The notes beneath the pieces were generated by a model. The model saw nothing but the letters and a program-made list of their open reading frames with translations. It searched no databases and was not told where the DNA came from. Both the position numbers and the translations under genes were made by a program. This document shows, piece after piece, positions 1 through 64,000 of a DNA stretch of 64,000 nucleotides. The stretch's first letter is position 1; every line of letters starts with the position of its first letter. The stretch is from Clostridia bacterium (lineage in GTDB: Bacteria; Bacillota; Clostridia; Christensenellales; DTU072): contig JAFTZC010000013.1 of assembly GCA_017461065.1 (NCBI GenBank), forward strand, positions 3,808-67,807, given 5' to 3'.

Positions 1-42
1 ACCGCCGTCACGTTTTTTCTTAATAATATCGTACATTCTCAT
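1..42 (-). CDS. first 14 codons of a pyrimidine-nucleoside/thymidine phosphorylase-like gene that runs off the left edge
   Basis: The reverse strand reads MRMYDIIKKKRDGG, which matches the N-terminus I recall for Pdp/DeoA-type phosphorylases. GGAGA lies 7 nt upstream (50-54). Only 14 aa are visible. Confidence 0.4.
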   Translation of the reverse strand, partial: MRMYDIIKKKRDGG

Positions 43-187
43 AGTCGTTCTCCAAACGGATATTGGCTTTTGCCAATATATTATACACTAAAAGGCGCAT
101 TTTGAAAAGACCCAATTTCGCTATATGCGGCTTTTAGATTTGTGTTTTTGGATAAATCGTGGTAGTATGTATGCAAGGAGTACCAAA

Positions 188-688
188 ATGGACAAGTTTT
201 TGACGGTTTTTGCAGTCTTTGACGACCAAACTCAACGCAAATTGAGCGCTCTCCAAGCCAAAGTTTTTGAGCTCGGTAACCCCGGCACGCAAACGATGGG
301 CATACCCTTTCATCTTACCCTTGGGAGCTTCCCCACAGACAAGGAGTGCGAGTTGGTCAAAAGAATAAAAGAGAGCGCCAAAACCCACGCTCAATTTGAT
401 ATTGGTTTATTAAAAATAAACCACTTTGGCGACAAAGTGGTGTTCGTCGAGCCCGAAGTGAACGAGAGCTTGATGCAGTTACACAATCTGTTCGACTGCA
501 ACTATCCCTACGGCCATCCCTACCACGCCCACGCAACGATATTCCAAGGAGATAGCGAAGCGACAAAGCAAGCTAAAGCTCTTCTTGCTGAAATATTTAC
601 GCCGTTTAGTGCCAAAATCGTAAGCATACAAATGGGAGAGTTCTTCCCAACGAGAATGATTATAAGCGAAAACCTAATTGAAAATTAA
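188..688 (+). CDS. 2H phosphoesterase superfamily protein (LigT / cyclic phosphodiesterase-like)
   Basis: It carries the two H-x-T/S-x motifs of the 2H fold (FHLTLG and HAHATI). I moved the start from ORF-track position 125 to ATG 188 because AAGGAG sits at 174-179. Confidence 0.7.
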   Translation: MDKFLTVFAVFDDQTQRKLSALQAKVFELGNPGTQTMGIPFHLTLGSFPTDKECELVKRIKESAKTHAQFDIGLLKINHFGDKVVFVEPEVNESLMQLHNLFDCNYPYGHPYHAHATIFQGDSEATKQAKALLAEIFTPFSAKIVSIQMGEFFPTRMIISENLIEN

Positions 689-706
689 TTACGCCGTTAT
701 TTAGGC

Positions 707-738
707 AAAAAGAAAGGAAGTCTTACGACTTCCTTTTT
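707..738. terminator. bidirectional rho-independent terminator
   Basis: AAAGGAAGTC-TTAC-GACTTCCTTT forms a 10-bp stem with an A-run on the left and a T-run on the right, between convergent genes. A near-identical hairpin recurs at 56232-56260. Confidence 0.6.
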
Positions 739-753
739 ACTTGTGCATTTGGA

Positions 754-1374
754 TTAATTAAAGGTGTAAACGACCTTAACCACTGCGCCGCTATCCATAG
801 TATAATCAATCATTACCTTTTCAAGGCTCTCGTTGTAGTGCACTTCAACGCTCATATCCTTGCCGTCAAAAGTGTTGTTTGACGTAAAGCCCTTTACGTT
901 GGTTACTTCAGCTTTGAATACGAAATAGTCGTTTTCGTAGTATCCGTGGGGCATATTGAAATAGTTTTGGTTGAAGTCAAGCACGAGAGCTTCCAAGCTC
1001 TTTACGGGGATATCTGCCGAGTCGCCCGTTTGCTCTACGATAGCACCGTTTTTAATGGTGGCGTTACCCGTCTTGGTAATCACCCTATTTTCGGGCATAA
1101 CGTAGTTGCCTTGTCCGTCTTGTACGATAGTTGCCAAGCTCTCGCTTGAATAGCTGACCATAGTATTGTTAGAGCTGTTGGTTACGGTATAAACGCTTGT
1201 CAAAGTAACGCCGTCCATAGTGGTTTGAACGCTCAAATTTACCCCTACGTAGCTCATACGTGCCATTTCGTTTAGCTCGGTGTAAACGTCGGGCTCTTCG
1301 GGCACAAGGTTACAAGCGGTGAGTGACACCATAACTACTGCCAAAACTACAAAAATAAATAAAACCTTTTTCAT
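754..1374 (-). CDS. lipoprotein of unknown function, immediately downstream of the endonuclease I gene
   Basis: It has a signal peptide with lipobox (VSLTAC). It is separated by an 11-nt gap (1375-1385) from the upstream co-directional gene. I recognise no catalytic motif. Confidence 0.6.
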   Translation of the reverse strand: MKKVLFIFVVLAVVMVSLTACNLVPEEPDVYTELNEMARMSYVGVNLSVQTTMDGVTLTSVYTVTNSSNNTMVSYSSESLATIVQDGQGNYVMPENRVITKTGNATIKNGAIVEQTGDSADIPVKSLEALVLDFNQNYFNMPHGYYENDYFVFKAEVTNVKGFTSNNTFDGKDMSVEVHYNESLEKVMIDYTMDSGAVVKVVYTFN

Positions 1375-1385
1375 ATCACACCCCC

Positions 1386-4118
1386 TTATGCCTTTCTAAT
1401 AAGAAACCAAGCTGCGTATGCAAGTGCTGATACCGCACCGATATAGAATAAAATCGATTGGTGCGTTGCCTTTTCGGCTTGTTGATTTATTTGGGTTGCC
1501 GTTTGGTTATATGCGTTTATCTCTTGAACGAGAGTTGCGTAGGCTTCACTTGAAGCATCCTTTTCGCTGTCGCTTAGCTCGGCGTATGCTTCAAGAGCTT
1601 CACCTATCGCGTTCCATTTTGCTTCCAAGCCGTTTGCACTTTCAACTGCTTCAACGAGTGCGGCGAATGAAGCTACGACTTCGTCGTTAGCTTGCGCTCT
1701 TTCTTCTGTATGGGAGCAGTCGGCACATACCCTTTGCTCCATATCGTTTTCAATGGGCGTCCACTCGCCAAAAGCGTGTGGGATGGTTGGGACTTCTCTC
1801 GTTTCTACGTCCGAGCAAGCGGGACATACTCTTTGCTCGCTTCCAACCGTCTTGCAAGTTGGCTCGGTTACCACGCTCCACGCCCCGTAGCTGTGTCCAA
1901 GGGAAGGGATACTATCGCCCACTTCGGAGTGGTTGCAGCCCTCTCTTACGCAAGCGTAAGTTCCTTCATAGCCGTCGGCAGTACAAGTGGGAGCAATGTA
2001 GCTGTTCTCCACTGCTTCCAAGTCGTGTCCTAAGCGATTTACTTCTCGAGTGATAGTATTTCCACAAGATGAGCATAGGCTCTCTTCCACGCCGTCGGTA
2101 GTACAAGTAGGCGCCGTGGTTTGGCTCCAAGTGCCGTAGCTATGCTCAAGCGCAGGGATAACTTCGACGTCCACTATCTCGCCACACTCGGTACATTCGG
2201 TGTGTCTGCTACCTGCTCCCGAGCAAGTAGCTTTGCTGTCTACAATCCACTCGCCTGCAGTATGTGCGTGCGTCGAGCCGTATACGATGGTGATTTCTTC
2301 AACGTATACGACGCCCGTCGATTCGTAATTGATAGCAAAATATTGGTCGGTCGTGCCAATATTAAGGGTGCCCCCCGAAGATGACGAAGTCAAAGTGCCT
2401 CGTTTGGTACCCGTACTTACTTTGCCACTACCCGTGCCATAAGCCGTCGAAGACGTATAAACGCTCCAAGGCTTTTCAGCCGTCGATTTGATTGTGATTG
2501 ACACTATACCACCACTAAATGCAGTCGTATTGAATATATATTGAGCAGTTTTGCTACTATTCATTTGAATTGAGCCCGTTTGTCCCGGGTACATAAAGCC
2601 CTGACCACTCATTCCGTCCGCGCTCCAAGTACACCAATTATACGCACCGCTTCCGCTAAAACTCTCACGAGTTATAGTTAACGTTTTGGTGGTGGCTTGC
2701 TTTACGGTAATGCCACTAATCGTCTTTTCGGCGGTGCCGTACTTACAAATAACGGTGGTGCTACCTTGGCTTAAAGCTTCCGCCCTTGACGTGCCGTCAA
2801 GCCAAGAGCAATCTTCGTTTGGGATAGTTGCCGTCGAGCCGTCGGAGTAGGTTGCCGTTACCGTGATACCCGTTGGGTTAAAGGTATCGCCTGCGCTATA
2901 GGTAGTTTTGACGGGTGCTCCCGTAAGCGCAATCGAGCTAACTGCCTTAACCGAAATAGTAGCGGTGGCTTTAACGGAGCTGTTTGCAGTGCTCGTTGCG
3001 GTAATAGTTGCACTACCTGCTCCTACTGCAGTAACTACGCCACCCTCAACGGTTGCAACACTCGTATTAGACGAAGTCCAATTTAGAGTGCTGGTTGCTC
3101 CTGCCTGATAAACTTCGGCTGATAGTCTGTATGTTTCGCCTTTAACAAGGGAAGCAGTAGACGGAGAAATTACTACTTCAGTGGGCTCGATGGTGCTGTC
3201 TCCACCTACGTCACCGTCAAGGTAGCTACCGTAAGTTTCCACTACGTTTTGGAGTTCGTCGCTATAGCTTTCACCGTCGTGACAATAAATCATTTCGGCG
3301 TATTCGGGGTGGTCAATAAAGGGATTTCGGTTACCTTGAACGGCGTAAACGGCTTCGTTCCTTGCTTTTTCAGCTTCCGTTGGAGGCTCTTCGACGTGCC
3401 ACTTCATGAGGTCTTCAATATCGCCTATAGTCTTGTTGTTGCCCTTGCCCAAAACGAAGGTAAGATTATATTTATCTCCCCAACGAGTTTGAACGTACAT
3501 AAGTATACGTGCCGTTGCCCCACGGTAGCCAACGCCGGGATAAAATACTGAGTCTTGTTGGTAACAAAGATTAGCGTAGGAAGTAGAGCCGTTTTCCTTG
3601 ACGATATTAGCCGTAGTTTGCGGTACTTCGCCAAAGCTATTGTTGCTACGGGTGGAGTTCAATTGACTATTGGTTGGACGAAGGTGGTGAGCATCCGAGC
3701 CGGCTTCGCTCTCGGCCGGGAAGGCACTACCTGAGTTCTTTGGCCAAACGTGTTCACGATTGGTGCCAGTGCTAAAGCTACCATTAAAAGAAACGGACGT
3801 GCCGGTATAAAACCAAAGAATATTACCACTCTTGTTGGGGTCGGCGTCACTCTCGTCAAAGATGTTACGAAGCCCATCATAAGTAGGGTTATAATCGTGG
3901 GTAGAAGTTATTAGCGTTGCAAGCTCCGTCCTAAACGAATCACCCGTGAGATTTTCGTTGAGACCTGCGTAATAGCTGTCGTAGGAAGCTGCTTCGACAG
4001 ACTCTACGACTTGCTGAGCGGGAGCAAATACTCCAACCCAACAACCCACCATACTCATCAAGATACATAATGGTAGGATAAGTGCAACGAGATTGAATTT
4101 TCTTTTGGACTTAAACAT
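1386..4118 (-). CDS. cell-anchored multidomain extracellular nuclease with an endonuclease I (EndA/Bsn-family) domain, Ig-like repeats, a beta domain, Cys-rich repeats and a C-terminal TM helix
   Basis: Endonuclease I motifs are present: NREHVWPKNSG, DAHHLRPTNSQLNSTRSNNSFGE and GNRNPFIDHPEYAE. There are Big_2-like segments (GSATITATS..VKATATISVK). About five H-x2-G-x-W..TC..G..C-x2-C modules fall at nt ~1692-2270. The protein has an N-terminal signal and a C-terminal hydrophobic helix (ILFYIGAVSALAYAAWFLI). Confidence 0.85.
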   Translation of the reverse strand: MFKSKRKFNLVALILPLCILMSMVGCWVGVFAPAQQVVESVEAASYDSYYAGLNENLTGDSFRTELATLITSTHDYNPTYDGLRNIFDESDADPNKSGNILWFYTGTSVSFNGSFSTGTNREHVWPKNSGSAFPAESEAGSDAHHLRPTNSQLNSTRSNNSFGEVPQTTANIVKENGSTSYANLCYQQDSVFYPGVGYRGATARILMYVQTRWGDKYNLTFVLGKGNNKTIGDIEDLMKWHVEEPPTEAEKARNEAVYAVQGNRNPFIDHPEYAEMIYCHDGESYSDELQNVVETYGSYLDGDVGGDSTIEPTEVVISPSTASLVKGETYRLSAEVYQAGATSTLNWTSSNTSVATVEGGVVTAVGAGSATITATSTANSSVKATATISVKAVSSIALTGAPVKTTYSAGDTFNPTGITVTATYSDGSTATIPNEDCSWLDGTSRAEALSQGSTTVICKYGTAEKTISGITVKQATTKTLTITRESFSGSGAYNWCTWSADGMSGQGFMYPGQTGSIQMNSSKTAQYIFNTTAFSGGIVSITIKSTAEKPWSVYTSSTAYGTGSGKVSTGTKRGTLTSSSSGGTLNIGTTDQYFAINYESTGVVYVEEITIVYGSTHAHTAGEWIVDSKATCSGAGSRHTECTECGEIVDVEVIPALEHSYGTWSQTTAPTCTTDGVEESLCSSCGNTITREVNRLGHDLEAVENSYIAPTCTADGYEGTYACVREGCNHSEVGDSIPSLGHSYGAWSVVTEPTCKTVGSEQRVCPACSDVETREVPTIPHAFGEWTPIENDMEQRVCADCSHTEERAQANDEVVASFAALVEAVESANGLEAKWNAIGEALEAYAELSDSEKDASSEAYATLVQEINAYNQTATQINQQAEKATHQSILFYIGAVSALAYAAWFLIRKA

Positions 4119-4761
4119 AACGACTCCAACGCTTGCTTGGGCGTGCCTAAGCGAGCGTATTGTATAGATAGCTTAATCATATAACAAAAACTTAAGTTAG
4201 TCAACGCGTGCGAGCAAAAAAACAAATTATGACAATTTTTATATTCACAGAAATTGCGAACTTTCCCCTATTTTTAGTGCAATTTTAAATCAAATTATAA
4301 GGCGTAAATTCAAATGAAAAATCAAACGAATTATTCCTTAAAATCTCGTTGCGTGTTTTTAGTGAATTTTACCGATTTAGGTTTCTTAGCTTCCGCTTTT
4401 AATTACCCAAGTTTCTATTTTTGAAAAATTTGCAAAAGGCAAAAATCGACCATTTTTCGGCGTTGTTTGCAGAGCTGATTTTAGGGCAAATTTTGATTGA
4501 AATCCGGCATCTCTTATCCCATCCCAAGCGAGTGATTTTGACAAATATTTCGGCCGAATTTTAGGTCTAAACGGCTGATTTGCTAACTTTTTGGGTTTTA
4601 CTAAAATTTACCATATTATTTAATATATATTTTTAAAATGTGGGTTGATTATTTTGTAGAAATATGTTAACATTCTTTAGGACGCCGTCTATTTATAAAT
4701 ATAAATAATAATAAAACGGCGCAAAAGCGCGTTCTTTAGAGGCGCAGTACGTGGAGAAAAA

Positions 4762-5943
4762 ATGATATTCGACATTCAAAAAGCAAGTATTACTAAAAGA
4801 TTGGTTGCGTTTATATTAGACGCCATCCTTTTTGCGGTGCTTGCAGTTGGATTTGCCTGGTTAATCGGTCTTGCTTGCGACTACGACACACATCTTAATG
4901 CAAGCGTATCCACACAAGAAGCCTATACCACCTATTATAAGCGTGCTTACGGCGTAGATTACTCCAAGACATACGAAGAACTCACCGAAAGCGAAAAGGC
5001 AATTTGGGACACGTACTCGGAGCAATTTTCAAACGCCGTCACCTACGACGAAGCAGTCAAAATCACCATTGAACAACTACTATCCTACCGAACTAAATAT
5101 CTTGGCTCACACGGCGTAGACCTACTCGCAACCGACACCACGTACGATAATTATACGACCGAGCAAAAAGCGGCTTGGCTGAGCGCATACGAAGCCTGTC
5201 AAAACGAACTAAAAGCTAAGTACGGCAAAAAGGCCTTCCTAATGAAACCTATCCGCTACGTGCAATCCTATCAAGAAGATTTTAGCGTAGACCTAACTCG
5301 CAACTCGGACGACGTGCCGAAGAGCGAACTCAAAAACTGGCTCAAAGCCTACGACAAGTGCGACAAGGTTTTAGCAACCGACCTATCTTATAACGCAAGG
5401 ATGATGAGAATTCTTGCATTCACTCTTTTAATGATTTCACTCGGCATACTTTTATCTATGCTGATTTTAGAATTTATCGTTCCCCTACTATTCAAAAACG
5501 GCCAAACCGTTGGCAAAAAGGTATTCGGCATCGCCGTTATACATCAAAACGGAGTGCGCGTCAACACAATTACTATGTTTATAAGGACTTTCCTTGGAAA
5601 ATACGCGGTGGAAACTATGGTCCCCGTGCTTTTGGTGTTGATGATGTTTACTTCCAACGCGCTGATATCAGTAATAGTAATTGCCCTATTGTTCATTTTT
5701 GAAATAGTGCTATTCGTATGGAACAAGGACTATCGTCCCTTTATCCACGACGTATTTGCAAAGACGGTAACCGTAGACCTTGCAAGTCAAATGATATTTG
5801 AAAACGAAGCCGAGATGGTTGCGTTTAGACAAAGCACCTACGCCGAAGGCTCGGGAGACGCGCTTTCAGATACACTATACGGCACGTCAAATCCCCTTGC
5901 CAACTCCTTTGTCGAAGTAGACAAAAAGGACGAGAACAAATAA
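4762..5943 (+). CDS. RDD-family-like integral membrane protein with a soluble insert
   Basis: An N-terminal TM helix is followed by a ~180-aa hydrophilic insert and then TM helices with GQTVGKKVFGIAVI, typical of RDD-domain proteins. GGAG lies 6 nt upstream of the ATG. Confidence 0.55.
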   Translation: MIFDIQKASITKRLVAFILDAILFAVLAVGFAWLIGLACDYDTHLNASVSTQEAYTTYYKRAYGVDYSKTYEELTESEKAIWDTYSEQFSNAVTYDEAVKITIEQLLSYRTKYLGSHGVDLLATDTTYDNYTTEQKAAWLSAYEACQNELKAKYGKKAFLMKPIRYVQSYQEDFSVDLTRNSDDVPKSELKNWLKAYDKCDKVLATDLSYNARMMRILAFTLLMISLGILLSMLILEFIVPLLFKNGQTVGKKVFGIAVIHQNGVRVNTITMFIRTFLGKYAVETMVPVLLVLMMFTSNALISVIVIALLFIFEIVLFVWNKDYRPFIHDVFAKTVTVDLASQMIFENEAEMVAFRQSTYAEGSGDALSDTLYGTSNPLANSFVEVDKKDENK

Positions 5944-6018
5944 CTTAGGTAATTATTGGAGCCAAGCTCCGCCGATTATACAAAACAAAAAAACAATATA
6001 TAAAGGAACTCTTGGATT

Positions 6019-7650
6019 ATGAAAGTTGTACTTGAAAATTTAACAAAAGTATTTCCCAGTAGAAACAAGAAGGCAGGCGAGGAAGTAGTAGCCGTTAACA
6101 ATTTCTCTTTTGAAATTCCGGACGGCAAGCTCATTGGTCTACTTGGACCATCCGGCTGTGGCAAGAGCACTACTCTTTATATGATTAGTGGTCTTCAAAA
6201 GCCGACTTCCGGCAAAATCTACTTCGGCGACGACGACATCACCGCGTTGTCACCCGAAAATAGAGGTGTTGGCCTTGTTTTCCAAAACTACGCACTCTAT
6301 CCTCACATGACCGTTAAGCAAAACATCTTGTTCCCCCTACAAAACCTAAAGGGCGAAGACAAGCTAAGCAAAGACGACATGCTAAAGAAGGCTTACGAAG
6401 CTGCTAAGCTCGTTCAAATCGACGAACTTATGGACCGTAAACCCAGCGAGCTATCAGGTGGCCAACAACAACGTGTTGCTATCGCTCGTGCACTCGTAAA
6501 GATGCCTCGCGTTCTTCTACTTGACGAACCACTTTCCAACTTGGACGCTCGTCTAAGACTTCAAACTCGTGAAGAAATCAGAAGAATCCAAAGAGAAACT
6601 CAAATCACCACTATCTTCGTAACCCACGACCAAGAAGAAGCTATGAGCATCTCCGATATGATCGTCGTTATGAAGCTCGGCGTTATCCAACAAATCGGCG
6701 CACCCCAAGACGTATACGACAGCCCCGAAAACCTATTCGTTGCAAAGTTCCTTGGAACTCCCCCTATCAACGTATTTGACGGCGCTATCCGTGACGGCAA
6801 GGTTTATATCGGCGAAGATGCAGTGCTCGACGCTCCCGGCGTGGAAGACCAAGAAGTTTACGTTGGTATCCGTCCCGAAGGCTTTGAGCTTGCTGAAGAC
6901 GGCGCACTTCACTGCGAACTCCGCAGCGTAGAAGTTATGGGTCGTGACGTAAGTATCGTTTCAGCTAACGCTCAAGCACATACTCCCGTTATCCGCTCTA
7001 TCATCAACGCTGACAACAAGGTAGACGCTACCCAAAAGGAAGTAAGATTCAACCTAAAGGCACACAAGACCTTCGTATTCGCTAAGGAAAGGGTTACCTG
7101 GTCAATGGCAAACGAGGGCAAGACCCTTTACACCTTCAACAAGGCAAGCCAAACCTTGAACGCTAAGTACGACGGCAAGAGCTACGACCTCGGCGTACTA
7201 CTAACCGACGAAGATATTGCTAAGCTCGAAAAGCAAGCAAAGCAAAGCCTATCCCCCGTTGCAAAGTTCTTCATCAAGCAAGGCAAGAAGCTCCTTGGTG
7301 CAGCACAAGCAAAGGTTGCTCCTGCAGTTGAACTCGTCCAAAGCCTTATCCCCGAAAAGCCCGCTCTTACTGGCGAAATCACCTATAAGCTCGCAATGGG
7401 CAAGAATAAGGAAGGACAAACCTTATACTTCGCAGGTGGCGTAGATAACGCTCGCCTATGCGTAACCAGTGATATCCAAAAGGCAGTCGACCTACACGCT
7501 GAGCTCGTAACCAAGGTTGTTGGCGAAGGCAAAAAGGCAAAGACCGTCGTTGAAGGATACAACGTATACTACCTTGACGGCGAAACAAAGGTATACCCCG
7601 AAATCACCGTAGCTAACGGCGAAAATCACGAAAAGAGAATCTTTCTATAA
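6019..7650 (+). CDS. MalK/UgpC-type ABC transporter ATP-binding protein with a ~186-aa C-terminal extension
   Basis: It has Walker A GPSGCGKST, Q-loop VFQNYALYPH, signature LSGGQQQR, Walker B LLLDEP and H-loop VTHD. A MalK-like regulatory domain runs to about residue 357, followed by extra sequence to residue 543. Confidence 0.9.
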   Translation: MKVVLENLTKVFPSRNKKAGEEVVAVNNFSFEIPDGKLIGLLGPSGCGKSTTLYMISGLQKPTSGKIYFGDDDITALSPENRGVGLVFQNYALYPHMTVKQNILFPLQNLKGEDKLSKDDMLKKAYEAAKLVQIDELMDRKPSELSGGQQQRVAIARALVKMPRVLLLDEPLSNLDARLRLQTREEIRRIQRETQITTIFVTHDQEEAMSISDMIVVMKLGVIQQIGAPQDVYDSPENLFVAKFLGTPPINVFDGAIRDGKVYIGEDAVLDAPGVEDQEVYVGIRPEGFELAEDGALHCELRSVEVMGRDVSIVSANAQAHTPVIRSIINADNKVDATQKEVRFNLKAHKTFVFAKERVTWSMANEGKTLYTFNKASQTLNAKYDGKSYDLGVLLTDEDIAKLEKQAKQSLSPVAKFFIKQGKKLLGAAQAKVAPAVELVQSLIPEKPALTGEITYKLAMGKNKEGQTLYFAGGVDNARLCVTSDIQKAVDLHAELVTKVVGEGKKAKTVVEGYNVYYLDGETKVYPEITVANGENHEKRIFL

Positions 7651-7661
7651 GAGGTGAAACT

Positions 7662-8603
7662 ATGGTAGATTCTAAACACAAATGGAAGGCATGGCTGTAT
7701 CTATCCCCGGCACTAATATTGCTTGCGGTATTTACGCTATACCCTATCGTTAACACCATCAGACTTGCATTCATGGAAGACTACGGCATGATGAAGGCGC
7801 TTAGCGGTGCTACCTTTGAGTTTGGTTTTGGCAACTTTGAAAAAGTTGTGGAATATCGCAACTTTACGACCTGCTTGAAGAACACAGTGCTTCTTTGCGT
7901 ACTCACCGTTCCGATTTCGACCGTGCTTGCGCTCCTGATTGCAGTTACTCTTAACTCAATCGGACCACTTAGACGTTTCCTACAAACGATATACTTCTTG
8001 CCCTACGTAACCAACTCGATTGCTATCGGCATGGTATTTGCGGCAATGTTCAATATCGTAGGTAACGTATCTGCAGAACCTCCACTAATCACCACCGCAG
8101 GTATCATCAACAACTTCCTCGGTATCTTCGGAGTAGAGCCCATCAACTGGATCAACGTAGGTTCAAGCTACTGGGCAAACATAACCGTTATGGTTATTTA
8201 TATCGTATGGAACGCGCTCCCCTTTAAGATTCTAATTCTACTTGGCGGACTCCAAAGCATCAACAAGCAATATTACGATGCCGCTAAAGTTGACGGAACT
8301 TCAAGAGCAAGGACGCTATGGAAGATCACCGTTCCACTGCTATCCCCAATGATTGCTTACGTAGTTATCACCAGCTTTATGGGTGGCTTCAAAGAGTACT
8401 CGAGCATCGTAGGTATATTCGGCGAAACTATGGGCCCTCCCGGAAACAAGGGCGCAATGAACACTATGGTTGGCTTTATTTACCAATCACTTGAAGGTCA
8501 ACACCAAGGTAGAGCAAGTGCCGCTTCGCTAATCTTGTTCGCCATCATCATGGCAGTAACCCTTGTAAACCTACAAGTAAGCAAGAAGAAAGTTCATTAT
8601 TAG
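7662..8603 (+). CDS. carbohydrate-type (CUT1) ABC transporter permease, MalF/UgpA-like
   Basis: It has six hydrophobic segments and an EAA-type loop (YYDAAKVDGTSRARTLWKITVPLL). It follows the ATPase gene after an 11-nt gap. Confidence 0.9.
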   Translation: MVDSKHKWKAWLYLSPALILLAVFTLYPIVNTIRLAFMEDYGMMKALSGATFEFGFGNFEKVVEYRNFTTCLKNTVLLCVLTVPISTVLALLIAVTLNSIGPLRRFLQTIYFLPYVTNSIAIGMVFAAMFNIVGNVSAEPPLITTAGIINNFLGIFGVEPINWINVGSSYWANITVMVIYIVWNALPFKILILLGGLQSINKQYYDAAKVDGTSRARTLWKITVPLLSPMIAYVVITSFMGGFKEYSSIVGIFGETMGPPGNKGAMNTMVGFIYQSLEGQHQGRASAASLILFAIIMAVTLVNLQVSKKKVHY

Positions 8604-8613
8604 GAGGTGGATT

Positions 8614-9516
8614 ATGGCAGAAAATAAAAAAGCAACTGTAATAATGCACGAAAGAGATATCGAAAAGACCTCCAAGCTCCAAGTCGTCAACAACGTATTT
8701 GGCACCTTCTTTAGATATCTATTCCTTATAATAGTAGCAGTCGTAGTTTTGTTCCCATTTTATTGGATGATTATCTCATCTCTTAAGACCCTTGCGGAAT
8801 ATAGACTAAGCGTACCAACCTTCTGGCCCAAGCAAGTAGTTTGGTACAACTACGTAGAAGCGTTTACCGCTGCAAACCTCGGCACGCTATTTAAGAACAC
8901 CGTTATCGTCGGCGTAGTATCAACGATACTCTCGCTCGTAATCACGGTACTAACCGCATTCGTATTTGCTCGTCTTGAGTTCAAGGGCAAGAACGCACTG
9001 TTTGCAATGCTCCTTGGTACTATGATGATCCCCGGCGAACTATTCACCATCACCAACTACGAAACGGTATTTAGACTCGGTTGGCTAAACACCTACACCG
9101 TACTTATCGTACCTTTCCTTGTCAGCGTATTCTACGTCTACTTGCTCCGTCAAAGCTTTATGCAAATACCCGACTCACTATATCTTGCAGCAAAAGTTGA
9201 CGGCACCTCAGACCTAAAATACCTATGGAAGGTTATGATCCCACTTGCAATGCCTACCATCATTTCGATAACTATTCTAAAGATGATGGGGGCCTGGAAC
9301 TCGTATATGTGGCCAAATCTCGTTGCAAGAGACGCGGATATGCAACTTATCACCAACGGTCTTAGAAACGCCTTTACCGAAGCAACTTCGGGTGACACCA
9401 ACTTCCCCGTACAAATGGCAGCGGTTGCACTCGTTTCTATCCCACTATTCCTTGTATTCATCTTCTTCAGAAAGTACATCATGAAAGGTGTATCGAGAAG
9501 TGGTATCAAGGGCTAA
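8614..9516 (+). CDS. carbohydrate-type (CUT1) ABC transporter permease, MalG/UgpE-like
   Basis: It has an EAA loop (LYLAAKVDGTSDLKYLWKVMIPLA). AGGAGG at 8602-8607 overlaps the upstream TAG stop. Confidence 0.9.
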   Translation: MAENKKATVIMHERDIEKTSKLQVVNNVFGTFFRYLFLIIVAVVVLFPFYWMIISSLKTLAEYRLSVPTFWPKQVVWYNYVEAFTAANLGTLFKNTVIVGVVSTILSLVITVLTAFVFARLEFKGKNALFAMLLGTMMIPGELFTITNYETVFRLGWLNTYTVLIVPFLVSVFYVYLLRQSFMQIPDSLYLAAKVDGTSDLKYLWKVMIPLAMPTIISITILKMMGAWNSYMWPNLVARDADMQLITNGLRNAFTEATSGDTNFPVQMAAVALVSIPLFLVFIFFRKYIMKGVSRSGIKG

Positions 9517-9608
9517 AATCGGTTTACTCGCCCAGTATGCTTAGCGTAGTGGGCGATACGACTTTATAAAGAACAAAAAAATAAAATACACTATAAGGAG
9601 AAAAAGAC

Positions 9609-11000
9609 ATGAAAAAGAAATTGTTGTGTGTACTTCTTATCGTAGTTATGCTTGCAACCACCGTTAGCTTGATAGCTTGTAACAAAAACAGTGCAGGCGA
9701 AGCAAACTTCGTTGTTCCAGAAGGCGGCTACGACGGAAGCGCAGTAACCCTCAAATTCTACCACACTATGGGTGCAAACCTTCGCGCTGTTCTTGACACT
9801 TATATCGTTGAGTTCAACAAGATTTACCCCAACATCACCATTGAACACGAACAAGTTGGTAGCTACGACGACGTTAGAACCCAAATCAGCACCGAAATCA
9901 ACGTAGGCGCTCAACCTAACATCGCATACTGCTATCCAGACCACGTTGCACTCTATAACGTTGCAGGTGCAGTCGTTCAACTCGATAACCTTATCAACAG
10001 CACCGAAGAAGGTATCGGTCTAAGTGACGCTCAAAAGGCAGACTTCATCCAAGGTTACTACAACGAAGGTAAGCAATTCGGCGACGAATTTATGTACACC
10101 ATGCCTCTAAGTAAGTCAACCGAAGTTCTTTACTACAACAAAACCTTCTTTGACGAGCACAACCTACAACTCCCCAAGACTTGGGCAGAAATGGAAGCAC
10201 TTTGCGCTCAAATCAAGCAAATCGACCCCGATTGTATCCCTCTTGGCTACGACAGTGAAGCTAACTGGTTCATCACTATGTGCGAACAATACGGCTCACC
10301 CTACACCAGCGCAACCGGCGATCACTTCCTATTCGACAACGACACCAACAAGAGCTTCGTAAAGATGTTCCGTGAATGGCACAAGAAGGGTTACGTAACC
10401 ACCCAAGAAATCTACGGCGCATACACCAGCGGTCTATTCATCGAACAAGTTGACACCAACAGCTATATGTCAATCGGTTCATCTGCAGGTGCAACCCACC
10501 AACGTCCCGCTAAAGACGAAACCACCGGCGAATACCCCTTCGAAGTAGGCATCACCACCATCCCCCAAGTTAATGCAAGCAACCCCAAGGTTATCTCCCA
10601 AGGCCCAAGCCTTTGCATCTTCGGTAAGGAAAATCCCCAAGAAGTAGTAGCAAGCTGGCTCTTCGTCAAGTACCTAACCACCACCGTTGCATTCCAAGCT
10701 GAATTCTCAATGGTATCAGGTTATGTTCCTGTAATCAAGTCAGTTGGCGAGCACCCTGCTTATGCAAACTTCATTAACAATGCAGACGGCGGCGCTAATA
10801 TCGCAGCTCTTTCAGCTAAGGTATGTCTCCAACAAGAAGCTGCTTACTACACTAGCCCTGCTTTCAACGGCTCATCAATGGCTCGTGACGAAGTTGGCGC
10901 ACTAATGATTAAGTGCCTAACCGAAAACACCAACGACGTTGACGCTCTCATCAACAGCGCATTTGCTGATGCAGTTGACGAATGTGAATACAACAGCTAA
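9609..11000 (+). CDS. extracellular solute-binding lipoprotein (family 1) of the ABC importer
   Basis: It has a signal peptide with lipobox (SLIACN). Its size and composition are typical of CUT1 binding proteins. AAGGAG RBS is present. Confidence 0.85.
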   Translation: MKKKLLCVLLIVVMLATTVSLIACNKNSAGEANFVVPEGGYDGSAVTLKFYHTMGANLRAVLDTYIVEFNKIYPNITIEHEQVGSYDDVRTQISTEINVGAQPNIAYCYPDHVALYNVAGAVVQLDNLINSTEEGIGLSDAQKADFIQGYYNEGKQFGDEFMYTMPLSKSTEVLYYNKTFFDEHNLQLPKTWAEMEALCAQIKQIDPDCIPLGYDSEANWFITMCEQYGSPYTSATGDHFLFDNDTNKSFVKMFREWHKKGYVTTQEIYGAYTSGLFIEQVDTNSYMSIGSSAGATHQRPAKDETTGEYPFEVGITTIPQVNASNPKVISQGPSLCIFGKENPQEVVASWLFVKYLTTTVAFQAEFSMVSGYVPVIKSVGEHPAYANFINNADGGANIAALSAKVCLQQEAAYYTSPAFNGSSMARDEVGALMIKCLTENTNDVDALINSAFADAVDECEYNS

Positions 11001-11054
11001 TAACCATTATTAGCAAACAAACCAAAAAATCTATTAATATCTATAAGGATTAAT

Positions 11055-12410
11055 ATGGAAAAATTAATTAAAATCCTATCAATACTTATGATCGTCAGCC
11101 TAATGCTCGTCTGTGTCGTTGCTTGCGACGATACGGACGACACCGCTGGCGGTGGCGACGAAAACAACCACGTGCACGTTGACTACGTAGCTGACCTCAA
11201 GCTTGATATGACTTCAACTACTGCTAAGCAAGTAGTTACCGTCAGAAACCACGTTGACGGCGACACCGTACACTTCGACGTCCCCACAGCCGTAATGGCA
11301 AACGGAATATTTAAGGCAAGATTCCTTGCAGTAAACACTCCCGAATCAACGGGCAAAATCGAGAACTACGGCCACACTGCATCACGTTTCACCAAAGAAG
11401 CTCTAAAAGACGCTCACTCCATCATCATTGAGTCCGAAGACGACAAGTGGAACGCCGACTCAACGGGTGGCAGATATCTCGTTTGGATTTGGTACAAAAA
11501 GACTGCCGACGGCGAATATCGCAACCTTAACGTTGAGCTACTCCAAAATGGTCTTGCTATTGCTTCCAATACCGCAAACAACCGTTACGGCACCGTTGCA
11601 ATGAACGCGCTTACCCAAGCTAAAGTAGAAAAGCTATACGTTCACTCAGGCGTAGCCGACCCCGAAGTTTACACCGGTGAAGCAGTAGCTCTTACCATCA
11701 AAGAACTACGCACCAACATCAACGACTACAACGGCATCAAGGTTGCAGTCGAAGGCGTAGTAGTACAAGATTCTTCTCAAACCGTATACGTAGAGTCCTA
11801 CGACGAAGAAACCGACCTTTACTATGGTATAGCCGTTTATTACGGTTACAACCTAAGTGGTACGGGTATGGAGATTTTGTCAATGGGCAACGAAGTTAGA
11901 GTAGTTGGCGTAGTGCAATACTACGAAACGGGTGGCACTTGGCAAATCAGCGACGTTCAATATCGCGATTTCGTACCGGACGACCCCAACAACCTACAAC
12001 TTCTAAGCAGTAACAAAGGTGCAGCTTACACTTTGGTTGATGCAGACACGTTCGTAAACGGCAAAGTAACCGTAGAAACCGAAACCGAAGACAGCATCAT
12101 AAGTACAGAATATGATTTTGCAGAATGTATGCTTTCAGCTTCGATTTCAATGGAAAACCTTGTAATCACCGATATCTACACCACTAACAACGGTGGTAGC
12201 TCCGACGGCGCAATGACCTTTACTTGCAGAGCAAGTGACGGCACCATCGTCGACGTACGTACCATCCCCCTATACGACAGCAACAAGAATCTTCTAACTG
12301 CAGCTGACTTTGAAGGCAAGACCATCAACGTAAAGGGTGTTGTAGATTACTTTAGTGGTGACTACCAAATCAAGGTTTTCAAAGTAAAAGATATTACAAT
12401 CGTTGAGTAA
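11055..12410 (+). CDS. secreted lipoprotein: staphylococcal/micrococcal nuclease (SNase) domain plus two OB-fold-like modules
   Basis: It has a lipobox (VVACD) and SNase motifs (DGDTVHFDV...ARFLAVNTPEST and GRYLVWIW...NLNVELLQNGLA). Downstream beta-rich modules end in ...VRVVGVVQYYETGGTWQI and ...INVKGVVDYFSGDYQIKVF. Confidence 0.85.
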   Translation: MEKLIKILSILMIVSLMLVCVVACDDTDDTAGGGDENNHVHVDYVADLKLDMTSTTAKQVVTVRNHVDGDTVHFDVPTAVMANGIFKARFLAVNTPESTGKIENYGHTASRFTKEALKDAHSIIIESEDDKWNADSTGGRYLVWIWYKKTADGEYRNLNVELLQNGLAIASNTANNRYGTVAMNALTQAKVEKLYVHSGVADPEVYTGEAVALTIKELRTNINDYNGIKVAVEGVVVQDSSQTVYVESYDEETDLYYGIAVYYGYNLSGTGMEILSMGNEVRVVGVVQYYETGGTWQISDVQYRDFVPDDPNNLQLLSSNKGAAYTLVDADTFVNGKVTVETETEDSIISTEYDFAECMLSASISMENLVITDIYTTNNGGSSDGAMTFTCRASDGTIVDVRTIPLYDSNKNLLTAADFEGKTINVKGVVDYFSGDYQIKVFKVKDITIVE

Positions 12411-12483
12411 TCAACTGTAATAAAGTAACCCTATAGTCAAATTAAACAAAAAAACAAAACACATCCTAAGGAGGAATAGTAAC

Positions 12484-15279
12484 ATGAAAAAATTTCGTAA
12501 TTGCGGTCTCTTGATTGTGTTGGCTCTTATTCTCGCTTTGTGCGTATCAGTGTTTGCAGCTTGCACTCCTGATGACGGCGCTGGTGACACCACCGGTCTC
12601 GACTTAGCAAAAGAATATTTGGAAACACAACTAAGAGATGCTGCTACCGTTACCGGTGCTGACTTTACTCGTGCTGCCGTACTAAAGAACGAGCATGGTA
12701 CCTACACCGTAACCTGGACTCTCAGCATCACTTCTGGTCCTTCAACCGGCGTTTCTCTCGGCGAAGTAACCAATGGTATCCAAAAGATCAACGTTGACGA
12801 ATTCTCATCTGAAGAAGTAGTTTACGTTCTTACCGCTACCATCGCTGATGAAAACGGCAACACCCAAACCTTGACCTACAACCACAAGGTTCCTGCCTTC
12901 GTTCTCAACTCCTATGCTGAATACAAAGCAGCTTGCGAAGCAAACGATGGCGAAACCATCATTACCATTAAAGGTTATGTTCTTGGCGTAAATGCTGACC
13001 CAGGCTCAAGCTCAAAAGGTTCACTATGGATCGTGGATGCAGACGGCAACGGCTACTATGCATATAAGCCCACACTTGATGCAGCTATCACCGAAACTAG
13101 AGAAACCATCAACACTGCTTTCCCTCGTGGTAAAGAAGTTGTTATAAAGGGTACCGTTACCACCTATGGTGGCTGCCTTGAGTACAATCAAGGTTGTGAA
13201 GTTATTGCAACCGGTAATTCTGTTGACCCAGCAACTCTACCATACACCGATCAAACCGAGCTGTTCGGAAGCGCTTCTTCTATTTCTGACCATGAAACTC
13301 TTATCTCCACTCAATCAACCCGTGCCGCTCTCAATGGCGTTACCATGGGACAAATTGATGGATACAACTACTACTTCTCAGTAAACGGTGTTGATTTCAT
13401 TTGCTACATGAACATTTATCTACTTAGCGAAGAAGAAAATGCAACTCTTGCTGCAAAGTGGAACCAAGGTGGAAAAGCTAACCTTACTGGCATCATCAAC
13501 GTTTATAGCAACAAGTATCAGCTCTATCCAGATAGCGTTGACTCTATTGAAATTGTAAACGAAAACCTAACTGATGCACAAAAAGTTGAAAGACAAAAGA
13601 ACATCCTTTCACTCGAAGAAACCTACAATGATAACTTCACTCTACCCGAAGGCACTTGGGCAAACGTTGCTTGGACCGTTGAAGGCACCGGCGCAACCAT
13701 CGGCGAAGCTAACGCTGTAACCCTAACCAAGAGCTCCGTTGAACAAACCGTCACCTTCACTGCTACCATCACAAGTGGTACTGAAAGTGACACTGCAACC
13801 TTCACCGTAAAGATTGCTGCTGAAAGAACCTCCTTTGTTAAGGTAGCTCTTAACGCTGGTACAGCTCTTGAAAGTGGCGCAACTACCGAAGATAGCTATA
13901 TTATCGTTGGTATTGTTTCTGAAATCACTTCTGCTTACAGCGCACAATATGGCAACGTATCATTCAACGTAGTAGATGCAGAAGGCAACACCCTACTCGT
14001 TTACCGTTACAACCTTGAAGATGCTGCTACTATCGCAGTAGGCAATGCTATCGCAATCGCAGCACCTATCAAAAAGTACAACACTACTATTGAAGCAGTT
14101 GCTGATTTCGTTAAACTAAATATCACCTCTCTTGCCGACGCAGCTGCTGCAGGTATTGCTGGCACCGGCGTTGCAGATACCGTTGTTTACGGTTACGTAA
14201 AATCTATCGATACCGAATATAGTTCCCAATACAACAATATCACCATCACTATTAGCGATGGCACAAACGACCTCTATTGCTATCGCGTAGCTGGTGGCGA
14301 AGATATCGTTGTTGGCGAATATCTCCTTATCACAGGAACTCCTTCTGCATATAATGGCTCAGCTCAAATGGCAGCTAAGGCAACCTATACCAAAAGCAGC
14401 ATCTATATAGCCCCCTCAACTGGTGAAGGCGAAGATGGTGATGATCAAACAACTGGCGCTGTTAACACTATTACAGACGCTCTTGCTGCCACCGATGGTA
14501 CTGCTGTAGAACTAAGTGGTACTGTTTCCGACATTTATGAGGCATGGAGTTCTTACAATAACATGTCTTTCTACCTTACCGACGGAACCAATCGTATTCT
14601 CGTTTTCCGTACCGGTACTCAAGTAAATATCGGTGACGTTGTTAGTGTTTCCGGTACCGTTACCGTTTATAGCAACACTAATCAAATAGCACAAGGCTCA
14701 ACTGTTACCATTACTACCGCTCACGTTTGCTCAACCTATACCGATGCCGACTGTGAAAATGCAGCTGAATGTACTATATGCGGTACCGTTCAAGCAGGCA
14801 GTACCGCTCTTGGACATATTGATGAAGACACCAATGGCGCTTGTGATAGATGTTCTGTAAGCATGGCATCCGAAACAGCTACCGCAACTTATACTGCAGG
14901 CACCACCACCAACATGGTTGATGGAAACAATGCTGCAACCATCGGTCTTGATGCAACCATCTTCACAGTTACCTCTACAAAAACCAACGGGGGTAACAAC
15001 CATGTCGGTCTTAATAAAAACGGTACCATACGTCTATATAAGGGTCACACGTGTGAATTGAGCATCTCTATCGCTGCTGATTATACAATCGCAAGCATTA
15101 AGGTTACCCTTGCAAGTAGCGATGCCGGCACTCTCGTTGTTACTGACGGAACAAGTGAAATCACAGCTGATGCTAGTGTATATACCATAAATGGAAGCAC
15201 CGTTGTTCTTTATAACACCAATACAAGCGGACAATCTCACATTACTTCTATTGAAATCGTTTATGCTCCTGTTGCATAA
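12484..15279 (+). CDS. large lipoprotein with about 5-6 OB-fold-like repeats, one Cys-rich module and a C-terminal beta domain shared with the endonuclease I protein
   Basis: It has a lipobox (VFAACT). Repeats of the type G-[YIT]-V-x-x-[IV]...YxN[VIM][ST]FxxxDxxGxxxLxx[YF]R occur, e.g. GIVSEITSAYSAQYGNVSFNVVDAEGNTLLVYRY, GYVKSIDTEYSSQYNNITITISDGTNDLYCYRV and GTVSDIYEAWSSYNNMSFYLTDGTNRILVFRT. The Cys module is at 14722-14859. The assignment as an OB fold or DNA binder is an inference from the repeat pattern and the neighbouring genes. Confidence 0.6.
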   Translation: MKKFRNCGLLIVLALILALCVSVFAACTPDDGAGDTTGLDLAKEYLETQLRDAATVTGADFTRAAVLKNEHGTYTVTWTLSITSGPSTGVSLGEVTNGIQKINVDEFSSEEVVYVLTATIADENGNTQTLTYNHKVPAFVLNSYAEYKAACEANDGETIITIKGYVLGVNADPGSSSKGSLWIVDADGNGYYAYKPTLDAAITETRETINTAFPRGKEVVIKGTVTTYGGCLEYNQGCEVIATGNSVDPATLPYTDQTELFGSASSISDHETLISTQSTRAALNGVTMGQIDGYNYYFSVNGVDFICYMNIYLLSEEENATLAAKWNQGGKANLTGIINVYSNKYQLYPDSVDSIEIVNENLTDAQKVERQKNILSLEETYNDNFTLPEGTWANVAWTVEGTGATIGEANAVTLTKSSVEQTVTFTATITSGTESDTATFTVKIAAERTSFVKVALNAGTALESGATTEDSYIIVGIVSEITSAYSAQYGNVSFNVVDAEGNTLLVYRYNLEDAATIAVGNAIAIAAPIKKYNTTIEAVADFVKLNITSLADAAAAGIAGTGVADTVVYGYVKSIDTEYSSQYNNITITISDGTNDLYCYRVAGGEDIVVGEYLLITGTPSAYNGSAQMAAKATYTKSSIYIAPSTGEGEDGDDQTTGAVNTITDALAATDGTAVELSGTVSDIYEAWSSYNNMSFYLTDGTNRILVFRTGTQVNIGDVVSVSGTVTVYSNTNQIAQGSTVTITTAHVCSTYTDADCENAAECTICGTVQAGSTALGHIDEDTNGACDRCSVSMASETATATYTAGTTTNMVDGNNAATIGLDATIFTVTSTKTNGGNNHVGLNKNGTIRLYKGHTCELSISIAADYTIASIKVTLASSDAGTLVVTDGTSEITADASVYTINGSTVVLYNTNTSGQSHITSIEIVYAPVA

Positions 15280-15310
15280 TCCACACAACAAAATCTTTTT
15301 ATAAAGATAG

Positions 15311-15335
15311 AAAGGCACTCTTCGGAGTGCCTTTT
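15311..15335 (+). terminator. rho-independent terminator of the ABC/nuclease operon
   Basis: AAAGGCACTC-TTCG-GAGTGCCTTT is followed by a T-run, 32 nt after the stop of the 931-aa gene. Confidence 0.75.
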
Positions 15336-15473
15336 GATTTGGAAATATTAAAGTGCCTAACGGACGGAATTAAGATTGCTTTGAAATCGCAATTATGCAC
15401 TCTATAGGTGCGCAATTATGTCCTAACGGACACAAACTTCGTTGCGCTTACGCTACACGAACAAGGAAATTGG

Positions 15474-15743
15474 TTACTTGTTTAATAACCAATCCGCCAT
15501 GTCAACAATCCTAACGCCCTCATATTGGTATTCAGGATTTCTTGTTCGTGCAATTATCATTTTGGGATAAGCATCTTTTATTTTTAACAAAGGTTCTATT
15601 TCTCGCTCAAACGTATCGGGGTGGGTTATATTATCCGAAACTTGAATATAAATTTTCTCACTTCCCAAAATCAATAGTTTTTCATTTTTGGGAAGCGGTT
15701 TTCCTAAAAAGCCAAAAGAAAAATCAAACTCTATGTAGAACAA
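15474..15743 (-). pseudogene. C-terminal remnant of an AAA+ ATPase of the DUF4143 type
   Basis: Only the tail is present (...[59 protein letters not shown]), resembling the C-terminus of ~400-aa DUF4143 ATPases. There is no P-loop region upstream and no RBS. Confidence 0.5.
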
Positions 15744-15801
15744 GATTTAAGTGCATAGTTCAAGCGCAATTACGTCTTCGCTATGCTTAGACGCTACGAG
15801 A

Positions 15802-16521
15802 TTAAACGTCCTTACGTATAATCTCGTAAGCCTTATAGTCTGTTCTTGTGTGGGTTAGGGGAGTGATGGTTACGTAGCCGTCTATGGTTGCATCGCTATC
15901 GATGGTTAAGTCGTGGCGGTTTTGGTGTATGCAGTAGCCCGTTTGCTTCCAAATATCCTTTTCGATTTCAACGAAGCTGTCGGTATAATACGCTCCGCCT
16001 TGCTTGGTTACTACTATGCCCTTGGGATTGTCGGGGATATTTACGTTTAGTAGGTCGGCGTGCTTGAGCATATCGTGCGCTACTATATATTCGTACGCTT
16101 TGCCTATCCACTCGCGCGCAGAGTCAAACGAGTTTATCTCGGCAGAGAATGCTACGCCCTTTATATCGCGATATCTTGCTTCAAATATGGCGCCTGCAGT
16201 ACCCGAGTAGGATATGTCTTCGCCCATATTTAGCCCCCTATTTACGCCCGAGAACACTACGTCGTAGTCGCGCATTAGTCCAAGAGTACCAAACCTTACG
16301 CAGTCGGCAGGAGTGCTGTCCACGGCATATGCTTCCTTGGCGCCCAAGTACTCCACCTTTTTGACTTCAAATGGAGTGTATATGTTGATTGCGTGGGCCT
16401 TGGCGCTTTGTTGCACCTTGGGGGCACATACCGTAACTTCGCCAATGGTGCTTGCAAAATCAACGAGCACCCTTATGCCTTCGGCGTTTATTCCGTCGTC
16501 GTTAGTTACAAGTATTCTCAT
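15802..16521 (-). CDS. surE: 5'/3'-nucleotidase SurE
   Basis: The N-terminus MRILVTNDDGINAEGI matches the SurE signature. The length of ~240 aa fits. There is a 4-nt ATGA overlap with the upstream gene. Confidence 0.9.
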   Translation of the reverse strand: MRILVTNDDGINAEGIRVLVDFASTIGEVTVCAPKVQQSAKAHAINIYTPFEVKKVEYLGAKEAYAVDSTPADCVRFGTLGLMRDYDVVFSGVNRGLNMGEDISYSGTAGAIFEARYRDIKGVAFSAEINSFDSAREWIGKAYEYIVAHDMLKHADLLNVNIPDNPKGIVVTKQGGAYYTDSFVEIEKDIWKQTGYCIHQNRHDLTIDSDATIDGYVTITPLTHTRTDYKAYEIIRKDV

Positions 16522-17498
16522 AGCCAGCCCTCGTGCGTTTCCTTGTAAGCCTTGAGCTTAGCATCGGCTTCGGCAAGGAGTGCGTGAATTTCATCTACCG
16601 AGTATAGCGTTGCTCCGCAAGCGCACTCGTGTCCGCCGCCACGCCAATGCTCGCCTATATCGTTGCAATGTAAAAAGCGTGAGCGTAGTCTTACCCTAAT
16701 AGAGCCGTCGGCGTTATCAATGAACGCAGCCCATATCAAACTGCCCTTTACGTTTTCGGCAAAGGCTACCGCTGCACTTGCATCTTCACGAGAAAGACCA
16801 AAACGCTCTTGCATAGCCTTGTCAACGTAAATATACGCTACGCCGTTTTCGGTGAGCTTTACTTGGCCAAGTGCGTATGCCTTGAATACGAGATAGTCGT
16901 AGTCTTCCATCTTGAGATTGGCGTGTAGCCACTCGGTGTCAACGCCTACGTCAAGGAGCAGACCTGCTAAGCGCAAAGTCGCACCCGTAACCGAGTTGTG
17001 TCTAAATCTACCGCTATCCGTCACCATACCCGTGTAAAGATAGGTTGCGGCTTCGCCGTTTATCTTGAGTTCGTCCTTGAAAGTGTCGTAGAAGTCCACT
17101 ATCATCTCGCATAGTGACGAGCGTAAATTCTCCACCCAACTAAGGTCGCCGTACGGTTTGATATCAATGTGGTGGTCAATCTTAATTAGCTCCTTGCCAA
17201 GATTGTACTTGGGGTTGGAAATACGGTCGGTTGATGCCGTGTCAAGCACGATTACCAAAGCATCCTTGTAAAAATCGTCCTCGAATTGACTATCTTCGCC
17301 ACCTAAAAAGGCAAGATACTCGGAGTAATCGCTGTTTACAAGATATATTTCCTTTTCGGGGTAGGTTAGCTCCAAAATAGCCTTTAAGCCCTTGGTGCCA
17401 CCGATACAATCGCCGTCCGGACGAATATGACGAGAAATGATTATCTTGTTGTATTCCTTAATCTTATCAAGAATTTGTCTTTTAACTTTGGTGTTCAT
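16518..17498 (-). CDS. DHH/DHHA1 phosphoesterase (NrnA-like oligoribonuclease / pAp phosphatase), copy 2
   Basis: It carries the motifs RHIRPDGDCIGG, VLDTAS, IDHH and GGGHECACGA (DHHA1). Confidence 0.8.
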   Translation of the reverse strand: MNTKVKRQILDKIKEYNKIIISRHIRPDGDCIGGTKGLKAILELTYPEKEIYLVNSDYSEYLAFLGGEDSQFEDDFYKDALVIVLDTASTDRISNPKYNLGKELIKIDHHIDIKPYGDLSWVENLRSSLCEMIVDFYDTFKDELKINGEAATYLYTGMVTDSGRFRHNSVTGATLRLAGLLLDVGVDTEWLHANLKMEDYDYLVFKAYALGQVKLTENGVAYIYVDKAMQERFGLSREDASAAVAFAENVKGSLIWAAFIDNADGSIRVRLRSRFLHCNDIGEHWRGGGHECACGATLYSVDEIHALLAEADAKLKAYKETHEGWL

Positions 17499-17499
17499 A

Positions 17500-18447
17500 T
17501 TACTCCTCTATCTGCATTAGATCTAAGTCCCTTAGCATCGCCATTGCGGTCTCGCGGTCCTTTACGCGCGCGCCACTTGCCTTAACGTGTCCGCCACCGC
17601 CGTACTTGACGGCTATTTGGTTTATGTTTTGGGTCTTGGAACGTAGTTCACATAGCACGCCTTCATCGGTTTCCGTAAAGTTTACCCAGGTGTTTACGCC
17701 CTTTATCTCGGCCATAGTATTTACCATACCACGCGAAACGGTAAATTCGCTTACGCCAAGCGCCTTGACTTCGTCCGCGGTCGTGTATATGTATGCAACC
17801 CCGTGCTCGCTTAGCTCAATACGCATAACGAAACTCGCGCGTAGCCTTATCATATCAAGGTCGTCGCTGTATAGGTTGATATATATGTCGCCTGCATCAA
17901 AGTCTTGCTCGAATAAATATGCCGCCGCCTTGAATGTCTCGGAGCTCGTAGAGTCGTAACGGAAACGTCCCGAATCCGTCACCATTCCCGTATATAGCGC
18001 CTTGGCGGCTTGAGCGGTCAAATTAAGCCCCCAATCCCTTACGAGCGACGCCACTAAGCCCGCACAACTTTCGCGCGAAGAATCGACGATTTCGAGCTCT
18101 GTGAACTTCTCCACGTATTGGTGGTGGTCTATGCGTAAGGTGCACTCGGCAAGAGTATATCTGTTGTCGCTCACGAGATGGGCTGCTCCCATATCGAGCA
18201 GTATCGCAAGCGCCCCTTGATATACGCCGTCCTCTATCTCGTCCATAGCCGAGCCCTCAACGAAGGAATATCGACCTGCAGGGTCGCCTACTGCATAAAT
18301 CTTCTTTTCGGGGAAGTTCGCTTCCAGCACCTTTTTTAGACCCACTTGCGAGCCGATAGCATCTCCGTCGGGAGAAGAGTGCCTATGAATGATGATAGTA
18401 TCGTATTGCTTAATAACTTCTATGGCTTTGTCAAAATCGTAATGCAT
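17500..18447 (-). CDS. DHH/DHHA1 phosphoesterase (NrnA-like), copy 1
   Basis: It carries the motifs HRHSSPDGDAIGS, LLDMG, IDHH and GGGGHVKASGA. It lies in tandem with a paralog. Confidence 0.8.
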   Translation of the reverse strand: MHYDFDKAIEVIKQYDTIIIHRHSSPDGDAIGSQVGLKKVLEANFPEKKIYAVGDPAGRYSFVEGSAMDEIEDGVYQGALAILLDMGAAHLVSDNRYTLAECTLRIDHHQYVEKFTELEIVDSSRESCAGLVASLVRDWGLNLTAQAAKALYTGMVTDSGRFRYDSTSSETFKAAAYLFEQDFDAGDIYINLYSDDLDMIRLRASFVMRIELSEHGVAYIYTTADEVKALGVSEFTVSRGMVNTMAEIKGVNTWVNFTETDEGVLCELRSKTQNINQIAVKYGGGGHVKASGARVKDRETAMAMLRDLDLMQIEE

Positions 18448-18575
18448 ATAATCTCCATTTACGCTATCATTTTAACACAACGCGTACGCGTTAAGCAAGC
18501 CTTTGTTGAATGCGAAATGCGAAGTGTTGCAAAACCAATCACAATGGTTTATACTTAACGTATAAGGAGCTATTT

Positions 18576-18971
18576 ATGGTAGAAGTCGTTGCAGCACTAA
18601 TTTGGGATAAGGATAAGTTTTTGATTTGTAAGCGCCCTGCAAACAAGGCGCGCGCACTTCTTTGGGAGTTCGTAGGTGGCAAGGTGGAAAAAGGCGAAAG
18701 TAAGGAGCAAGCCCTTGTGCGTGAGTGCAAGGAAGAACTTGATATTACTTTGTCCGTAGGTGACGTATTCACCGAAGTAACCCACGTTTATCCCGATATT
18801 ACGGTGCACCTTACCCTTTTTAACGCAACTATCCTTGACGGCACGCCCACTCTAATCGAGCACGCCGACCTAAAGTGGATACTCCCAAGCGAAATCCCCG
18901 AATACGAGTTTTGCCCTGCTGACAAAGAGATTTTGGAGCTTTTGCAAAGGCGAAATCGCATTTGCAAGTGA
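18576..18971 (+). CDS. NUDIX hydrolase, MutT/8-oxo-dGTP diphosphatase-like
   Basis: It has a Nudix box (GGKVEKGESKEQALVRECKEELDI). I placed the start at ATG 18576 because AAGGAG sits at 18564-18569. The ORF-track start at 18510 lies inside a heptamer repeat. Confidence 0.85.
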   Translation: MVEVVAALIWDKDKFLICKRPANKARALLWEFVGGKVEKGESKEQALVRECKEELDITLSVGDVFTEVTHVYPDITVHLTLFNATILDGTPTLIEHADLKWILPSEIPEYEFCPADKEILELLQRRNRICK

Positions 18972-19023
18972 AGTTACTACGCAGTGAAATCATTCCTAAT
19001 TCCTCACTCCTAATTCTTCATTC

Positions 19024-19206
19024 CCTAAAATGCGTTAGTTTGGATGAAAGTCGACGGAAATAAAAGCTGTTCTCACTTAAAAACGAGCAAGTTTAGATGA
19101 AGAGCGACGCAAAAGATAAAAACCCATTGGGTTGCTGTAGTAGACCTACTGCGCCCGATGGGTTTTTGTGTTTTGCTATGCTATTCGCTAAAATCGCTCG
19201 TTTTTA
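19024..19206. repeat. inverted-repeat-bounded terminator element, copy A (with a duplicated left arm)
   Basis: The left arms are at 19024-50 and 19076-104. The core is GTTGCTGTAGTAGACCTACTGCGC inside the hairpin AAAAACCCATTGGG...CCCGATGGGTTTTT. The right arm CTATTCGCTAAAATCGCTCGTTTTTA ends in the stop codon of the GH2 gene. Confidence 0.7.
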
Positions 19207-21345
19207 CTTTTTGATGGTTTGTAGGAAATTGTTCACTATCCCTTGCATCTCCGGTGAAATACGGGCTACCTTGAGTAGCGTCTTGACTTTGAAGGGTGAA
19301 GCTATCTTTGCTACCCACATTGGTATCTTGGATCCGAGCATTGCTTGGACGTCTTCGCTCTTGAGTACCAAACCAACCTTGTCGTTGATGGATAGGCAGT
19401 CTTCGGAAGTGGTTGCGTCGTCGGCTGCAAACCAATTGCGTACGAGATTGCCTGCTTGATTGCACTTGTAGCTGCTTGGCTCCTCGCTAACGCCGGCTAC
19501 GGTGATGGTATGGGTGCAGTCGCCTGCTACTGCGGTGATTACGTTTTCGCCTTCTGCGATATCAACTTCGTAGGTGGTGAGCTTGCCCTCTTTTGCGCCG
19601 TAGCTTACGCCGTTTACGCTTAGTTCTACTTGCTCGCAGTTGCTAAATACGTCTACTCTGCTCTTACCGATAGCGCGCAAAGCGTATCTTTCTCCACCGA
19701 TATGGACGAACTTCTCGTCACTCCAATATGCCTTGTATGCGTAGAAGGAGTCTTTCCTAACCTTTCTGTCAAAGGTAACCAAGCCCTTGTTGTTTTTACC
19801 TTGAACGCCACCTTCGTTACGGATAGCAGAGCCAAAGTCAAACATATTCCAAACGTAGCCGCCCCACATCCAATCACGTGACATAATGGCGTTTGCGTAG
19901 TGGGCGTGTAGTATTGCTTGGTATTGCTCGCCGTAGTCGCCTTGAGCGGGGTTGGACGAGTAATATCTTAGCACGGCTTCTGCGCCGTACTCGGATAAGC
20001 AAAGCTTAAGGGTGGGATTTTCGGCGTGGAAGTCGTCGAGCCACTTGTCGATATCGGTATATTTTTGAACGTACCAGCCGTAGTAAATATTGAAGCCCAA
20101 AATGTCGGTAACGTAGTTGAGTGGGTCGGTCCTACTTGCCATCATAACTTGAGCGCAAGTGGTGGGACGGGTAGCGTCCATTGATTTTGCAAGGTCGTTT
20201 AGAGCCTTGACGCCACGGACGCACTTCTTGGAAGCGCCACCACCGCCACCGATGGTGATTTCGTTTTGAACGCCCCAGCAGAAGATGGACGGATGGTTGT
20301 AGTTTTGGCTGATGAGCTCAACGAGTTGTGACTTGGCGTTTTCGAGCTTCTTTTCCGCCCAACGAGAAATTACGGGGATTTCAGCCCAAACCAAGATGCC
20401 GTATTCGTCGGCAAGGTCGTAGATGATTTGGTTTTGTTGGTAGTGAGCAAGACGGATAGAGTTGGAGCCAACTTCCTTGATTAACTCGATATCTTCCTTG
20501 ATATGCTCGTAGCCAAGAGCGTTGCCAAGGTTTTCTCTATCTTGGTGACGTGATACGCCTTTGAGCTTGACGGGCTTGCCGTTAAGGATACAACCACGCT
20601 CGCTATCAAAGATAATTTCCCTTACGCCAAAGCGCGTTGCACTTTCGTCCACGAGAGCGCCGTCAAGGGTTAAAGCGGCTTTTACGGTATATAGATATGG
20701 GTTTTCCGTATCCCAAAGGTTGGGGTTATCCAATACGACGGTTACTTCTTCATAGGGCTTTGCACTTACTTCTACGACGACGGCACCATCTTTATCCAAG
20801 ATAGCATAATTTACGATTTCGCCCTCTCCGTAGGTTACGCTCGAAAGGGTGATTTCGGCCTTTTGGCCCTTCAAAACGGGGGTAACTTTAACGCCGCTAC
20901 CACCGTAGTTTACAACGTCGAAGTAGCCCTTATCAATACCGGTGAAAAGGGTTACGTTACGATACAAACCACCATAGAAAGTAAAGTCTGCAGTCGATGG
21001 ATATACGTCTTCAAAGTCGGAGTTATCAACTTCGATTTTAACGTCGCACTTGCCGTCCACTACTTGAGATGTAATGTCTACGGAATATGCAGAATATCCG
21101 CCCCTATGGGTTGCAAGGAGCTTGCCGCCTGCGTATACGCTGGATACGGAGTTTGCCCCTTCGATTCTAATAATGGTGGTTCCGCTTAGCCCCTCCAAGG
21201 TCTTTTCGTAGGAGCATAGTCCACGGTAATAGTTTGGTTGGTTTTGTCCGTCAACGGCATTCCAGCAATGTGGTACACTGACTACTTCTTGCTTGCCTTC
21301 TTTGGTAAAAAGCCAATTATCATTGATGAGTGTAACGGTCTTCAT
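19204..21345 (-). CDS. glycoside hydrolase family 2 (beta-galactosidase/glucuronidase-like)
   Basis: GH2 sugar-binding, Ig-like and TIM-barrel order is present with NHPSIFCWGVQNE and SEYGAE. I placed the start at MKTVTLINDNWLF (ATG 21345) with GGAGG upstream. Confidence 0.85.
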   Translation of the reverse strand: MKTVTLINDNWLFTKEGKQEVVSVPHCWNAVDGQNQPNYYRGLCSYEKTLEGLSGTTIIRIEGANSVSSVYAGGKLLATHRGGYSAYSVDITSQVVDGKCDVKIEVDNSDFEDVYPSTADFTFYGGLYRNVTLFTGIDKGYFDVVNYGGSGVKVTPVLKGQKAEITLSSVTYGEGEIVNYAILDKDGAVVVEVSAKPYEEVTVVLDNPNLWDTENPYLYTVKAALTLDGALVDESATRFGVREIIFDSERGCILNGKPVKLKGVSRHQDRENLGNALGYEHIKEDIELIKEVGSNSIRLAHYQQNQIIYDLADEYGILVWAEIPVISRWAEKKLENAKSQLVELISQNYNHPSIFCWGVQNEITIGGGGGASKKCVRGVKALNDLAKSMDATRPTTCAQVMMASRTDPLNYVTDILGFNIYYGWYVQKYTDIDKWLDDFHAENPTLKLCLSEYGAEAVLRYYSSNPAQGDYGEQYQAILHAHYANAIMSRDWMWGGYVWNMFDFGSAIRNEGGVQGKNNKGLVTFDRKVRKDSFYAYKAYWSDEKFVHIGGERYALRAIGKSRVDVFSNCEQVELSVNGVSYGAKEGKLTTYEVDIAEGENVITAVAGDCTHTITVAGVSEEPSSYKCNQAGNLVRNWFAADDATTSEDCLSINDKVGLVLKSEDVQAMLGSKIPMWVAKIASPFKVKTLLKVARISPEMQGIVNNFLQTIKK

Positions 21346-21472
21346 AATGCCTCCAATTAGTTTTTTACAATCTTCCCCTATTTTATCTGAAAATGCAAAA
21401 ATGCGCCGTGCTCTACACACACAAAGGGAGTACCCCTACGGGATACTCTCTTAGACGCGAGCAAAAGGTAAA

Positions 21473-21901
21473 TTATTTCTTTTTGGTGAGCTCAACGTAA
21501 TCTTTTTCGCTCATTACGTCTGCAGTGGGTGCCCACTTAGCAACGGATGCAATACCTGCCTTAGCACTTTCCTTGCTGGCGTAACCGGACTCGCTGATGC
21601 AAACGAGATTGCCGTTGTTAGCGTAAATGCGGAAACGGAACTTGCCTTGCTTATCTTGATAAACTTCTGCCTTGGGGAACTTTAGGGGTTCCATAGGTTT
21701 TTTGAGAGTAAGGTCTTCGATTTTTTCCACGACGATGGGTGCAAACTTTTGAACTGATGCAATACCCCTCTTGCAACTGCTTAGGTCAGCGTATGCGCCT
21801 TCACAAACGCCAATCGTTTCTCTGTTTGGAGCTTTCAAGTGGAAATTGAAGTGTCCGTTTTTGGTTTCGCCATAATAAAAGATACCTTTTAGTTCAGCCA
21901 T
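21473..21901 (-). CDS. YegP/DUF1508 tandem-domain protein
   Basis: Two repeats are present: NGHFNFHLKAPNRETIG.....SCKRGIASVQKFA and QGKFRFRIYANNGNLVC.....SAKAGIASVAKWA. Confidence 0.8.
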   Translation of the reverse strand: MAELKGIFYYGETKNGHFNFHLKAPNRETIGVCEGAYADLSSCKRGIASVQKFAPIVVEKIEDLTLKKPMEPLKFPKAEVYQDKQGKFRFRIYANNGNLVCISESGYASKESAKAGIASVAKWAPTADVMSEKDYVELTKKK

Positions 21902-21903
21902 TA

Positions 21904-23124
21904 CTATTCTCCTTTGTTCAATATATTATCGTAAAGTGTATTATATTTGTATGAATTCAAAGTGCTTTCAGCACTCCACTTATTGAGTATATCTTCATAG
22001 CTGTCGGTTTCAACGTCCACCCTTTCGCCGCCGCCGCAGTAGATACCCCACGAAGAAGCACCACCGCCGGTGTAGACCTTATAGGTCCATATAGCGTAGT
22101 TGACGTTGTTATTTTGATAGGCACTGAGTGCGTAATTCCAGCTTTCAACGTTAGAAAATAGCGTGAACTCACCGACGAACAAAGGTACTTCATAATAGTC
22201 GCGTTGATTAACGTAATCGGCTATTTTTTTGTCGGTGAAGTCCTTTTGGTAATCGAAGTTATTGATATCGTCCCAGCCGTAGTTGTGGTAGGAGTAGCAT
22301 ACGTTTTGCCACTTGTACATATTGGGTGCGGGTAAAGAATTGGTTTCCCAAACGGCTTCCATAATAAGGACGTGATTGACGTCGATTTTACGAATAGCGT
22401 CGTAGAGCTTGTCATAGAAATTCCATTGTCTATAATCGGTGTAGCCGTGTGCGCCTTCGGGCTCGTTTAGTAGGTCGTAGCCTGCGATTATATCCCTATC
22501 CTTATAGCGCGCAGCAACCGCTTCCCAAAGAGCGATGGTCTTAGCTTCGTTGGTGGCGTTGCCAAATAGGTCGGTACCCGACGTGTCACCGGAGTGGTCC
22601 TTGCCGTTTTGCGAGCCATAGGCTCCGTGTAGGTCCAAGATAACGTATATATCACGCTCGTCGCAGTTGTCAATGAACCAATCAAGCTTACTAAAATTAG
22701 TTAGGTTGCCACTCTCGTCTTCAATGTTGAAGTAGGCAAAGGGTAGCCTTATCATATTGAAGCCAAGCTCCTTGACGTTGTCAAAGTCGCGCTCCGTCCA
22801 CCAAGCGTCTTGGTATGCCTTGACGAGTGTCATAGCGTCGTCGTAACCAAAACGTGAAATAAGGGTATTGTAGGTAGTGAGAGTATCCTTGGAGCTGACG
22901 GGGCACATCCATTCTTCTTGGACGAATAGCCCACCTGCGTTTATACCTTTGAGATAAACCTTGTTGCCAAGCTCGTCGACGAAGTCGCTGCCTTCGGCTC
23001 TAAGCAAACGATAGTCGGGTTTTGGCTTTTCTGTGGGAGAAACGGCACCTGCAAAAAGGGCAACGGCGATAGCCATTACCAATGCAAGTGAAATCACGAC
23101 GATTAAATTACGAAGTCTTTTCAT
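21904..23124 (-). CDS. secreted glycoside hydrolase family 5
   Basis: It has a signal/TM helix, NMIRLPF, DLHGAYGSQNG, a catalytic LLNEPEG and GEF. I placed the start at ATG 23124 (MKRLRN) rather than the TTG at 23136. Confidence 0.8.
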   Translation of the reverse strand: MKRLRNLIVVISLALVMAIAVALFAGAVSPTEKPKPDYRLLRAEGSDFVDELGNKVYLKGINAGGLFVQEEWMCPVSSKDTLTTYNTLISRFGYDDAMTLVKAYQDAWWTERDFDNVKELGFNMIRLPFAYFNIEDESGNLTNFSKLDWFIDNCDERDIYVILDLHGAYGSQNGKDHSGDTSGTDLFGNATNEAKTIALWEAVAARYKDRDIIAGYDLLNEPEGAHGYTDYRQWNFYDKLYDAIRKIDVNHVLIMEAVWETNSLPAPNMYKWQNVCYSYHNYGWDDINNFDYQKDFTDKKIADYVNQRDYYEVPLFVGEFTLFSNVESWNYALSAYQNNNVNYAIWTYKVYTGGGASSWGIYCGGGERVDVETDSYEDILNKWSAESTLNSYKYNTLYDNILNKGE

Positions 23125-23274
23125 TCCCCACCCCAAAAGGTTGCGTTCTAAATATTATTTTATCACACGCGCGCACAAATGTAAATAGTGATTTTTTGAT
23201 TTAAAGCCTAATTTTACGCCTACGCGAGCAGCGCGCACACGCTATGCAAAGGTAATGTGCGGCAATTTTGGATA

Positions 23275-23303
23275 TTGACTATTGACTGCCCTTACTTTAT
23301 AAT
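23275..23303 (+). promoter_or_regulatory. consensus sigma-70-type promoter for the Na/Pi cotransporter gene
   Basis: TTGACT (23275-80), a 17-nt spacer and TATAAT (23298-303) lie about 60 nt upstream of the ATG. Confidence 0.6.
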
Positions 23304-23364
23304 GATATTGGTGGAGGTTGAGGCTTTGCCTTGACTTTGCCAACACGATAAGGATGGATTTATT

Positions 23365-25035
23365 ATGACTGGTCTTGATATCTTCTATGCAATACTCGCT
23401 GCCCTATCCGGTCTTGGCGTATTTATTTTCGGTATGAAAATACTTGGCGACAATCTCGAAGCCGTTGCAGGCAATCGCATCAAGCAAATGTTCGGATTTA
23501 TCGATAAATCTCGCTTCGTGGGCGTAGGTATCGGTGCCGGCGTTACGGCCGTTATCCAAAGTTCGTCGGCAGTTACCGTTATGCTCATAGGCTTCGTTAA
23601 CGCAGGACTTATGACGCTACCCCAAGCAACGAGCGTAGTATTCGGCGCAAATATCGGCACCACTATCACCGCCCAAATCGTAGCACTCGGCTTCGGTGGT
23701 ATAAAAGACGTCCAAATCACCGTTATTTTTGCAGCTTGCGCGGGTATCGGCGCATTTATGCTACTCTTTGCCAAAAAGGATATTCTCAAGAAAATCGGCT
23801 CGATAGTATGTGGCTTGGGTATGATTTTCGTAGGACTCCAAGTTATGGGCGACAGTATGGAAAGCTTCAAAGAAGCTCCCGTAATCGTAAACGCTCTCCA
23901 AAGTGTAAGCAACCCCCTACTTCTCGTCGTTCTCGGTGCAGTTATCACGGGCATCATCCAAAGCTCAAGCGCGATGACGGGTTTGGTTATTACGATGAGT
24001 GCTGCAGGTATTATCACCTTCCCCCAAGCAATGTACGTAGTTATCGGCTCAAATATCGGCACCTGCGTAACGGGACTCCTTTGCTGCATAGGTACCACCA
24101 CCAACGCTAAGCGCGTAGCCGTCGTACATCTTCTATTCAACGTTATCGGCAGCACACTATTTATGATTACCGATATATTTGCAAAGTACGCCAACCTACT
24201 AATGAGCTGGTTTGATACCGCGCAAATGCAAATTGCAATGCTACACACTATGTTCAACGTAGCAACCACGATAGTTCTTCTCCCCTTCATCAAACCACTC
24301 GTAAAGCTCGTAACGCTCATAGTGCCCGAACGCAAAGGCGAAGCCGAGCGCGACGACGTACCACGCCTATACTTCCTAAACGAGCAAATCCTAAGCTCGC
24401 CACCCCTTGCCGTACAAAGCATCAAGAGAGAAATTCTCAATATGTGCACCCTTGCTAAATCCAACTTTGACCTTGCTCTCGACGCTATCACCAAGGTCGA
24501 CGTATCCAAAAAGGACGAGCAAAAAATCACCGAAGCAAAACTCAATTATCTACATAAAGAGATAACCAAATATCTTGTTAAGGTAAATCAATTAGATATT
24601 AATGCACTTGACGCCGAGTTGCTTGGAACGGCCCACCACACCGTTAGCGACCTTGAGCGTATCGGTGACTACTCCGAAAATATTTTCGAGTACGCAGAGC
24701 GCCTAAAGGAAGACAGACTCAGCTTCTCCGAAGACAGCTTAGAAGAAGTTGCACGTCTAAGAGATGCACTCAACACCCTATTTGAGATGACCTACAAGAT
24801 TTACGACGAAGAACTACCCGAGCTTATACCCACCCTATACACCTACGAGCAAATCACCGACGATATGAAGGTGCTAATGAGCGAAAAGCACGTCGAAAGA
24901 CTTAACCAAGGCGTCTGCAACCCCGAAACAGGCGCGTTGTATCTAAGCCTTGCAAACGACTGCGAGCGTATCGCCGACCACCTTACCAGCATCGCAAACG
25001 CAACCAAGAGCTTTGCTAAGCCGAAGAAGAAGTAA
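23365..25035 (+). CDS. Na+/phosphate cotransporter family protein with C-terminal PhoU-like repeats
   Basis: There are duplicated Na/Pi cotransporter motifs (AVIQSSSAVTVMLIGF and GIIQSSSAMTGLVI). The C-terminal helical region has two ...DLERIGDYSENI / ...DCERIADHLTSI PhoU-type motifs. Confidence 0.85.
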   Translation: MTGLDIFYAILAALSGLGVFIFGMKILGDNLEAVAGNRIKQMFGFIDKSRFVGVGIGAGVTAVIQSSSAVTVMLIGFVNAGLMTLPQATSVVFGANIGTTITAQIVALGFGGIKDVQITVIFAACAGIGAFMLLFAKKDILKKIGSIVCGLGMIFVGLQVMGDSMESFKEAPVIVNALQSVSNPLLLVVLGAVITGIIQSSSAMTGLVITMSAAGIITFPQAMYVVIGSNIGTCVTGLLCCIGTTTNAKRVAVVHLLFNVIGSTLFMITDIFAKYANLLMSWFDTAQMQIAMLHTMFNVATTIVLLPFIKPLVKLVTLIVPERKGEAERDDVPRLYFLNEQILSSPPLAVQSIKREILNMCTLAKSNFDLALDAITKVDVSKKDEQKITEAKLNYLHKEITKYLVKVNQLDINALDAELLGTAHHTVSDLERIGDYSENIFEYAERLKEDRLSFSEDSLEEVARLRDALNTLFEMTYKIYDEELPELIPTLYTYEQITDDMKVLMSEKHVERLNQGVCNPETGALYLSLANDCERIADHLTSIANATKSFAKPKKK

Positions 25036-25107
25036 GTTTGCAAAGATTGCAATTAACGACCGTAGGTCAATTCATTTTAATCTCTAATACAAAAAGCATA
25101 CTCCGCA

Positions 25108-25370
25108 TAGCGTGATGTCCTTAACGGACAAATCACGCTAACTAAGTTTGCCCTTTGGGCAAGTGAAGTTATCTTCGATAGTGAAGTTCACTTCGTGAGT
25201 GAAGTTTCGCCTGACGGCGAAGTGTTGGGCAAACTTAACTTCACTTGTGCGTAGCACAAACTTCACTGCGTAGCAACTTCACTTTTGCGATAGCAAAAAC
25301 TTCACTAACAGAAAAAGAGAGGACATTACGGATTAAACCGTTTTGTTCTCTCTTTCTGCTTGTAATATGG
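25108..25370. repeat. word-hairpin array 1: AGTGAAGTT x3, then its complement AACTTCACT x4
   Basis: Forward words start at 25162, 25180 and 25198. Reverse words start at 25237, 25259, 25275 and 25298. Each pair is separated by a different small hairpin (ATC-TTC-GAT, CAC-TTC-GTG, TCGCC-TGAC-GGCGA, TGTGC-GTA-GCACA, GC-GTA-GC, TTTGC-GATA-GCAAA). Longer hairpins flank the array at 25108-40 and ~25309-70. Confidence 0.8.
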
Positions 25371-25874
25371 GTTTGGGCTTAGCCCGTAATGCATTTGACT
25401 AGTCAAATGCGATGCTTGCACTTTTGTCAAGTTGCAAATTCTCTGCTAAGAATCTCACCCTATAGTAGTGTGCTTTTTTATTGCTCTATTCCTTTCTATG
25501 AGTATGATAACACGGGGTATCGCCAAAAGCAATAGATAATTCAAAACTATTTTTGGGGTGTAACCGAATTGTTACAAGTTGCGTTACAGCGACAAAAAGC
25601 AAGGTCTGTCTGTGGATAACTCATTCGTTTTGTCAACAGCGATTGTAGATAACCCGTGATTTTTTTAGTTCAAAATCAAGCCCAAAATTGACCCCAAAAA
25701 TATGCTCAAAACTCCCTTCAAATTTGACTCCAAAAATCGGCTCAACTCTTACTTATGATTTATCTCCCTAAAAGAAGAAATAAGAAACAAGAACATAAGA
25801 TTCAAAGAAATAAAAAATAAATAACGCGCGCTATGCGACCCTGTTGATATGTGGAAAAGTGGGTTGCTTACGCA

Positions 25875-26003
25875 AATGATGAATGCTGAATGAGGAATGA
25901 GGAGTGGCTTTGCTACGTTTCTCTTCGCAAACAAGGAATCCTTGTGAATGGAACGAAGTGGAATGAAGCCCACTCCTAATTCTTCACTCCTAATTCTTCA
26001 TTC
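25875..26003. repeat. degenerate CATTCCT-type heptamer tracts arranged as an imperfect inverted pair
   Basis: AATGATGAATGCTGAATGAGGAATGAGGAGTG (25875-906) faces CACTCCTAATTCTTCACTCCTAATTCTTCATTC (25971-6003). Related tracts occur at 18991-19023, 33317-48, 45209-40 (inverted), 48999-49031 and 62340-74. Confidence 0.75.
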
Positions 26004-26004
26004 T

Positions 26005-26134
26005 CTAAAAACGCGATTATTTAGATGAAAGACGAAGGAAAAGAAAAAACCCATTAGGTTGCTGTACTTGGCGTACTGCGCCCCGACGGGTTTTCTTATT
26101 TTTCAAGGTATTTCGCTAAAGAATCGCGTTTTTA
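26005..26134. repeat. inverted-repeat-bounded terminator element, copy B
   Basis: The left arm is CTAAAAACGCGATTATTTAGATGAAAG. The core GTTGCTGTACTTGGCGTACTGCGC is at 26059-82. The right arm GTATTTCGCTAAAGAATCGCGTTTTTA (26108-34) ends in a TTA that is the complement of the MMPL gene stop. Confidence 0.75.
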
Positions 26135-28783
26135 CTTGTCTTCGTAGTCCGGGTCAAACTCCGGATTATCAATCGACTCGAGAATGTTCTCAAGTATCGC
26201 GTCTTCACGCTCGGAAGAAGTCATATCGCGATACTTCTTGCGAAGTTGCCAGAAGTGGGGTTGCGTTGCATCCTTTGGTCTTTGGATAACCGATGCTTCT
26301 TCGATTTCGGGTGCGACGAGTATGGTCTTGGAGTCAATCATATTCTTCTTACCGCCAAAGGTGGTTGCTCTGATTGCCTTGTCGAGCAAAATGAGTAGTT
26401 GCGGAAGCAATATAATTACGAATAGGAATGATAGTATACCGCCACGCATAATAGCTGCGCCGATTACTTTGGTTGCAGGGAGCGTTGATACGAATTGTAC
26501 GGCGGCGCCTGCGCCTGCAAGGATACCTGCGGAAGTGATAAGGGTACGCGAGCTATCTGCGAGTGCTTGACGTACGGCGTCGTATTTACCCATAGTCTTA
26601 CGGTGTTCCATATATCTATCAGTAAGGAGTATGCCGTAGTCAATGGTCGCGCCAAGCAGAATGGAGCTAATGAGCATATAACCTATAAATACGATGGGTT
26701 GTGGCTCTCCTTGGATAAGACCGGTGATATAAGGCACTGCCATATTGACGTAAACGGAACCTTGTATAACGACGACGAGAATAACGGGGAGAAGTGCGCT
26801 CTTGAAGGTGAATAAGAGAATTAGCGCAACCAAGCCGAGCGAAACGTAGTTGATGATGTCGTAGTCAAGGTTAACTATTTCCTTGATAGCAAGGGTTGCT
26901 GACGAGATACCAAGCACGTAGCCTTGACCAAGGTCGGCGTTTTCAGCAAGATACTTATCTGCGATAGCTTGAATTTCCTTTACGAGAGTGGTGGTTGATT
27001 CGCCTTCTTCTTCGGCGTCAAGGAACATAACCAAGCGCGTATATTCGCTATCTTCGCCGTTTGCCATAAATTGGCTTAGGAACTTCTTGGGCATCATATC
27101 GAGAACGCCTTGTTCTTCAAGGAGTGATACGCTTTGTACTACGGCAACGCCGTCAACTTTTGCGACTTCCTTGGTGATTTCGAGCTCAACGCCTTGCTCG
27201 TAATATTCGATAGGAAGCAGCATAATGAGCTGATTTTGCTTTCCGAATACGATTTCCATATCTTCCCTATCGGCGGCGATTTCACTTGCCGTGCCGCCCA
27301 TACTTGCTTCGGGGCCGTATACGAAGAAGTTTTGACCTTGTAGGAAGATACAAGGAACTATAATTGCAATGATGATGAAGGGTACGTAGAAACGTGATTT
27401 AACCAAGCCCTTACTGAATTTTCTCCAGCTTAGGTTAAAGGTCTTGTGCTCGGTCTTGTCAAGGAGTTTCTCCATATAAAGGATAACTGCAGGCATCAAG
27501 AAGATAACGCATAGAATGGATAGTATGGTACCTTTCATTAGTACGAAGCCCATATCCATACCGAGCTTAAATTGCATAAACATAAGGGCTACGAAGGATG
27601 CAACGGTGGTAAGGGAAGCGGAGCTGACAGCTTTGAGTGCGCCGCTTAGAGCTTCGACCATAGCTTCGTTGGACTTGAGTCCCTTTTTCTTTTCTTCCTT
27701 GAAGCGGTGTAGTAGCGTTACGCAGTAGTCCATCGTTAGAGCAAGCTGAAGGACGGCACTAACGCTTTGGGTAATATAGGATACGCCGCCTGCGCCGGTG
27801 AGATAAGGGGTAATCCAGTTGGTACCCATATTCATAAGTACGCTTACGCCTATTGGGATAAGGATTGCGATAGGCTCAAGGTAAGAAGTGGTGGTTAAAA
27901 GTAGTATAACGATAATGATGATAGCGGCAACTATGGTAGAAATCATAGTTTCCTTGCTAACGAGCTGAATGCTATTATATGTGGTTGCTGCGTTACCTAC
28001 TATGGAAATATCCCCGTCGCCGTCCTTAATAACGTCGATAGCGTCCATAGTTTTGGTGTCGTAGTCGCTCTTGGTAAAGGCTACTTGGAACAAAGCGTAT
28101 TCGCCACGTTTAGCGTCGTTGTAGTAGAACATTTCCAAGCTGGGCTTAAACTCTTCGAGCATACCGAGATCGAAGCCACCGCCTTGACCTGCAAAGGGAC
28201 TATCGGGGCTTGCTACGGCGCTTTGCATACCGAGCATAAAGTTAAGGAATAGTCCTTGGTCTGCCTTGCTAAGACCTGCGTTTAGCTTGGTTAGTACGCC
28301 GCTTAGCTTATCAAGGTCAAGAGCACCGCCACCAAGAACTGCAGCTATTGCTTGCATTTCGTCGTCACTTAGCGTGTCGATTTTTTCGACCATATGCATT
28401 ATGAAGTAAACGGCCTTACCACGAGTAACGCCCTTGGTGTTTTCTTGAGCTTCCCTTATAACCCAAATTTCGTCGGATAGGAAGATGTCGTCAATCCATA
28501 TTACTGCGGCAACGCCGTCGGTAGACTCCATCCAAGCCTTGAACTCAACTGCCTTTTCAATCGTAGTGTTCGAAAGCATAACGGTAGCGTTACCGCCTTC
28601 ACCGAACTCGCCGTACATAGCGTCAAGACCTTGGGCTACGTTCGAGCTATCGGGAAGATAGGCGCTATCGTTATAGTTAACTTCAACGAACATCATACCT
28701 ACGATGGAAGCAATAAGTAGGACGGCAAAAATAATTACTATCCACAATCTATTATTTACGACAAAGCGCGAAAATTTCTTCAT
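26132..28783 (-). CDS. MMPL/RND-superfamily membrane transporter
   Basis: The 883-aa protein has two blocks of about six TM helices, each preceded by a large extracytoplasmic domain. It lies downstream of a TetR regulator. Confidence 0.75.
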   Translation of the reverse strand: MKKFSRFVVNNRLWIVIIFAVLLIASIVGMMFVEVNYNDSAYLPDSSNVAQGLDAMYGEFGEGGNATVMLSNTTIEKAVEFKAWMESTDGVAAVIWIDDIFLSDEIWVIREAQENTKGVTRGKAVYFIMHMVEKIDTLSDDEMQAIAAVLGGGALDLDKLSGVLTKLNAGLSKADQGLFLNFMLGMQSAVASPDSPFAGQGGGFDLGMLEEFKPSLEMFYYNDAKRGEYALFQVAFTKSDYDTKTMDAIDVIKDGDGDISIVGNAATTYNSIQLVSKETMISTIVAAIIIIVILLLTTTSYLEPIAILIPIGVSVLMNMGTNWITPYLTGAGGVSYITQSVSAVLQLALTMDYCVTLLHRFKEEKKKGLKSNEAMVEALSGALKAVSSASLTTVASFVALMFMQFKLGMDMGFVLMKGTILSILCVIFLMPAVILYMEKLLDKTEHKTFNLSWRKFSKGLVKSRFYVPFIIIAIIVPCIFLQGQNFFVYGPEASMGGTASEIAADREDMEIVFGKQNQLIMLLPIEYYEQGVELEITKEVAKVDGVAVVQSVSLLEEQGVLDMMPKKFLSQFMANGEDSEYTRLVMFLDAEEEGESTTTLVKEIQAIADKYLAENADLGQGYVLGISSATLAIKEIVNLDYDIINYVSLGLVALILLFTFKSALLPVILVVVIQGSVYVNMAVPYITGLIQGEPQPIVFIGYMLISSILLGATIDYGILLTDRYMEHRKTMGKYDAVRQALADSSRTLITSAGILAGAGAAVQFVSTLPATKVIGAAIMRGGILSFLFVIILLPQLLILLDKAIRATTFGGKKNMIDSKTILVAPEIEEASVIQRPKDATQPHFWQLRKKYRDMTSSEREDAILENILESIDNPEFDPDYEDK

Positions 28784-28800
28784 TATTCCCTACCTTATTA

Positions 28801-29391
28801 CTAATACAATCTATCTTCGAGATGGTTGAAATAAAAAACCAAAAGCTTTACTATTTCATCGTGCTGTTGTTCTATGGGGCACTCGGTCAAAATCCTAAAA
28901 GCGCCACGGGTAACGTTGTCGGCGACTATGTCAAACAAGAATTCGTTGCTGTCGTTGCAAAGGTTACCAAGCCTATCTTTGAGTAGCTCGCGTATGCGAC
29001 CTATCACTTCGTTTATAAACCCGTCGTAAGCGGAGCCACCGCTTTTTTGGGTAAGGAGAATGATTTCCTTGTGGTAATTTTTAGATAAATCTAAAAATCC
29101 GTCACTCGCCTTATTTACGATAATTTTGGTTGAGTTTCCACCCAAGTTATCGGCTTCGATGGATATACCCTTTCCGTTTTCGATACATTCAATTATTCTT
29201 TCTTTTGCTGTGCCTACGATAGCATCGTAAAGTGATGCCTTTGAGGCAAAATAGCGGTATAAATTCCCTATCGGGACATGAGCCCTATTGCTGATTTGGA
29301 GCATGCTTGCACGAAAATATCCCACGCGCAAAAACTCTGTTTTTGCAGCATCGACTATTCTGTTTCTGACGTCTTCTTTTTGATATTGCAT
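28801..29391 (-). CDS. TetR/AcrR family transcriptional regulator
   Basis: The N-terminal HTH is RNRIVDAAKTEFLRVGYFRASMLQISNRAHVPIGNLYRYFASKASLYDAI. Confidence 0.85.
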   Translation of the reverse strand: MQYQKEDVRNRIVDAAKTEFLRVGYFRASMLQISNRAHVPIGNLYRYFASKASLYDAIVGTAKERIIECIENGKGISIEADNLGGNSTKIIVNKASDGFLDLSKNYHKEIILLTQKSGGSAYDGFINEVIGRIRELLKDRLGNLCNDSNEFLFDIVADNVTRGAFRILTECPIEQQHDEIVKLLVFYFNHLEDRLY

Positions 29392-29510
29392 ACTTCCCCC
29401 AAATGCAAAAAAGAGATGGGCTATTCTCTTTTGAAATTATTATAATGTATGCGCGCACGTAAAGTCAATGAAATAAGGGGGATAATTTTATTAAAATTAG
29501 GTTAAAATTT

Positions 29511-29818
29511 GGCGAAGGTTTGGCTTCGCCAAATGCGAAGTTAGCATTCTCCTTCGCCGATAAATACTTCGCTTACGCTCAGCGATAAATACCGTATGGG
29601 CGATAAATACCTTTGCGCTAACGCTCCAAGGCAATAAATACAAAAAACAAGTTTTTTGCGTTGTGGTATTAGAAAGTTAAAGTATATTGCAATACTTAGT
29701 ATATACTCCTACCTTAACGCAAGTGCTTGCACTTGTATTTCGCGCCGAACGGAGTGAGGTATTTCTTGCTCTCGCAAGGCGAGAGTATTTCACGCAAAAG
29801 CCTTAGCTTTTGTATTTC
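29511..29818. repeat. word-hairpin array 6: GATAAATAC x4, then GTATTTC x4
   Basis: Forward words are at 29559, 29584, 29602 and 29633. Reverse words are at 29735, 29759, 29785 and 29812. Interleaved hairpins include CTCTCGC-AAG-GCGAGAG, CAAAAGC-CTTA-GCTTTTG and CAAGTGC-TT-GCACTTG. Confidence 0.7.
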
Positions 29819-29842
29819 TCAAATGCGATTGCATTAGCAATT

Positions 29843-31663
29843 TTATTTGCTTTTCTTAAACCAAAACCTAAATTTAGGCTTCCCATTCTCTGGTAAATAT
29901 TTCCCATAAATCGGTTTTTCTTGGAAGCCTACGGAATTGGTATAAGCCCTTTCTTGCTCAAAAATCACTATCTCGTTTTGCTCTTTTAGGAGTGGAGCAG
30001 GGATATAGAAAGTGCGCTGTGGACCTTCGTTCCAATACCTACCGAGATTAAATCCGTTGATGAATACACATCCCTTGGTAAAGCCTTGCATATCAATGAA
30101 GGTGTCGCGAATTGCCCCCTTGATTTCAAAGCTACCCCTATAGAATTTGGGATAGGCTGCTTTTATTTGGCTCTCATTTTTGGCGAGCTTATCTATTTCG
30201 TCAAGGGGTATGGTGCGTACTTCCCACCCGTAAATATATTGGTCACCAATACGTACCCCCGTCAAGCCCTTCCTATCGTAAATCTTAGCTCCGTAGTTTA
30301 CTCTGCCCATTGCTTCAACAAGCACTTCTATCTTGATAGTGCCGTCAAAGCCCTTGACATCTACCGAGTACTCGTCCTTGCCGCCTTTGTAGTAATCGAC
30401 GTCAAGCCTATTAAACCTACCCTTGTATTCGCCGTCCACCCACACGTAGGCAACGTCGTGAACGTTTTCAAAGGTCAGTTTACTATCTCCGTAACTACCG
30501 CTAAATTCGGTGGTGTATAGGATATAGCCTTGGTTTTGTCCGTAGTGCTCCATTGGGTAAGGGATATTGCTGTGGTGCAAGGTGCTTACGCTCTCTAACG
30601 CTTGCTTAAAGCCTATTTCTTCCGTTAGTTCCACTTTGGGGTAGGCGCAAGTGAGTGGTCTATCGGGCAATGCCATCGGCTCCACTCCCCTTGCCTTAAA
30701 GATTATCTCCCTGCACTTACGGTACTTGTCGGTATAGTCGCCCCACTCGGTGAGCGGTGCGCCGTAGTCGTAGGAAGCTATATCGGGTAGATAGTGTCTA
30801 TAGCAATTTGCCCCTGCTGTAAAGCCGAAGTTGGTACCGCCGTGGAACATATAAAAGTTAAAGCCTGCGTCTAAGTCTATGAATTCTTTAAGATATCCTG
30901 CTACTTGGCTTGCCGACGAGCCCGAGTTATAGTTACCGCAGTAAGTCGTAAACCAGCCGCACCAAAACTCTCCGCAAACCAAAGGCTTATCGGGTTGCAT
31001 TTCTTTTAGGTCGCTGAATTTACGCTTAGGGTTGGAGCCGAAGTTCGCTACCATAAGCTCGTCTTCTACCCTACCGCCGCTGAGATTTGATTTATGCTCT
31101 CCGTCCGACGTAAACAGCATACACTTAACGCCTGCATTGCGGTAGATAGCTTTCAGCGCGGATAGGTATTTTTTATCCCTACCATAACTGCCGTACTCGT
31201 TTTCCACTTGCATTGCAATTATATTGCCGCCGTTTGAGTAATCAAGGTCGGCTATTTGCTCAAAGAGCTTGCGTAGATAACGCTCTACGTAGTACATATA
31301 TCTATCTTCGTAGCAGCGCAGTCTAACGTCTTCGTACTTTAGTAGCCAAGCCGGGAAACCGCCGAAATCCCACTCCGCGCAAATATAGGGTCCCGGCCTA
31401 ACGATGACGTACAAGCCAAGCTCCTTTGCCGTTAGGATAAATTTTCTAATATCCGCAATACCGTCAAACGTGAACTCACCTTCCTTGGGCTCGTGGATAT
31501 TCCACGCAACGTAGGTTTCAACCGTCGTAAGCCCCATAGCCTTGAGCTTCAAAAGGCGGTCGTGCCAATATTCGGGTAAAACGCGAAAATAGTGTATCGC
31601 TCCCGAGTAGAGCTTGAATTCGTTGCCGTCGAGATAAAATTTTCCGTTTTGAGTAGTAAGCAT
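29843..31663 (-). CDS. glycoside hydrolase family 35 beta-galactosidase
   Basis: Motifs present are SGAIHYFR, ETYVAWNIHEP, RPGPYICAEWDFGGFP and QVENEYGSYG. Confidence 0.85.
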   Translation of the reverse strand: MLTTQNGKFYLDGNEFKLYSGAIHYFRVLPEYWHDRLLKLKAMGLTTVETYVAWNIHEPKEGEFTFDGIADIRKFILTAKELGLYVIVRPGPYICAEWDFGGFPAWLLKYEDVRLRCYEDRYMYYVERYLRKLFEQIADLDYSNGGNIIAMQVENEYGSYGRDKKYLSALKAIYRNAGVKCMLFTSDGEHKSNLSGGRVEDELMVANFGSNPKRKFSDLKEMQPDKPLVCGEFWCGWFTTYCGNYNSGSSASQVAGYLKEFIDLDAGFNFYMFHGGTNFGFTAGANCYRHYLPDIASYDYGAPLTEWGDYTDKYRKCREIIFKARGVEPMALPDRPLTCAYPKVELTEEIGFKQALESVSTLHHSNIPYPMEHYGQNQGYILYTTEFSGSYGDSKLTFENVHDVAYVWVDGEYKGRFNRLDVDYYKGGKDEYSVDVKGFDGTIKIEVLVEAMGRVNYGAKIYDRKGLTGVRIGDQYIYGWEVRTIPLDEIDKLAKNESQIKAAYPKFYRGSFEIKGAIRDTFIDMQGFTKGCVFINGFNLGRYWNEGPQRTFYIPAPLLKEQNEIVIFEQERAYTNSVGFQEKPIYGKYLPENGKPKFRFWFKKSK

Positions 31664-31768
31664 AATTCCTCCGCTAACCTATTGTAACATAAATTTATTG
31701 TTTACACAATACGACTTTCGTGTTATAATAGTTCGGAACGCAAATTTATCCTATCAAAGGAGATATTT

Positions 31769-33133
31769 ATGAAGAATTATGACGTTGTAATCGTTGGCGG
31801 TGGTATCGGTGGCTTGATGGCTGCTTACCGCCTAACAAAGGAAAGCCCCCTTAAATCAGTATGCGTAATCGACCGCGGCAGAGCTCTCGATAAGCGCAAG
31901 TGTCCCGTTGCAACCCACAAAACCGAGTCTTGTATCAAGTGCAAGCAATGTGCAATTATGGAAGGTATTGGCGGTGCCGGCGCCTTTAGTGACGGCAAGT
32001 TCAACATCACCACCGAGTACGGCGGCTGGCTACAAGACTACATTGGCGAAAAGCAAACTCTCGACTATATCCAACAGGTATCGGATATCCTTGACGAGTT
32101 TGGCGCAACGGAGAAAACCTACTCCCCTTCCGACGAAATCAAGCTTGAGTGCCTAAAGCACGACCTATACCTACTCCAAGCAACCGTAAAGCACCTTGGC
32201 ACCGACGGCAACTTCCGCGTTATGAGCGCACTTATGGAGTATCTCAACAAGCACGTAACCGTCATTACCGAGACGGCGGTAACCGACGTAAATATTGGCT
32301 CAAACTACGTTGTAACCGACGCAGGCGAGCAAATCGGATACGCCGACCTAATTATCGCAATCGGCCGTTCGGGTTCCGAGTGGTTTGGCAAATGGTGTCG
32401 CAAAAACGGCATTGAAGTAATCAACAACCAAGTTGACCTTGGCGTTAGAGTAGAGCTTCCACGTATCATTTGGGAAGGCATCTCCGAAAAAATCTACGAG
32501 CCTAAAATCTTTTACCGCACCAAGGACCACGGCGACTGCACGCGTACTTTCTGCTTCAACTCAGGTGGCGAAGTAGTAATCGAAAACAACGACGGCATCT
32601 TGACCGTAAACGGCCACGCCAACGCCGACCCAAAGCTCAAGACCCAAAACTCCAACTTCTCCATTTTGTCCACTACGCGCTTTACCCAACCCTTCAACGA
32701 GCCAATCGCGTACGCCAAGCACATTTGTAAGCTTGCCAATATGATTGCAGGTGGCGGCGTTATCGTCCAACGCTTCGGCGACCTTGTAAACAACCGCCGT
32801 ACCAACGACCATCGTCTCAAGCAATCCAGAGTACGCCCCTCTCTCAACGCCGTTGCAGGCGATCTATCCCTTTGTATTCCAAAGCGCCAACTCGACAACA
32901 TTATCGAGACCATATACGCTCTTGACAAGATTGCACCGGGTACTGCAAACTACGACACTCTCCTATACGGCGTAGAAGCAAAGTTCTATTCCATAAAGCC
33001 CAAGTTCCAAGACAACGACTTTAGGATTAGGGATAACATTTATACCATTGGTGACGGTGCAGGCATCACTCGCGGCTTGGCACAGGCGGGGGCGAATGGG
33101 TTATACGTCGCCGACCTTATAAAACGCAAATAA
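31769..33133 (+). CDS. FAD-dependent oxidoreductase (COG2509-like)
   Basis: It has the dinucleotide-binding motif YDVVIVGGGIGGLMAA and a C-terminal GDGAGITRG. Confidence 0.7.
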   Translation: MKNYDVVIVGGGIGGLMAAYRLTKESPLKSVCVIDRGRALDKRKCPVATHKTESCIKCKQCAIMEGIGGAGAFSDGKFNITTEYGGWLQDYIGEKQTLDYIQQVSDILDEFGATEKTYSPSDEIKLECLKHDLYLLQATVKHLGTDGNFRVMSALMEYLNKHVTVITETAVTDVNIGSNYVVTDAGEQIGYADLIIAIGRSGSEWFGKWCRKNGIEVINNQVDLGVRVELPRIIWEGISEKIYEPKIFYRTKDHGDCTRTFCFNSGGEVVIENNDGILTVNGHANADPKLKTQNSNFSILSTTRFTQPFNEPIAYAKHICKLANMIAGGGVIVQRFGDLVNNRRTNDHRLKQSRVRPSLNAVAGDLSLCIPKRQLDNIIETIYALDKIAPGTANYDTLLYGVEAKFYSIKPKFQDNDFRIRDNIYTIGDGAGITRGLAQAGANGLYVADLIKRK

Positions 33134-33155
33134 ATAGCGATATACTTTGTTAAAA

Positions 33156-33213
33156 ACAATCCCCCTGCAGGGCGCAGTACGAAAGTACAGCAACCCTTAG
33201 GGGGATTATTTTT
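33156..33213. repeat. bidirectional terminator carrying the same conserved core in inverted orientation
   Basis: AATCCCCCTGCAGG-GCGCAGTACGAAAGTACAGCAAC-CCTTAGGGGGATT lies between an A-run and a T-run. The core is the reverse complement of the one in copies A, B, E and F. Confidence 0.7.
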
Positions 33214-33363
33214 GTCGCGTCTATCATCTATTTATTTACGTTTTATGAGTATAGTTATTTTATTGATTTAATAATTTAACTTTTATCCTTGTGAGTGAAG
33301 CGAAGCGTAATGAAGTCACTCCTCATTCTTCATTCATCATTCCTCATTATGCGTAAGGCCAGC

Positions 33364-34287
33364 TTACGCATAAACTATCTTATACGTCTTAATCTTTCTG
33401 CCGTTGTCGGTGGGGTACCACTTGGTTCCAAAGGTGCCGTCGTCTTGTAGTGCTTCTACTTGAGCTTCGGTTTTGCCGTAGATGGTTATGGTTTCAATAG
33501 CACGGCAGTTGTAGAATGCAAACTCACCGATACTTTCAACTGAAGCAGGGATATTGATGGAAGTAAAGCCTTTGATATCGCCCTCAGTGGTACGGGTGCA
33601 GTAGCTAAACGCGTCCTTGCCAATGGTCTTTAGACCTTCGGGAAGTACGGGAGTAGCAAGCTCGGAGCACTTGAAGAACGCCATTTCACCAATATTTTCA
33701 AGGGTACTTGGTAGCGTAACTTCTCTTAGATAGTAGCAGTGGTAGAATGCCTTACCCCTAATGCTCTTTACACCTTCGGGGATAACGTAGGTTGCGTAGC
33801 TTTCGACGTTCATTTTGTTATCGATATCAGCGCCCTTTCTGATTGGATAGTAGATAAGCTCGGTCATATCCTTGTTGAATAGTACGCCGTCTACTGCCGT
33901 AAAGTATGGGTTTTCGGGGTCGACCACGAAGCCCTTGCCGTTTTTGCCGTACTCGTCGGCACCAAGACCTACGAGATTAGTGAACGCCCAAGTATCAATT
34001 TCCTTTACGTTTTTGCCGATATATATGGTATAAAGGTTTTCAGCGTTAACCACGCCTTGAGCACCAACTTTAGTTACGGGCTTGCCGTCGATTTCGTCTG
34101 GGATGGTGATTTCGTGAATGAGCGTACTATCGGTGTAGCCAACGATAGTGATTTCGCCGTTTTCTTCTACTTTATATTCAACGTTGTTATCCAAGCTCTT
34201 GTTGCAAGCGGTAAGCATTACGACCGATACCGCAAGGATAGATAGTACGCCGATTATAGCAACGATTTTTTTAGACCTATTTTTCAT
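33364..34287 (-). CDS. BspA-type leucine-rich-repeat surface lipoprotein
   Basis: It has a lipobox (MLTACN) and repeats of the form IPEGVKSIRGKAFYHCYYLREVTLPSTLENIGEMAFFKCSEL. Confidence 0.75.
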   Translation of the reverse strand: MKNRSKKIVAIIGVLSILAVSVVMLTACNKSLDNNVEYKVEENGEITIVGYTDSTLIHEITIPDEIDGKPVTKVGAQGVVNAENLYTIYIGKNVKEIDTWAFTNLVGLGADEYGKNGKGFVVDPENPYFTAVDGVLFNKDMTELIYYPIRKGADIDNKMNVESYATYVIPEGVKSIRGKAFYHCYYLREVTLPSTLENIGEMAFFKCSELATPVLPEGLKTIGKDAFSYCTRTTEGDIKGFTSINIPASVESIGEFAFYNCRAIETITIYGKTEAQVEALQDDGTFGTKWYPTDNGRKIKTYKIVYA

Positions 34288-36046
34288 TTTCGCATACCTC
34301 CTCTTGAGCGCATTCGGTGGTAGCGCCGTCGTCGGCGCCTGCGACCGCTAAGGCGAGCTCGCCTCCGCCCTCTAACGCCTGTCTTTCGGCCTCGACACGC
34401 TCGCGGATTTCTCTTACGCACCTTGCGTGTTGCTCACGCGTTAGGTTGTAGAATAGGTATGGTATAGTCGAGCCGGTTAGAGCAATGACTGCAACTATAA
34501 CGTAGATGGTGGTTACGTCTTGGAATATACCCGAGTCGAACATTACGTCCCAGTCGGAAGTGAATCCAACGCGCTCAAATAGCATTGGGATAATTAGTCC
34601 TATTACCGTAGTTGCAGGGGTGGTAAACCAACTGAACATCGTTACCATATTGTCGGCTCTTTCGCCCGTCTTCCATTGGTGATAGTCCAAAATATCTGCG
34701 TTTAGGCTTCTTGAAATACCGTTTGAGCAAGCCGTAAGCGCGCTTCTTATGAAAACGAATAGGATGAGTAACGCCACGCTATCGAGCTTGATTGCAACGA
34801 GATAGCAAGCGGTCACGGCTATCCAAGTAATTCTAACGATAAGGAGAATGTTTCTCTTTTCAAATCTCTTGATAAGGGTAGGCGTTGCAAGGTTACCGAT
34901 AACCGACGTAATACCAACGATACCTACTACACCGCTTATCCATTCAAGACGCAGGTTGTAGATTAGGAAGTAGTTCATAACGCCGTCGGCGTAGCCGTTC
35001 CAACCTTCGAAAATCGCGCAGATATTGATAATCCAGAAGAACTTATTCTTGAGCAGCTTCTTGGCGGCAGTACCAAATTTGACTTTGGGTTTAGTCTCGT
35101 AGTTTTCGGCAACTCTCTCTTGAACTTGCACAAGAATAAAGCCTACCGCACAGCTGATAGCAGAAAGTATTGGAATAAAGATTTGATAGGAACGGATATC
35201 AAGATAACCACCCGTCAGCACTATCATCATCGGGAAGATAATTCTAAAGATAGAGCGTAGCAATCCGATTGCAATGCCGCCGATTGAGTATAGCTTTTGT
35301 CTTTCGACGGAGTTGGGTGTAACGACTGCAACGATTGCTAATGCGTTGTCGCTATAAAGTGCGGTAAATCTTGAGCGCAAAGTAAACAATGCGTGTAAAA
35401 GAACGAGCTTGGTCGTATATTCCAAACTTGCCGGTACAAACGGGATAAGGCTGGTGAGCACGGCGATTGGAATGCCGTATAAAAGCATAAACGGCTTATA
35501 TCTACCATACTTTCTGCAAAGTTTAGAGCGAATAAACCAGTTTACGAAGTTACCAACGCCGCTAATTACCAAGATATTGCCGACGATTTGCGGAAGACCC
35601 TTGATAATTTTGACGTCCATACCCCACGTAGTCGGCGGTATACAATAGCACGCTATACCTACAACGATGGTCGTCGAGTAGGCTATGATGCACTTTTTAG
35701 CCGTCTTTTTATCAACTTTACCCAGGTTTTCAAACACCGTCATCGTTAGCGGCTCCATATAGATGGTTGCATATCTAACAACGAGCGCGATAATTGAAAT
35801 AATCGAAAAGTCTATTAGGGATATTCCCATAATTGACCCACAGAAATAACCTGCGGTAAACGCGATGGTTTCGCCCGCAAGGAAGGTAAAGGCACTTATG
35901 CCCATATTACCAAAGCAGTAGGATAAAAACTCTTTGATGCTTAGGTATTCGCCTTCAAGGGGTTGGCTCCAATGGGCTTTGACGAATCCGTATCCGTTTA
36001 CGGCAAGCCCTTTTACCTTATCTTTGGCTTTTGAAAAAAACGACAT
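34277..36046 (-). CDS. GPH/MFS-type (glycoside-pentoside-hexuronide-like) transporter
   Basis: It has about 12 or more TM segments and RKYGRYKPFMLLYGIPIAV, resembling the GPH loop motif. I placed the start at MSFFSKAK (ATG 36046). The gene overlaps the downstream LRR gene by 11 nt. Confidence 0.65.
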   Translation of the reverse strand: MSFFSKAKDKVKGLAVNGYGFVKAHWSQPLEGEYLSIKEFLSYCFGNMGISAFTFLAGETIAFTAGYFCGSIMGISLIDFSIISIIALVVRYATIYMEPLTMTVFENLGKVDKKTAKKCIIAYSTTIVVGIACYCIPPTTWGMDVKIIKGLPQIVGNILVISGVGNFVNWFIRSKLCRKYGRYKPFMLLYGIPIAVLTSLIPFVPASLEYTTKLVLLHALFTLRSRFTALYSDNALAIVAVVTPNSVERQKLYSIGGIAIGLLRSIFRIIFPMMIVLTGGYLDIRSYQIFIPILSAISCAVGFILVQVQERVAENYETKPKVKFGTAAKKLLKNKFFWIINICAIFEGWNGYADGVMNYFLIYNLRLEWISGVVGIVGITSVIGNLATPTLIKRFEKRNILLIVRITWIAVTACYLVAIKLDSVALLILFVFIRSALTACSNGISRSLNADILDYHQWKTGERADNMVTMFSWFTTPATTVIGLIIPMLFERVGFTSDWDVMFDSGIFQDVTTIYVIVAVIALTGSTIPYLFYNLTREQHARCVREIRERVEAERQALEGGGELALAVAGADDGATTECAQEEVCENEK

Positions 36047-36141
36047 CTTCTCCTCCAAAAACTTTTTGCTATTATATATGATACCACACGCGCACGCAAA
36101 ATTCAATAACAAACCTTGTTTGAAAGCGAAATGTGCTAAAA

Positions 36142-36216
36142 GAATAAGTGATTGCTATCGCAACGATAAGTGATGCTCGTCGTTTAGATAATGCGAAATT
36201 GCAAACATCACTTATC
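36142..36216. repeat. word-hairpin array 5: GATAAGTG words plus an inverted CACTTATC
   Basis: GAATAAGTGA is at 36142. A TTGC-TATC-GCAA hairpin follows. GATAAGTGATG (36165-75) has a perfect 11-nt complement CATCACTTATC at 36206-16. Confidence 0.65.
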
Positions 36217-36306
36217 TACTTAATAAACTTTTCATAAAAAAAGGTATCTCCATTTATTATCGGGGATACCTATAGTACTATATTTGTGAAATTCTTGTAG
36301 CTTGAA

Positions 36307-36762
36307 CTATTTATTCATAAGATATTTATAAAGAGCGTTTGTTCCCTTTACGCAGTCACTATACGTTGCCTCAAAATCTCCCGTATACCAGGGGTCGGCT
36401 ACGTCGCGGCTTAGCCCTGCATACTCAAGCAGCAGCTTTACTTTGTGCTCGGGGTCACCGCTAAATCTCCACTCAAGGTCTTGTACGTTATACCTATCCA
36501 TTGCTACGATGTAGTCGAAGTACTCGTAGTCACTTTCTTTTATAAGCCTTGCCGTCTTGCCCTCGGTCGATATGCCAACCTCTTGAAGTTTTGCTCTCGT
36601 ACCGCGGTGGGGTCTGCAGCCTATCGCGTCGGTATGACAAGCAGCCGACTCAATCTCGAATATATGCTCCACACCCTTTCTCTTAACCAAGTCTTTCATT
36701 AAAAACTCAGCCATAGGCGAGCGGCAAATATTTCCGTGACAAACAAATAGTATCTTGTGCAT
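36307..36762 (-). CDS. low-molecular-weight protein-tyrosine phosphatase
   Basis: It has the C-x5-R(S) P-loop (LFVCHGNICRSPMAE) and a DP motif (DVADPWY). The start at MHKILF overlaps the upstream stop as TAATG. Confidence 0.85.
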   Translation of the reverse strand: MHKILFVCHGNICRSPMAEFLMKDLVKRKGVEHIFEIESAACHTDAIGCRPHRGTRAKLQEVGISTEGKTARLIKESDYEYFDYIVAMDRYNVQDLEWRFSGDPEHKVKLLLEYAGLSRDVADPWYTGDFEATYSDCVKGTNALYKYLMNK

Positions 36763-37469
36763 TATACTACGCAACCTCCGTCGACGCATAGCACTTGACC
36801 GGTTACGTAGGAGCTACGCTCGGAGATGAAGAACTCGACTGCGTTTGCAACGTCGTCGGTCGTGCCCACTCTCGGAATGGGAATCATACTTACGAAACCT
36901 TGCTTATCTTCTTCGGAGAGTATGTCACTCATAGGAGTATCAATTAAACCGGGTGCAACGCAGTTACAAGTAATGCCACTTAGTCCAAGCTCCTTTGCAA
37001 GAGCTTTGGTAAAGCCAATGAGTCCTGCCTTAGCCGACGAGTAGGAAACTTCACAGCTTGCACCGCTTACTCCCCACATCGAAGAAATATTTACTATACG
37101 TCCCCACTTGTTGGAAATCATATTGGGCACTATCTTTTGGGTTAGGATATAAGTACCCCTAAGGTCTACGCCAAGCATATTGTCAAGCTCGCTTAGGGTA
37201 ACGTCGGTAAAGAGCTTGATTTCAGCAACGCCTGCGTTGTTAATAAGGATATCTATTTTACCAACCGCCTTTGCACACTCGTCGATTGAGCCTACGTCAG
37301 CAAGGTCGAGATAGAATGGTTTTGCACCCGTTTCGCGCGCAATTTTTTCCGCCCTATCCTTACCTTTAAAGTAAGTAAACTTTACGTCGTAGCCGAGCGC
37401 TGCAAGGGAGCGCACTATGCACTCACCGATACCCGATGAACCACCTGTTACTAAAACTTTCTTTGCCAT
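36762..37469 (-). CDS. SDR family oxidoreductase (FabG-like)
   Basis: It carries the motifs VLVTGGSSGIG, NNAG and YSSAKAG. Confidence 0.85.
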   Translation of the reverse strand: MAKKVLVTGGSSGIGECIVRSLAALGYDVKFTYFKGKDRAEKIARETGAKPFYLDLADVGSIDECAKAVGKIDILINNAGVAEIKLFTDVTLSELDNMLGVDLRGTYILTQKIVPNMISNKWGRIVNISSMWGVSGASCEVSYSSAKAGLIGFTKALAKELGLSGITCNCVAPGLIDTPMSDILSEEDKQGFVSMIPIPRVGTTDDVANAVEFFISERSSYVTGQVLCVDGGCVV

Positions 37470-37472
37470 AAA

Positions 37473-38588
37473 TTATTCGTTTTCTGTAGCTTCAGCTACC
37501 AAATTGCACTCAAAATAGCCCTTTCCCTCAAGCACTGCATCAAGCACGGAAATAGCAACTGCGCTCGTTGCAATGATGGTTCCGCGCGGTGCAAGGCAAG
37601 TTACGTGTTCGCCTTTTACTTCAAGGTTTACTACCTTGTTGGTTTCAAAGTTAAGGGTCTTGAAGGGTTGCTTGATACTCGGCGTGGGCTTAAATGAACA
37701 GCTGACGACAACGGGCATACCGTTGCTGATTCCGCCGTTAAGACCACCGTTAAAGTTATTGTCAGTTTCAATCTTGCCATTGTTCAAAACGAAGCTATCC
37801 GCAACGTCGGAGCCGAGCGCGTGCGCAAAGCGAGCGCCGTATCCAAAGCTTACGCTCTTTACAGCAGGGACTGCAAACAAGAATGAAGCTATCTTGGATT
37901 CTAAGCCGTCGAACATTGGCGAGCCGTATCCTGCAGGAAGTCCCACTACTGCGGTCTCGACCGCACCGCCGATACTATTACCAACCGCGCCTATGCTCAT
38001 TAGTAGTGATACCATCTTTTTTCTAACTTCGGGGTTGATGGTTGCAAGGGGTGAGGAATTTAGTCTTTCAATCAGCTCGTCCGAAAACTCGGTGCCAAAC
38101 TTATCGTCGTATATCTCGCCTATGCACTTGATATGCGATACTACTTTGATGCCCATCTTCTCAAGATAGTCGGCGCAAAGCATACCGAAAAAGACTATTG
38201 GGAGCGTACTTCTGCCCGAGCCGTGACCACCGCCAAAGGTGTCGGCGTGACCATTGTATCTTACGCCAGATACGTAGTCGGCGTGGCTTGGACGCGGCAC
38301 TTCCTTTTTGTAGTCAACGACGTCAACGTCCTTGTTGTAGAAAACGACGGTAATGGGTGCGCCGTTGGTTACGCCGTTGGTTACGCCCGAAATAATAGTC
38401 GGTCTATCTTCGTCCTTACGTGCAGCGGTGAAGTTGTTGCTACCCTGTCTTAGCTTCAATCCCAGCTTGATTCTATCGAGATTTACAACTACGCCTGCAG
38501 GGAAGTTGTGCAAAGTGCCACCGACCATTTGGCCGTGAGCTTCGCCAAACAAAGAGAGCTTAAGGTTTTCGCCCCATACTGAACTCAT
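37473..38588 (-). CDS. aroC: chorismate synthase
   Basis: Motifs present are FGEAHG near the N-terminus, GGHGSGRST and GGLNGGISNGMPV. The length of ~370 aa fits. Confidence 0.8.
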   Translation of the reverse strand: MSSVWGENLKLSLFGEAHGQMVGGTLHNFPAGVVVNLDRIKLGLKLRQGSNNFTAARKDEDRPTIISGVTNGVTNGAPITVVFYNKDVDVVDYKKEVPRPSHADYVSGVRYNGHADTFGGGHGSGRSTLPIVFFGMLCADYLEKMGIKVVSHIKCIGEIYDDKFGTEFSDELIERLNSSPLATINPEVRKKMVSLLMSIGAVGNSIGGAVETAVVGLPAGYGSPMFDGLESKIASFLFAVPAVKSVSFGYGARFAHALGSDVADSFVLNNGKIETDNNFNGGLNGGISNGMPVVVSCSFKPTPSIKQPFKTLNFETNKVVNLEVKGEHVTCLAPRGTIIATSAVAISVLDAVLEGKGYFECNLVAEATENE

Positions 38589-38700
38589 AGTATCCTCCGA
38601 AAAATTGGATATAATTATTATAACACCGCTCGCTCAATTTATCAAGATATATTACGCGCGTAATTAAATATATAAAATACTTTATTTAGTCTATTTATTT

Positions 38701-38709
38701 TGGTATAAT
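38701..38709 (+). promoter_or_regulatory. extended -10 promoter element (TGgTATAAT) placed for a leaderless transcript
   Basis: TGGTATAAT ends 6 nt before ATG 38716, and no Shine-Dalgarno sequence lies between them. Confidence 0.5.
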
Positions 38710-38715
38710 ATCAAT

Positions 38716-39660
38716 ATGGATACTAAAATTAGGGCGCTACTAACCAAGCTTGAACCGATAAGTCAAAGATATCTTGAGCTTGTCGAGTGCTTGGAAAGTC
38801 CCGAAATAATTGCGGATAACAGGCTTTATCTACGCCTAAGTGACGAAAAAAACTCTCTTGAAGAAGCATATACTCTCGGAGAGTCGCTTAAGGTTGCAAT
38901 AGAAATAGACGACGAAGGCGAAATAGAAGCACTATACGCACTTCTCAGCGAAGAGTTAAGACCAAAAGACGAACGGGACCTACGCAGTGCACTACTCGAA
39001 ATCCGCTCCGAAAACCCACAAGCGGACGCCTTTAGGGCTGAGCTCCAAAAGGTTTATTTTGCCCTTGCCAAAAGGTGTGAGTACAAGGTGTCTTTGTCCG
39101 AAAACGAAGCAAAATTCGTCACCTTACTCATTGAAGGCAAGGGTGCTTACAGCTACCTAAAACGTGAAACGGGCGTCAATCGCAGCACGGGCGGAAAGGT
39201 AGGCAACGCCAACGTTTGGGTTTCGGTACTGCCAAAAATGGATGACGTAAGCATAGTAATTCGCGAAAGCGACCTACGCACCGACATATTCCACAGCTCG
39301 GGTGCAGGCGGCCAAAATATCAACAAAGTTGCCACCGCCGTTAGGCTCACCCACCTACCCACGGGCATAGTGGTAGTTGCCAAGGAAGAGCGCTCTCAGC
39401 TACAAAATCGCAACCGCGCACGCGACGTACTTTACGCACGCCTATACGCCCACTATCACGAGCTGGAAAACCGCAGGGCTCGCAAGGAGAGTTCCGGCGT
39501 TTACCAACGCGCGCGCAACAATCGCGTAAGGCTATACGACTACGACCACGAGAGCGTAACCGAGCTACGCACCAACCAAACCATAACGCTAAAGCAAGCC
39601 TACGACGGCGAGCTAAGCAAGCTTATAACCCCACTACACCTAAAGGAAAGCAAAGGCTAA
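38716..39660 (+). CDS. divergent class-I peptide chain release factor (RF1-like) paralog, GGQ-positive, without a recognisable PxT/SPF codon-recognition loop
   Basis: The GGQ region is intact (FHSSGAGGQNINKVATAVRLTHLPTGIVVVAKEERSQLQNRNRA). An RF1-like N-terminal helical domain is present. Where the PxT loop should be, the sequence reads GVNRSTGGKVGNANVWVSVLPK. Confidence 0.8.
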   Translation: MDTKIRALLTKLEPISQRYLELVECLESPEIIADNRLYLRLSDEKNSLEEAYTLGESLKVAIEIDDEGEIEALYALLSEELRPKDERDLRSALLEIRSENPQADAFRAELQKVYFALAKRCEYKVSLSENEAKFVTLLIEGKGAYSYLKRETGVNRSTGGKVGNANVWVSVLPKMDDVSIVIRESDLRTDIFHSSGAGGQNINKVATAVRLTHLPTGIVVVAKEERSQLQNRNRARDVLYARLYAHYHELENRRARKESSGVYQRARNNRVRLYDYDHESVTELRTNQTITLKQAYDGELSKLITPLHLKESKG

Positions 39661-42071
39661 TGGGCGCGTTCAACCTTAAAATTTCCATTGACACCACGCT
39701 AACCGTGCTTAGCGCATACAGCTCCGTTTACAAAACGGAGAGATGTGCCGTGGAAATCAAAAAGATACGCTCACACGACCTATTTTTATCAAAGCTTGCC
39801 GAAGCCGTTATCCCCCATATTGCCACTCTTTCCAAAGCAGGCAAGCATTTCAAGCTAACCCTTAGCGGCAAGCACGATTTATATTTTACCTTTGGCAAGC
39901 ATTTGCCACTCACCACCCTAAAGCCTGACGACGTAGTATTTACCGCCTACACCACCACGGAGAGCGAGATACTTTATAACGACGGCAGATTCGTCTACTA
40001 TCTTGATACGCTAAAGAGCTTCGAGGGTATAATTTCACTTGGCACCGCCAACGCAAACGAAAGCGATTATAAGAAGATTTATAGGGTAGCCGGCACAGAC
40101 AAAGCAAGCTTCCCGTTGCTCAGCCCCCACCAAAAAGAAATCGTCGAAACCGAAGATAAAAATATGCTCGTCCAAGGCGTAGCAGGTTCGGGCAAAACCA
40201 ACGTTTGCATAGATAAGGTAATATACTCTGCGTGCAGGGAGTATCGCGGAAGACTTCTTTACTCCACCTTCTCGCGCGGACTGCTAATCGACACCAAAAG
40301 CAAGATAACCGCGTTTGCCGACACCGTGCTATCTCTCATAAAAGCCATAGAGCAAGGGCGCGTAAAATACGTTGGCAACCACAAGATTGCCGTCGAAAAC
40401 AAGCTGGGCATCTACCTTGAAGTGGAAGAAGACAACAAGATACTTGCTAAGCTCAAGGTCATATATACCTACCTAACCGAGAAGGTCGACTATTATCTCA
40501 TCGCAGACCTATACAAGCACTATCTCGGCGGCACGCTGACGCCAAGCGGCGAAGAAGTTTTTACGCGCAAGTATCTCAAGGAAAGCTTTGTGCAAGGACA
40601 AATTGCCAAGCTCAAAAACCTTTCCAGCGAAGTAATTTATAAAGAAATCTTCGGCGTTATCTACGGCTCCTACGAGCCACGCACGCCGCTAAAGGAAATG
40701 ATTAGCTACGACGAGTATTTTCTCAAGCGTGCAACTTCCTTTTCAAAGACGGAGTGCGAAGTAATTTATAGGCTTGGTCGCGACTATAAGACCTATCTTT
40801 CTCGAAACGGGTTAACCGACAACAACTTTATGAGTCGGGAACTCATAACCAACCTAAACAGGTTGCCAAAGTATTCACTTGCCGTACTTGACGAAGTGCA
40901 AGATATGACGGAAATAAACCTACATTTGATGGCAAGTTTGTCAATGAAGCTATTTACGGTTGGTGACGCGCTTCAAATGATAAACCCATCCTATTTTAGC
41001 TTTGCCTATCTCAAAAGGCTGCTTTATCAAGAAGACCAAACCGAAGTCAAAGAGCTGCAAAACAACTACCGCAACACCAAAAAGATTTCGGAAATCATCA
41101 CTTCTCTCGGCGCTATCAACGTCCTAAAGTTCGGCACCCACAGCTTCGTGCTAAAGGGCGTGTCGGTCGACACCGACATCAAGACCCAAGCGGTCAAAGT
41201 AAACGGGGCCAGATTTATCAATCTACTCAGCGAAAAGAAGTACGGCGATTATACCTTAATAGTTGCAACCGATAGGCAAAAGGCAAATATGCGCCGTCTA
41301 CTCGGCAACCGCGAAATCCTAACCGTTTCCGAAGCAAAAGGATTGGAGCGCGACACGGTAATACTATATAATATCCTATCCGACAACTACGACAAGTGGG
41401 AAACGCTTGACCGCATCACCGTCAATCGCAAAACCGCCGACGAAAACAGCGTCTACCGCTACTACTTTAACCTTTTGTACGTAGCAGTATCGCGCGCCAA
41501 GCACAACGTCTACGTTTACGAAGACCGCGACGTGCCTGCTTTTAGAGATTTCTTTAGGCGTGAGTTCTTGTCCCTTTCCGTCAAGGACGCCATCAAAAAT
41601 CTCGAAAGCATATTGTCCGTCAAGGAAGTGGAAGAAGACGAGCTGCTTGAAAGGATTTCCAAGTTTATTTCTCTTGGACAATATGAAAACGCACGCGTTA
41701 CGGCGCTTGGTCTTGACGACGAACTGCAACGCGTAAAGCAAGGCCACCTAATAGACGTAAGCGAAAAGTATATTCGCTACGGAGCCTATCGCGAAGCCGG
41801 TATTAGGTATTGGGAGCTGGGATTATACGACGAAGCCAAGGAGACCTTCCGCCTTTCGGGAGATACCAAGCTCATTGAGTTTATGGAAGCGTCACTCAAG
41901 GAAGAGAGTCACGCACTCAGCTACGATATCGTCCGCTTCTACCCCGACCTTGAAGGCAACGAAGTGGCAAAATCACTTATACTCGACACGCTAAAACGCG
42001 ATTTAACCGAACTAAAAGAAAATCAAAAAACTCTAAGCGCACGCCTAAGGGCGATAAAGGAGAAAAGGTAA
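39660..42071 (+). CDS. SF1 (UvrD/PcrA-like) helicase-family ATPase with an unassigned N-domain and a helical-repeat C-tail
   Basis: Motifs present are LSPHQKEIV...LVQGVAGSGKTNV (Walker A), LAVLDEVQD (Walker B), FTVGDALQMI, LQNNYRNTKKI, TVSEAKGLERDTVIL and LLYVAVSRAKHNVYV. Confidence 0.8.
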   Translation: MGAFNLKISIDTTLTVLSAYSSVYKTERCAVEIKKIRSHDLFLSKLAEAVIPHIATLSKAGKHFKLTLSGKHDLYFTFGKHLPLTTLKPDDVVFTAYTTTESEILYNDGRFVYYLDTLKSFEGIISLGTANANESDYKKIYRVAGTDKASFPLLSPHQKEIVETEDKNMLVQGVAGSGKTNVCIDKVIYSACREYRGRLLYSTFSRGLLIDTKSKITAFADTVLSLIKAIEQGRVKYVGNHKIAVENKLGIYLEVEEDNKILAKLKVIYTYLTEKVDYYLIADLYKHYLGGTLTPSGEEVFTRKYLKESFVQGQIAKLKNLSSEVIYKEIFGVIYGSYEPRTPLKEMISYDEYFLKRATSFSKTECEVIYRLGRDYKTYLSRNGLTDNNFMSRELITNLNRLPKYSLAVLDEVQDMTEINLHLMASLSMKLFTVGDALQMINPSYFSFAYLKRLLYQEDQTEVKELQNNYRNTKKISEIITSLGAINVLKFGTHSFVLKGVSVDTDIKTQAVKVNGARFINLLSEKKYGDYTLIVATDRQKANMRRLLGNREILTVSEAKGLERDTVILYNILSDNYDKWETLDRITVNRKTADENSVYRYYFNLLYVAVSRAKHNVYVYEDRDVPAFRDFFRREFLSLSVKDAIKNLESILSVKEVEEDELLERISKFISLGQYENARVTALGLDDELQRVKQGHLIDVSEKYIRYGAYREAGIRYWELGLYDEAKETFRLSGDTKLIEFMEASLKEESHALSYDIVRFYPDLEGNEVAKSLILDTLKRDLTELKENQKTLSARLRAIKEKR

Positions 42072-42784
42072 TGGACCAAAACGAAGTAAAATTACTAATA
42101 GAAACCTTCAAAAGTTATCGTGACTTGCTCACGCCCATTCAAAGCAATCTTAACGATTTCATAGCCACCTACTCCGGCGTGCAGAGCGATATAGATAGGC
42201 TAAACCAAGCCTTTAGCGGAGATGCAAGGGGCAATCTCGACAAGATTTATCGCACACTTAGCTCACAAGCCGAAAAGGCCACCGACCTTGCAAGCCAAAT
42301 CGATAGATTTATGCGTATGAGCAACCGCTACACCGACGAGATTACCAAGCTACTCGGCACGGTTGAAAAGGTAGCTGACAAGCTCGAAAACATATCCGAC
42401 CTTGAAACCAAGGCCGAAACTCAACTTGGCAAGTTAGAGAGTATTCTTGACGAAAAGCGCAAGAGCTACAACGTCAAGGAACTGCAACGCACGCTTGAAA
42501 ACTACGACGACAACGTAAGGCGTATGAACGAGTTCATCAACAAGGACGTAGCCGAAAAGGTAGCCGACTCCAACCAAAAGATAAACGCCGTAAAGAGTGG
42601 TTCCGAAGCAATGCTCAGCCGCATTTCGCAAGAGAAGACTTCTATCGAAGAACTAACTCAAACCTACCGCGAAACCAACAAACTACTTCGCCAAATCATT
42701 GAAAAGGACGACGTAAACGAAGCCTACTTATACGATATTTTGGACAATTGGGCAAAGGATAGAAAGGTTAAAATCAAAAAATAA
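42071..42784 (+). CDS. predicted coiled-coil protein, unknown function
   Basis: The 237-aa protein is rich in E/K/L/Q with heptad-like spacing throughout and has no TM segment. It is joined by TAATG to both neighbours. Confidence 0.5.
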   Translation: MDQNEVKLLIETFKSYRDLLTPIQSNLNDFIATYSGVQSDIDRLNQAFSGDARGNLDKIYRTLSSQAEKATDLASQIDRFMRMSNRYTDEITKLLGTVEKVADKLENISDLETKAETQLGKLESILDEKRKSYNVKELQRTLENYDDNVRRMNEFINKDVAEKVADSNQKINAVKSGSEAMLSRISQEKTSIEELTQTYRETNKLLRQIIEKDDVNEAYLYDILDNWAKDRKVKIKK

Positions 42785-44961
42785 TGGATACGCTAACTGC
42801 CAAAAAGATACGTCTTGCCGTCATAGGTGACGACGTCAAAGAGCTCAAGACACTCCTTGTAAGCAAGGGGAGCTTTAGCCTGTCTTTCGGCAGATTCCCC
42901 CTACTCTCACTTGCATACCTATACGGTGCAAGCAAAGTAGTGCGCCACTACGAGAGTGCGCTAAGCAAAGTGAGCGACTACGTAGCCCAGCCCGAAGAAA
43001 CCGAAGACTACCTACTATTCAAAAAGAAAGCGGGCAAAGCGCTACGCCTATACTTGGGTGGTCAAACCATAACCCCCGTCGAAATGGCATCGGTCGTTGG
43101 CGACAGCTTGGCTGTAAGTGCCCATCTAAAAGGCTTACCCAACACTGATAGGGTTAAAAAGATATATAGACTCACCCACGCGCAAGAGGTCAAAAAGAGT
43201 GGCAACTCCATCGTTGTGCCACGCTCCAAAAAGCCCACGCTAAAGCAAATCACCGCCGTGCTATCGGTAATTGCAGTGTGCTTGGTTTGTCTACTTGGCG
43301 GCGTGGTAGCGTTAGAAGTAGTACCGCCGTCACTTGGCGGCGAAGGCACCCTGGAGAGCCCACTCAAAATCACTTCAGCGGAGCTGTTTAGCTTGGCGCT
43401 TGAAGACGGCAGCAATAGATATTATACCATCGAAAACGACCTAACCATAGACGCTACCACTTGGACTTCGCGCAACCTAAGCGTCAATATAGACGGCGGT
43501 GGAAGCACTCTTAGCGTAAAAGGAAAGGTTAGCCATAGCCTTATCAAAAAGCTTTCGGGCAGCCTATCTAACCTTACTATCAAATTTTTAGATACCCCCG
43601 ACACTCTCCCAACGAGCAGCGCACTCTTTGTAAACGAAGTTACGGGTAGTATGCAAAATCTAAACGTTTACGCCGAAGACTTGGCGCTCACCGCAAACTC
43701 TGAAGGTGGTATCGTAGCCTATACTTCAACGGGCAATATCAGGGACGTCAAGGTTTTCGTATCCGGCACAATCAACGAAGTTTCGGCTCTCGAAGAAACG
43801 GTTATCGGTACACTACTCTACAAAAATGCAGGTGTGGTAAGTGATGTAGAAGTGTCGCTTGACGTTAGCTTGTCGGGAGATGCAAAAAGTGCAACGAGTA
43901 GCGACACGGCAGGCACCTTTGGAGATGCAATTTTCGGTGGAGTGGTGGGCATAAACAACGGCACTCTCACTCGTGCAGTAGTGACAAACGGCTCTAAGGT
44001 AGTCTCCGACACGTTGGACCTTGCAGGCATAGCTGCAACCAACGCGGAAAAGGCGTCTATCACCCACGCAACCAACAACGCCACCCTAACCCAAACAACG
44101 GCTACGAGCTATTGGTCGCCAAATATCGGTGGTATTACTATGCGTAACTACGGCAAGATTTCAAGTTCCACCAACAACGGAGCTCTCACGGCCACCACCA
44201 ACCAAAACGAGCAAAACACGTCTATAATACTCGGTGGCATAACCACCACCAACACCGGCACCATTGACGGAGCTTTGAACACGGGCGCAATCACGGGCAC
44301 GATGCTTGCAGGCGCCCTAAACCTTGGCGGCATAGGTTATCTTAACGAAGGCGCAACCACCAACTCCACCAATACGGGTGCAATCACGGGCACCGTCACC
44401 GAGACGGATACTCTCCAAATGGAGCACCACCTTGCAGGTGCATACGCCGTCAATATCGGAAGTATAACGAAAATTAAAAACGACGGAGCAATAAGCGGCA
44501 CTTTCTCAGTAGAATCTTCCGCTTTCGTAGGTGGATTGGTCGGACTAAACAATTCTGCAAGCGCAAGCATAAATAACTGCCAAAATAACGGCAACGTAAC
44601 TGCAAACACCACCCAACAAACCAACAAACGCCTATTCGTAGGTGGGGTGGTATCCTATTTATTAGGCAGGCTTACCGACTCCTTTAACACAGGCTCGTTC
44701 ACCACAACGTCCAATGAAAAAGCGGTGGTTGCAGGCGCAGTCCTCGGCTTTACGAGAGTAGAAAGCGACATCACGGGACAGCTATACAAATCGGGTAGCG
44801 ACTGGTCGAACAACTATTATATACCCGAACTCGGTTATGAGTGTGGCATAGGCAACTTTTACGTTCAAGGCATTTTCAGCTCGTCCTATATGGACGGCGA
44901 AGACGTCGACACAACCCCTACCGATATGGATACGCTAAAGGGAATGGAGGTATATTGGTAA
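42784..44961 (+). CDS. bitopic membrane protein: ~155-aa N-terminal cytoplasmic domain, one TM helix, and an extracytoplasmic beta-helix of GLUG-like repeats
   Basis: The TM helix is ITAVLSVIAVCLVCLLGGVVALEVV (nt ~43250-43330). There are at least 8 repeats such as FGGVVGINNGTLTRAVVTNG, IGGITMRNYGKISSSTNNGAL, LGGITTTNTGTIDGALNTGAI and FVGGLVGLNNSASASINNCQNNGNV. Confidence 0.7.
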   Translation: MDTLTAKKIRLAVIGDDVKELKTLLVSKGSFSLSFGRFPLLSLAYLYGASKVVRHYESALSKVSDYVAQPEETEDYLLFKKKAGKALRLYLGGQTITPVEMASVVGDSLAVSAHLKGLPNTDRVKKIYRLTHAQEVKKSGNSIVVPRSKKPTLKQITAVLSVIAVCLVCLLGGVVALEVVPPSLGGEGTLESPLKITSAELFSLALEDGSNRYYTIENDLTIDATTWTSRNLSVNIDGGGSTLSVKGKVSHSLIKKLSGSLSNLTIKFLDTPDTLPTSSALFVNEVTGSMQNLNVYAEDLALTANSEGGIVAYTSTGNIRDVKVFVSGTINEVSALEETVIGTLLYKNAGVVSDVEVSLDVSLSGDAKSATSSDTAGTFGDAIFGGVVGINNGTLTRAVVTNGSKVVSDTLDLAGIAATNAEKASITHATNNATLTQTTATSYWSPNIGGITMRNYGKISSSTNNGALTATTNQNEQNTSIILGGITTTNTGTIDGALNTGAITGTMLAGALNLGGIGYLNEGATTNSTNTGAITGTVTETDTLQMEHHLAGAYAVNIGSITKIKNDGAISGTFSVESSAFVGGLVGLNNSASASINNCQNNGNVTANTTQQTNKRLFVGGVVSYLLGRLTDSFNTGSFTTTSNEKAVVAGAVLGFTRVESDITGQLYKSGSDWSNNYYIPELGYECGIGNFYVQGIFSSSYMDGEDVDTTPTDMDTLKGMEVYW

Positions 44962-45182
44962 TGAGACGTGATATATTCTTCATCATCTTGATAATTCTCG
45001 GTGGAATAGCGGCACTATGCGACGTTGCCTTTGCGACCTACCTTGGCGTGACGATAAGCTCCGTCCTTCAAGGACTTAGCTTCCTACCCGTAGTCTTCCC
45101 CACCATTTGCATCGCGGTGATTGCCGTCAACGCAGTAGCAATAGCGTACGCAGTAGTTTATATCTTGCTACTACGCAAGTAG
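44961..45182 (+). CDS. 73-aa hydrophobic (2-3 TM) small protein, last gene of the coupled operon
   Basis: The ATG at 44961 overlaps the upstream TAA (TAATG), with GGAGG 9 nt upstream. The sequence is MRRDIFFIILIILGGIAALCDVAF...VVYILLLRK. The ORF-track start at 44841 lies out of context inside the upstream gene. Confidence 0.5.
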   Translation: MRRDIFFIILIILGGIAALCDVAFATYLGVTISSVLQGLSFLPVVFPTICIAVIAVNAVAIAYAVVYILLLRK

Positions 45183-45295
45183 CAAGATAAATGCGAAATG
45201 CTTGCAAAAATGAGGAATGGTGAATGGTGAATGAGGAGTGGCTTCATTTCGCTAACGCTTCACTCACAAGGATATAATTTATAAATACCATTTCG

Positions 45296-45393
45296 TTTGC
45301 CTTTAGGCAAAGCACTTATCGTAGCCAACGGCTAACACTTATCGTGCAAAGTTCATCTTTGCAACACTTATCGTGACGAAGTCAGCACTTATC
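45296..45393. repeat. word-hairpin array 4: (G/A)CACTTATC(G) x4
   Basis: Words start at 45312, 45335, 45364 and 45385. The hairpins are TTTGCC-TTTA-GGCAAA, TAGCC-AAC-GGCTA, TGCAAAG-TTCAT-CTTTGCA and TGAC-GAA-GTCA. Confidence 0.8.
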
Positions 45394-45457
45394 AAAAAAG
45401 CCCACTCTCCGTGGGCTTTTTGTGTTTGTGAAGTATTTCGCTAAAGAATCGCTTTAA
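45394..45457. repeat. simple terminator plus a lone right-arm motif
   Basis: AAAAAAGCCCAC-TCTCC-GTGGGCTTTTT is followed by GTATTTCGCTAAAGAATCGCTTTAA, which ends in the stop codon of the GH2 gene. No left arm and no conserved core are present. Confidence 0.65.
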
Positions 45458-47208
45458 TATTGGAGTTTTGCGTTAAGCTCCCTAATCTTTTCAAGGTCCA
45501 CCTTGACAACCTTGCGGTCGTAGGTGAGTAGTCCGTTGATTTCGTCTTCTACGTCGGTGAGCTGGGTGTATACGGTTGCCGACAAGCCTTTATCTATGAT
45601 TGGTAGAATTTGATTTTCAAATAGCTTGTGGTATGCCTTGTCAAAGCTCTCCAATGAATCGTAAGCTTTGTAGCCGAAGCTCTTTGAAAGGTTGAATACG
45701 TGACCTTCTACGGGAACCGAGTAACCACCAAACTCACTTAGGATTACCGTTCTGCCCAAACTATCTTCGCTTGGGATGGTTACGGGACGGAAGTAAATGT
45801 GTAGGGATAGGAAGTCGCCGCCGCCTTGGTCAATCCAACCGCTTGCGTGGTCGATGGGACGAGTGGTATCGTACTTCTTGATGAACTCAACTGCCTTTAG
45901 GGAATCGAATTGTCCCCAGCTTTCGTTGAATGGAACCCATAGTGCAAGGGATACCGTGTTGTATAGCGTCTTCATAGTACGCTCGGCGTCAACGTAGTAT
46001 TCGTCACGGCAAACCTTGTCTTGTCTGCCACAGAGTGAGTACCAGCTGTCCTTTGCCTTGATGTGGAATAGTCCAAGCGCGCCGTTGAATAGTTTGTTTG
46101 CGCCCATACCGCCGTTGATGAAGTCTTGCCATACGAGTACGCCAAGCCTATCACAGTGATAGTACCAACGTAGTGGCTCAATCTTAATATGCTTACGGAG
46201 CATATTGAAGCCCATCTTCTTGGTGATTTCGACGTCGTAAATCATAGCTTCGTCGCTTGGTGGGGTATACATACCGTCCGACCAATAACCTTGGTCGAGC
46301 AGACCGTTGTGGAAGTATGGCTTGTTGTTTAGCATAATACGTGGCTTGCCCTTGTCGTCCTTGCCTGCGGAATATTTACGCATACCAAAATATGAGCCTA
46401 CCTTGTCGTCGCCACAGCTTACTTCAAGGTCGTATAGCTTGGGGTTTTCGGGGCTCCATAGCTCGTAGCCACTTAGCTTCAAGGTTGCTTCGCCGCTTGC
46501 GAGTTCGCCTTCAGCGATAACCACCTCGCCGTCCTTTGCTACTACCTTGCCACCGCTGAGCTCGCCACTAACGTTTACCTTTACGTTCAAGGTGTCGCTG
46601 TCGATATCGGGAGTAATTTGAATGGAATCAATATAATTTACGGGCACGCTCTCCATCCATACCGTTTGCCATATACCAGATTGGGGAGTATAGAATATGC
46701 CACCACGCTTAATTTTTTGCTTGCCCTTTGCTTGTCCGTAGGTGTCGGATGGGTCGGTAACTTCAAGGGTAAGTTCGTTTTCGCCGTCCACGAGAGCGTC
46801 GGTAACGTCAGCGTAGAATGGGAAATATCCACCCCTATGCGTAATAACTTCCTTGCCGTTTACCATAACCTTTGCGATATAATCTACTGCGCCGAAGTGT
46901 AGTAGCACTTTGCCTACGTTGAAGCCTTCGGGAAGGGTAAACGTGCGCTTATAGTATAGGACGTCACTTGGCGTAACCATTTTTTCGACGCCGCTAAGAA
47001 TACATTCGGGCGAGAATGGCACTACGATTTTGCCTTGATACTCTTTTAGCTCATCCTTTTTGGGGAGTATTGCATAATCCCATTCGCCGTTAAGGTTGAT
47101 ATAGGAATCTCTAACCATTTGTGGGCGTGGATACTCGGGTAGCGGACAGCTCTTGTCAAGCTTTTCACCAAACGGAGTCAGTAGTTTGTCAAATCGTTCT
47201 TTTGCCAT
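45454..47208 (-). CDS. glycoside hydrolase family 2
   Basis: It has the GH2 N-terminal sugar-binding domain and TIM barrel with FNESWGQ and LSEFGG. AAGGAG RBS is present. Confidence 0.8.
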   Translation of the reverse strand: MAKERFDKLLTPFGEKLDKSCPLPEYPRPQMVRDSYINLNGEWDYAILPKKDELKEYQGKIVVPFSPECILSGVEKMVTPSDVLYYKRTFTLPEGFNVGKVLLHFGAVDYIAKVMVNGKEVITHRGGYFPFYADVTDALVDGENELTLEVTDPSDTYGQAKGKQKIKRGGIFYTPQSGIWQTVWMESVPVNYIDSIQITPDIDSDTLNVKVNVSGELSGGKVVAKDGEVVIAEGELASGEATLKLSGYELWSPENPKLYDLEVSCGDDKVGSYFGMRKYSAGKDDKGKPRIMLNNKPYFHNGLLDQGYWSDGMYTPPSDEAMIYDVEITKKMGFNMLRKHIKIEPLRWYYHCDRLGVLVWQDFINGGMGANKLFNGALGLFHIKAKDSWYSLCGRQDKVCRDEYYVDAERTMKTLYNTVSLALWVPFNESWGQFDSLKAVEFIKKYDTTRPIDHASGWIDQGGGDFLSLHIYFRPVTIPSEDSLGRTVILSEFGGYSVPVEGHVFNLSKSFGYKAYDSLESFDKAYHKLFENQILPIIDKGLSATVYTQLTDVEDEINGLLTYDRKVVKVDLEKIRELNAKLQY

Positions 47209-47346
47209 ATTTATTCTCCTTTAAGAAGTATTAACTCTACCTATTATCATAAACCAATTTATGGTATTTTGCAATACCCAATTTACGCGCGCGACCTATA
47301 AATTTTCTCTATGCAAACGGGCAAGCGTGTGGTATAATATATTGGT

Positions 47347-47937
47347 ATGAACGCACAAATGGAACTCGACAAGCTAATAGAAAAAAACAAGGCTCGCGGC
47401 ATAACGCCCAGCCTACTTCTCCACGCCTGTTGCGCCCCTTGTGCAAGCTATCCCTTGGAGTATCTAAGCGAGCACTTTGACGTTACCCTTTTCTACTATA
47501 ACCCCAACATAACGGATGAGAGCGAGTATCAAAAAAGGCTACTTGAACTAAGGCGACTTGCCCACGAATTCGGCTTCTACGTAATCGACGGCGGATACTC
47601 GGAAAACTTGTTTTTCGATACCGTAAAAGGCTACGAACAAGAGCCCGAACGCGGCAGTAGATGCAAAATATGCTTTGAACTTAGACTCAGAGAAACGGCA
47701 AAGCAAGCAAGCGGCAAATACGATTATTTTGCAACCACCCTTACCCTTTCCCCGCTCAAAAACGCCACTCTCATAAACGAGCTCGGCGAGGCTACAGGTA
47801 AGGAAACGGGCGCAAAATATCTCCCCACCGACTTCAAAAAGAAGGGTGGCTATCTTAGGTCGATAGAGCTATCCAAAAAGTACGATTTATATCGACAAAA
47901 TTATTGCGGCTGCGTCTTTAGCAAAAGAAAAGATTGA
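47347..47937 (+). CDS. queH: epoxyqueuosine reductase QueH (DUF208)
   Basis: Motifs present are LLLHACCAPCASYPLEYL, FYYNPNI and NYCGCVFS. TGgTATAAT (47330-38) ends 8 nt before the ATG, so the transcript may be leaderless. Confidence 0.85.
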   Translation: MNAQMELDKLIEKNKARGITPSLLLHACCAPCASYPLEYLSEHFDVTLFYYNPNITDESEYQKRLLELRRLAHEFGFYVIDGGYSENLFFDTVKGYEQEPERGSRCKICFELRLRETAKQASGKYDYFATTLTLSPLKNATLINELGEATGKETGAKYLPTDFKKKGGYLRSIELSKKYDLYRQNYCGCVFSKRKD

Positions 47938-47988
47938 CATATTAGGTCGTTATTTATATAATGTAGTAAATTATTTAGAGGTGCAAAA

Positions 47989-48819
47989 ATGAAGTTTGAC
48001 ATAGAATTAGTCGGCAAAGTGGGCTCAATGGCACTCATTGACAAGCAAAACAACGATATCGACTATAACGTAATCGCACGCATATCTCGTGAACTTCGCC
48101 CCGGTTACTTGTGGGTTACCTCCGGCGCGACCGAAATCGGTAGGCTGGACTATATCCATCGCAACGGCGTGGAGCTTAAAGGTGACGATAACGATATTAA
48201 AACCGACTATGCAGCACAAGGTCAGTCGATACTCCTTGAAACCTATCGTAGATTCGTCAACGCAAGCTACTCTATCCGTCAATTTTTGGTTGAGCACCAA
48301 CACTTCAACGACCCGATGAAGTGCGAGCACCTAAAGAACGCTTTGCTCCGTTGTCCAATGCAATGCGCAATACCGATTATCAACTACAACGACCCCGTTT
48401 GCTCGGAAGAAAACAGAAAGATGGAAATTCAGTCCCTCCGTTCAAAGAGCAAAAAGGTTGTCGAGTGCATTGATAACGACGAGACCGCAAGCCAAATTGC
48501 TTGCCTTGTCAAGCCCAAAAACCTACTTATTCTATCGGGCGTAGACGGCATTTTTACCGATATGAACGATAAGAGCAGCCTTGTAAAAACCATTTCGGGC
48601 AAGGATATCTACGAAGTAATCGAGCATATCGAGTACTATCAAAACTACTGTGACGGCGCATCTCGTAAAGGCGCAAACGGCGCACGTGCTAAGCTCGAGT
48701 ACGTCAAAGAGCCGGCAAAGCTCGGCACAACCATTTATATTGCTAACAGCAAGTACGGTATCAACGATATTCTAAACGAGAAGGTGCCTTGTACTAAGAT
48801 TGGCATAGATATTAAGTAA
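47989..48819 (+). CDS. amino-acid-kinase-fold protein (glutamate 5-kinase-like)
   Basis: The N-terminus is VGKVGSMALID......LWVTSGATEIGRL and the length is ~276 aa. The family-level call is from memory only. Confidence 0.45.
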   Translation: MKFDIELVGKVGSMALIDKQNNDIDYNVIARISRELRPGYLWVTSGATEIGRLDYIHRNGVELKGDDNDIKTDYAAQGQSILLETYRRFVNASYSIRQFLVEHQHFNDPMKCEHLKNALLRCPMQCAIPIINYNDPVCSEENRKMEIQSLRSKSKKVVECIDNDETASQIACLVKPKNLLILSGVDGIFTDMNDKSSLVKTISGKDIYEVIEHIEYYQNYCDGASRKGANGARAKLEYVKEPAKLGTTIYIANSKYGINDILNEKVPCTKIGIDIK

Positions 48820-48820
48820 C

Positions 48821-48850
48821 AAAAACGGCGCGAAAAAATCGCGCCTTTTT
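48821..48850 (+). terminator. rho-independent terminator
   Basis: AAAAACGGCGCGA-AAAAA-TCGCGCCTTTTT lies directly after the stop codon. Confidence 0.7.
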
Positions 48851-48862
48851 ATAATGCGAAAT

Positions 48863-48955
48863 GCGTGGCTTACGCAAGTGAAGTTGCTTCGCAGTGAAGT
48901 AACTTCGTAGTGAAGTTTGAGCTTAGCTCAAGTGAAGTTTTTAGCTGAAGCTAAA
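48863..48955. repeat. word-hairpin array 2: AGTGAAGTT x4 (forward only)
   Basis: Words start at 48877, 48893, 48909 and 48931. The hairpins are GCGT-GGCTT-ACGC, GC-TTC-GC, AC-TTC-GT, TGAGC-TTA-GCTCA and TTTAGC-TGAA-GCTAAA. Confidence 0.8.
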
Positions 48956-49032
48956 AGTTGTGGATTTATAAATTATAACCTTGTTTGCGTAGCAAAGTCA
49001 TTCAACATTCCTCACTCCTAATTCTTCACTTT

Positions 49033-49160
49033 CTAAAAACGCGATTATTTAGATGAAGAGCGCGAAAAAGGCGAATTTCCGAAAGGTTGCTGTACTTGAC
49101 GTACTGCGCCTTGAGAAAATTCGCCTTTGACAATGCTATTCGCTAAAGAATCGCGTTTTA
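49033..49160. repeat. inverted-repeat-bounded terminator element, copy E
   Basis: It has the same arms as copy B and the core GTTGCTGTACTTGACGTACTGCGC at 49086-109. The right arm ends in the stop codon of the ABC ATPase gene. Confidence 0.75.
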
Positions 49161-50252
49161 AAGTACCTTGGATAGAAACTCCTTTAGACGCTCACACTTC
49201 GGTGCGCCGAAAAGCTCTTCGGGCGTACCTTCTTCTGCGATAACGCCTTGGTCCATAAATAGTACGCGAGTTGCAACTTCTCTTGCAAAGCCCATTTCGT
49301 GGGTGACTATAACCATAGTCATACCTTCGGCTGCAATTTGCTTAATGAGGTCGAGTACTTCGCCTACCATTTCGGGGTCGAGTGCTGAAGTAGGCTCGTC
49401 AAATAGCATTACCTTTGGATTCATTGCAAGCGCTCTTACGATTGCAATACGTTGCTTTTGTCCACCACTAAGCGTCGATGGATATGCGTTTGCCTTTTCA
49501 GCAAGACCAATTCTCGTTAGAAGTTCCATAGCGTTTGCTTGAGCTTGCTTTACTACTTCTTCCTTAGTCGTAAAAGGTGCTTCTTCTTTGGTCTTATATG
49601 TGGGATACTTGATACGCATAAGCTCTCTTTCGGCAGCGTCGATTTTTGCAACGAGCTTTAGCTTTTCTTTGGTGAGATTCTTGTCGTAAGTCACCATCTT
49701 CTTGCCTGCTTTGTCAATTACGACCTTGGTTGCTTCCCACTTTTCTACTACGGGAGCAAGAAGAACGTTGGTTTCTTCGATAATCTTTCTTTGTTTTGCA
49801 AGTTTCTTGTCAATATAGGAGCAAATCTTGCTTTCGTACTTTGCAAGGAACTTGTTATAGTAAGGCATAATGATATTATTCATCTTTGCCTTACGCATCT
49901 TCTTTAGGTTGACGGTTATTGGTGCAAGCGTAATGTTATCCATTACGGTAAGGTTGTTGAACAAATTGAATTGTTGGAAAACCATACCCATATCTTGTCT
50001 GCACTCGTTGATGTCAATCTTAAGGTCGGTTAGGTCTTTGCCGTTAAAGATAACCTTGCCGACGGTAGGATCTTCCAAAACGTTCAAACAACGTAGGAAC
50101 GTACTCTTACCACCGCCACTTGGTCCGATAATGGCAATGATTTCACCTTCCTTAATGTTTTCGGTGATGTCGTCAAGGACGAGAAGATTGCCGAACTTCT
50201 TAGTTAAATTTCTAATTTCAATTAGGTTTTTTTCATTATTAACTGCGTTCAC
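49158..50252 (-). CDS. polar-amino-acid ABC transporter ATP-binding protein (GlnQ-like) carrying a ~118-aa insertion
   Basis: It has Walker [10 protein letters not shown], signature LSGGQKQR, Walker [12 protein letters not shown] and H-loop VTHE. At 364 aa it is longer than the ~240 aa I recall as typical. The extra K/E-rich segment falls between the Q-loop region and the signature motif. Confidence 0.9.
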
Positions 50253-50934
50253 TTCTTTGTAACCTCCTCTCTAACAACTTCAAACCGAAGGAAATAAGGT
50301 ATACGGTAATAAAGTATACGATTGCCGCAAACAAGTAAGGGGTGATAACGTTATACGAAGTATTAACTATACCCTTGATAGCAGTAAAGAACTCACTAAC
50401 GCCGATGATAAGCGCAACCGAAGTTTCCTTCAAAAGAACTATAGCTTCGTTTCCAAGGGGTGGGAGGATGTTCTTTGCCGATTGGGGAAGGATAATTCTC
50501 TTCATCGTAGTGCCATAGCTAAGACCCACTGCCCTACCTGCTTCAAATTGACCACGGTCAACGCTCATAATACCTGCACGCATAATTTCTGCAACGTATG
50601 CCGCGCTATTCAAACCAAAACCGATGGTTGCAATGATATAAGGCGATATCTCACGATTGAAGAAAATTACGTCTGCAAAGATAACGAAGCATATAATCAT
50701 AAGTTGTACGAGTACGGGCGTACCTCTTATGACGGCAAGATAGATTTGTGAAAAAGCGTTTAACACTTTATTTATGAACTTGTCCTTAGGCAACACCATA
50801 AACACTGCAAGAATGGTGCCGAGAATGATACCTATTGCAAGAGCCATAACCGTAATTGCCAACGTCCAACCGTAGGACTTGAGCAACAACAGCAAGATTT
50901 CTTGTCTAAAAATTATACTAAAATCTAATTTCAT
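50239..50934 (-). CDS. amino-acid ABC transporter permease (HisM/GlnP type)
   Basis: It has five TM segments and an EAA loop ([24 protein letters not shown]). It overlaps the ATPase gene by 14 nt. Confidence 0.9.
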
Positions 50935-51011
50935 CTATTTTTTATTCCTATAAACATAGTTTAGGGCTGTTCCTTGCGAAACAGCCCACTTTAAGTTGTA
51001 ACTAATTCTTA

Positions 51012-51824
51012 TTAACCAAAGTACTTTTGGTTGATAGCATCCATAGTGCCATCGTTCTTCATTTCGATAAGAGCTTGGTTAATCCAATCAACGAGTTCCT
51101 TGTTACCTTCTTTAACTGCGAATGCATATTCGTCGTCAAATACGGTTTCGTCACAAATCTTGGTGCCTGCATAGTTTTCTACGAACTTTTGTGCTGGGAA
51201 CTTATCGATGATAACTGCGTCAACTTTGCCTTGGGTGAGAGCAAGAACTGCTTCTGCACCGGTGGTGTACTTAGCAACTGAGCCGGGAGCTGCAAGACAA
51301 ACGTCTTCGCCTTCGCCTGCCCAATCGGGATCCATTTCAGCAAGTAGTTGACCTACGGTACCACTTTGAACGCCAACCTTCTTTCCACCGAGATCGAATG
51401 GACCTGCAATATCGCTATCGTTCTTAACGATGATAACTTGTGAGCTATCGAATACGCCGATAGAGAAGTCAAGGTTTTCATCTCTCTTTTCGCTATAGCT
51501 GATACCTGCCATTGCAATGTGTGCCTTGTTAACGCCGGGAGCGAGAAGCACTGAATCGAATTCCATATCTTCAATTACGAGTTCAACGCCGAGCTTGTCA
51601 GCAAGAGCCTTAGCGATGTCCATATCCCAACCAACGATTTTGCCGTCAGCGTCTTTGTACTCGAATGGGGGGAAGTATGCGTTGGTAGCTACTACGAGCT
51701 TGCCATATTCTTGGATGCCTGCCGGGGTAGGATCGGTGATACCCTTATCGTTGCAGCCTACGAGAGCGAGAGCGCCAACTACCATAACTGCGATTAATAA
51801 AACGGATATAATAATTTTTTTCAT
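51012..51824 (-). CDS. amino-acid ABC transporter substrate-binding lipoprotein
   Basis: It has a lipobox (LALVGCN) and family-3 SBP features (FPPFEY..., GISYSEKR). I placed the start at ATG 51824 with AAGGAGAAA upstream. Confidence 0.85.
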   Translation of the reverse strand: MKKIIISVLLIAVMVVGALALVGCNDKGITDPTPAGIQEYGKLVVATNAYFPPFEYKDADGKIVGWDMDIAKALADKLGVELVIEDMEFDSVLLAPGVNKAHIAMAGISYSEKRDENLDFSIGVFDSSQVIIVKNDSDIAGPFDLGGKKVGVQSGTVGQLLAEMDPDWAGEGEDVCLAAPGSVAKYTTGAEAVLALTQGKVDAVIIDKFPAQKFVENYAGTKICDETVFDDEYAFAVKEGNKELVDWINQALIEMKNDGTMDAINQKYFG

Positions 51825-51979
51825 TGCTAATTTCTCCTTGAAAATAGTCCTTTTTGTGTAATACTTCGATATCATAGCCCATACAAACGCATAAAGCAAC
51901 CGTTTTTATGCATAAAATTTAATTTTTTTGCATTTTCTATAATTTGGTTTTAGGCTTTGCGAATTTTGGGTGAATACTA

Positions 51980-52008
51980 TTGTAAACGCGCGATATTTAT
52001 GTTATAAT
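51980..52008 (+). promoter_or_regulatory. promoter placed for a leaderless transcript of the surface-protein gene
   Basis: TTGTAA (51980-85), a 17-nt spacer and an extended -10 TGtTATAAT (52000-08) are present. ATG 52016 lies 7 nt after the -10 with no SD. Confidence 0.5.
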
Positions 52009-52015
52009 CGGGCTA

Positions 52016-54193
52016 ATGAAAAAGATAGCGTTATACATTTGCATAAGTTTGGTGGTTTTACTCCTTTTGGGGAGTGCTTTTGCTTGCACGTCCGATACGC
52101 GCAGTATTAATTTTTCTTCCGATAGCTACACCGTATATCTTAGCGGCGGCAACGTATCCGTTACCCCAAGCGTCACTACCCGTCCAAAGGGCAACGACTA
52201 CACCCTTACGATATCAAACCCCACCATTGCAAAGATTGACGGCACCAGCGTAACCGGTCTTAAAGAAGGTATTGCAACGCTAACCGCAACCAGCGGCGAG
52301 CACACCGACACGGCAACTCTCGTGGTAAAGGCAGTATACGACGGCGAAGACGACGACTACGTAAACGACGGCAAATTCGTGGTATACTTTTCAACCGACT
52401 ATTCGGCAGTACCCGCTCAACGCGTAGCTCCGGGCGAAAAGGCAACTCTCCCTACCGCACCCCTTCGCGAAGGATACACCCTATTCGGCTGGTATACCGA
52501 CCCCGATTTTACCACGCCATACGATTTTGACACCCCCGTCAACTCCAACGTTACCTTGTACGCTCTATGGAGCGTATCCGACCCCATATTCAAGTTCACC
52601 AACGTAAACGACGCCGTATACGTAAGCGGATTTAAGTATTCCTATATCCCCTACGAAAGTGCAACGCTCCCTGCTACCGACGATAGCGGCAACGTGGTAA
52701 CGGGCGTATATGCAGGAGCGTTCAAAAACAACTCCAAGCTCCAAAGCGTAACTATCCCCGATAGCTATACTAAGATTTTCAGCTCGGCGTTTGAAAACTG
52801 CACGGCACTAAAGAGCGTAACCTTTGGTGGTGCAGGGCTCCAAGTTATCGAAGAACTTGCCTTTAGCGGTTGCACCGAGCTTCACACCGTCGAATTTGGC
52901 GGCGAAGGTCTAACCACTATCAGCAACTCTGCTTTCTTTGGCTGTGCTAAGCTCGTCAGCATCAATATCCCTGCTTCGGTTTCAAAAATCGGCGTCAGCG
53001 CCTTTGAAGGTTGCAAGAGCCTAAACCTAACCAAGCTACCAAGTAGCTTGAAAGTTATAGAAATGCGCTCGTTTGCAGGCACGGCGCTCACTTCCATAGA
53101 CCTAAGCAGTATCGAAGCAATATACAACCAAGCTTTCTGGGGTGCAACGCTTCTCTCCACCGTCAAAAATCCCGACTCACTCGTAACGGTAGGTAGCTAC
53201 GCATTCGGCAGCCTTCTTTCAAGCGAAGCAGGCGAATCCACTCCCTGGCTTCGTAACACTTCCGAAACTTCTAAGTGGGGGGATAAGGAAGGCGCCAATG
53301 TCACCTATCTAGGCAACGTTCTTCTCTACGTCAGTCCCGTAGGCGTCGGCACCAAACCCCTACCCATATACGTAAAAGCCACCACTAAGACCATTGCAGG
53401 TCAAGCATTCAGCGACGTCGAAAACGCTATGGCTTACTTTATCGGCGCCACCCCACCCACCTATGGTACCAACGCATTCGGCGGTATGACGGAACCCACT
53501 CTCGATATCGTAGTACCTATTGGCAAGACGGAAACCTACGCTAAAGCTTGGCTTATCACTTCAACTGACGAAGACGGCTATTACGTGCCGAGCGCATACT
53601 CCCTTGCACTAATCGAGCGCATATACGAGTTCACCACCATATACGACCCAACACTCGTCGGTATGACTATGTATACTCGCACGCCACTCAAAAACTACAG
53701 CACGGTTGCAGGCGAAAGCATCCTATACAGCAAGCTTAACGCAGCGCAAGCAAATGACCCATACGCAGGCATATCGTTTAGCGAAACCGAAAAGAACTAC
53801 GTTATACACGCCTACCAAGGCACGGCAACCGAGCTCGACCTAAACGCAATGTTCACTGCAGACGCCGGCACCAAGACGGTTACCATCGATAGAATTTGCC
53901 CCTACGCGTTCAACGTTAACGACACTTTGCAAAAGCTAATTCTCCCGGCTCGTATCAAGAGCATAGACGACAGCGCCTTTATGGAGTGCTACAAGCTAAC
54001 CGAGCTTAGACTCGTAGGCGACGGCACCTTTGCACCCTTGTCCGAGCATATCAGCCAATATAGTTTCAGCGGACTACTTGACTCGCTAAAGATTTACGTA
54101 CCATCTGCTCAACTCGAAAAGTACAACACTCGCTGGGCAGTCAAGTGCGCTTCTCTCAAAAACAAATTCGTAGGATACGCCGAGGAAGAATAA
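52016..54193 (+). CDS. surface lipoprotein with an Ig-like domain, a Listeria/Bacteroides-type repeat and BspA-type LRRs
   Basis: It has a lipobox (SAFACT), a Big_2-like segment (GIATLTATSGEHTDTATLVVKA), YTLFGWYTDPDFTTPYDFDTPVNSNVTLYALW, and LRR units such as IPDSYTKIFSSAFENCTALKSVTF. Confidence 0.75.
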   Translation: MKKIALYICISLVVLLLLGSAFACTSDTRSINFSSDSYTVYLSGGNVSVTPSVTTRPKGNDYTLTISNPTIAKIDGTSVTGLKEGIATLTATSGEHTDTATLVVKAVYDGEDDDYVNDGKFVVYFSTDYSAVPAQRVAPGEKATLPTAPLREGYTLFGWYTDPDFTTPYDFDTPVNSNVTLYALWSVSDPIFKFTNVNDAVYVSGFKYSYIPYESATLPATDDSGNVVTGVYAGAFKNNSKLQSVTIPDSYTKIFSSAFENCTALKSVTFGGAGLQVIEELAFSGCTELHTVEFGGEGLTTISNSAFFGCAKLVSINIPASVSKIGVSAFEGCKSLNLTKLPSSLKVIEMRSFAGTALTSIDLSSIEAIYNQAFWGATLLSTVKNPDSLVTVGSYAFGSLLSSEAGESTPWLRNTSETSKWGDKEGANVTYLGNVLLYVSPVGVGTKPLPIYVKATTKTIAGQAFSDVENAMAYFIGATPPTYGTNAFGGMTEPTLDIVVPIGKTETYAKAWLITSTDEDGYYVPSAYSLALIERIYEFTTIYDPTLVGMTMYTRTPLKNYSTVAGESILYSKLNAAQANDPYAGISFSETEKNYVIHAYQGTATELDLNAMFTADAGTKTVTIDRICPYAFNVNDTLQKLILPARIKSIDDSAFMECYKLTELRLVGDGTFAPLSEHISQYSFSGLLDSLKIYVPSAQLEKYNTRWAVKCASLKNKFVGYAEEE

Positions 54194-54194
54194 T

Positions 54195-54887
54195 ATGATT
54201 GCAATATATATTCTCGCGCCGTTATCCATTATTTTAGGCACCCTAAGCGGTTACTTTAATATTGCCAAAAAGCCCGTATCCCGTATTTTCACCAAGGGAT
54301 TGGGCTCTCTTTTATTTACGGCTTTAGCACTCGTAACCATTTACCTAAAGGGCGCTTCCCTATACGGCATTTTGGTGCTCGGCGCACTTATACTCGGAAT
54401 GGTAGGCGACCTATATCTTTGTATGAACAAGGATTTCGTCCTAAAGGAAAAGGCAAACGTGCTGTTCTTTATCGGTGGCAGTTGCTTCTTTGGTGGACAC
54501 GTTTTGTTTGGCGTAGTCTATCTAATCAGCGTACCCTTTGAGCTTTACCTTATCCCCTGCCTATTCGTGCTTCCAATGCTACTTGCAGTTGCACTAATAG
54601 TTGGCAAAAACAAGATAAAGCTTGGTAAACTCACCCCCTTCGCTTTTGCTTACGGCTTTATACTTAACCTTATGCTCGTTGTCACCGTCAACGCCTTTAT
54701 CCACAATATAGATAACGTGTTCGGTGTTTTGAGCCTTATTGCCGGCATTCTATTCGTAATTTCCGACGGCTCTCTTTTATTCAAGGAATTTTCACACCTA
54801 AAAGGCAACCCTGTGCTAATTTACGTCGTACTCGTAACCTACTACGTAGCACAATGCCTATTTGCAACGTCAATTCTTTTCTATTAG
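54195..54887 (+). CDS. YhhN-family (lysoplasmalogenase-like) membrane protein
   Basis: It has about 8 TM segments with GMVGDLYL and FVISDGSLLF motifs. Confidence 0.6.
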   Translation: MIAIYILAPLSIILGTLSGYFNIAKKPVSRIFTKGLGSLLFTALALVTIYLKGASLYGILVLGALILGMVGDLYLCMNKDFVLKEKANVLFFIGGSCFFGGHVLFGVVYLISVPFELYLIPCLFVLPMLLAVALIVGKNKIKLGKLTPFAFAYGFILNLMLVVTVNAFIHNIDNVFGVLSLIAGILFVISDGSLLFKEFSHLKGNPVLIYVVLVTYYVAQCLFATSILFY

Positions 54888-54898
54888 GAGATTGAGAT

Positions 54899-55480
54899 AT
54901 GAAGAAACTAACCAAACTACAACTTGGATTGCTACTCGGTGCAGTTGGTATCATCTGCCTTGGCTTGGTATTTTTGGTATCGGCTATGCAAATTATTCCA
55001 CTATTTAGCGCAATCACCAACGCTCTCGGCAGATACCTTATCGTTATCGGCACTATGAGCTGTGGCATAATGCTGTTTTCCAACGTTGCACTCACCATCG
55101 AAGACCACAAACTCCGTAACGGCCTAACCCTTGGTATTACCATTTTCGCTTTCGTACTTACTCTCCCACTCGTATACGTATTTATCGCAATCTTCCCTGC
55201 AAACGTAGGCATTATGGGCTTTGTAGGCAGAGAGATTATGATGCTCGATACCATAGTCGCAGGCTTCCACGGTTGGTTTGGTAGCGGTGCTTTCGTATAC
55301 GTAGTATACGCCTTTATGCTCGTAGTTTCCATAGTATTCCTACTTGAGCCCCTTGGCGTAGGTATCCTTGCACTCAAGGGCAAAACCTTGGTACTATTCA
55401 AAAAGGGCGGTCCTATCTTCTCCATAGAGGAGCTTCCCGTCCTAAAGAAAATCAGAGAAAAGGAACAAGCAAATGGCTAA
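54899..55480 (+). CDS. polytopic membrane protein, unknown function
   Basis: It has about 5 hydrophobic helices and an AGGAG RBS. I recognise no family motif. Confidence 0.5.
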   Translation: MKKLTKLQLGLLLGAVGIICLGLVFLVSAMQIIPLFSAITNALGRYLIVIGTMSCGIMLFSNVALTIEDHKLRNGLTLGITIFAFVLTLPLVYVFIAIFPANVGIMGFVGREIMMLDTIVAGFHGWFGSGAFVYVVYAFMLVVSIVFLLEPLGVGILALKGKTLVLFKKGGPIFSIEELPVLKKIREKEQANG

Positions 55481-56201
55481 AATTTTTGAGCGCACCCGTA
55501 TGCTTCTTGGCAATGACGCTATGGAAAAGCTATCTCACGCAAGGGTAGCTATTTTTGGCGTGGGCGGTGTAGGTGGATATATTGCCGAAGCGTTGGCGCG
55601 CAGTGGCGTAGGTCACCTTGACCTATACGACAACGACGTCGTAAGCGAAAGTAATATCAACCGCCAAATCATAGCTCTGCACTCTACCATTGGAAGATAC
55701 AAAACCGACGTTATGAAGGAGCGCATATTGGATATCAATCCTAAATGCGAAGTGGGTGCCCACAACCTTTTCTACGACTTGGAAACGGCACCGAGTATCG
55801 ACCTATCCAAATACGACTACGTAGCCGACGCTATCGACTCGGTAAAGAGCAAAATCGAGCTGATAGTACGCACCAAGGGTGCAAAAACCCCCATAATTTC
55901 GGCAATGGGCGCAGGCAACAAGCTCGACCCCACGGCGTTTGAGATAGCAGATCTATCCAAAACCACCGTCTGTCCCCTTGCAAGGATAATGCGCCGCGAG
56001 CTAAAAAACCGTGGTATCACCCACCTAAAGGTGTGCTACTCCAAGGAAACTCCCGTCGTCCCCCTTTTCCCCGAGCAAGAAGTGGGCACCAAGCTCGTCC
56101 CCGGCTCCACGGCCTTTAGCCCAAGCGTAATGGGACTAATTATAGCAAGTGAAATTGTGAAAGATATTGCAATATCTTCAAATGCGAAATGCGAAATGTA
56201 A
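55473..56201 (+). CDS. tcdA: tRNA threonylcarbamoyladenosine dehydratase (TcdA/CsdL, ThiF-fold)
   Basis: Motifs present are VAIFGVGGVGGYIAEALARSGVG.LDLYDNDVVSESNINRQ and CPLARIMR. The last ~7 codons (NAKCEM) are encoded by the ATGCGAA heptamer repeat. Confidence 0.85.
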   Translation: MAKIFERTRMLLGNDAMEKLSHARVAIFGVGGVGGYIAEALARSGVGHLDLYDNDVVSESNINRQIIALHSTIGRYKTDVMKERILDINPKCEVGAHNLFYDLETAPSIDLSKYDYVADAIDSVKSKIELIVRTKGAKTPIISAMGAGNKLDPTAFEIADLSKTTVCPLARIMRRELKNRGITHLKVCYSKETPVVPLFPEQEVGTKLVPGSTAFSPSVMGLIIASEIVKDIAISSNAKCEM

Positions 56202-56231
56202 AGTGCGAAATGATATATGGATTATTAAATT

Positions 56232-56260
56232 AAAAAGGAAGTCAAACGACTTCCTTTTTT
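56232..56260. terminator. bidirectional terminator; left boundary hairpin of the AT-rich cassette
   Basis: AAAAAGGAAGTC-AAAC-GACTTCCTTTTTT lies between convergent tcdA and the DUF262-HNH gene. Confidence 0.7.
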
Positions 56261-56280
56261 GATTACTTTTTTACATTTTA

Positions 56281-57363
56281 TTATTTATTAGATTTTCTTC
56301 TATTGCAATCGACACAAAGCATTTGGCAATTTGATGCTATCGTTTGTCCCCCTTTACTCCACGGAGTAATATGGTCGCCAGCCATCTCTTTAATATCAAA
56401 ATATTTACCACATTTAGGACAGATACCTTTTTGTCTTTCATAAGCTTCTCTTTTTTGCTTTTCTGTAAATGCACGTATACTCAAATATTTTTCTTCTCTT
56501 GTTAACACAAAGCTATAAATGCCCTTTTTGTTAGTAACATCATCATCTATCATAAGCTCTTGAATTTCTTTTTCTAAAGCATTTGTATCGAACGTTGCGT
56601 TTCGATAATTGTTATATAACGCTCCCCAATTTATCCCTTTCATTTCTCGACGATAGACGGGGAATGTTAGTTTTACCCACTTGATTATACTACCAAAGTA
56701 CATCCAAAGCTCATTAGCGTTGGGCTTATGTTGATTACGTGACATATAATCTTCTACTTTACCATCGTTTATCCATTCAATTGCAGTCTCTAAATACTCT
56801 TGGCGTATAGGCGAGCCGTTTACATAATCTTTTGCAAGCAAATAGGCGACGCAGCCACTTTTGCTAAAAAAAGTTTTTGCTGAAGTAAGCCACCTACCAG
56901 TATATACCGCATTTCTCAATTCCTGGTCAGTCAACTTTTCCCCAGCAATATTAATTATCTTAAACCAATCCAGCTTTTCTTTATCGTTGCCTTCACAAAA
57001 ATATACCATGATTTTGTAATTTAGAATAATGCTTTGTTCCGTTTTGGTTAGGTTATGAAATGCACGATTATCAACCGAAAAATCACCATTTACATATTGG
57101 CAAAAACTAATCGTTCTTTGTTGTCCATCTAAAACCTCAAAAGTCCCATCTTCATTTTTGACCCAATACATAACGTTAAGTGGAAATTGTTTGAAAATTG
57201 TTTCTATTACAGCATTTCTTTTTTTGTCGTCGTAAACGAATTCACGTTGATATTGTGGGCGAATGTTTAGCTTGCCACCATAACCAACAATTCCATTCTC
57301 TTGACTATCAACGTAACCATTACAAATGTCTTTAATTGCTATCTCGTGTAATTCAATTTTCAT
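56281..57363 (-). CDS. DUF262 (ParB/GmrS-like) plus HNH endonuclease fusion protein
   Basis: DUF262 motifs are IRPQYQREFVY and LDGQQRTISF. The C-terminal HNH is CPKCGKYF...GDHITPWSKGGQT...NCQMLCVDCNRRKSN. Confidence 0.85.
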   Translation of the reverse strand: MKIELHEIAIKDICNGYVDSQENGIVGYGGKLNIRPQYQREFVYDDKKRNAVIETIFKQFPLNVMYWVKNEDGTFEVLDGQQRTISFCQYVNGDFSVDNRAFHNLTKTEQSIILNYKIMVYFCEGNDKEKLDWFKIINIAGEKLTDQELRNAVYTGRWLTSAKTFFSKSGCVAYLLAKDYVNGSPIRQEYLETAIEWINDGKVEDYMSRNQHKPNANELWMYFGSIIKWVKLTFPVYRREMKGINWGALYNNYRNATFDTNALEKEIQELMIDDDVTNKKGIYSFVLTREEKYLSIRAFTEKQKREAYERQKGICPKCGKYFDIKEMAGDHITPWSKGGQTIASNCQMLCVDCNRRKSNK

Positions 57364-57364
57364 T

Positions 57365-58459
57365 TTATCTTCTCCTAATAATTACTCTCGCATATGGAAC
57401 AACAAGTTCATTTTGTTCATTAAAATAAAAAGGTATTCCACGCCTAAACGCTGGATTTTGTGCTTTAAATTTCTTTAACTCCTCTTCTGTATAATTTTCT
57501 CCAATACCAATTTCCCTGCCCAAATCACCGGCTCCTAAACCAATGATTTCAAATTGGTCAGGATTATACTTATCAAAAAAAGTAATTGGTACACCCATAC
57601 AACCATAGTAATCCATTGGTATTTCTGTTACTTTGTTAACGTTTATAGCGTCAAACTTATAATATGTTGGGTAAACTTGTGGCGAATAGTTCTTATACAA
57701 TATAAGAATTTCAGAACGTTTTTTTGTTGGTAGATTAGTGAACCAAGTAATAGACGGAACTTTGCCAAATTTTTTCCCGTTTCTCAACGTACCATTGTAA
57801 TTTGTCGGCACTTCAAACTCTATTGTCTTATTAAAAATATATCCACCCCATATTTTTTGCTCTTGAACAAGTTTAAAAATCTCTTTATAAGTTAATGCAT
57901 TGATATTTCCTATAATTAGAAATTGTTTATTATATTCTATTAATTGCATTACATATTCTCGAAATAGCGAAAATGGTGGATTCGTAACAACAATATCACT
58001 TTCTTTTAAAAAATTAATACATTCGTCTGAACGAAAATCGCCATTCCCATTAAGATGAACAAGTGAATTTTTCTTGTTTTGTAATAAAAATTTAACATCT
58101 GATAAATCTACCGCACCATCATCGTTATAATCTGCCACTTCATTGATTTCAATTTTATAAGCGTGCCGATATTGATTAGGATATGTTATATTCTCATTAA
58201 CACCTAAAAAAGATAGTTGTGTATATGCAATTGGTGAGTTGTCATAACAAGTACATATAAGTTTTTTTAGCCCCAAATGATTAAAATTCATTGCAAAATA
58301 TTTAAAAAAATTGCTTTCAAAGGGGTCATCACAGTTGCAAAAAACAACTTTATCTTTAAAATATGGCTTATAATGATGTAATTCATTTTCAATGTCAACC
58401 AATTGAGTATAAAACTCATCTGACTTGTTTTTTCGTGCATTTCCTCTATCTGTCGCCAT
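57365..58459 (-). CDS. N6-adenine-type DNA methyltransferase (NPPF motif)
   Basis: It has the catalytic motif IV (VVTNPPFS), an N-terminal DEFYTQ and VVFCNCDDPFES. It ends 1 nt before the start of the DUF262-HNH gene. Confidence 0.75.
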   Translation of the reverse strand: MATDRGNARKNKSDEFYTQLVDIENELHHYKPYFKDKVVFCNCDDPFESNFFKYFAMNFNHLGLKKLICTCYDNSPIAYTQLSFLGVNENITYPNQYRHAYKIEINEVADYNDDGAVDLSDVKFLLQNKKNSLVHLNGNGDFRSDECINFLKESDIVVTNPPFSLFREYVMQLIEYNKQFLIIGNINALTYKEIFKLVQEQKIWGGYIFNKTIEFEVPTNYNGTLRNGKKFGKVPSITWFTNLPTKKRSEILILYKNYSPQVYPTYYKFDAINVNKVTEIPMDYYGCMGVPITFFDKYNPDQFEIIGLGAGDLGREIGIGENYTEEELKKFKAQNPAFRRGIPFYFNEQNELVVPYARVIIRRR

Positions 58460-58481
58460 TTTTCACCTCATACTCCATTAT

Positions 58482-58500
58482 AGTCAGTTATTGACTGACT
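58482..58500. promoter_or_regulatory. candidate operator (C-box-like palindrome) in the divergent promoter region
   Basis: AGTCAGT-TATTG-ACTGACT is a perfect 7-bp inverted repeat between the methyltransferase start (58459) and the HTH gene (58539). Confidence 0.45.
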
Positions 58501-58538
58501 GTCAAGTATAAACTTACTCGATTGGCTATAATAGCAAT

Positions 58539-58751
58539 ATGAAGTTCACAGAAAGATTTAATGAAATATTAAGGGTTTGCGGGAAAACTCAAACTGAAAT
58601 AGCTAACGCAATACACGTTCGCAAACAATGTGTATCTGATTACAAATCAGGAAAGACCGTACCATCTATAGATACCCTATATTTACTTTGTGCTTACTTG
58701 GATGTTTCTTCTGACTTTCTTTTAGGCTTGGATGATTTAGACAATAAATAA
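58539..58751 (+). CDS. XRE-family HTH protein (candidate R-M controller protein)
   Basis: The 70-aa protein contains KTQTEIANAIHVRKQCVSDYKSGKTVPSIDTLYLLCAYLDVSSDFLLG. TATAAT (58527-32) ends 6 nt before the ATG and there is no SD. Confidence 0.75.
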   Translation: MKFTERFNEILRVCGKTQTEIANAIHVRKQCVSDYKSGKTVPSIDTLYLLCAYLDVSSDFLLGLDDLDNK

Positions 58752-58769
58752 TTTGCAGTAAATAAATGC

Positions 58770-58802
58770 AAAAATGGAAGTCATTGGATTTCCATTTTTT
58801 TG
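58770..58802 (+). terminator. terminator; right boundary hairpin of the AT-rich cassette
   Basis: AAAAATGGAA-GTCATTGGA-TTCCATTTTTTT resembles the left boundary hairpin at its ends. Confidence 0.65.
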
Positions 58803-58858
58803 ATTCTCATACTTTTTGTTAGATGGCTCAGTATATGTTAGTATGCAACATATACTCC

Positions 58859-58953
58859 ACCACAACTTTTAGCTTTAGATAAAAACTTCACTTGAGCTTT
58901 GCTCAAACTTCACTACAAAGTAACTTCACTTTTTCGTTAGAAAAACTTCACTC
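58859..58953. repeat. word-hairpin array 3: AACTTCACT x4 (inverted paralog of array 2)
   Basis: Words start at 58884, 58906, 58922 and 58945. The hairpins are TGAGC-TTT-GCTCA, AC-AAA-GT and TTTTC-GTTA-GAAAA. The array begins CCACAACTTTTAGC, the reverse complement of the end of array 2 (GCTAAAAGTTGTGG). Confidence 0.8.
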
Positions 58954-58963
58954 CCGTATGCCG

Positions 58964-59010
58964 ATTTCGCATTTCGCACTTCGCATTTCGCACTTCGCAT
59001 TTCGCATTTC
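58964..59010. repeat. heptamer microsatellite (ATTTCGC/ACTTCGC, complement of GCGAAAT/GCGAAGT), ~6 units
   Basis: The sequence is GATTTCGCATTTCGCACTTCGCATTTCGCACTTCGCATTTCGCATTTCC. Shorter (ATGCGAA)2-3 tracts occur at 18509-26, 45189-201, 48853-65, 56181-212 and 62269-85. Confidence 0.85.
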
Positions 59011-59335
59011 CATAGGAAACGTTGGCATATAACAATTTCTTTGTGGGACAAAGAAATAGAGAGCCCGCTTGCTGGCTCTCTTGTAATTTGTGGAGGAGGG
59101 ATTGAGAAATTCAATTAAATTTAAATTATCTTATAAGCACCCGGCAAGCGTTATATTGAAGTCGGGTTTTCTTATCTTGGCTATATTTTAGCAAGTGAAT
59201 TTGAAAATATCAGATAGCAAATGCTGAAAGTTATGTGAATAATTTTTGAGCCGGCAATGAATTACAAGCTATCTATTGCTAAAAAGCATTAAATTTGCTA
59301 AAATATCAATATAAATTCGCGTGGAGCTTTCTAAA

Positions 59336-59977
59336 ATGATAAAATGCGTACTTTTTGATATGGACGGCACGTTGTCAAACACCCTTGACGACCTAAAGGT
59401 TGCCCTTAACTACACCCTATCTAAGCTCAATTTACCCCTTAGAAGCAGCTCGGAAGTGCTAAGTTTCGTAGGCAACGGTATCGATGCACTCGTTATGCGT
59501 GGGCTACCCGATAACGCAAAGGATAGGTTTCAAGAAGCGCTACCCATTTTCAAAGATTACTACAAAGACCACCTAACCGACTACACCCGTCCCTACGACG
59601 GCGTCAACGAAACCATTGACGCCCTAATCGCAAAGGGTATCAAGATGGGCATCGTATCCAACAAGCTACAAGCTCCACTTGAAGAAATCGTACGCTCCTT
59701 TTGGGGTAATAAGATTAACGCCGTTTGTGGCATAACCGACTACTACGACCCCAAGCCAAGCCCCGATATGGTACGCGTTTGCTTGGATAGATTAGGTTGC
59801 GCGTTAGATGAAGCCATCTACGTTGGCGACAGCCTTGTCGACGTCCAAACTGCAGCGAACGCTAAGGCAAGGTTTATCGCTTGCTCGTGGGGTTTTTGCA
59901 CTCGCGAAAAACTTATCGCCGCAGGCGCAACCGAAGTCATCGACCACCCGTTAGAGGTGCTTGAATATATAAAATAG
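59336..59977 (+). CDS. HAD-superfamily hydrolase (phosphoglycolate phosphatase-like)
   Basis: It has motif I (VLFDMDGTLSNT), SNK and a GDSLVD motif. I chose ATG 59336 over the GTG at 59321. Confidence 0.8.
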   Translation: MIKCVLFDMDGTLSNTLDDLKVALNYTLSKLNLPLRSSSEVLSFVGNGIDALVMRGLPDNAKDRFQEALPIFKDYYKDHLTDYTRPYDGVNETIDALIAKGIKMGIVSNKLQAPLEEIVRSFWGNKINAVCGITDYYDPKPSPDMVRVCLDRLGCALDEAIYVGDSLVDVQTAANAKARFIACSWGFCTREKLIAAGATEVIDHPLEVLEYIK

Positions 59978-59990
59978 GATAACCTAAACT

Positions 59991-62270
59991 ATGCAAAAGC
60001 TACTTCCCGACCAACTTCTTGCAAAGGGCAAGATAACGCTAAAGGACGTTGAACTAAACGCCTATGAAGCATCGCTTGAGAGCGAGCTTTCGCGTTATGG
60101 AAAGGAAGCTCTTTTGGACGTATATCGCGATATGGTTTACCTTCGCGAGTTCGAAAAGGTGCTTGAGATATCTCGTAAGGAAGGGCTACTCGGCTACAAG
60201 TTCAGCTATGCAAGTCACCTTGCCATTGGACAAGAAGCCGTTGCCGTAGGCGAAGCCCTTGCACTACGAAAGGAAGATATTATATTTGGCACTCATCGCT
60301 CACACGGAGAGTTCCTTGCAAAAAGTCTTCGCGCCATCAGGCTAATGAGTGATAGTGAACTTCAAGACGTACTTGAAAACTATCCCACCCCCACTTACGA
60401 TAGTATTAAAAATTCCCTTTCGGGTAGCGCAAAGGAAAGAGCGTTAGATTTCATTTTATACGGCGCCTACGCCGAGATTTTTGCTCGCACAAGTGGACTT
60501 CAACGTGGACTCGGTGGCAGTATGCACTTGCATTTTACTCCATTTGGCGTATATCCATCAAACGCAATCGTCGGTGGCTCTGCCCCACTTGCCGTTGGTG
60601 GCGCTCTATATAATCGCATAAACGGAAAGGATGGTATCGTCGTAGCAAACGTAGGCGACGGCGCACTAAATTGTGGTGCCGTATACGAAGCAATCGCCCT
60701 TGCTACTATGAACCAATATAGCACCCTTTGGGCAGAAAAGAAGGGTTTACCCCTATTATTCGTGGTGTCCGACAATCTCTATGCACGTGGTGGCAACACC
60801 AAGACGGAAACGGGCTCCTACGACAATCCGGCAAGGCTGGGTGCAGGCTTTACGTCCAACCAAATGAACGCCGAGTCGGTAAACGGACTCGACCCACTTG
60901 CAGTTGCCGATGCAGTATCTCGCGCAAGGCAAGGTTTAGAGCGTGGCAAAGGTGCAACGCTACTCAACGCCGTAACCTATCGTCACTCCGAGCATAGTAT
61001 TGGTGACAACCCAAGTAGAGATAGCGCCGAAGTAGATGCTTGGCTATCCCTTGACCCATTACTCACCTATCCCCAAAAGTTAATAGACGCTGGTTTGCTT
61101 ACCTTAGAAGATAAGCTCGCCATAGAACACGAAGCTCACCAAAGGGTTATGCGTGCCTATTCTCTTGCTACGCGTGACGATATCAGTCCCAAGCAAGATT
61201 TTAGTGGTAACGCCGCGGATATTGAAAGCTATGCTTTCAACGGCGGCCACACCGACAACGCCCCCTCAAGCTATGATTTTAGTGACAATTCCGAATATAC
61301 CAAGCTACTCCAAAAGGGTGGCGATTTGACCTTGCGCGACGCTCTAACGCTTGGCGTAATAGAAGGCTTCAAGGGTGATGACACTCTCGTTGCATACGGC
61401 GAAGACGTAAGGGGCTGGAACTCACCTAACTCCGTATTCTACGGCTTGGACCAAACGCTCCCCTACGAAAGGCTATTCAACACTCCCATTTCGGAATCGG
61501 CAATCGTGGGTGCCGAAGTCGGCTACGCTATGCGTGGTGGCACGGTACTTGCAGAGCTACTCTACGCCGATTTCCTAACGCGCTCGGCTGATGAAATCAT
61601 AAACCAAAGCGCCAAGTGGCAATCCCTTAGCGGTGGCACGCTAAAGCTCCCCTTAACGCTAAGGCTCCCCGTAGGAAGAAGCTACGGCGGACAACACTCG
61701 CAAGACCTATCCGGCCTAATTGCAAGAGTGCCCGGGCTAAAGGTTTACTACCCCGTAACCCCCTACGATGCCTTGGCAACTATGCGCGAGTGCTTGCGCT
61801 CAACCGACCCATCTATCATATTCGAGCCCAAGGAATACTACGGCGTAAAGGAAGACTTTACCACTATCCCTATGACCCCTTATCCACTTGAACCCACTTC
61901 CAAAAAGGCAAGTGGCAACTACGCTACCATAGTAGCGATAGGCTCCGTACTATATAGCGCAATCAGCGCCGTCAAGGCAAGCGGCAAGGCCTTGGACGTA
62001 TTCTCGCTCGTATCCCTATCCCCCGTTGACTACGCCCCTATCGTAGACTCGGTTAAGGCAACGGGCAAGCTAATAGTATGTGGCGAGTCCACTTTGAGCG
62101 GTGGACTGATGACGGATATCGTCGCAACCATACAAAAAGAGTGCTTTGGATATCTCAAAGCACCCATTGAAATAGTTTCTCTACCAAACTCCATTATCCC
62201 CCCAAGTGGCAAAGATAGTGGAATTTACGAGCTTGAAGCAAAGATTTTGAAAGCAATTAATAAGTTTTAA
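59991..62270 (+). CDS. fused alpha/beta E1 component of a thiamine-diphosphate-dependent 2-oxo-acid (acetoin/pyruvate/BCKA-type) dehydrogenase
   Basis: The N-terminal half has the E1-alpha TPP motif (GDGALNCGAVYEAIALA...NLYA). The C-terminal half resembles an E1-beta transketolase-pyrimidine domain (FNTPISESAIVGAEVGYAMRG). Confidence 0.8.
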   Translation: MQKLLPDQLLAKGKITLKDVELNAYEASLESELSRYGKEALLDVYRDMVYLREFEKVLEISRKEGLLGYKFSYASHLAIGQEAVAVGEALALRKEDIIFGTHRSHGEFLAKSLRAIRLMSDSELQDVLENYPTPTYDSIKNSLSGSAKERALDFILYGAYAEIFARTSGLQRGLGGSMHLHFTPFGVYPSNAIVGGSAPLAVGGALYNRINGKDGIVVANVGDGALNCGAVYEAIALATMNQYSTLWAEKKGLPLLFVVSDNLYARGGNTKTETGSYDNPARLGAGFTSNQMNAESVNGLDPLAVADAVSRARQGLERGKGATLLNAVTYRHSEHSIGDNPSRDSAEVDAWLSLDPLLTYPQKLIDAGLLTLEDKLAIEHEAHQRVMRAYSLATRDDISPKQDFSGNAADIESYAFNGGHTDNAPSSYDFSDNSEYTKLLQKGGDLTLRDALTLGVIEGFKGDDTLVAYGEDVRGWNSPNSVFYGLDQTLPYERLFNTPISESAIVGAEVGYAMRGGTVLAELLYADFLTRSADEIINQSAKWQSLSGGTLKLPLTLRLPVGRSYGGQHSQDLSGLIARVPGLKVYYPVTPYDALATMRECLRSTDPSIIFEPKEYYGVKEDFTTIPMTPYPLEPTSKKASGNYATIVAIGSVLYSAISAVKASGKALDVFSLVSLSPVDYAPIVDSVKATGKLIVCGESTLSGGLMTDIVATIQKECFGYLKAPIEIVSLPNSIIPPSGKDSGIYELEAKILKAINKF

Positions 62271-62374
62271 TGCGAAATGCGAAATTTGCTTCGTTACACT
62301 TTGTTCCACTCACAAGGATTCCTTATTTGCGTAGCAAAGTCACTCCTCATTCCTCACTCCTAATTCTTCATTCC

Positions 62375-62503
62375 CTAAAAACGCGATTATTTAGATGAAA
62401 GACGAAGGAAAAGAAAAAACCCGAGGGGTTGCTGTACTTATCGTACTGCGCCCCGACGGGTTTCTTGTTTTTCAAAGTATTTCGCTAAAGAATCGTGTTT
62501 TTA
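62375..62503. repeat. inverted-repeat-bounded terminator element, copy F
   Basis: It has the same arms as copy B and the core GTTGCTGTACTTATCGTACTGCGC at 62429-52. The right arm ends in the stop codon of the 62501-63448 gene. Confidence 0.75.
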
Positions 62504-63448
62504 TTTGCCATATTCTACCATATACTGATAGTTATTAATATCACACCAGTACTCTTCAAAGTAGTAAGTGGTACGGAAGTCAAGGATTGATTCCATAAAG
62601 CCACCCATACCTTCCCAAGTATCAAGAGCGTGGAAGTAACGTGGATAACCGTTGTCCCAAATTTCAATCTTTTGTACCATTGCGGTGTACTCAGCATCTC
62701 CCATATTAGCCTTTAGGTTGTGGATGGTGATAGCTGCTGATGCCTTAACGGGGTCAAGGGTTAGCTCCAAGGTGTAGTAGCCTTCTTCTTCGTTGTAGCT
62801 AACTTTTGCTTCGGTAACGGTGTCAAGGGTGATATCTTGCTCGGTTAGACGGTAGCCGTAGTCGTGCTTTGGCTTTTGGGTGGTAGCTGCAGTTGACCAA
62901 TCAACGTCGTATATGAAGTTGCCGTTTTCGTCCTTGGTGTAGCTGGGAGCGCCCTTGTCGGAAGTGGTATACATCTTGAATGAATTGATGTAATCCATAC
63001 TTGCATCGGTATAGCGTACTTCAGCGAAGCGAGTGCTATCGGGAGCAACTGCACCCATAATTGAGCCAAGGAAGCCGGTGTCGCCTTCGATGAAGGAGTA
63101 TTCGGTATAGTATTCCTTGTCGCCGTTACGAACGTCGTATCTTTGACCGGTTACGGGAACGCCGAGCATAGTGTTGGAGAAGGTTACCATATAAGCTGAG
63201 TTTTCAGCGGTGCAATACTTTTCGGATGCAATTTCGTAAAGATTTACTGCAAATGCGATAACTGCTTCTTGGTCGTCAGCGTCGGGCATTACGAGGTCAA
63301 GCTTTTCGCCTTCGGGTTTTTCGCTGGGCGCGAATGCCGTCATAACGATTTCGGTCTTTGCAAACATAGGTGCAACTATGCCTACAACCAAAACTGCGAT
63401 TACTACTATTGCACTAAGTGCTGCTATAAGTTTTTGAAGTCTTTTCAT
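62501..63448 (-). CDS. N-terminally membrane-anchored extracytoplasmic protein, unknown function
   Basis: It has one N-terminal TM helix (LIAALSAIVVIAVLVVGIVAPMF). The ATG at 63448 has GGAGAG upstream. I recognise no motif. Confidence 0.5.
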   Translation of the reverse strand: MKRLQKLIAALSAIVVIAVLVVGIVAPMFAKTEIVMTAFAPSEKPEGEKLDLVMPDADDQEAVIAFAVNLYEIASEKYCTAENSAYMVTFSNTMLGVPVTGQRYDVRNGDKEYYTEYSFIEGDTGFLGSIMGAVAPDSTRFAEVRYTDASMDYINSFKMYTTSDKGAPSYTKDENGNFIYDVDWSTAATTQKPKHDYGYRLTEQDITLDTVTEAKVSYNEEEGYYTLELTLDPVKASAAITIHNLKANMGDAEYTAMVQKIEIWDNGYPRYFHALDTWEGMGGFMESILDFRTTYYFEEYWCDINNYQYMVEYGK

Positions 63449-63477
63449 CAATATCTCTCCGTGATTTTATTTTAGTA

Positions 63478-64000
63478 TTAGTCGTCAGCGCCAAGGAGCT
63501 CGAGCTTGCTCTTGGGTGGAACCATCTTGCTATCGCCGTGCTTTACAAAGAACATTAGAGCAATAGAGATAATTACGCAAACTACCGAGTAAAGGAATAG
63601 GTACTTGGTGCCCCACTCGTCCATAATCAAACCTGCGATAAATGGGGTGATAGCTTGAGCCGACATAGTTGCGGTGTAATACAAACCGGTGTACTTACCG
63701 ATGGTTGCGTTGGAAGATAGTTCAACGACCATTGGGAAGGTGTTAACGTTACCGATGATTAAACCGAAGCCTGCGATTAGATAGAAGATAGCGTATAGAT
63801 ATACTGCCGATGGGCTTGGGGTTGCTGCAAAGAAGAAGATTAGCAAGTAGCTTAGTAGAGCCAAGCCGAAGCCGAGCATAATGGACTTTCTTCTACCAAT
63901 CTTAACTGCGAGCCAGCCAACGGGGATAAATGCAACTGCACTAACGCCCATTGATACGCCACTGATGATACCGCCGATACCTGCCGATTGACCAAGGGTC
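63478..64000 (-). CDS. MFS-type transporter, C-terminal part (gene continues past the right edge)
   Basis: The reading frame stays open to position 64000 (...TLGQSAGIGGIISGVSMGVSAVAF...). It has about 5 TM helices. The ORF-track Met at 63951 is internal. Confidence 0.65.
   Translation of the reverse strand, partial: TLGQSAGIGGIISGVSMGVSAVAFIPVGWLAVKIGRRKSIMLGFGLALLSYLLIFFFAATPSPSAVYLYAIFYLIAGFGLIIGNVNTFPMVVELSSNATIGKYTGLYYTATMSAQAITPFIAGLIMDEWGTKYLFLYSVVCVIISIALMFFVKHGDSKMVPPKSKLELLGADD

Follow-up and report, generated by a model that had tools for sequence, protein, structure and literature searches.

A conserved gene cluster of gut Clostridia linking a UgpB/U3G-branch CUT1 importer with a surface SNase and an OB-fold lipoprotein, probably for nucleic-acid scavenging

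Operons that unite an SNase and a binding lipoprotein with a 'sugar-type' ABC transporter are known from Mycoplasma, where precursors of nucleic acids have been hypothesised to be imported (PMC3585158, PMC9740415). Examples comprise M. agalactiae MAG_5030-5070, M. hyopneumoniae mhp379, M. pneumoniae Mpn133, M. hominis MHO_0730 and M. bovis MbovNase (PMC3585158, PMC9740415), and co-transcription has been reported for the M. agalactiae operon (PMC3585158). A second precedent for the cluster analysed here is the DNA-degradation cluster of an Izemoplasma, Xianfuyuplasma coldseepsis zrk13, in which a thermonuclease and a DNase/RNase endonuclease accompany phosphohydrolases and ABC transporters, and for which DNA degradation was demonstrated experimentally (PMC8397711). 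The third is the Thermus thermophilus structure 7C0F, which shows that a dinucleotide can be bound by a CUT1 binding protein. In the FEBS J 2021 paper on this structure, U3G reportedly was a co-purified ligand. 7C0F is listed as a U3G-binding protein (PMC12718374 SI Table S5), and the title of its paper (Chandravanshi et al., FEBS J 2021), as cited in PMC12718374, mentions a moonlighting function; co-purification and title together make U3G no more than a possible physiological ligand. An earlier note on this DNA had regarded nucleic-acid-derived ligands as an unusual substrate class for CUT1 transporters. This overstates the novelty, because the same hypothesis had been published for the Mycoplasma operons (PMC3585158, PMC9740415) and a dinucleotide-binding CUT1 structure, 7C0F (PMC12718374), came before.

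The locus lies in a window of 64,000 nucleotides from the metagenome-assembled genome (MAG) of an uncultured gut Clostridia bacterium. Six ORFs on the + strand encode an ABC ATPase (6019-7650), permease A (7662-8603), permease B (8614-9516), the binding lipoprotein (9609-11000), an SNase lipoprotein (11055-12410) and an OB-array lipoprotein (12484-15279), separated by gaps of 11, 10, 92, 54 and 73 nt, respectively. Co-directional order, coordinates and gaps of 10-92 nt match the earlier description, and Pfam and NCBIfam agree with the identities it assigned to all six genes. The six genes stand, but conservation of the cluster extends one gene further upstream, to an RDD-family membrane protein (4762..5943, + strand, 393 aa, four predicted TM segments; Pfam RDD E = 8e-15), which is its conserved first gene.

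By published description, the Mycoplasma operons share with this cluster a surface SNase lipoprotein, a sugar-type solute-binding lipoprotein (modelled), an ATPase and two permeases. They differ in order, which in Mycoplasma runs binding protein, SNase, ATPase, permease, permease, and here RDD protein, ATPase, permease, permease, binding protein, SNase, OB protein. The OB-array lipoprotein, the RDD gene and the NrnA/SurE neighbours are present here and unreported for the Mycoplasma operons in PMC3585158 and PMC9740415. Unlike Mycoplasma, the hosts are walled, uncultured gut Clostridia. Compared by description only, an OB-array lipoprotein and a U3G-type binding protein are likewise not described for the Izemoplasma cluster in the excerpts of its report (PMC8397711).

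The last gene is followed on the + strand by an intrinsic terminator (15310..15343), composed of an 11-bp GC-rich stem and UUUUGAUUU. The hairpin itself (15310-15335; -21.9 kcal/mol, z = -5.8) has UUUUGAUUU directly 3' of it, and since its stem is palindromic it can act in both directions. This terminator, confirmed here, had been taken as the only strong one; a second stable hairpin, lacking a U-tract, occupies the 92-nt gap between permease B and binding protein (9528..9556, + strand; MFE -23.5 kcal/mol, z = -3.6), and the same junction is structured (z < -2) in 22 of 68 related loci. It may serve in attenuation, transcript processing or mRNA stability. It could also split the transcript, which counts against the scavenging reading given below.

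The ATPase (543 aa, MalK/UgpC type) matches ABC_tran, CysA_C_terminal and OB_MalK; among NCBIfam families UgpC scores highest, with 344 bits against a cut-off of 432 that is thus not reached. Its core comprises residues 1-357 and is extended by an extra C-terminal tail of ~185 aa (DNA about 7090-7647), while orthologues in most loci measure 361-372 aa. The tail domain is found again in surface lipoproteins of related clusters. Permease A is MalF/UgpA-like (BPD_transp_1 E = 9e-20; best NCBIfam matches MalF and UgpA), and permease B is UgpE/MalG-like (BPD_transp_1 E = 3e-13; best NCBIfam match UgpE, 3.8e-31).

The binding protein, the SNase protein and the OB-array protein all have signal peptides, each with a lipobox Cys (SLIAC, VVAC, FAAC) that is invariant or nearly so in the family alignments. 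The SNase lipoprotein (451 aa; PF00565 at residues 88-193) consists of an SNase domain (~45-200) and two OB-like β-barrels (~205-305 and ~312-451). Its AF2 model (pLDDT 88.5) displays the b1-b2-b3-alpha-b4-b5 topology, and Foldseek matches the protein to staphylococcal nuclease with a TM of 0.80-0.85, normalised by target length. Of the catalytic residues, the family alignment shows no change at D70, R89, T95, E97 and R140 and next to none at N94; the SNase calcium ligand D40 is Asn throughout the family, which counts against the nuclease reading. In B. subtilis, YhcR resembles this protein as a surface-bound, sugar-nonspecific nuclease combining SNase with OB folds, and YokF and YncB resemble it as surface-bound, sugar-nonspecific SNase lipoproteins. 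YhcR has a 5'-nucleotidase domain of its own and is sortase-anchored, whereas both are missing here (Pfam, TM scan). We know of no link of the YhcR, YokF or YncB genes to an ABC importer.

The OB-array lipoprotein (931 aa) was modelled with confidence (AF2 pLDDT 87.9). From the N-terminus, the model contains an Ig domain (55-137), OB1 (140-250), OB2 (255-360), an Ig/aBig_2 domain (362-446), OB3 (448-545), OB4 (547-640), OB5 (658-748) and, after a Cys-rich linker, a β-sandwich (799-931). About five to six OB-like repeats had been proposed from the sequence; the prediction resolves them into five OB folds with two Ig-like domains and the C-terminal β-sandwich, and so speaks for OB folds over carbohydrate-binding modules. 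OB4 scores above the cut-off for the tRNA_anti-codon OB fold (PF01336; 32.3 versus 27 bits). In hhalign comparisons, OB3, OB4 and OB5 match one another at 99%, OB1 matches them at 96-97% and OB2 at 58-81%, and the second barrel of the SNase protein matches the array's OB folds at 84-89%. Foldseek aligns the model with the OB-type DNA/RNA binders 4jbm_B, 6y6e and 1k8g at a probability of 0.99-1.0; a GH43 arabinanase and Ig/cadherin arrays are also among the top E-values, with TM only 0.1-0.15. OB arrays could bind other polyanions, which counts against nucleic-acid capture.

Close relatives occur in at least 596 species-level genomes. Synteny was counted in the 80 best loci from species-level genomes, with the loci testable for each gene as denominators. 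The SNase gene lies directly 3' of the binding-protein gene in 76/76 loci, with a gap of <15 nt in most, and is followed by an OB/Ig/repeat protein in 63/63. The ATPase and both permeases precede the binding protein in 63/65, and the RDD gene is directly upstream of the ATPase in all 60 loci with enough flank. The linkage of binding protein and nuclease, whose conservation the earlier note had proposed to check, extends to distant clades, where it is found in 63 of 69 loci with binding proteins ~35% identical to that of the window. In some relatives, P0387 and L160, binding protein and OB repeats form a single fused chain. Such an arrangement lies well outside what chance would give; the same order recurs in every testable locus among the 80 species-level genomes. 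Flanking genes recur less often: an NrnA-like pair in 34/80 loci and SurE in 28/80. In the window, SurE, a cytoplasmic 5'/3'-nucleotidase without a signal peptide, is encoded at 15802..16521 (- strand; TIGR00087, 161.6 bits versus a cut-off of 135.1), next to two tandem cytoplasmic NrnA-like proteins with DHH and DHHA1 domains (16518-17498 and 17500-18447, - strand). The latter also lack signal peptides and match NrnA best in NCBIfam, at 225-228 bits, below the cut-off of 350.

The binding lipoprotein (463 aa; SBP_bac_8/SBP_bac_1), part of an importer previously called 'sugar-type', falls by profile scores and site residues within the phosphoester-binding UgpB/U3G branch of CUT1 and not within a sugar branch. 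Its closest solved structure is 7C0F (single-sequence search, 1e-19), and the family profile scores 6e-39 against 7C0F and 4e-36 against UgpB, with sugar binders no better than 6e-24; identity is low, the window protein sharing only 25% of residues with 7C0F and 23% with UgpB. The phosphate ligands of UgpB, Y42, S121, S247 and Y323 (PMC12718374), correspond to Y86, S170, S291 and Y372, which 56-63 of the 69 family representatives retain, and the Tyr/Ser/Ser-or-Thr/Tyr tetrad is shared with 7C0F. UgpB G284 and R374 are conserved as G332 and R426. In contrast, the Trp clamp of UgpB (W169/W172) is replaced by A218/F221, as in 7C0F (A176/F179), and family-wide these positions hold A/S/D and F, with both Trp missing; UgpB E66 is not conserved either, being Pro in the window protein (P110, where 7C0F has Glu). 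Three of the 7C0F positions mutated by its depositors align with Y272, S291 and H297; the family consensus there is Y, S and Y and shares with 7C0F the two tyrosines among the mutated residues. The Tyr at 7C0F chain position 248 is His297 in the window protein, and the alignment of 7C0F Y226 is ambiguous, pairing with L276 in one pairwise alignment and with Y272 in others. At sequence level, the comparison with characterised CUT1 binding proteins that had been suggested earlier thus yields a pocket resembling that of 7C0F and not of UgpB, the phosphate residues being kept and the Trp clamp gone.

Could the importer nevertheless be a Ugp-like transporter for glycerophosphodiesters or glycerol-3-phosphate, placed beside the nuclease and OB proteins through shared phosphorus acquisition only? 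It falls within the same CUT1 sub-branch as E. coli UgpBAEC, whose components are the nearest named NCBIfam families: UgpB is the best match for 25/26 binding-protein family members, and UgpC, UgpA and UgpE are best or near-best for the ATPase and permeases. The conserved tetrad, G332 and R426 fit this proposal, as does a family-profile score for UgpB nearly as high as for 7C0F. We nonetheless consider it unlikely, as all scores fall far below the curated UgpB cut-off (63 versus 411 bits for the binding protein), the glycerol-clamping Trp pair is missing family-wide, and the SNase adjacency, the OB fusions and the NrnA-like neighbours would remain unexplained; nuclease and OB partners are a feature of this cluster, not of Ugp.

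Import of unphosphorylated nucleosides, deoxyribose or ribose after full extracellular digestion appears distinctly improbable, even though most characterised CUT1 members import sugars and Pdp and nucleoside-salvage genes are nearby. The phosphate tetrad, reported absent from glucose binders (PMC12718374), is kept, and the binding protein scores far higher against phosphoester than against sugar binders. Domain and signal-peptide/TM scans identified no secreted phosphatase or 5'-nucleotidase encoded in the cluster, and SurE and the NrnA-like proteins, recurrent neighbours, are cytoplasmic, which fits phosphorylated cargo. Given a UgpB/U3G-branch binding protein and a cluster without extracellular phosphatase, nucleoside 3'-phosphates, dinucleotides and short oligonucleotides are far better candidate substrates than nucleosides or their sugars ribose and deoxyribose; from the range of candidates first proposed, short oligonucleotides are thereby favoured and the unphosphorylated ones disfavoured. 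A non-nutritional role of the nuclease and OB proteins beside an unrelated transporter (DNA-biofilm remodelling, DNA-trap escape or foreign-DNA access control, roles that surface SNase-type nucleases hold in staphylococci and mycoplasmas) is very improbable in view of the invariant gene order in testable loci, the very short or absent gap between binding protein and SNase, the binding-protein-OB-repeat fusions and the co-occurring cytoplasmic oligonucleotide and nucleotide hydrolases.

The observed gene order, domain identities, conserved catalytic and ligand-site residues, synteny and fusions, with the predicted folds of the SNase and OB proteins, lead us to postulate that the locus probably serves nucleic-acid scavenging: capture and cleavage at the surface, import of phosphorylated mono-, di- and short oligonucleotides, and internal breakdown. 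A functional link between nuclease, OB-fold lipoprotein and CUT1 importer, the core of the earlier proposal, is supported by the gene linkage, the OB folds and the fusions. Extracellular DNA or RNA would be retained on the membrane surface by the 931-aa lipoprotein together with the nuclease's own OB domains, and the SNase domain would cut the polymer, assisted in this lineage by an Endonuclease I protein. Staphylococcal nuclease yields nucleoside 3'-phosphates and 3'-phosphorylated di- and oligonucleotides, and from this established chemistry the same products would be expected here. The binding lipoprotein would bind phosphorylated fragments through its phosphate tetrad and aromatic residues and pass them on to the permease pair and its MalK-type ATPase. 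Inside the cell, the NrnA-like enzymes may cleave short oligonucleotides, SurE may strip 3' or 5' phosphates, and Pdp and other salvage enzymes may use the nucleosides.

The neighbours listed in the earlier note (2H phosphoesterase, Endonuclease I protein, SurE, two NrnA-like proteins, NUDIX protein and Pdp-like start) were all confirmed. The surface Endonuclease I protein (1386..4118, - strand) combines Endonuclease_1, Big_2 and Big_3 domains and has a signal peptide at its N-terminus and a TM anchor at its C-terminus (Pfam, TM scan). As a neighbour it is lineage-specific, found with the same neighbours in one other locus (L052); in another (L001) the OB protein itself carries a fused Endonuclease_1 domain. 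The 2H (LigT-like) phosphoesterase (125..688, + strand; PF13563 E = 3e-10) reaches 29 bits against TIGR02258 (RNA 2',3'-cyclic phosphodiesterase), below the cut-off; elsewhere it adjoins the cluster only in L052, and we assign it to the cluster tentatively. The Pdp-like N-terminus, MRMYDIIKKKRDGG, is encoded at 42..1 on the - strand, and a NUDIX protein is also among the neighbours.

The transporter and nuclease genes form six open reading frames on the + strand, located at 6019-7650 (ABC ATPase), 7662-8603 and 8614-9516 (two permeases), 9609-11000 (binding lipoprotein), 11055-12410 (SNase lipoprotein, 451 amino acids), and 12484-15279 (OB-fold lipoprotein, 931 amino acids), and separated by gaps of 11, 10, 92, 54, and 73 nt, respectively. 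This layout agrees with the earlier note, as does the terminator following the last gene, which comprises a GC-rich stem of 11 bp and then UUUUGAUUU (z = -5.8). Two elements had been overlooked: the 92-nt gap 5' of the binding-protein gene holds a stable hairpin without a U-tract, and the gene of an RDD-family membrane protein (4762-5943) is part of the conserved unit. The RDD protein consists of 393 amino acids in the window, compared to ~253 elsewhere. An Rfam search of the whole window returned no riboswitch and no other RNA family, and a promoter scan gave a result not above that of shuffled sequence. All three secreted proteins carry a lipobox cysteine after the signal peptide, and this cysteine is (nearly) invariant within each family. 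NCBI annotates them as extracellular solute-binding protein, thermonuclease family protein, and hypothetical protein, respectively.

The organization of this unit is highly conserved. One genome per species was scanned with a closer-set alignment of the binding protein (A4) as query, the diverse family alignment (A3) being too divergent for this purpose. At least 596 species-level genomes encode a close relative of the binding protein. The best 80 of these (64-74% identity) are without exception uncultured MAGs from gut or rumen and belong mostly to Clostridia (Oscillospiraceae, Faecousia, Christensenellaceae), with seven labelled Spirochaetota. Gene order in the best 80 loci was read from ORF calls, followed by searches with the window proteins and domain HMMs. 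The SNase gene lies immediately 3' of the binding-protein gene in all 76 testable loci, with a gap of <15 nt in most loci, and is itself followed by the gene of an OB/Ig/repeat protein (63/63 testable loci). The ATPase and both permeases are encoded upstream in 63 of the 65 testable loci, and the RDD gene occupies first place in 60 of 60. The nearest match in gene context is L052, a locus in a Candidatus Stercoripulliclostridium MAG. In a second scan, with queries ~35% identical to the window protein, 63 of 69 loci still had an SNase gene at a distance of at most 6 kb. Some of the distant loci depart from the window layout by having two binding proteins in tandem, by placing the OB protein between the binding protein and SNase, or by encoding long ATPases. 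Two fusions (protein entry P0387, 904 aa; an uninterrupted ORF at locus L160, 823 aa) join a binding protein to Ig and OB repeats like those of the 931-aa lipoprotein, and in one relative the OB protein carries an Endonuclease_1 domain too.

The Spirochaetota-labelled loci (L026, L037, L038, L056, L065, L075, and L079; Sphaerochaetaceae, Bullifex, Ornithospirochaeta) encode binding proteins 66-70% identical to the Clostridia protein, within a cluster that is complete where the contig extends far enough. These copies point to either inter-phylum horizontal transfer or binning errors.

The transporter has the components of a CUT1 importer (TC 3.A.1.1). By Pfam and NCBIfam, the two BPD_transp_1 permeases are of UgpA/UgpE (MalF/MalG) type, and the binding protein is of SBP_bac_1/SBP_bac_8 type. 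The ATPase is of MalK/UgpC type with a C-terminal regulatory β-domain, matching ABC_tran, with CysA_C_terminal and OB_MalK matches at residues 246-290; its top NCBIfam matches are UgpC, GlcV, and MalK. It comprises 543 amino acids in the window, compared to 361-372 in most orthologues, the difference being a C-terminal tail (residues ~358-543, window 7090-7647) with no Pfam match and no TM segment. An OB fold was considered for this tail and rejected, with an hhalign probability of 24% at best. The tail is homologous to a ~90-aa domain present three times in lipoproteins encoded directly after the SNase gene in other species, for example at L021:12777-14585 (E = 3.6e-18), with further related loci at L005:12867-15683 and L073:4245-6041. 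An HMM of the repeat matches the protein downstream in 36 of the 80 genome loci. Because this domain is found both on a surface lipoprotein and on the cytoplasmic ATPase of one type of transporter, we speculate that it is a ligand-binding module working on both sides of the membrane. Distant clusters with two tandem binding-protein genes were seen at L085, L086, L088, L090-L092, L094, L104, L150, and L158; several of them encode ATPases of 443-651 amino acids with extensions unlike the tail in the window.

The binding protein offers the most direct view of the cargo. Searched as a single sequence against the PDB, it matched the 7C0F series from Thermus thermophilus best (E = 1e-19), followed by UgpB (1e-11). 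The A3 family profile of 26 diverse members reached 7C0F at 6e-39, E. coli UgpB at 4e-36, and the first sugar binders at 6e-24 or weaker, and the closer-set A4 profile returned nothing from the PDB at 1e-30 or better. The 7C0F protein binds uridylyl-3'-5'-phosphoguanosine (U3G; PMC12718374, main text and SI Table S5). In UgpB, the phosphate is bound by two Tyr and two Ser residues, which are shared with the glycerophosphocholine and U3G binders but are not conserved in glucose binders (PMC12718374). In an alignment of 69 family representatives that also included E. coli UgpB and 7C0F, this tetrad falls at Y86, S170, S291, and Y372 of the window protein and is kept in 56-63 of the 69 representatives; UgpB G284 and R374 are also retained, as G332 and R426. 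Together, the retained phosphate ligands and the nearest-structure matches identify the protein, as judged from its sequence, as a putative phosphoester binder of the UgpB/U3G branch of CUT1.

Within this branch, orthology to UgpB itself is rejected: the NCBIfam UgpB model gives the binding protein 63 bits, where the cut-off is 411, and the best family member (E = 1.3e-27) is also under the cut-off. The Trp169/Trp172 clamp, the defining feature of glycerol-3-phosphate binding in UgpB, is missing as well: the corresponding positions are A218/F221 in the window and A/S/D and F across the family. At these positions 7C0F carries A176/F179, as the window protein does. Comparison of the deposited 7C0F variants revealed three positions mutated by the depositors (chain Y226, T242, Y248), which align with window Y272, S291, and H297 (family consensus Y, S, Y) at ~25% identity, a mapping with which the A3 profile alignment agrees and one pairwise alignment disagrees for Y226. 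The signature Y-P-S-[ASD]-F-Y-S-[YHN]-G-Y-R holds across the family down to ~33% identity. The pocket residues thereby appear closer to the dinucleotide binder 7C0F than to UgpB. A Ugp-like glycerophosphodiester importer, with the nuclease a mere neighbour, would be in keeping with the shared phosphate ligands and the second place of UgpB among the PDB matches; next to the replaced clamp and the constant adjacency of the SNase gene, we regard it as unlikely. Two relatives of the binding protein, P0361 and P0379, are odd fusions, with for example an FtsK fragment or BspA-type leucine-rich repeats attached, and could be either genuine mosaics of surface proteins or artefacts of gene calling.

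The nuclease lipoprotein was expected to combine an SNase domain with two OB folds, an architecture that stands in the predicted structure. Its SNase domain scores 37.8 bits against PF00565 (cut-off 21) and aligns with staphylococcal nuclease at 33% identity. We considered the catalytic residues Arg35, Glu43, and Arg87 and the calcium ligands Asp21, Asp40, and Thr41. Window residues D70, R89, T95, E97, and R140 correspond to SNase D21, R35, T41, E43, and R87 and are invariant in a 41-member alignment; the sole deviation is the calcium ligand D40, which is Asn in nearly all of the 41 members (N94 in the window). The AlphaFold model (pLDDT 88.5) superimposes on SNase with Foldseek TM scores of 0.80-0.85, normalised to target length, and adds two β-barrels of OB topology (b1-b2-b3-helix-b4-b5). 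These C-terminal barrels were judged by topology and hhalign, because the Foldseek list was filled with staphylococcal nuclease entries. The second barrel matches OB1, OB2, and OB5 of the 931-aa protein at 84-89%, and the first is only weakly related (43%).

The 931-aa lipoprotein was modelled at a pLDDT of 87.9 as a chain of Ig, OB1, OB2, Ig (aBig_2), OB3, OB4, OB5, a Cys-rich linker, and a C-terminal β-sandwich. Pfam detects a tRNA_anti-codon OB fold and an aBig_2 domain, PF01336 matching OB4 at 32.3 bits (cut-off 27). An OB fold was taken to be a five-stranded β-barrel with a helix between strands 3 and 4, together with sequence or profile likeness to known OB families, and DSSP finds this topology in five domains with pLDDT above 90. 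In hhalign comparisons of sliced sub-alignments, OB3, OB4, and OB5 are linked to each other at 99%, with OB1 joined to this group at 96-97% and OB2, more weakly, at 58-81%. Foldseek returned p202 HIN, Unr cold-shock domains, and telomere end-binding protein at probabilities of 0.99-1.0, so that the OB domains are predicted to be of nucleic-acid-binding type by fold. The five modelled folds bear out the five to six OB-like repeats that had been proposed. BLASTP detected no internal repeats when the 931-aa and SNase proteins were each compared with themselves, and a sequence search of the 931-aa protein against the PDB gave no useful match; the repeats become visible solely in the predicted structures and by comparing profiles with profiles. 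Structure prediction also addressed the possibility, raised in advance as contrary to a nuclease operon, that the repeats are carbohydrate-binding modules. This was not found, and the identification was rejected, as the GH43 and Ig-array Foldseek matches lie at TM 0.1-0.15 and reflect generic multi-β-domain chains.

The surroundings of the cluster are also as the earlier note described them, with a 2H phosphoesterase, an Endonuclease I protein (signal peptide and TM anchor), SurE, two NrnA-like DHH/DHHA1 proteins, a NUDIX enzyme, and a Pdp-like N-terminus at the window edge. SurE scores above the TIGR00087 cut-off. Among the best 80 loci, the NrnA-like pair occurs in the flanks of 34 and SurE in those of 28. 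By its established enzymology, staphylococcal nuclease releases 3'-phosphorylated mononucleotides and dinucleotides. We postulate that the polymer would be held at the cell surface by the OB arrays and cut by the SNase, that the binding protein would take up the phosphorylated fragments for import through the CUT1 translocator, and that the NrnA-like paralogues, SurE, and Pdp would finish the breakdown in the cytoplasm. This sequence of capture, cleavage, import of phosphorylated fragments, and internal breakdown is our preferred reading, and we consider it likely. A phosphorylated cargo is favoured because the cluster encodes no secreted phosphatase, and neither the nucleotidase SurE nor the NrnA-like proteins carry a signal peptide.

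To our knowledge, known nucleoside importers require full dephosphorylation outside the cell. An importer for nucleosides or sugars would suit the CUT1 family, most characterised members of which carry sugars; set beside the phosphate tetrad and the missing secreted phosphatase, it is very unlikely. A nuclease with a non-nutritional role next to an unrelated transporter is highly improbable in a locus of such constant gene order. The preferred reading can be carried further, to a large unstudied family of di- and oligonucleotide ABC importers in gut anaerobes. In such a family, short 3'-phosphorylated oligonucleotides would be imported intact and finished by specialised NrnA-like paralogues, and the ~90-aa domain would be a new (oligo)nucleotide-binding module, capturing outside and trans-inhibiting the transporter from inside. 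We offer this extension tentatively and regard it as possible, though doubtful.

The proposal of a CUT1 importer coupled to surface nucleases is therefore supported, with its substrate narrowed to phosphorylated fragments by the tetrad and the lack of a secreted phosphatase, and with its novelty reduced. B. subtilis YhcR is a single protein, anchored by sortase, that contains OB folds together with SNase and 5'-nucleotidase. In contrast, no secreted protein of the cluster contains a 5'-nucleotidase/metallophosphatase domain, and anchoring is by lipobox rather than by an LPXTG motif. In M. agalactiae, a 'sugar' ABC transporter is co-transcribed with the binding-protein-like lipoprotein P80 and the SNase lipoprotein MAG_5040, an arrangement conserved in many Mycoplasma species (mhp379, Mpn133, MHO_0730, MbovNase) and hypothesized to import nucleotide precursors (PMC3585158, PMC9740415). 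Compared with the description in PMC3585158, the window cluster shares the co-directional SNase lipoprotein, binding-protein-like lipoprotein, ATPase, and two sugar-type permeases, but differs in gene order. The NCBIfam model lipo_P68 matches 13 of the 26 binding-protein family members (best E 1.8e-15); in the literature, P68 could be matched only to M. hyopneumoniae mhp390, a protein distinct from the nuclease-adjacent lipoprotein. A thermonuclease and ABC transporters also occur in a DNA-degradation cluster described for Izemoplasma (PMC8397711), and a dinucleotide as the ligand of a CUT1 binding protein has its precedent in 7C0F (PMC12718374). Because of these Mycoplasma, Izemoplasma, and 7C0F precedents, neither the idea nor a nucleotide ligand in this transporter family is new. 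The new elements are the wide occurrence and rigid order of the locus among uncultured gut Clostridia, its OB-array lipoprotein and RDD gene, the joining of binding protein and OB repeats in single proteins, the repeated presence of NrnA/SurE partners, and a residue-level link, drawn from alignments, that would connect these binding proteins to the U3G binder.

Bacterial import of the digestion products of extracellular DNA and RNA is poorly defined, and we know of no demonstration of the substrate of the long-discussed Mycoplasma nuclease-ABC operons. The locus provides a compact, extremely conserved version of such a system in animal-gut bacteria. As its binding protein points to a structurally characterised dinucleotide binder, the substrate question becomes a direct binding experiment. 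If the preferred reading is true, oligonucleotide import would become an established CUT1 substrate class, many 'sugar ABC transporter' and 'extracellular solute-binding protein' annotations would need revision, and nucleic acids would be a nutrient niche of abundant uncultured gut Clostridia.

Further features were observed elsewhere in the window. A 206-aa lipoprotein without family match is encoded on the - strand at 754-1374, between the 2H phosphoesterase and Endonuclease I genes, and occupies the same place in L052. About 8 kb downstream of the cluster, 23365-25035 encodes a Na+/Pi cotransporter fused to PhoU domains, a possible phosphate-handling link. At 38716-44961, where AT skew is high, four genes follow one another with stop and start codons that abut or overlap; they encode a 314-aa protein with an RF-1/PCRF domain, an 803-aa UvrD-like helicase with weak GajB-like PADLOC matches, a 237-aa coiled-coil-like protein, and a 725-aa protein without family match. 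At 56281-58459, where GC content is low (34-37%), one gene for a GmrSD_N plus HNH endonuclease and another for an EcoRI-type adenine methyltransferase probably constitute a mobile restriction-modification island.

What the first reader, a model, noticed from the sequence alone, without database searches (positions are those of the whole stretch)
25108..25370. Word-hairpin array: a constant 9-mer alternating with structurally conserved but sequence-variable mini-hairpins, arranged as forward words then complementary words
Seen directly: AGTGAAGTT occurs 3 times (25162, 25180, 25198) and its exact complement AACTTCACT occurs 4 times (25237, 25259, 25275, 25298). Between consecutive words there is always a tiny stem-loop whose stem sequence differs every time. 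The stem-loops are ATC-TTC-GAT, CAC-TTC-GTG, TCGCC-TGAC-GGCGA, TGTGC-GTA-GCACA, GC-GTA-GC and TTTGC-GATA-GCAAA. This means structure is conserved while sequence is not. If the region is single-stranded, as RNA or as ssDNA during replication, the forward and reverse words can pair. The intervening hairpins would then generate a ladder of consecutive four-way junctions. Longer hairpins cap the array (25108-40, 25148-62 and ~25309-70). Gene annotation does not explain this pattern, and I cannot match it to REP/BIME, BOX, Correia, CRISPR or T-box architectures. Possible roles (all inference) are a structured ncRNA, a protein-binding array with 16-27-nt spacing, a recombination or replication-pausing site, or a non-autonomous mobile element.
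Basis: seen in the sequence. Interest (0 to 1): 0.75.

Follow-up and report, generated by a model that had tools for sequence, protein, structure and literature searches.

The report
Mobile Gut-1-type word–hairpin repeat element
The array is real: it is a gene-less, apparently mobile 355-base copy of the little-known 'Gut-1' repeat motif, lodged inside a transcription terminator, and tracing its relatives shows that such arrays normally sit beside a small Avd-like four-helix-bundle gene, a link I did not find described.

Summary
AGTGAAGTT occurs 3 times and its complement 4 times at the stated positions, each pair separated by a small palindrome. The word occurs 16 times in the window against 0.6 expected.

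It is not unclassifiable. The forward half matches Rfam Gut-1 (RF01706) at 46.4 bits against a cutoff of 50. Same-word relatives pass at 51-52 bits.

The array is the core of a discrete unit of about 355 nt (25108-25461). That unit is 84-91% identical in at least 10 other Clostridia MAGs with unrelated flanks.

The unit lies between the two arms of a bidirectional terminator. Syntenic relatives (84-90% protein identity) have only a plain terminator there. A 99% relative carries a different word array at the same place.

Stems covary (80% Watson-Crick in 152 distinct spacers). Loop polarity is mirrored between the two halves, and G·U equals A·C, so both strands are equally constrained.

Such arrays, with at least 8 different but related words, lie directly upstream of PF05635 (23S-rRNA-IVS/Avd-like) genes. 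This held in 26 of 38 unbiased cases against 0 of 760 shuffles.

Best reading: an orphan, mobile copy of the cis-acting module of a selfish IVS-type element that targets DNA stem-loops. The function is inferred, not shown.

The parts
25091..25102 (+). 5' arm (AAAAAGCATACT) of the host bidirectional terminator that is split by the unit. It is target DNA, not part of the unit.
   Evidence: It is complementary to 25467-25478 and pairs with it in the MFE fold. Flanks of other copies are also mutually complementary but have unrelated sequences. Syntenic relatives have a plain terminator at this site.
25108..25140 (+). 5' hairpin of the unit (TAGCGTGATGTCC-TTAAC-GGACAAATCACGCTA).
   Evidence: It is conserved in the gene-less subfamily with compensatory variants (GTGAT..ATCAC against GTGTT..AACAC). 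84% of 56 distinct elements have a stable hairpin ending within 4 nt of the element start, against 19% at random positions.
25141..25161 (+). Degenerate first word F0 (ACTAAGTT) plus hairpin h0 (TTGCCC-TTT-GGGCAA). AAGTTTGCCC is complementary to the centre.
   Evidence: The 5' AAGTTYGCC motif is present in 60 elements. In 43 of them the centre ..GCRAACTT abuts the first R word.
25162..25220 (+). Forward half. F1, F2 and F3 (AGTGAAGTT at 25162, 25180, 25198) alternate with hairpins h1 (25171-79), h2 (25189-97) and h3 (25207-20).
   Evidence: Rfam Gut-1 aligns to 25139-25210 over its full model at 46.4 bits, E = 5.7e-8.
25221..25236 (+). Centre (AGTGTTGGGCAAACTT), the pivot between the two mirror halves.
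25237..25306 (+). Reverse half. R1-R4 (AACTTCACT at 25237, 25259, 25275, 25298) alternate with hairpins h4 (25246-58), h5 (25268-74) and h6 (25284-97). Loops are GTA, GTA and GATA.
   Evidence: There is a GNA/GNNA loop bias on the strand where the word reads R-type (75 against 4 of 197 hairpins).
25307..25358 (+). Long hairpin CAGAAAAAGAGAGGACA...TGTTCTCTCTTTCTG. Its 5' arm resembles the Shine-Dalgarno and start region of PF05635 genes in gene-bearing relatives (L067: AAAGAGGACATTATGAAAGA).
   Evidence: The resemblance is 15 of 20 positions at the same offset from the last word, which is suggestive only.
25359..25461 (+). Tail specific to the gene-less subfamily. It holds hairpins GGGC-TTA-GCCC (25375-85) and GCATTTGAC-TA-GTCAAATGC (25391-410) and ends ..ATCTCACCCT. 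The last ~20 nt form an imperfect inverted repeat of the 5' end.
   Evidence: The tail is found only in copies of this subfamily. Compensatory changes occur in both hairpins.
25467..25479 (+). 3' arm of the split host terminator plus its T-run (AGTGTGCTTTTTT).

Best explanation
What it is (well supported): window 25108-25461 is one copy of a dispersed, non-coding unit of about 355 nt. Its core is a Gut-1-type word-hairpin array, made of modules of one conserved word plus one sequence-variable stem-loop. The modules form two mirror-image half-arrays: 3 forward words plus a degenerate F0, then 4 reverse words.

The module family is the constant neighbour of small PF05635/TIGR02436 genes. These encode four-helix-bundle proteins, the family of 23S-rRNA intervening-sequence proteins and of the DGR accessory protein Avd. 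The window copy has no such gene, so it is an orphan copy. It is an insertion into the loop of the bidirectional terminator between the convergent Na/Pi-cotransporter and MMPL genes.

How it most likely works (inferred): the word-hairpin modules are cis-acting sites read on either DNA strand, as extruded or single-stranded hairpins with G(N)NA loops beside a short word.

The module plus its gene would form a minimal selfish element of the 'IVS' type. It settles at DNA stem-loops, either immediately 3' of a hairpin or inside its loop.

The two halves are self-complementary, so the insert can fold back on itself in the read-through transcript. That would let the separated terminator arms still pair, which would make the insertion nearly harmless.
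For: Family:
- Gut-1 matches the window at 46.4 bits, E = 5.7e-8.
- Relatives pass the curated cutoff: L020 (same word) 52 and 51 bits, L130 72.9 and 69.4, L133 60.5.
- Gut-1 seed sequences themselves carry complementary words downstream of the Rfam model. One seed equals the region upstream of the PF05635 gene in the L140 group.

Discrete unit:
- 84-91% identity over about 355 nt to L036, L075, L097, L098, L113, L073, L121, L115, L083 and L079.
- Flanks are unalignable. Two copies occur in one MAG (L073 and L075).

Insertion:
- Flanks of each copy are mutually complementary but differ between copies. Mean dG is -21.1 against -10.5 for mismatched flank pairs.
- Syntenic relatives L123, L124 and L126 (90, 87 and 84% protein identity) have 64-68 nt holding one plain bidirectional terminator. 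The window has 1096 nt there.
- A strain with a 99% identical protein has a different array, with word CATGAATTG, starting 12 nt after the same stop codon.

Gene link:
- The ORF starting about 45 nt after the last R word in L067, L017, L054, L020, L047 and L059 is PF05635 (E = 1e-22 to 3e-27) and TIGR02436.
- Reverse test: of 38 non-redundant regions upstream of such genes picked by protein similarity alone, 26 have F/R complementary 7-mer arrays. Controls gave 2 of 33 downstream regions and 0 of 760 shuffles.
- By eye nearly all the rest have F-only, R-only or hairpin-less arrays.
- 3-4 of 5 viral-contig relatives show the same.

Both strands constrained:
- G·U 24 against A·C 23 in array stems.
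- Loops are GNA/GNNA on the R-reading strand in both halves, 75 against 4.
- Arrays occur in either orientation next to the gene.
- A promoter lies between array and gene in the ~50-nt-spacing class.

Stem-loop targeting: 84% against 19% have a hairpin abutting the element start.

Literature parallels:
- DGR targets need a DNA hairpin/cruciform with variable GC stems and conserved 5'-GRNA loops, and Avd is essential for DGR function (PMC3240598).
- PF05635 resembles Avd (PMC10053308).
- IVSs are regarded as selfish elements in rRNA hairpin loops with complementary termini. Their ORF has been proposed as a mobility factor (PMC4990558).
Against: - No binding, expression or transposition data exist. 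Everything about function is inferred.
- No transposase, integrase or reverse transcriptase recurs near the arrays, so the mobility mechanism is unknown.
- No target-site duplication is seen, and the terminal inverted repeat is weak (11-13 of 18).
- No exactly matching empty site, with the same terminator arms and no insert, was found. The relatives' terminators differ in sequence.
- The tail and the SD-like hairpin of the 355-nt unit show an excess of G·U over A·C on the + strand. In the AGTGAAGTT subtype the SD follows the last word directly. Both fit an RNA role.
- UUCG-type loops (GCCTTCGGC, ATCCTTCGGAT) are RNA-typical.
- No PF05635 gene lies in the 64-kb window, so a trans supplier is unproven for this genome.
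- None of the fetched PF05635 genes sits in 23S rRNA, so the IVS link rests on protein homology and analogy.
Confidence: 0.5

Rival explanations
1. It is a structured RNA. The array would be transcribed, here as the 3' UTR of the Na/Pi-cotransporter mRNA and elsewhere as the leader of the PF05635 mRNA or as a free Gut-1 sRNA. It would act as RNA, for example as a rod of stacked F:R helices with side hairpins. That rod could stabilise the 3' end as REP elements do, titrate an RNA-binding protein (possibly the four-helix-bundle protein itself, as autoregulation), or be cut by RNase III as IVSs are.
For: - Weinberg et al. 2010 classed Gut-1 as an RNA on covariation (PMC2864571).
- Both strands fold with z about -9.5.
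- RNAalifold gives the F1:R3, F2:R2, F3:R1 ladder, with 14 compensatory pairs in hairpins.
- UUCG and GNRA-like loops are present.
- The + strand has a G·U excess in the unit's tail.
- In the AGTGAAGTT subtype the SD follows the last word directly, so the array must be in the mRNA.
- In the window the terminator cannot form until the whole unit has been transcribed. This last point is inference.
Against: - Array stems show no G·U over A·C bias (24 against 23).
- Loop types are mirror images in the two halves. A single RNA would carry UNC loops in one half and GNA loops in the other.
- F-only and R-only arrays occur next to the same gene family in either orientation.
- In the most common subtype the array lies between an upstream terminator and a downstream promoter, where no obvious transcript covers it.
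Confidence: 0.27
2. It is a double-stranded DNA operator or UAS array. The words would be binding sites for a transcription factor, possibly the four-helix-bundle protein acting as an autoregulator, that controls the adjacent promoter. Orphan copies such as the window's would be decayed or decoy sites.
For: - In the ~50-nt class the last R word directly abuts the -35 element of a TTGACA-17-TATAAT-like promoter.
- Direct plus inverted word repeats with regular spacing are typical of operator arrays.
- The arrays work in either orientation.
- Word type tracks protein similarity. The nearest-neighbour protein has the same word in 29 of 38 cases.
Against: - A duplex-binding model gives no reason for every spacer to be a palindrome with covarying stems and polarised G(N)NA loops.
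- Orphan copies far outnumber gene-linked ones in the genome scan. They are conserved at 84-91% and sit in terminators, not at promoters.
- Proteins 85-87% identical sit beside different words.
Confidence: 0.1
3. It is neutral repeat debris, produced by slippage or inverted duplication, with no function and no mobility.
For: - Tandem short units can arise by slippage.
- Degenerate, hairpin-less word runs exist nearby (window 18980-19030, 25865-26010).
Against: - 84-91% identity over 355 nt between different species-level MAGs with unrelated flanks.
- Hundreds of independent compensatory stem changes.
- Polarised loops.
- A fixed position relative to one gene family across at least 8 word types.
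Confidence: 0.03

Closest known systems
Gut-1 RNA motif (Rfam RF01706; Weinberg et al. 2010, PMC2864571)
   Same: Both have three consecutive small hairpins of variable sequence separated by a conserved word (consensus GUGAAAU, with GUGAUAU in some seeds). Both come from gut-microbiome sequences of uncultured organisms. The window's forward half aligns to the whole model (46.4 bits, E = 5.7e-8), and same-word relatives pass the cutoff.
   Different: The Rfam model and the paper describe only the forward half and give no function, host or gene association. Here the word is AGUGAAGUU. The element is bipartite, with a mirror-image reverse half. It is embedded in a 355-nt mobile unit inside a terminator. 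The family is shown to flank PF05635 genes. The window copy scores 3.6 bits below the curated cutoff.
23S rRNA intervening sequences (IVS) carrying the PF05635 'IVS protein' ORF (Leptospira, Coxiella; PMC4990558)
   Same: Both are insertions in the loop of a host hairpin. In both, the ends are brought together by self-complementarity, so the host helix still forms. Both are associated with the same small four-helix-bundle gene family, are regarded as selfish, and have sporadic distribution.
   Different: The host hairpin here is a transcription terminator, not rRNA helix 9, 25 or 45. The window copy lacks the ORF. Word-hairpin arrays have not been described in classical IVSs, and I could not check them. 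RNase III excision is untested.
DGR target hairpin/cruciform plus Avd (PMC3240598)
   Same: Both have stem-loops whose stems vary in sequence while loops keep a G..A consensus on one strand (5'-GRNA in DGRs, GNA/GNNA here). Both occur together with an Avd-family protein.
   Different: No reverse transcriptase, TR/VR pair or IMH was seen. Here there are arrays of 3-8 very short hairpins with an adjacent conserved word, not a single 7-10-bp GC-rich hairpin.
Group IIC introns (terminator-targeting retroelements)
   Same: Both are placed immediately 3' of intrinsic-terminator-like stem-loops of any sequence (84% of elements here).
   Different: There is no ribozyme and no intron-encoded protein. 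Some copies are inside the loop rather than after the stem.
REP/BIME/REPIN elements and MITEs
   Same: All are short, non-coding, multi-copy and intergenic. They lie often between convergent genes, are hairpin-forming, and have mirror-image pairs.
   Different: In REPs the palindrome sequence itself is conserved and a RAYT transposase is the partner. Here only the 7-9-nt word is conserved, stems are free to vary, no transposase recurs, no target-site duplication is seen, and terminal inverted repeats are weak.

Membership tests
Gut-1 RNA motif (RF01706) | The score against the Rfam covariance model reaches the curated gathering cutoff (50 bits). | tested here: inconclusive
   Window 25139-25210 (+) scores 46.4 bits, E = 5.7e-8, over model positions 1-77 of 77. 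That is below the cutoff, and there was no hit at gathering threshold. The same-word homologue L020 scores 52 and 51 bits. L130 scores 72.9 and 69.4, and L133 scores 60.5.
Gut-1 RNA motif (RF01706) | Three adjacent hairpins with covarying stems, separated by a conserved GUGAAAU-like word. | tested here: met
   Hairpins h0, h1 and h2 are separated by (A)GUGAAGUU. Slot-wise covariation gives 87 of 91 and 92 of 101 Watson-Crick positions in 33 and 34 distinct stems.
Gut-1 RNA motif (RF01706) | Acts as a non-coding RNA (sRNA). | not testable with these tools
   No expression data are available. Strand-symmetry results and the promoter position raise doubt.
23S rRNA IVS elements | Inserted in the loop of a host hairpin, with self-complementary ends. 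| tested here: met
   The terminator arms 25091-25102 and 25467-25478 flank the unit. Relatives have a plain terminator at this site.
23S rRNA IVS elements | Located in 23S rRNA (helix 9, 25 or 45) and excised by RNase III. | tested here: not met
   The window copy is between protein-coding genes. No 23S flank was found in any of 214 loci. Excision is not testable.
23S rRNA IVS elements | Carries a PF05635 ORF. | tested here: not met
   There is no PF05635 ORF in the unit or the window. Gene-bearing relatives do have it.
MITE (non-autonomous DNA transposon) | Short, non-coding, multi-copy, and at unrelated genomic sites. | tested here: met
MITE (non-autonomous DNA transposon) | Terminal inverted repeats and a target-site duplication. 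| tested here: not met
   The ends match only 11-13 of 18 when inverted. No consistent duplication is seen at the junctions of 8 copies (read directly).
MITE (non-autonomous DNA transposon) | A related autonomous element encoding a transposase. | tested here: not met
   No recurrent transposase occurs in 120 loci. The only recurrent partner is PF05635.
REP/BIME/REPIN | A conserved palindromic unit sequence within a genome, with a RAYT partner. | tested here: not met
   Stems differ in every module. No RAYT-like ORF recurs.
CRISPR array | Repeats of about 23-50 nt with unique, non-palindromic spacers of similar length. | tested here: not met
   The repeat is 9 nt, and the spacers are 7-14-nt palindromes.
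DGR target site | A hairpin with a GRNA loop downstream of a VR, with TR and RT nearby. | not tested
   Loops of G(N)NA type are found. VR, TR and RT were not searched for systematically, and none was noticed in the loci.

The most novel reading that the evidence does not exclude
Word-hairpin (Gut-1-type) arrays would be the cis-acting DNA sites of a previously unrecognised class of minimal mobile elements. Their only protein would be an Avd-like four-helix-bundle pentamer (PF05635). The elements would home to DNA stem-loops such as terminators, hairpins at gene ends and rRNA helices. This would explain the origin of 23S rRNA intervening sequences and the scattering of solitary 'four helix bundle protein' genes and orphan arrays through gut Clostridia, their phages and other bacteria.
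Probability: 0.25. Interest if true: 0.85.

Novelty: new variant of a known kind. Interest (0 to 1): 0.62.

Why it matters
Gut-1 has been an orphan since 2010. It was known only from gut metagenomes, with no host, neighbour or function.

PF05635/TIGR02436 'four helix bundle' proteins are very common, and apart from Avd in DGRs they have no known role. How intervening sequences got into rRNA hairpins has been open since the 1990s.

The link found here gives all three questions a common, directly testable handle. Arrays and PF05635 genes are constant neighbours. Orphan arrays appear to move. They settle at or inside stem-loops.

The test is whether the protein binds word-plus-hairpin modules, on which strand or nucleic acid, and whether it mobilises them.

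Practically, these elements break assemblies (contig ends at arrays in L018, L215 and others). They are also strain-variable markers in gut Clostridia.

Tried and rejected
- Rfam at gathering threshold on the whole window gave no hit. Only the E-value scan revealed Gut-1.
- The other window arrays (48.9 kb and 58.9 kb) give no Rfam hit even at E <= 0.01.
- No tRNA or tmRNA is present.
- A full-text search for the word returned only primer coincidences.
- Near-identical metagenome contigs (L001, L002) carry an identical array, so they were uninformative.
- A search for a recurrent transposase or integrase near 120 arrays found only housekeeping clusters: ABC ATPases, a RumA-like methyltransferase and surface proteins.
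- PHROGs and PADLOC gave no match for the four-helix-bundle protein.
- The phage GenBank collection gave only two unannotated contigs.
- The test for 23S rRNA flanks around fetched PF05635 genes found none.
- G·U against A·C counting, meant to pick the transcribed strand, was symmetric in the arrays.
- My first orientation script was invalid because the word pattern reads the same on both strands. I redid it using the asymmetric 5' motif.
- Kissing-loop pairing between F-side and R-side loops was rejected. The window's loops (TTC, TTC and TGAC against GTA, GTA and GATA) are not complementary.
- Identity as CRISPR, REP/BIME, attC or T-box was rejected on anatomy.
Full report
**1. Observation**

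The sequence is as described. AGTGAAGTT lies at 25162, 25180 and 25198. Its complement lies at 25237, 25259, 25275 and 25298.

The word occurs 16 times in the 64-kb window. Dinucleotide-preserving shuffles give a mean of 0.59 and a maximum of 3. The extra hits reveal further arrays at 48877-48960 (+), 58860-58952 (-) and a remnant at 18967, all intergenic.

The region 25085-25490 folds much better than shuffles on both strands, with z = -9.5 and -9.7.

**2. It belongs to a known but obscure family**

At Rfam's gathering thresholds nothing in the window matches. An E-value scan aligns the whole Gut-1 model (RF01706) to 25139-25210 at 46.4 bits, E = 5.7e-8, against a cutoff of 50. The Gut-1 model is three hairpins separated by GUGAAAU.

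Relatives pass the cutoff:
- L020, with the same AGTGAAGTT word, scores 52 and 51 bits.
- L130 scores 72.9 and 69.4 bits.
- L133 scores 60.5 bits.

Gut-1 was reported in 2010 from human-gut metagenomes only. There were 43 sequences, it was called an sRNA, and nothing else was said (PMC2864571).

The paper's own Stockholm file shows the complementary words (AUAUCAC) with hairpins downstream of the modelled part. So the forward/reverse architecture is a family trait that the Rfam model does not capture.

**3. Distribution and extent**

I scanned one genome per GTDB species for three words with 4-24-nt gaps. Nearly all are gut or rumen Clostridia MAGs: Oscillospiraceae, Christensenellaceae, Acutalibacteraceae and 'Scatosoma'. 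Very often a + array is followed 25-55 nt later by a - array.

The parsed architecture is constant: a variable 5' hairpin, then AACTAAGTTYGCC-loop-GGC, then 3 forward modules, then a centre ..GCRAACTT, then 3-4 reverse modules.

Window 25107-25463 is 84-91% identical to L036, L075, L097, L098, L113, L073, L121, L115, L083 and L079. Their flanks do not align.

So the finding is the core of a discrete unit of about 355 nt (25108-25461). The unit also holds a long SD-like hairpin (25307-25358) and a tail with two more covarying hairpins.

Homologues of the window's Na/Pi cotransporter are annotated as 'Clostridia bacterium' MAG proteins.

**4. It is an insertion in a terminator loop**

Immediately outside the unit, the flanks of each copy are complementary to each other but unrelated between copies:
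- window: AAAAAGCATACT and AGTGTGCTTTTTT
- L036: AACGCGAGGGAA and TTCCCTCGCGTT
- L075: TGCCGAGAGGA and TCCTCTCGGCA
- L073: AAGGCGAAAGCACTT and AAGTGCTTTCGCCTT

Each has an A-run before and a T-run after. Folding true flank pairs gives a mean of -21.1 kcal/mol. Mismatched pairs give -10.5 ± 3.6 (only 5 full-length copies with both flanks).

Syntenic contigs with 90, 87 and 84% identical Na/Pi proteins keep the gene order: GH5 cellulase, then Na/Pi, then the convergent MMPL gene. They have only 64-68 nt between the convergent genes, holding one plain bidirectional terminator. The window has 1096 nt there.

Their terminator stems differ from the window's. So this shows the ancestral state, not an exact empty site.

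A contig whose Na/Pi protein is 99% identical diverges 12 nt after the stop codon. It carries a different array there, with word CATGAATTG. The site therefore varies between close strains.

**5. Structure statistics**

In 60 elements oriented by the asymmetric 5' motif, the exact word counts (F, R) are mostly (3,3), (3,4) and (3,2).

Among 152 distinct spacers, 552 of 688 end-to-end positions are Watson-Crick, against 28% after shuffling. The two short forward slots reach 87 of 91 and 92 of 101, with 33 and 34 different stems.

It finds 14 pairs with double compensatory changes, all in hairpins. The F:R pairs are invariant within this subfamily.

Two results argue that both strands are equally constrained:
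- G·U (24) equals A·C (23) in array stems.
- Loops are polarised relative to the word, not to the strand. On the strand where the word reads AACTTCACT, 75 of 197 hairpins have GNA or GNNA loops and 4 have TNC. In the top strand the forward half has 24 TNC, 3 TNNC and 0 GNA, and the reverse half has 22 GNA/GNNA and 0 TNC. Arrays with other words behave the same way.

The halves are therefore true mirror images. By contrast, the unit's tail shows more G·U than A·C on the + strand.

**6. The gene link**

No transposase recurs near the arrays.

In L067, L017, L054, L020, L047 and L059, an ORF of about 116 aa starts about 45 nt after the last reverse word, behind a Shine-Dalgarno sequence. It is PF05635 '23S rRNA-intervening sequence protein' (E = 1e-22 to 3e-27) and TIGR02436 'four helix bundle protein'. 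Its closest solved structure by sequence is 2RLD.

L119 and L026 have the same gene behind the same architecture, built from other words (CATGAATTG and ATATCGA).

The reverse test is unbiased. I fetched loci by similarity to the protein alone.
- 3-4 of 5 viral contigs have arrays upstream.
- 26 of 38 non-redundant metagenome loci have complementary 7-mer F/R arrays ending 12-76 nt before the start codon.
- Controls gave 2 of 33 downstream regions and 0 of 760 shuffles.

Reading the 12 'negatives' shows that almost all also carry arrays. They are F-only, R-only, hairpin-less, or missed by my rule. They include the L140 group, which matches a Gut-1 seed sequence from the 2010 paper almost exactly.

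The words are variants of one theme (RTGAWNT): GTGAAAT, GTGATAT, ATGAAAT, ATGATAT, GTGAAGT, TGAATTG and GCTAAAT. They track protein similarity. The nearest protein neighbour has the same word in 29 of 38 cases, although proteins 85-87% identical can sit by different words.

In the commonest class a sigma-70-like promoter lies between array and gene. A -35 element abuts the last word, followed by 17 nt and TATAAT. In the AGTGAAGTT class the SD follows the last word directly.

Gene-less copies exist in several forms. In L119 and L020, second copies join the array to the motif that otherwise follows the gene's stop codon. The window type keeps AGAGAGGACATTACGG, which resembles L067's AAAGAGGACATTATGAAAG. 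That resemblance is suggestive only.

**7. Stem-loop adjacency**

In 84% of 56 distinct elements a stable hairpin (dG <= -8) ends within 4 nt of the element's first base. At random positions the figure is 19%.

The hairpins are long and all different. Many are bidirectional terminators.

Several elements, with different words, sit at the 3' end of a RumA-like methyltransferase gene. There the hairpin is built from the last codons (..GHVESVVCL..) plus their complement, and the stop codon lies inside AACTAAGTT. I cannot explain how these hairpins arise.

**8. Interpretation**

Shown:
- The array is real and is a Gut-1-type element.
- It is part of a conserved unit found at unrelated sites.
- It interrupts a terminator that relatives have intact.
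- The module family is the habitual neighbour of PF05635 genes.

Inferred:
- The modules are cis sites for the Avd-like protein.
- They are read on either strand as hairpin DNA.
- The module plus gene is a selfish IVS-type element that targets stem-loops.
- Self-complementarity lets the split terminator still form.

The inference leans on published parallels:
- DGR targets need a DNA hairpin/cruciform with free stems and 5'-GRNA loops, alongside Avd (PMC3240598).
- PF05635 resembles Avd (PMC10053308).
- IVSs are described as selfish insertions in rRNA hairpin loops with complementary termini. Their ORF was once proposed as a mobility factor (PMC4990558).
- PF05635 genes are found inserted inside cas operons (PMC3936711).

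The main rival is an RNA role, as a 3'-UTR or leader structure, a sponge, or an RNase III substrate. It is supported by UUCG/GNRA loops, the AGTGAAGTT class's lack of an intervening promoter, and G·U pairs in the tail. It is weakened by the strand symmetry, the half-arrays in either orientation, and the terminator-array-promoter layout. A duplex operator array does not explain the palindromic spacers. Neutral debris is excluded by conservation and covariation.

**9. Novelty and limits**

The object is a variant member of a catalogued motif, so it is not categorically new. I did not find four things described in the searchable literature:
- the bipartite mirror architecture;
- the constant association with PF05635 genes;
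- the mobile gene-less 355-nt derivative;
- the stem-loop targeting.

The library lacks most subscription journals.

No experiment or expression data were available. The mobility mechanism is unknown. No exact empty site was recovered. The window itself contains no PF05635 gene.

Noticed in passing
window 48826-48960: A forward-only array follows directly after an intact terminator (CGGCGCG-AAAAAAT-CGCGCC-TTTTT) and a small hairpin. It has four words, one as AGTGAAGTA, with hairpins GCTTCGC, ACTTCGT, TGAGCTTAGCTCA and TTTAGCTGAAGCTAAA. It ends in AAGTTGTGG, a second centre type also seen in L006 and L011. There is no Rfam hit at E <= 0.01.
   Followed up: partly
window 58860-58952 (- strand) and 58965-59010: A four-word array lies on the minus strand in the divergent region beside an EcoRI-type methylase gene and a small HTH gene. 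Next to it is a tandem 7-mer run (GCGAAAT/GCGAAGT). The same run precedes the CATGAATTG array in L215.
   Followed up: partly
window 25951-26131, 48979-49159, 62321-62501 (partial copies 45409-45461, 33306-33356): A second dispersed repeat family of about 180 nt. It runs AAAACGCGATT ... GTTGCTGTACTTGRCGTACTGCGCC ... CGCTAAAGAATCGCGTTTT, preceded by TCCTAATTCTTCA-type word runs. It has no significant Rfam match. It also occurs in L100. L128 and L129 carry 4-5 tandem copies of a similarly built ~150-nt repeat in the orthologous intergenic region.
   Followed up: partly
window 25865-25910 and 25960-26010; also 18980-19030: These are word arrays without hairpins: GAATGAGGA-type forward words, then TCCTAATTC-type reverse words. 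They resemble the AGGAGTTAG repeats upstream of the PF05635 gene in L131 and the arrays after tRNA genes in L191, L207 and L208. They may be a hairpin-free variant of the same module.
   Followed up: no
L017 ~4180-4230, L020 ~460-520 and ~3060-3118, L047, L119, L169 (3' ends of RumA-like methyltransferase genes): Elements with different words sit exactly at the end of this gene. The 5' hairpin is formed by the last conserved codons (GHVESVVCL) plus their reverse complement, which then encodes a variable C-terminal tail. The stop codon is the TAA inside AACTAAGTT. The window's Na/Pi gene also ends in AAGTAAGTTTGC.
   Followed up: partly
L215 2170-2245: A strain whose Na/Pi protein is 99% identical to the window's has a different element, a CATGAATTG word-hairpin array, beginning 12 nt after the stop codon. 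The contig ends inside it, so these arrays probably break short-read assemblies.
   Followed up: yes
L054 ~5600-5700 (- strand), L026 ~1900-2010 (- strand), L119 ~1090-1162, L020 ~3260-3300: A conserved motif ATGTGAGTTTTGAGCAA..CTCGAAAATACAATTTACAGCAGTTTAGTA follows the PF05635 stop codon. In gene-less copies it is joined directly to the array. It begins with a start-stop (ATGTGA).
   Followed up: no
L138 800-1750: These arrays are very large: 8 forward ATGAATT modules before the PF05635 gene, and runs of AATTCAT + GGAGCGAAGCGAG modules on both sides. The gene here lies between a forward and a reverse array, in the 'centre' of an element.
   Followed up: no
R-side spacers such as GTGAGCGAAAGCGAAC, GTAAGCGTAAGCGAAC (L017, L020, L067, L119): These recurrent spacers are not simple hairpins. 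They pair with tandem G·A/A·G mismatches (GTGAGC/GCGAAC), a motif typical of sheared G·A pairs.
   Followed up: no
window 23602-23661 and 24004-24063: An 80% identical direct repeat lies inside the Na/Pi-cotransporter ORF. The protein has two Na_Pi_cotrans matches, so this is probably the ordinary internal duplication of that family.
   Followed up: no
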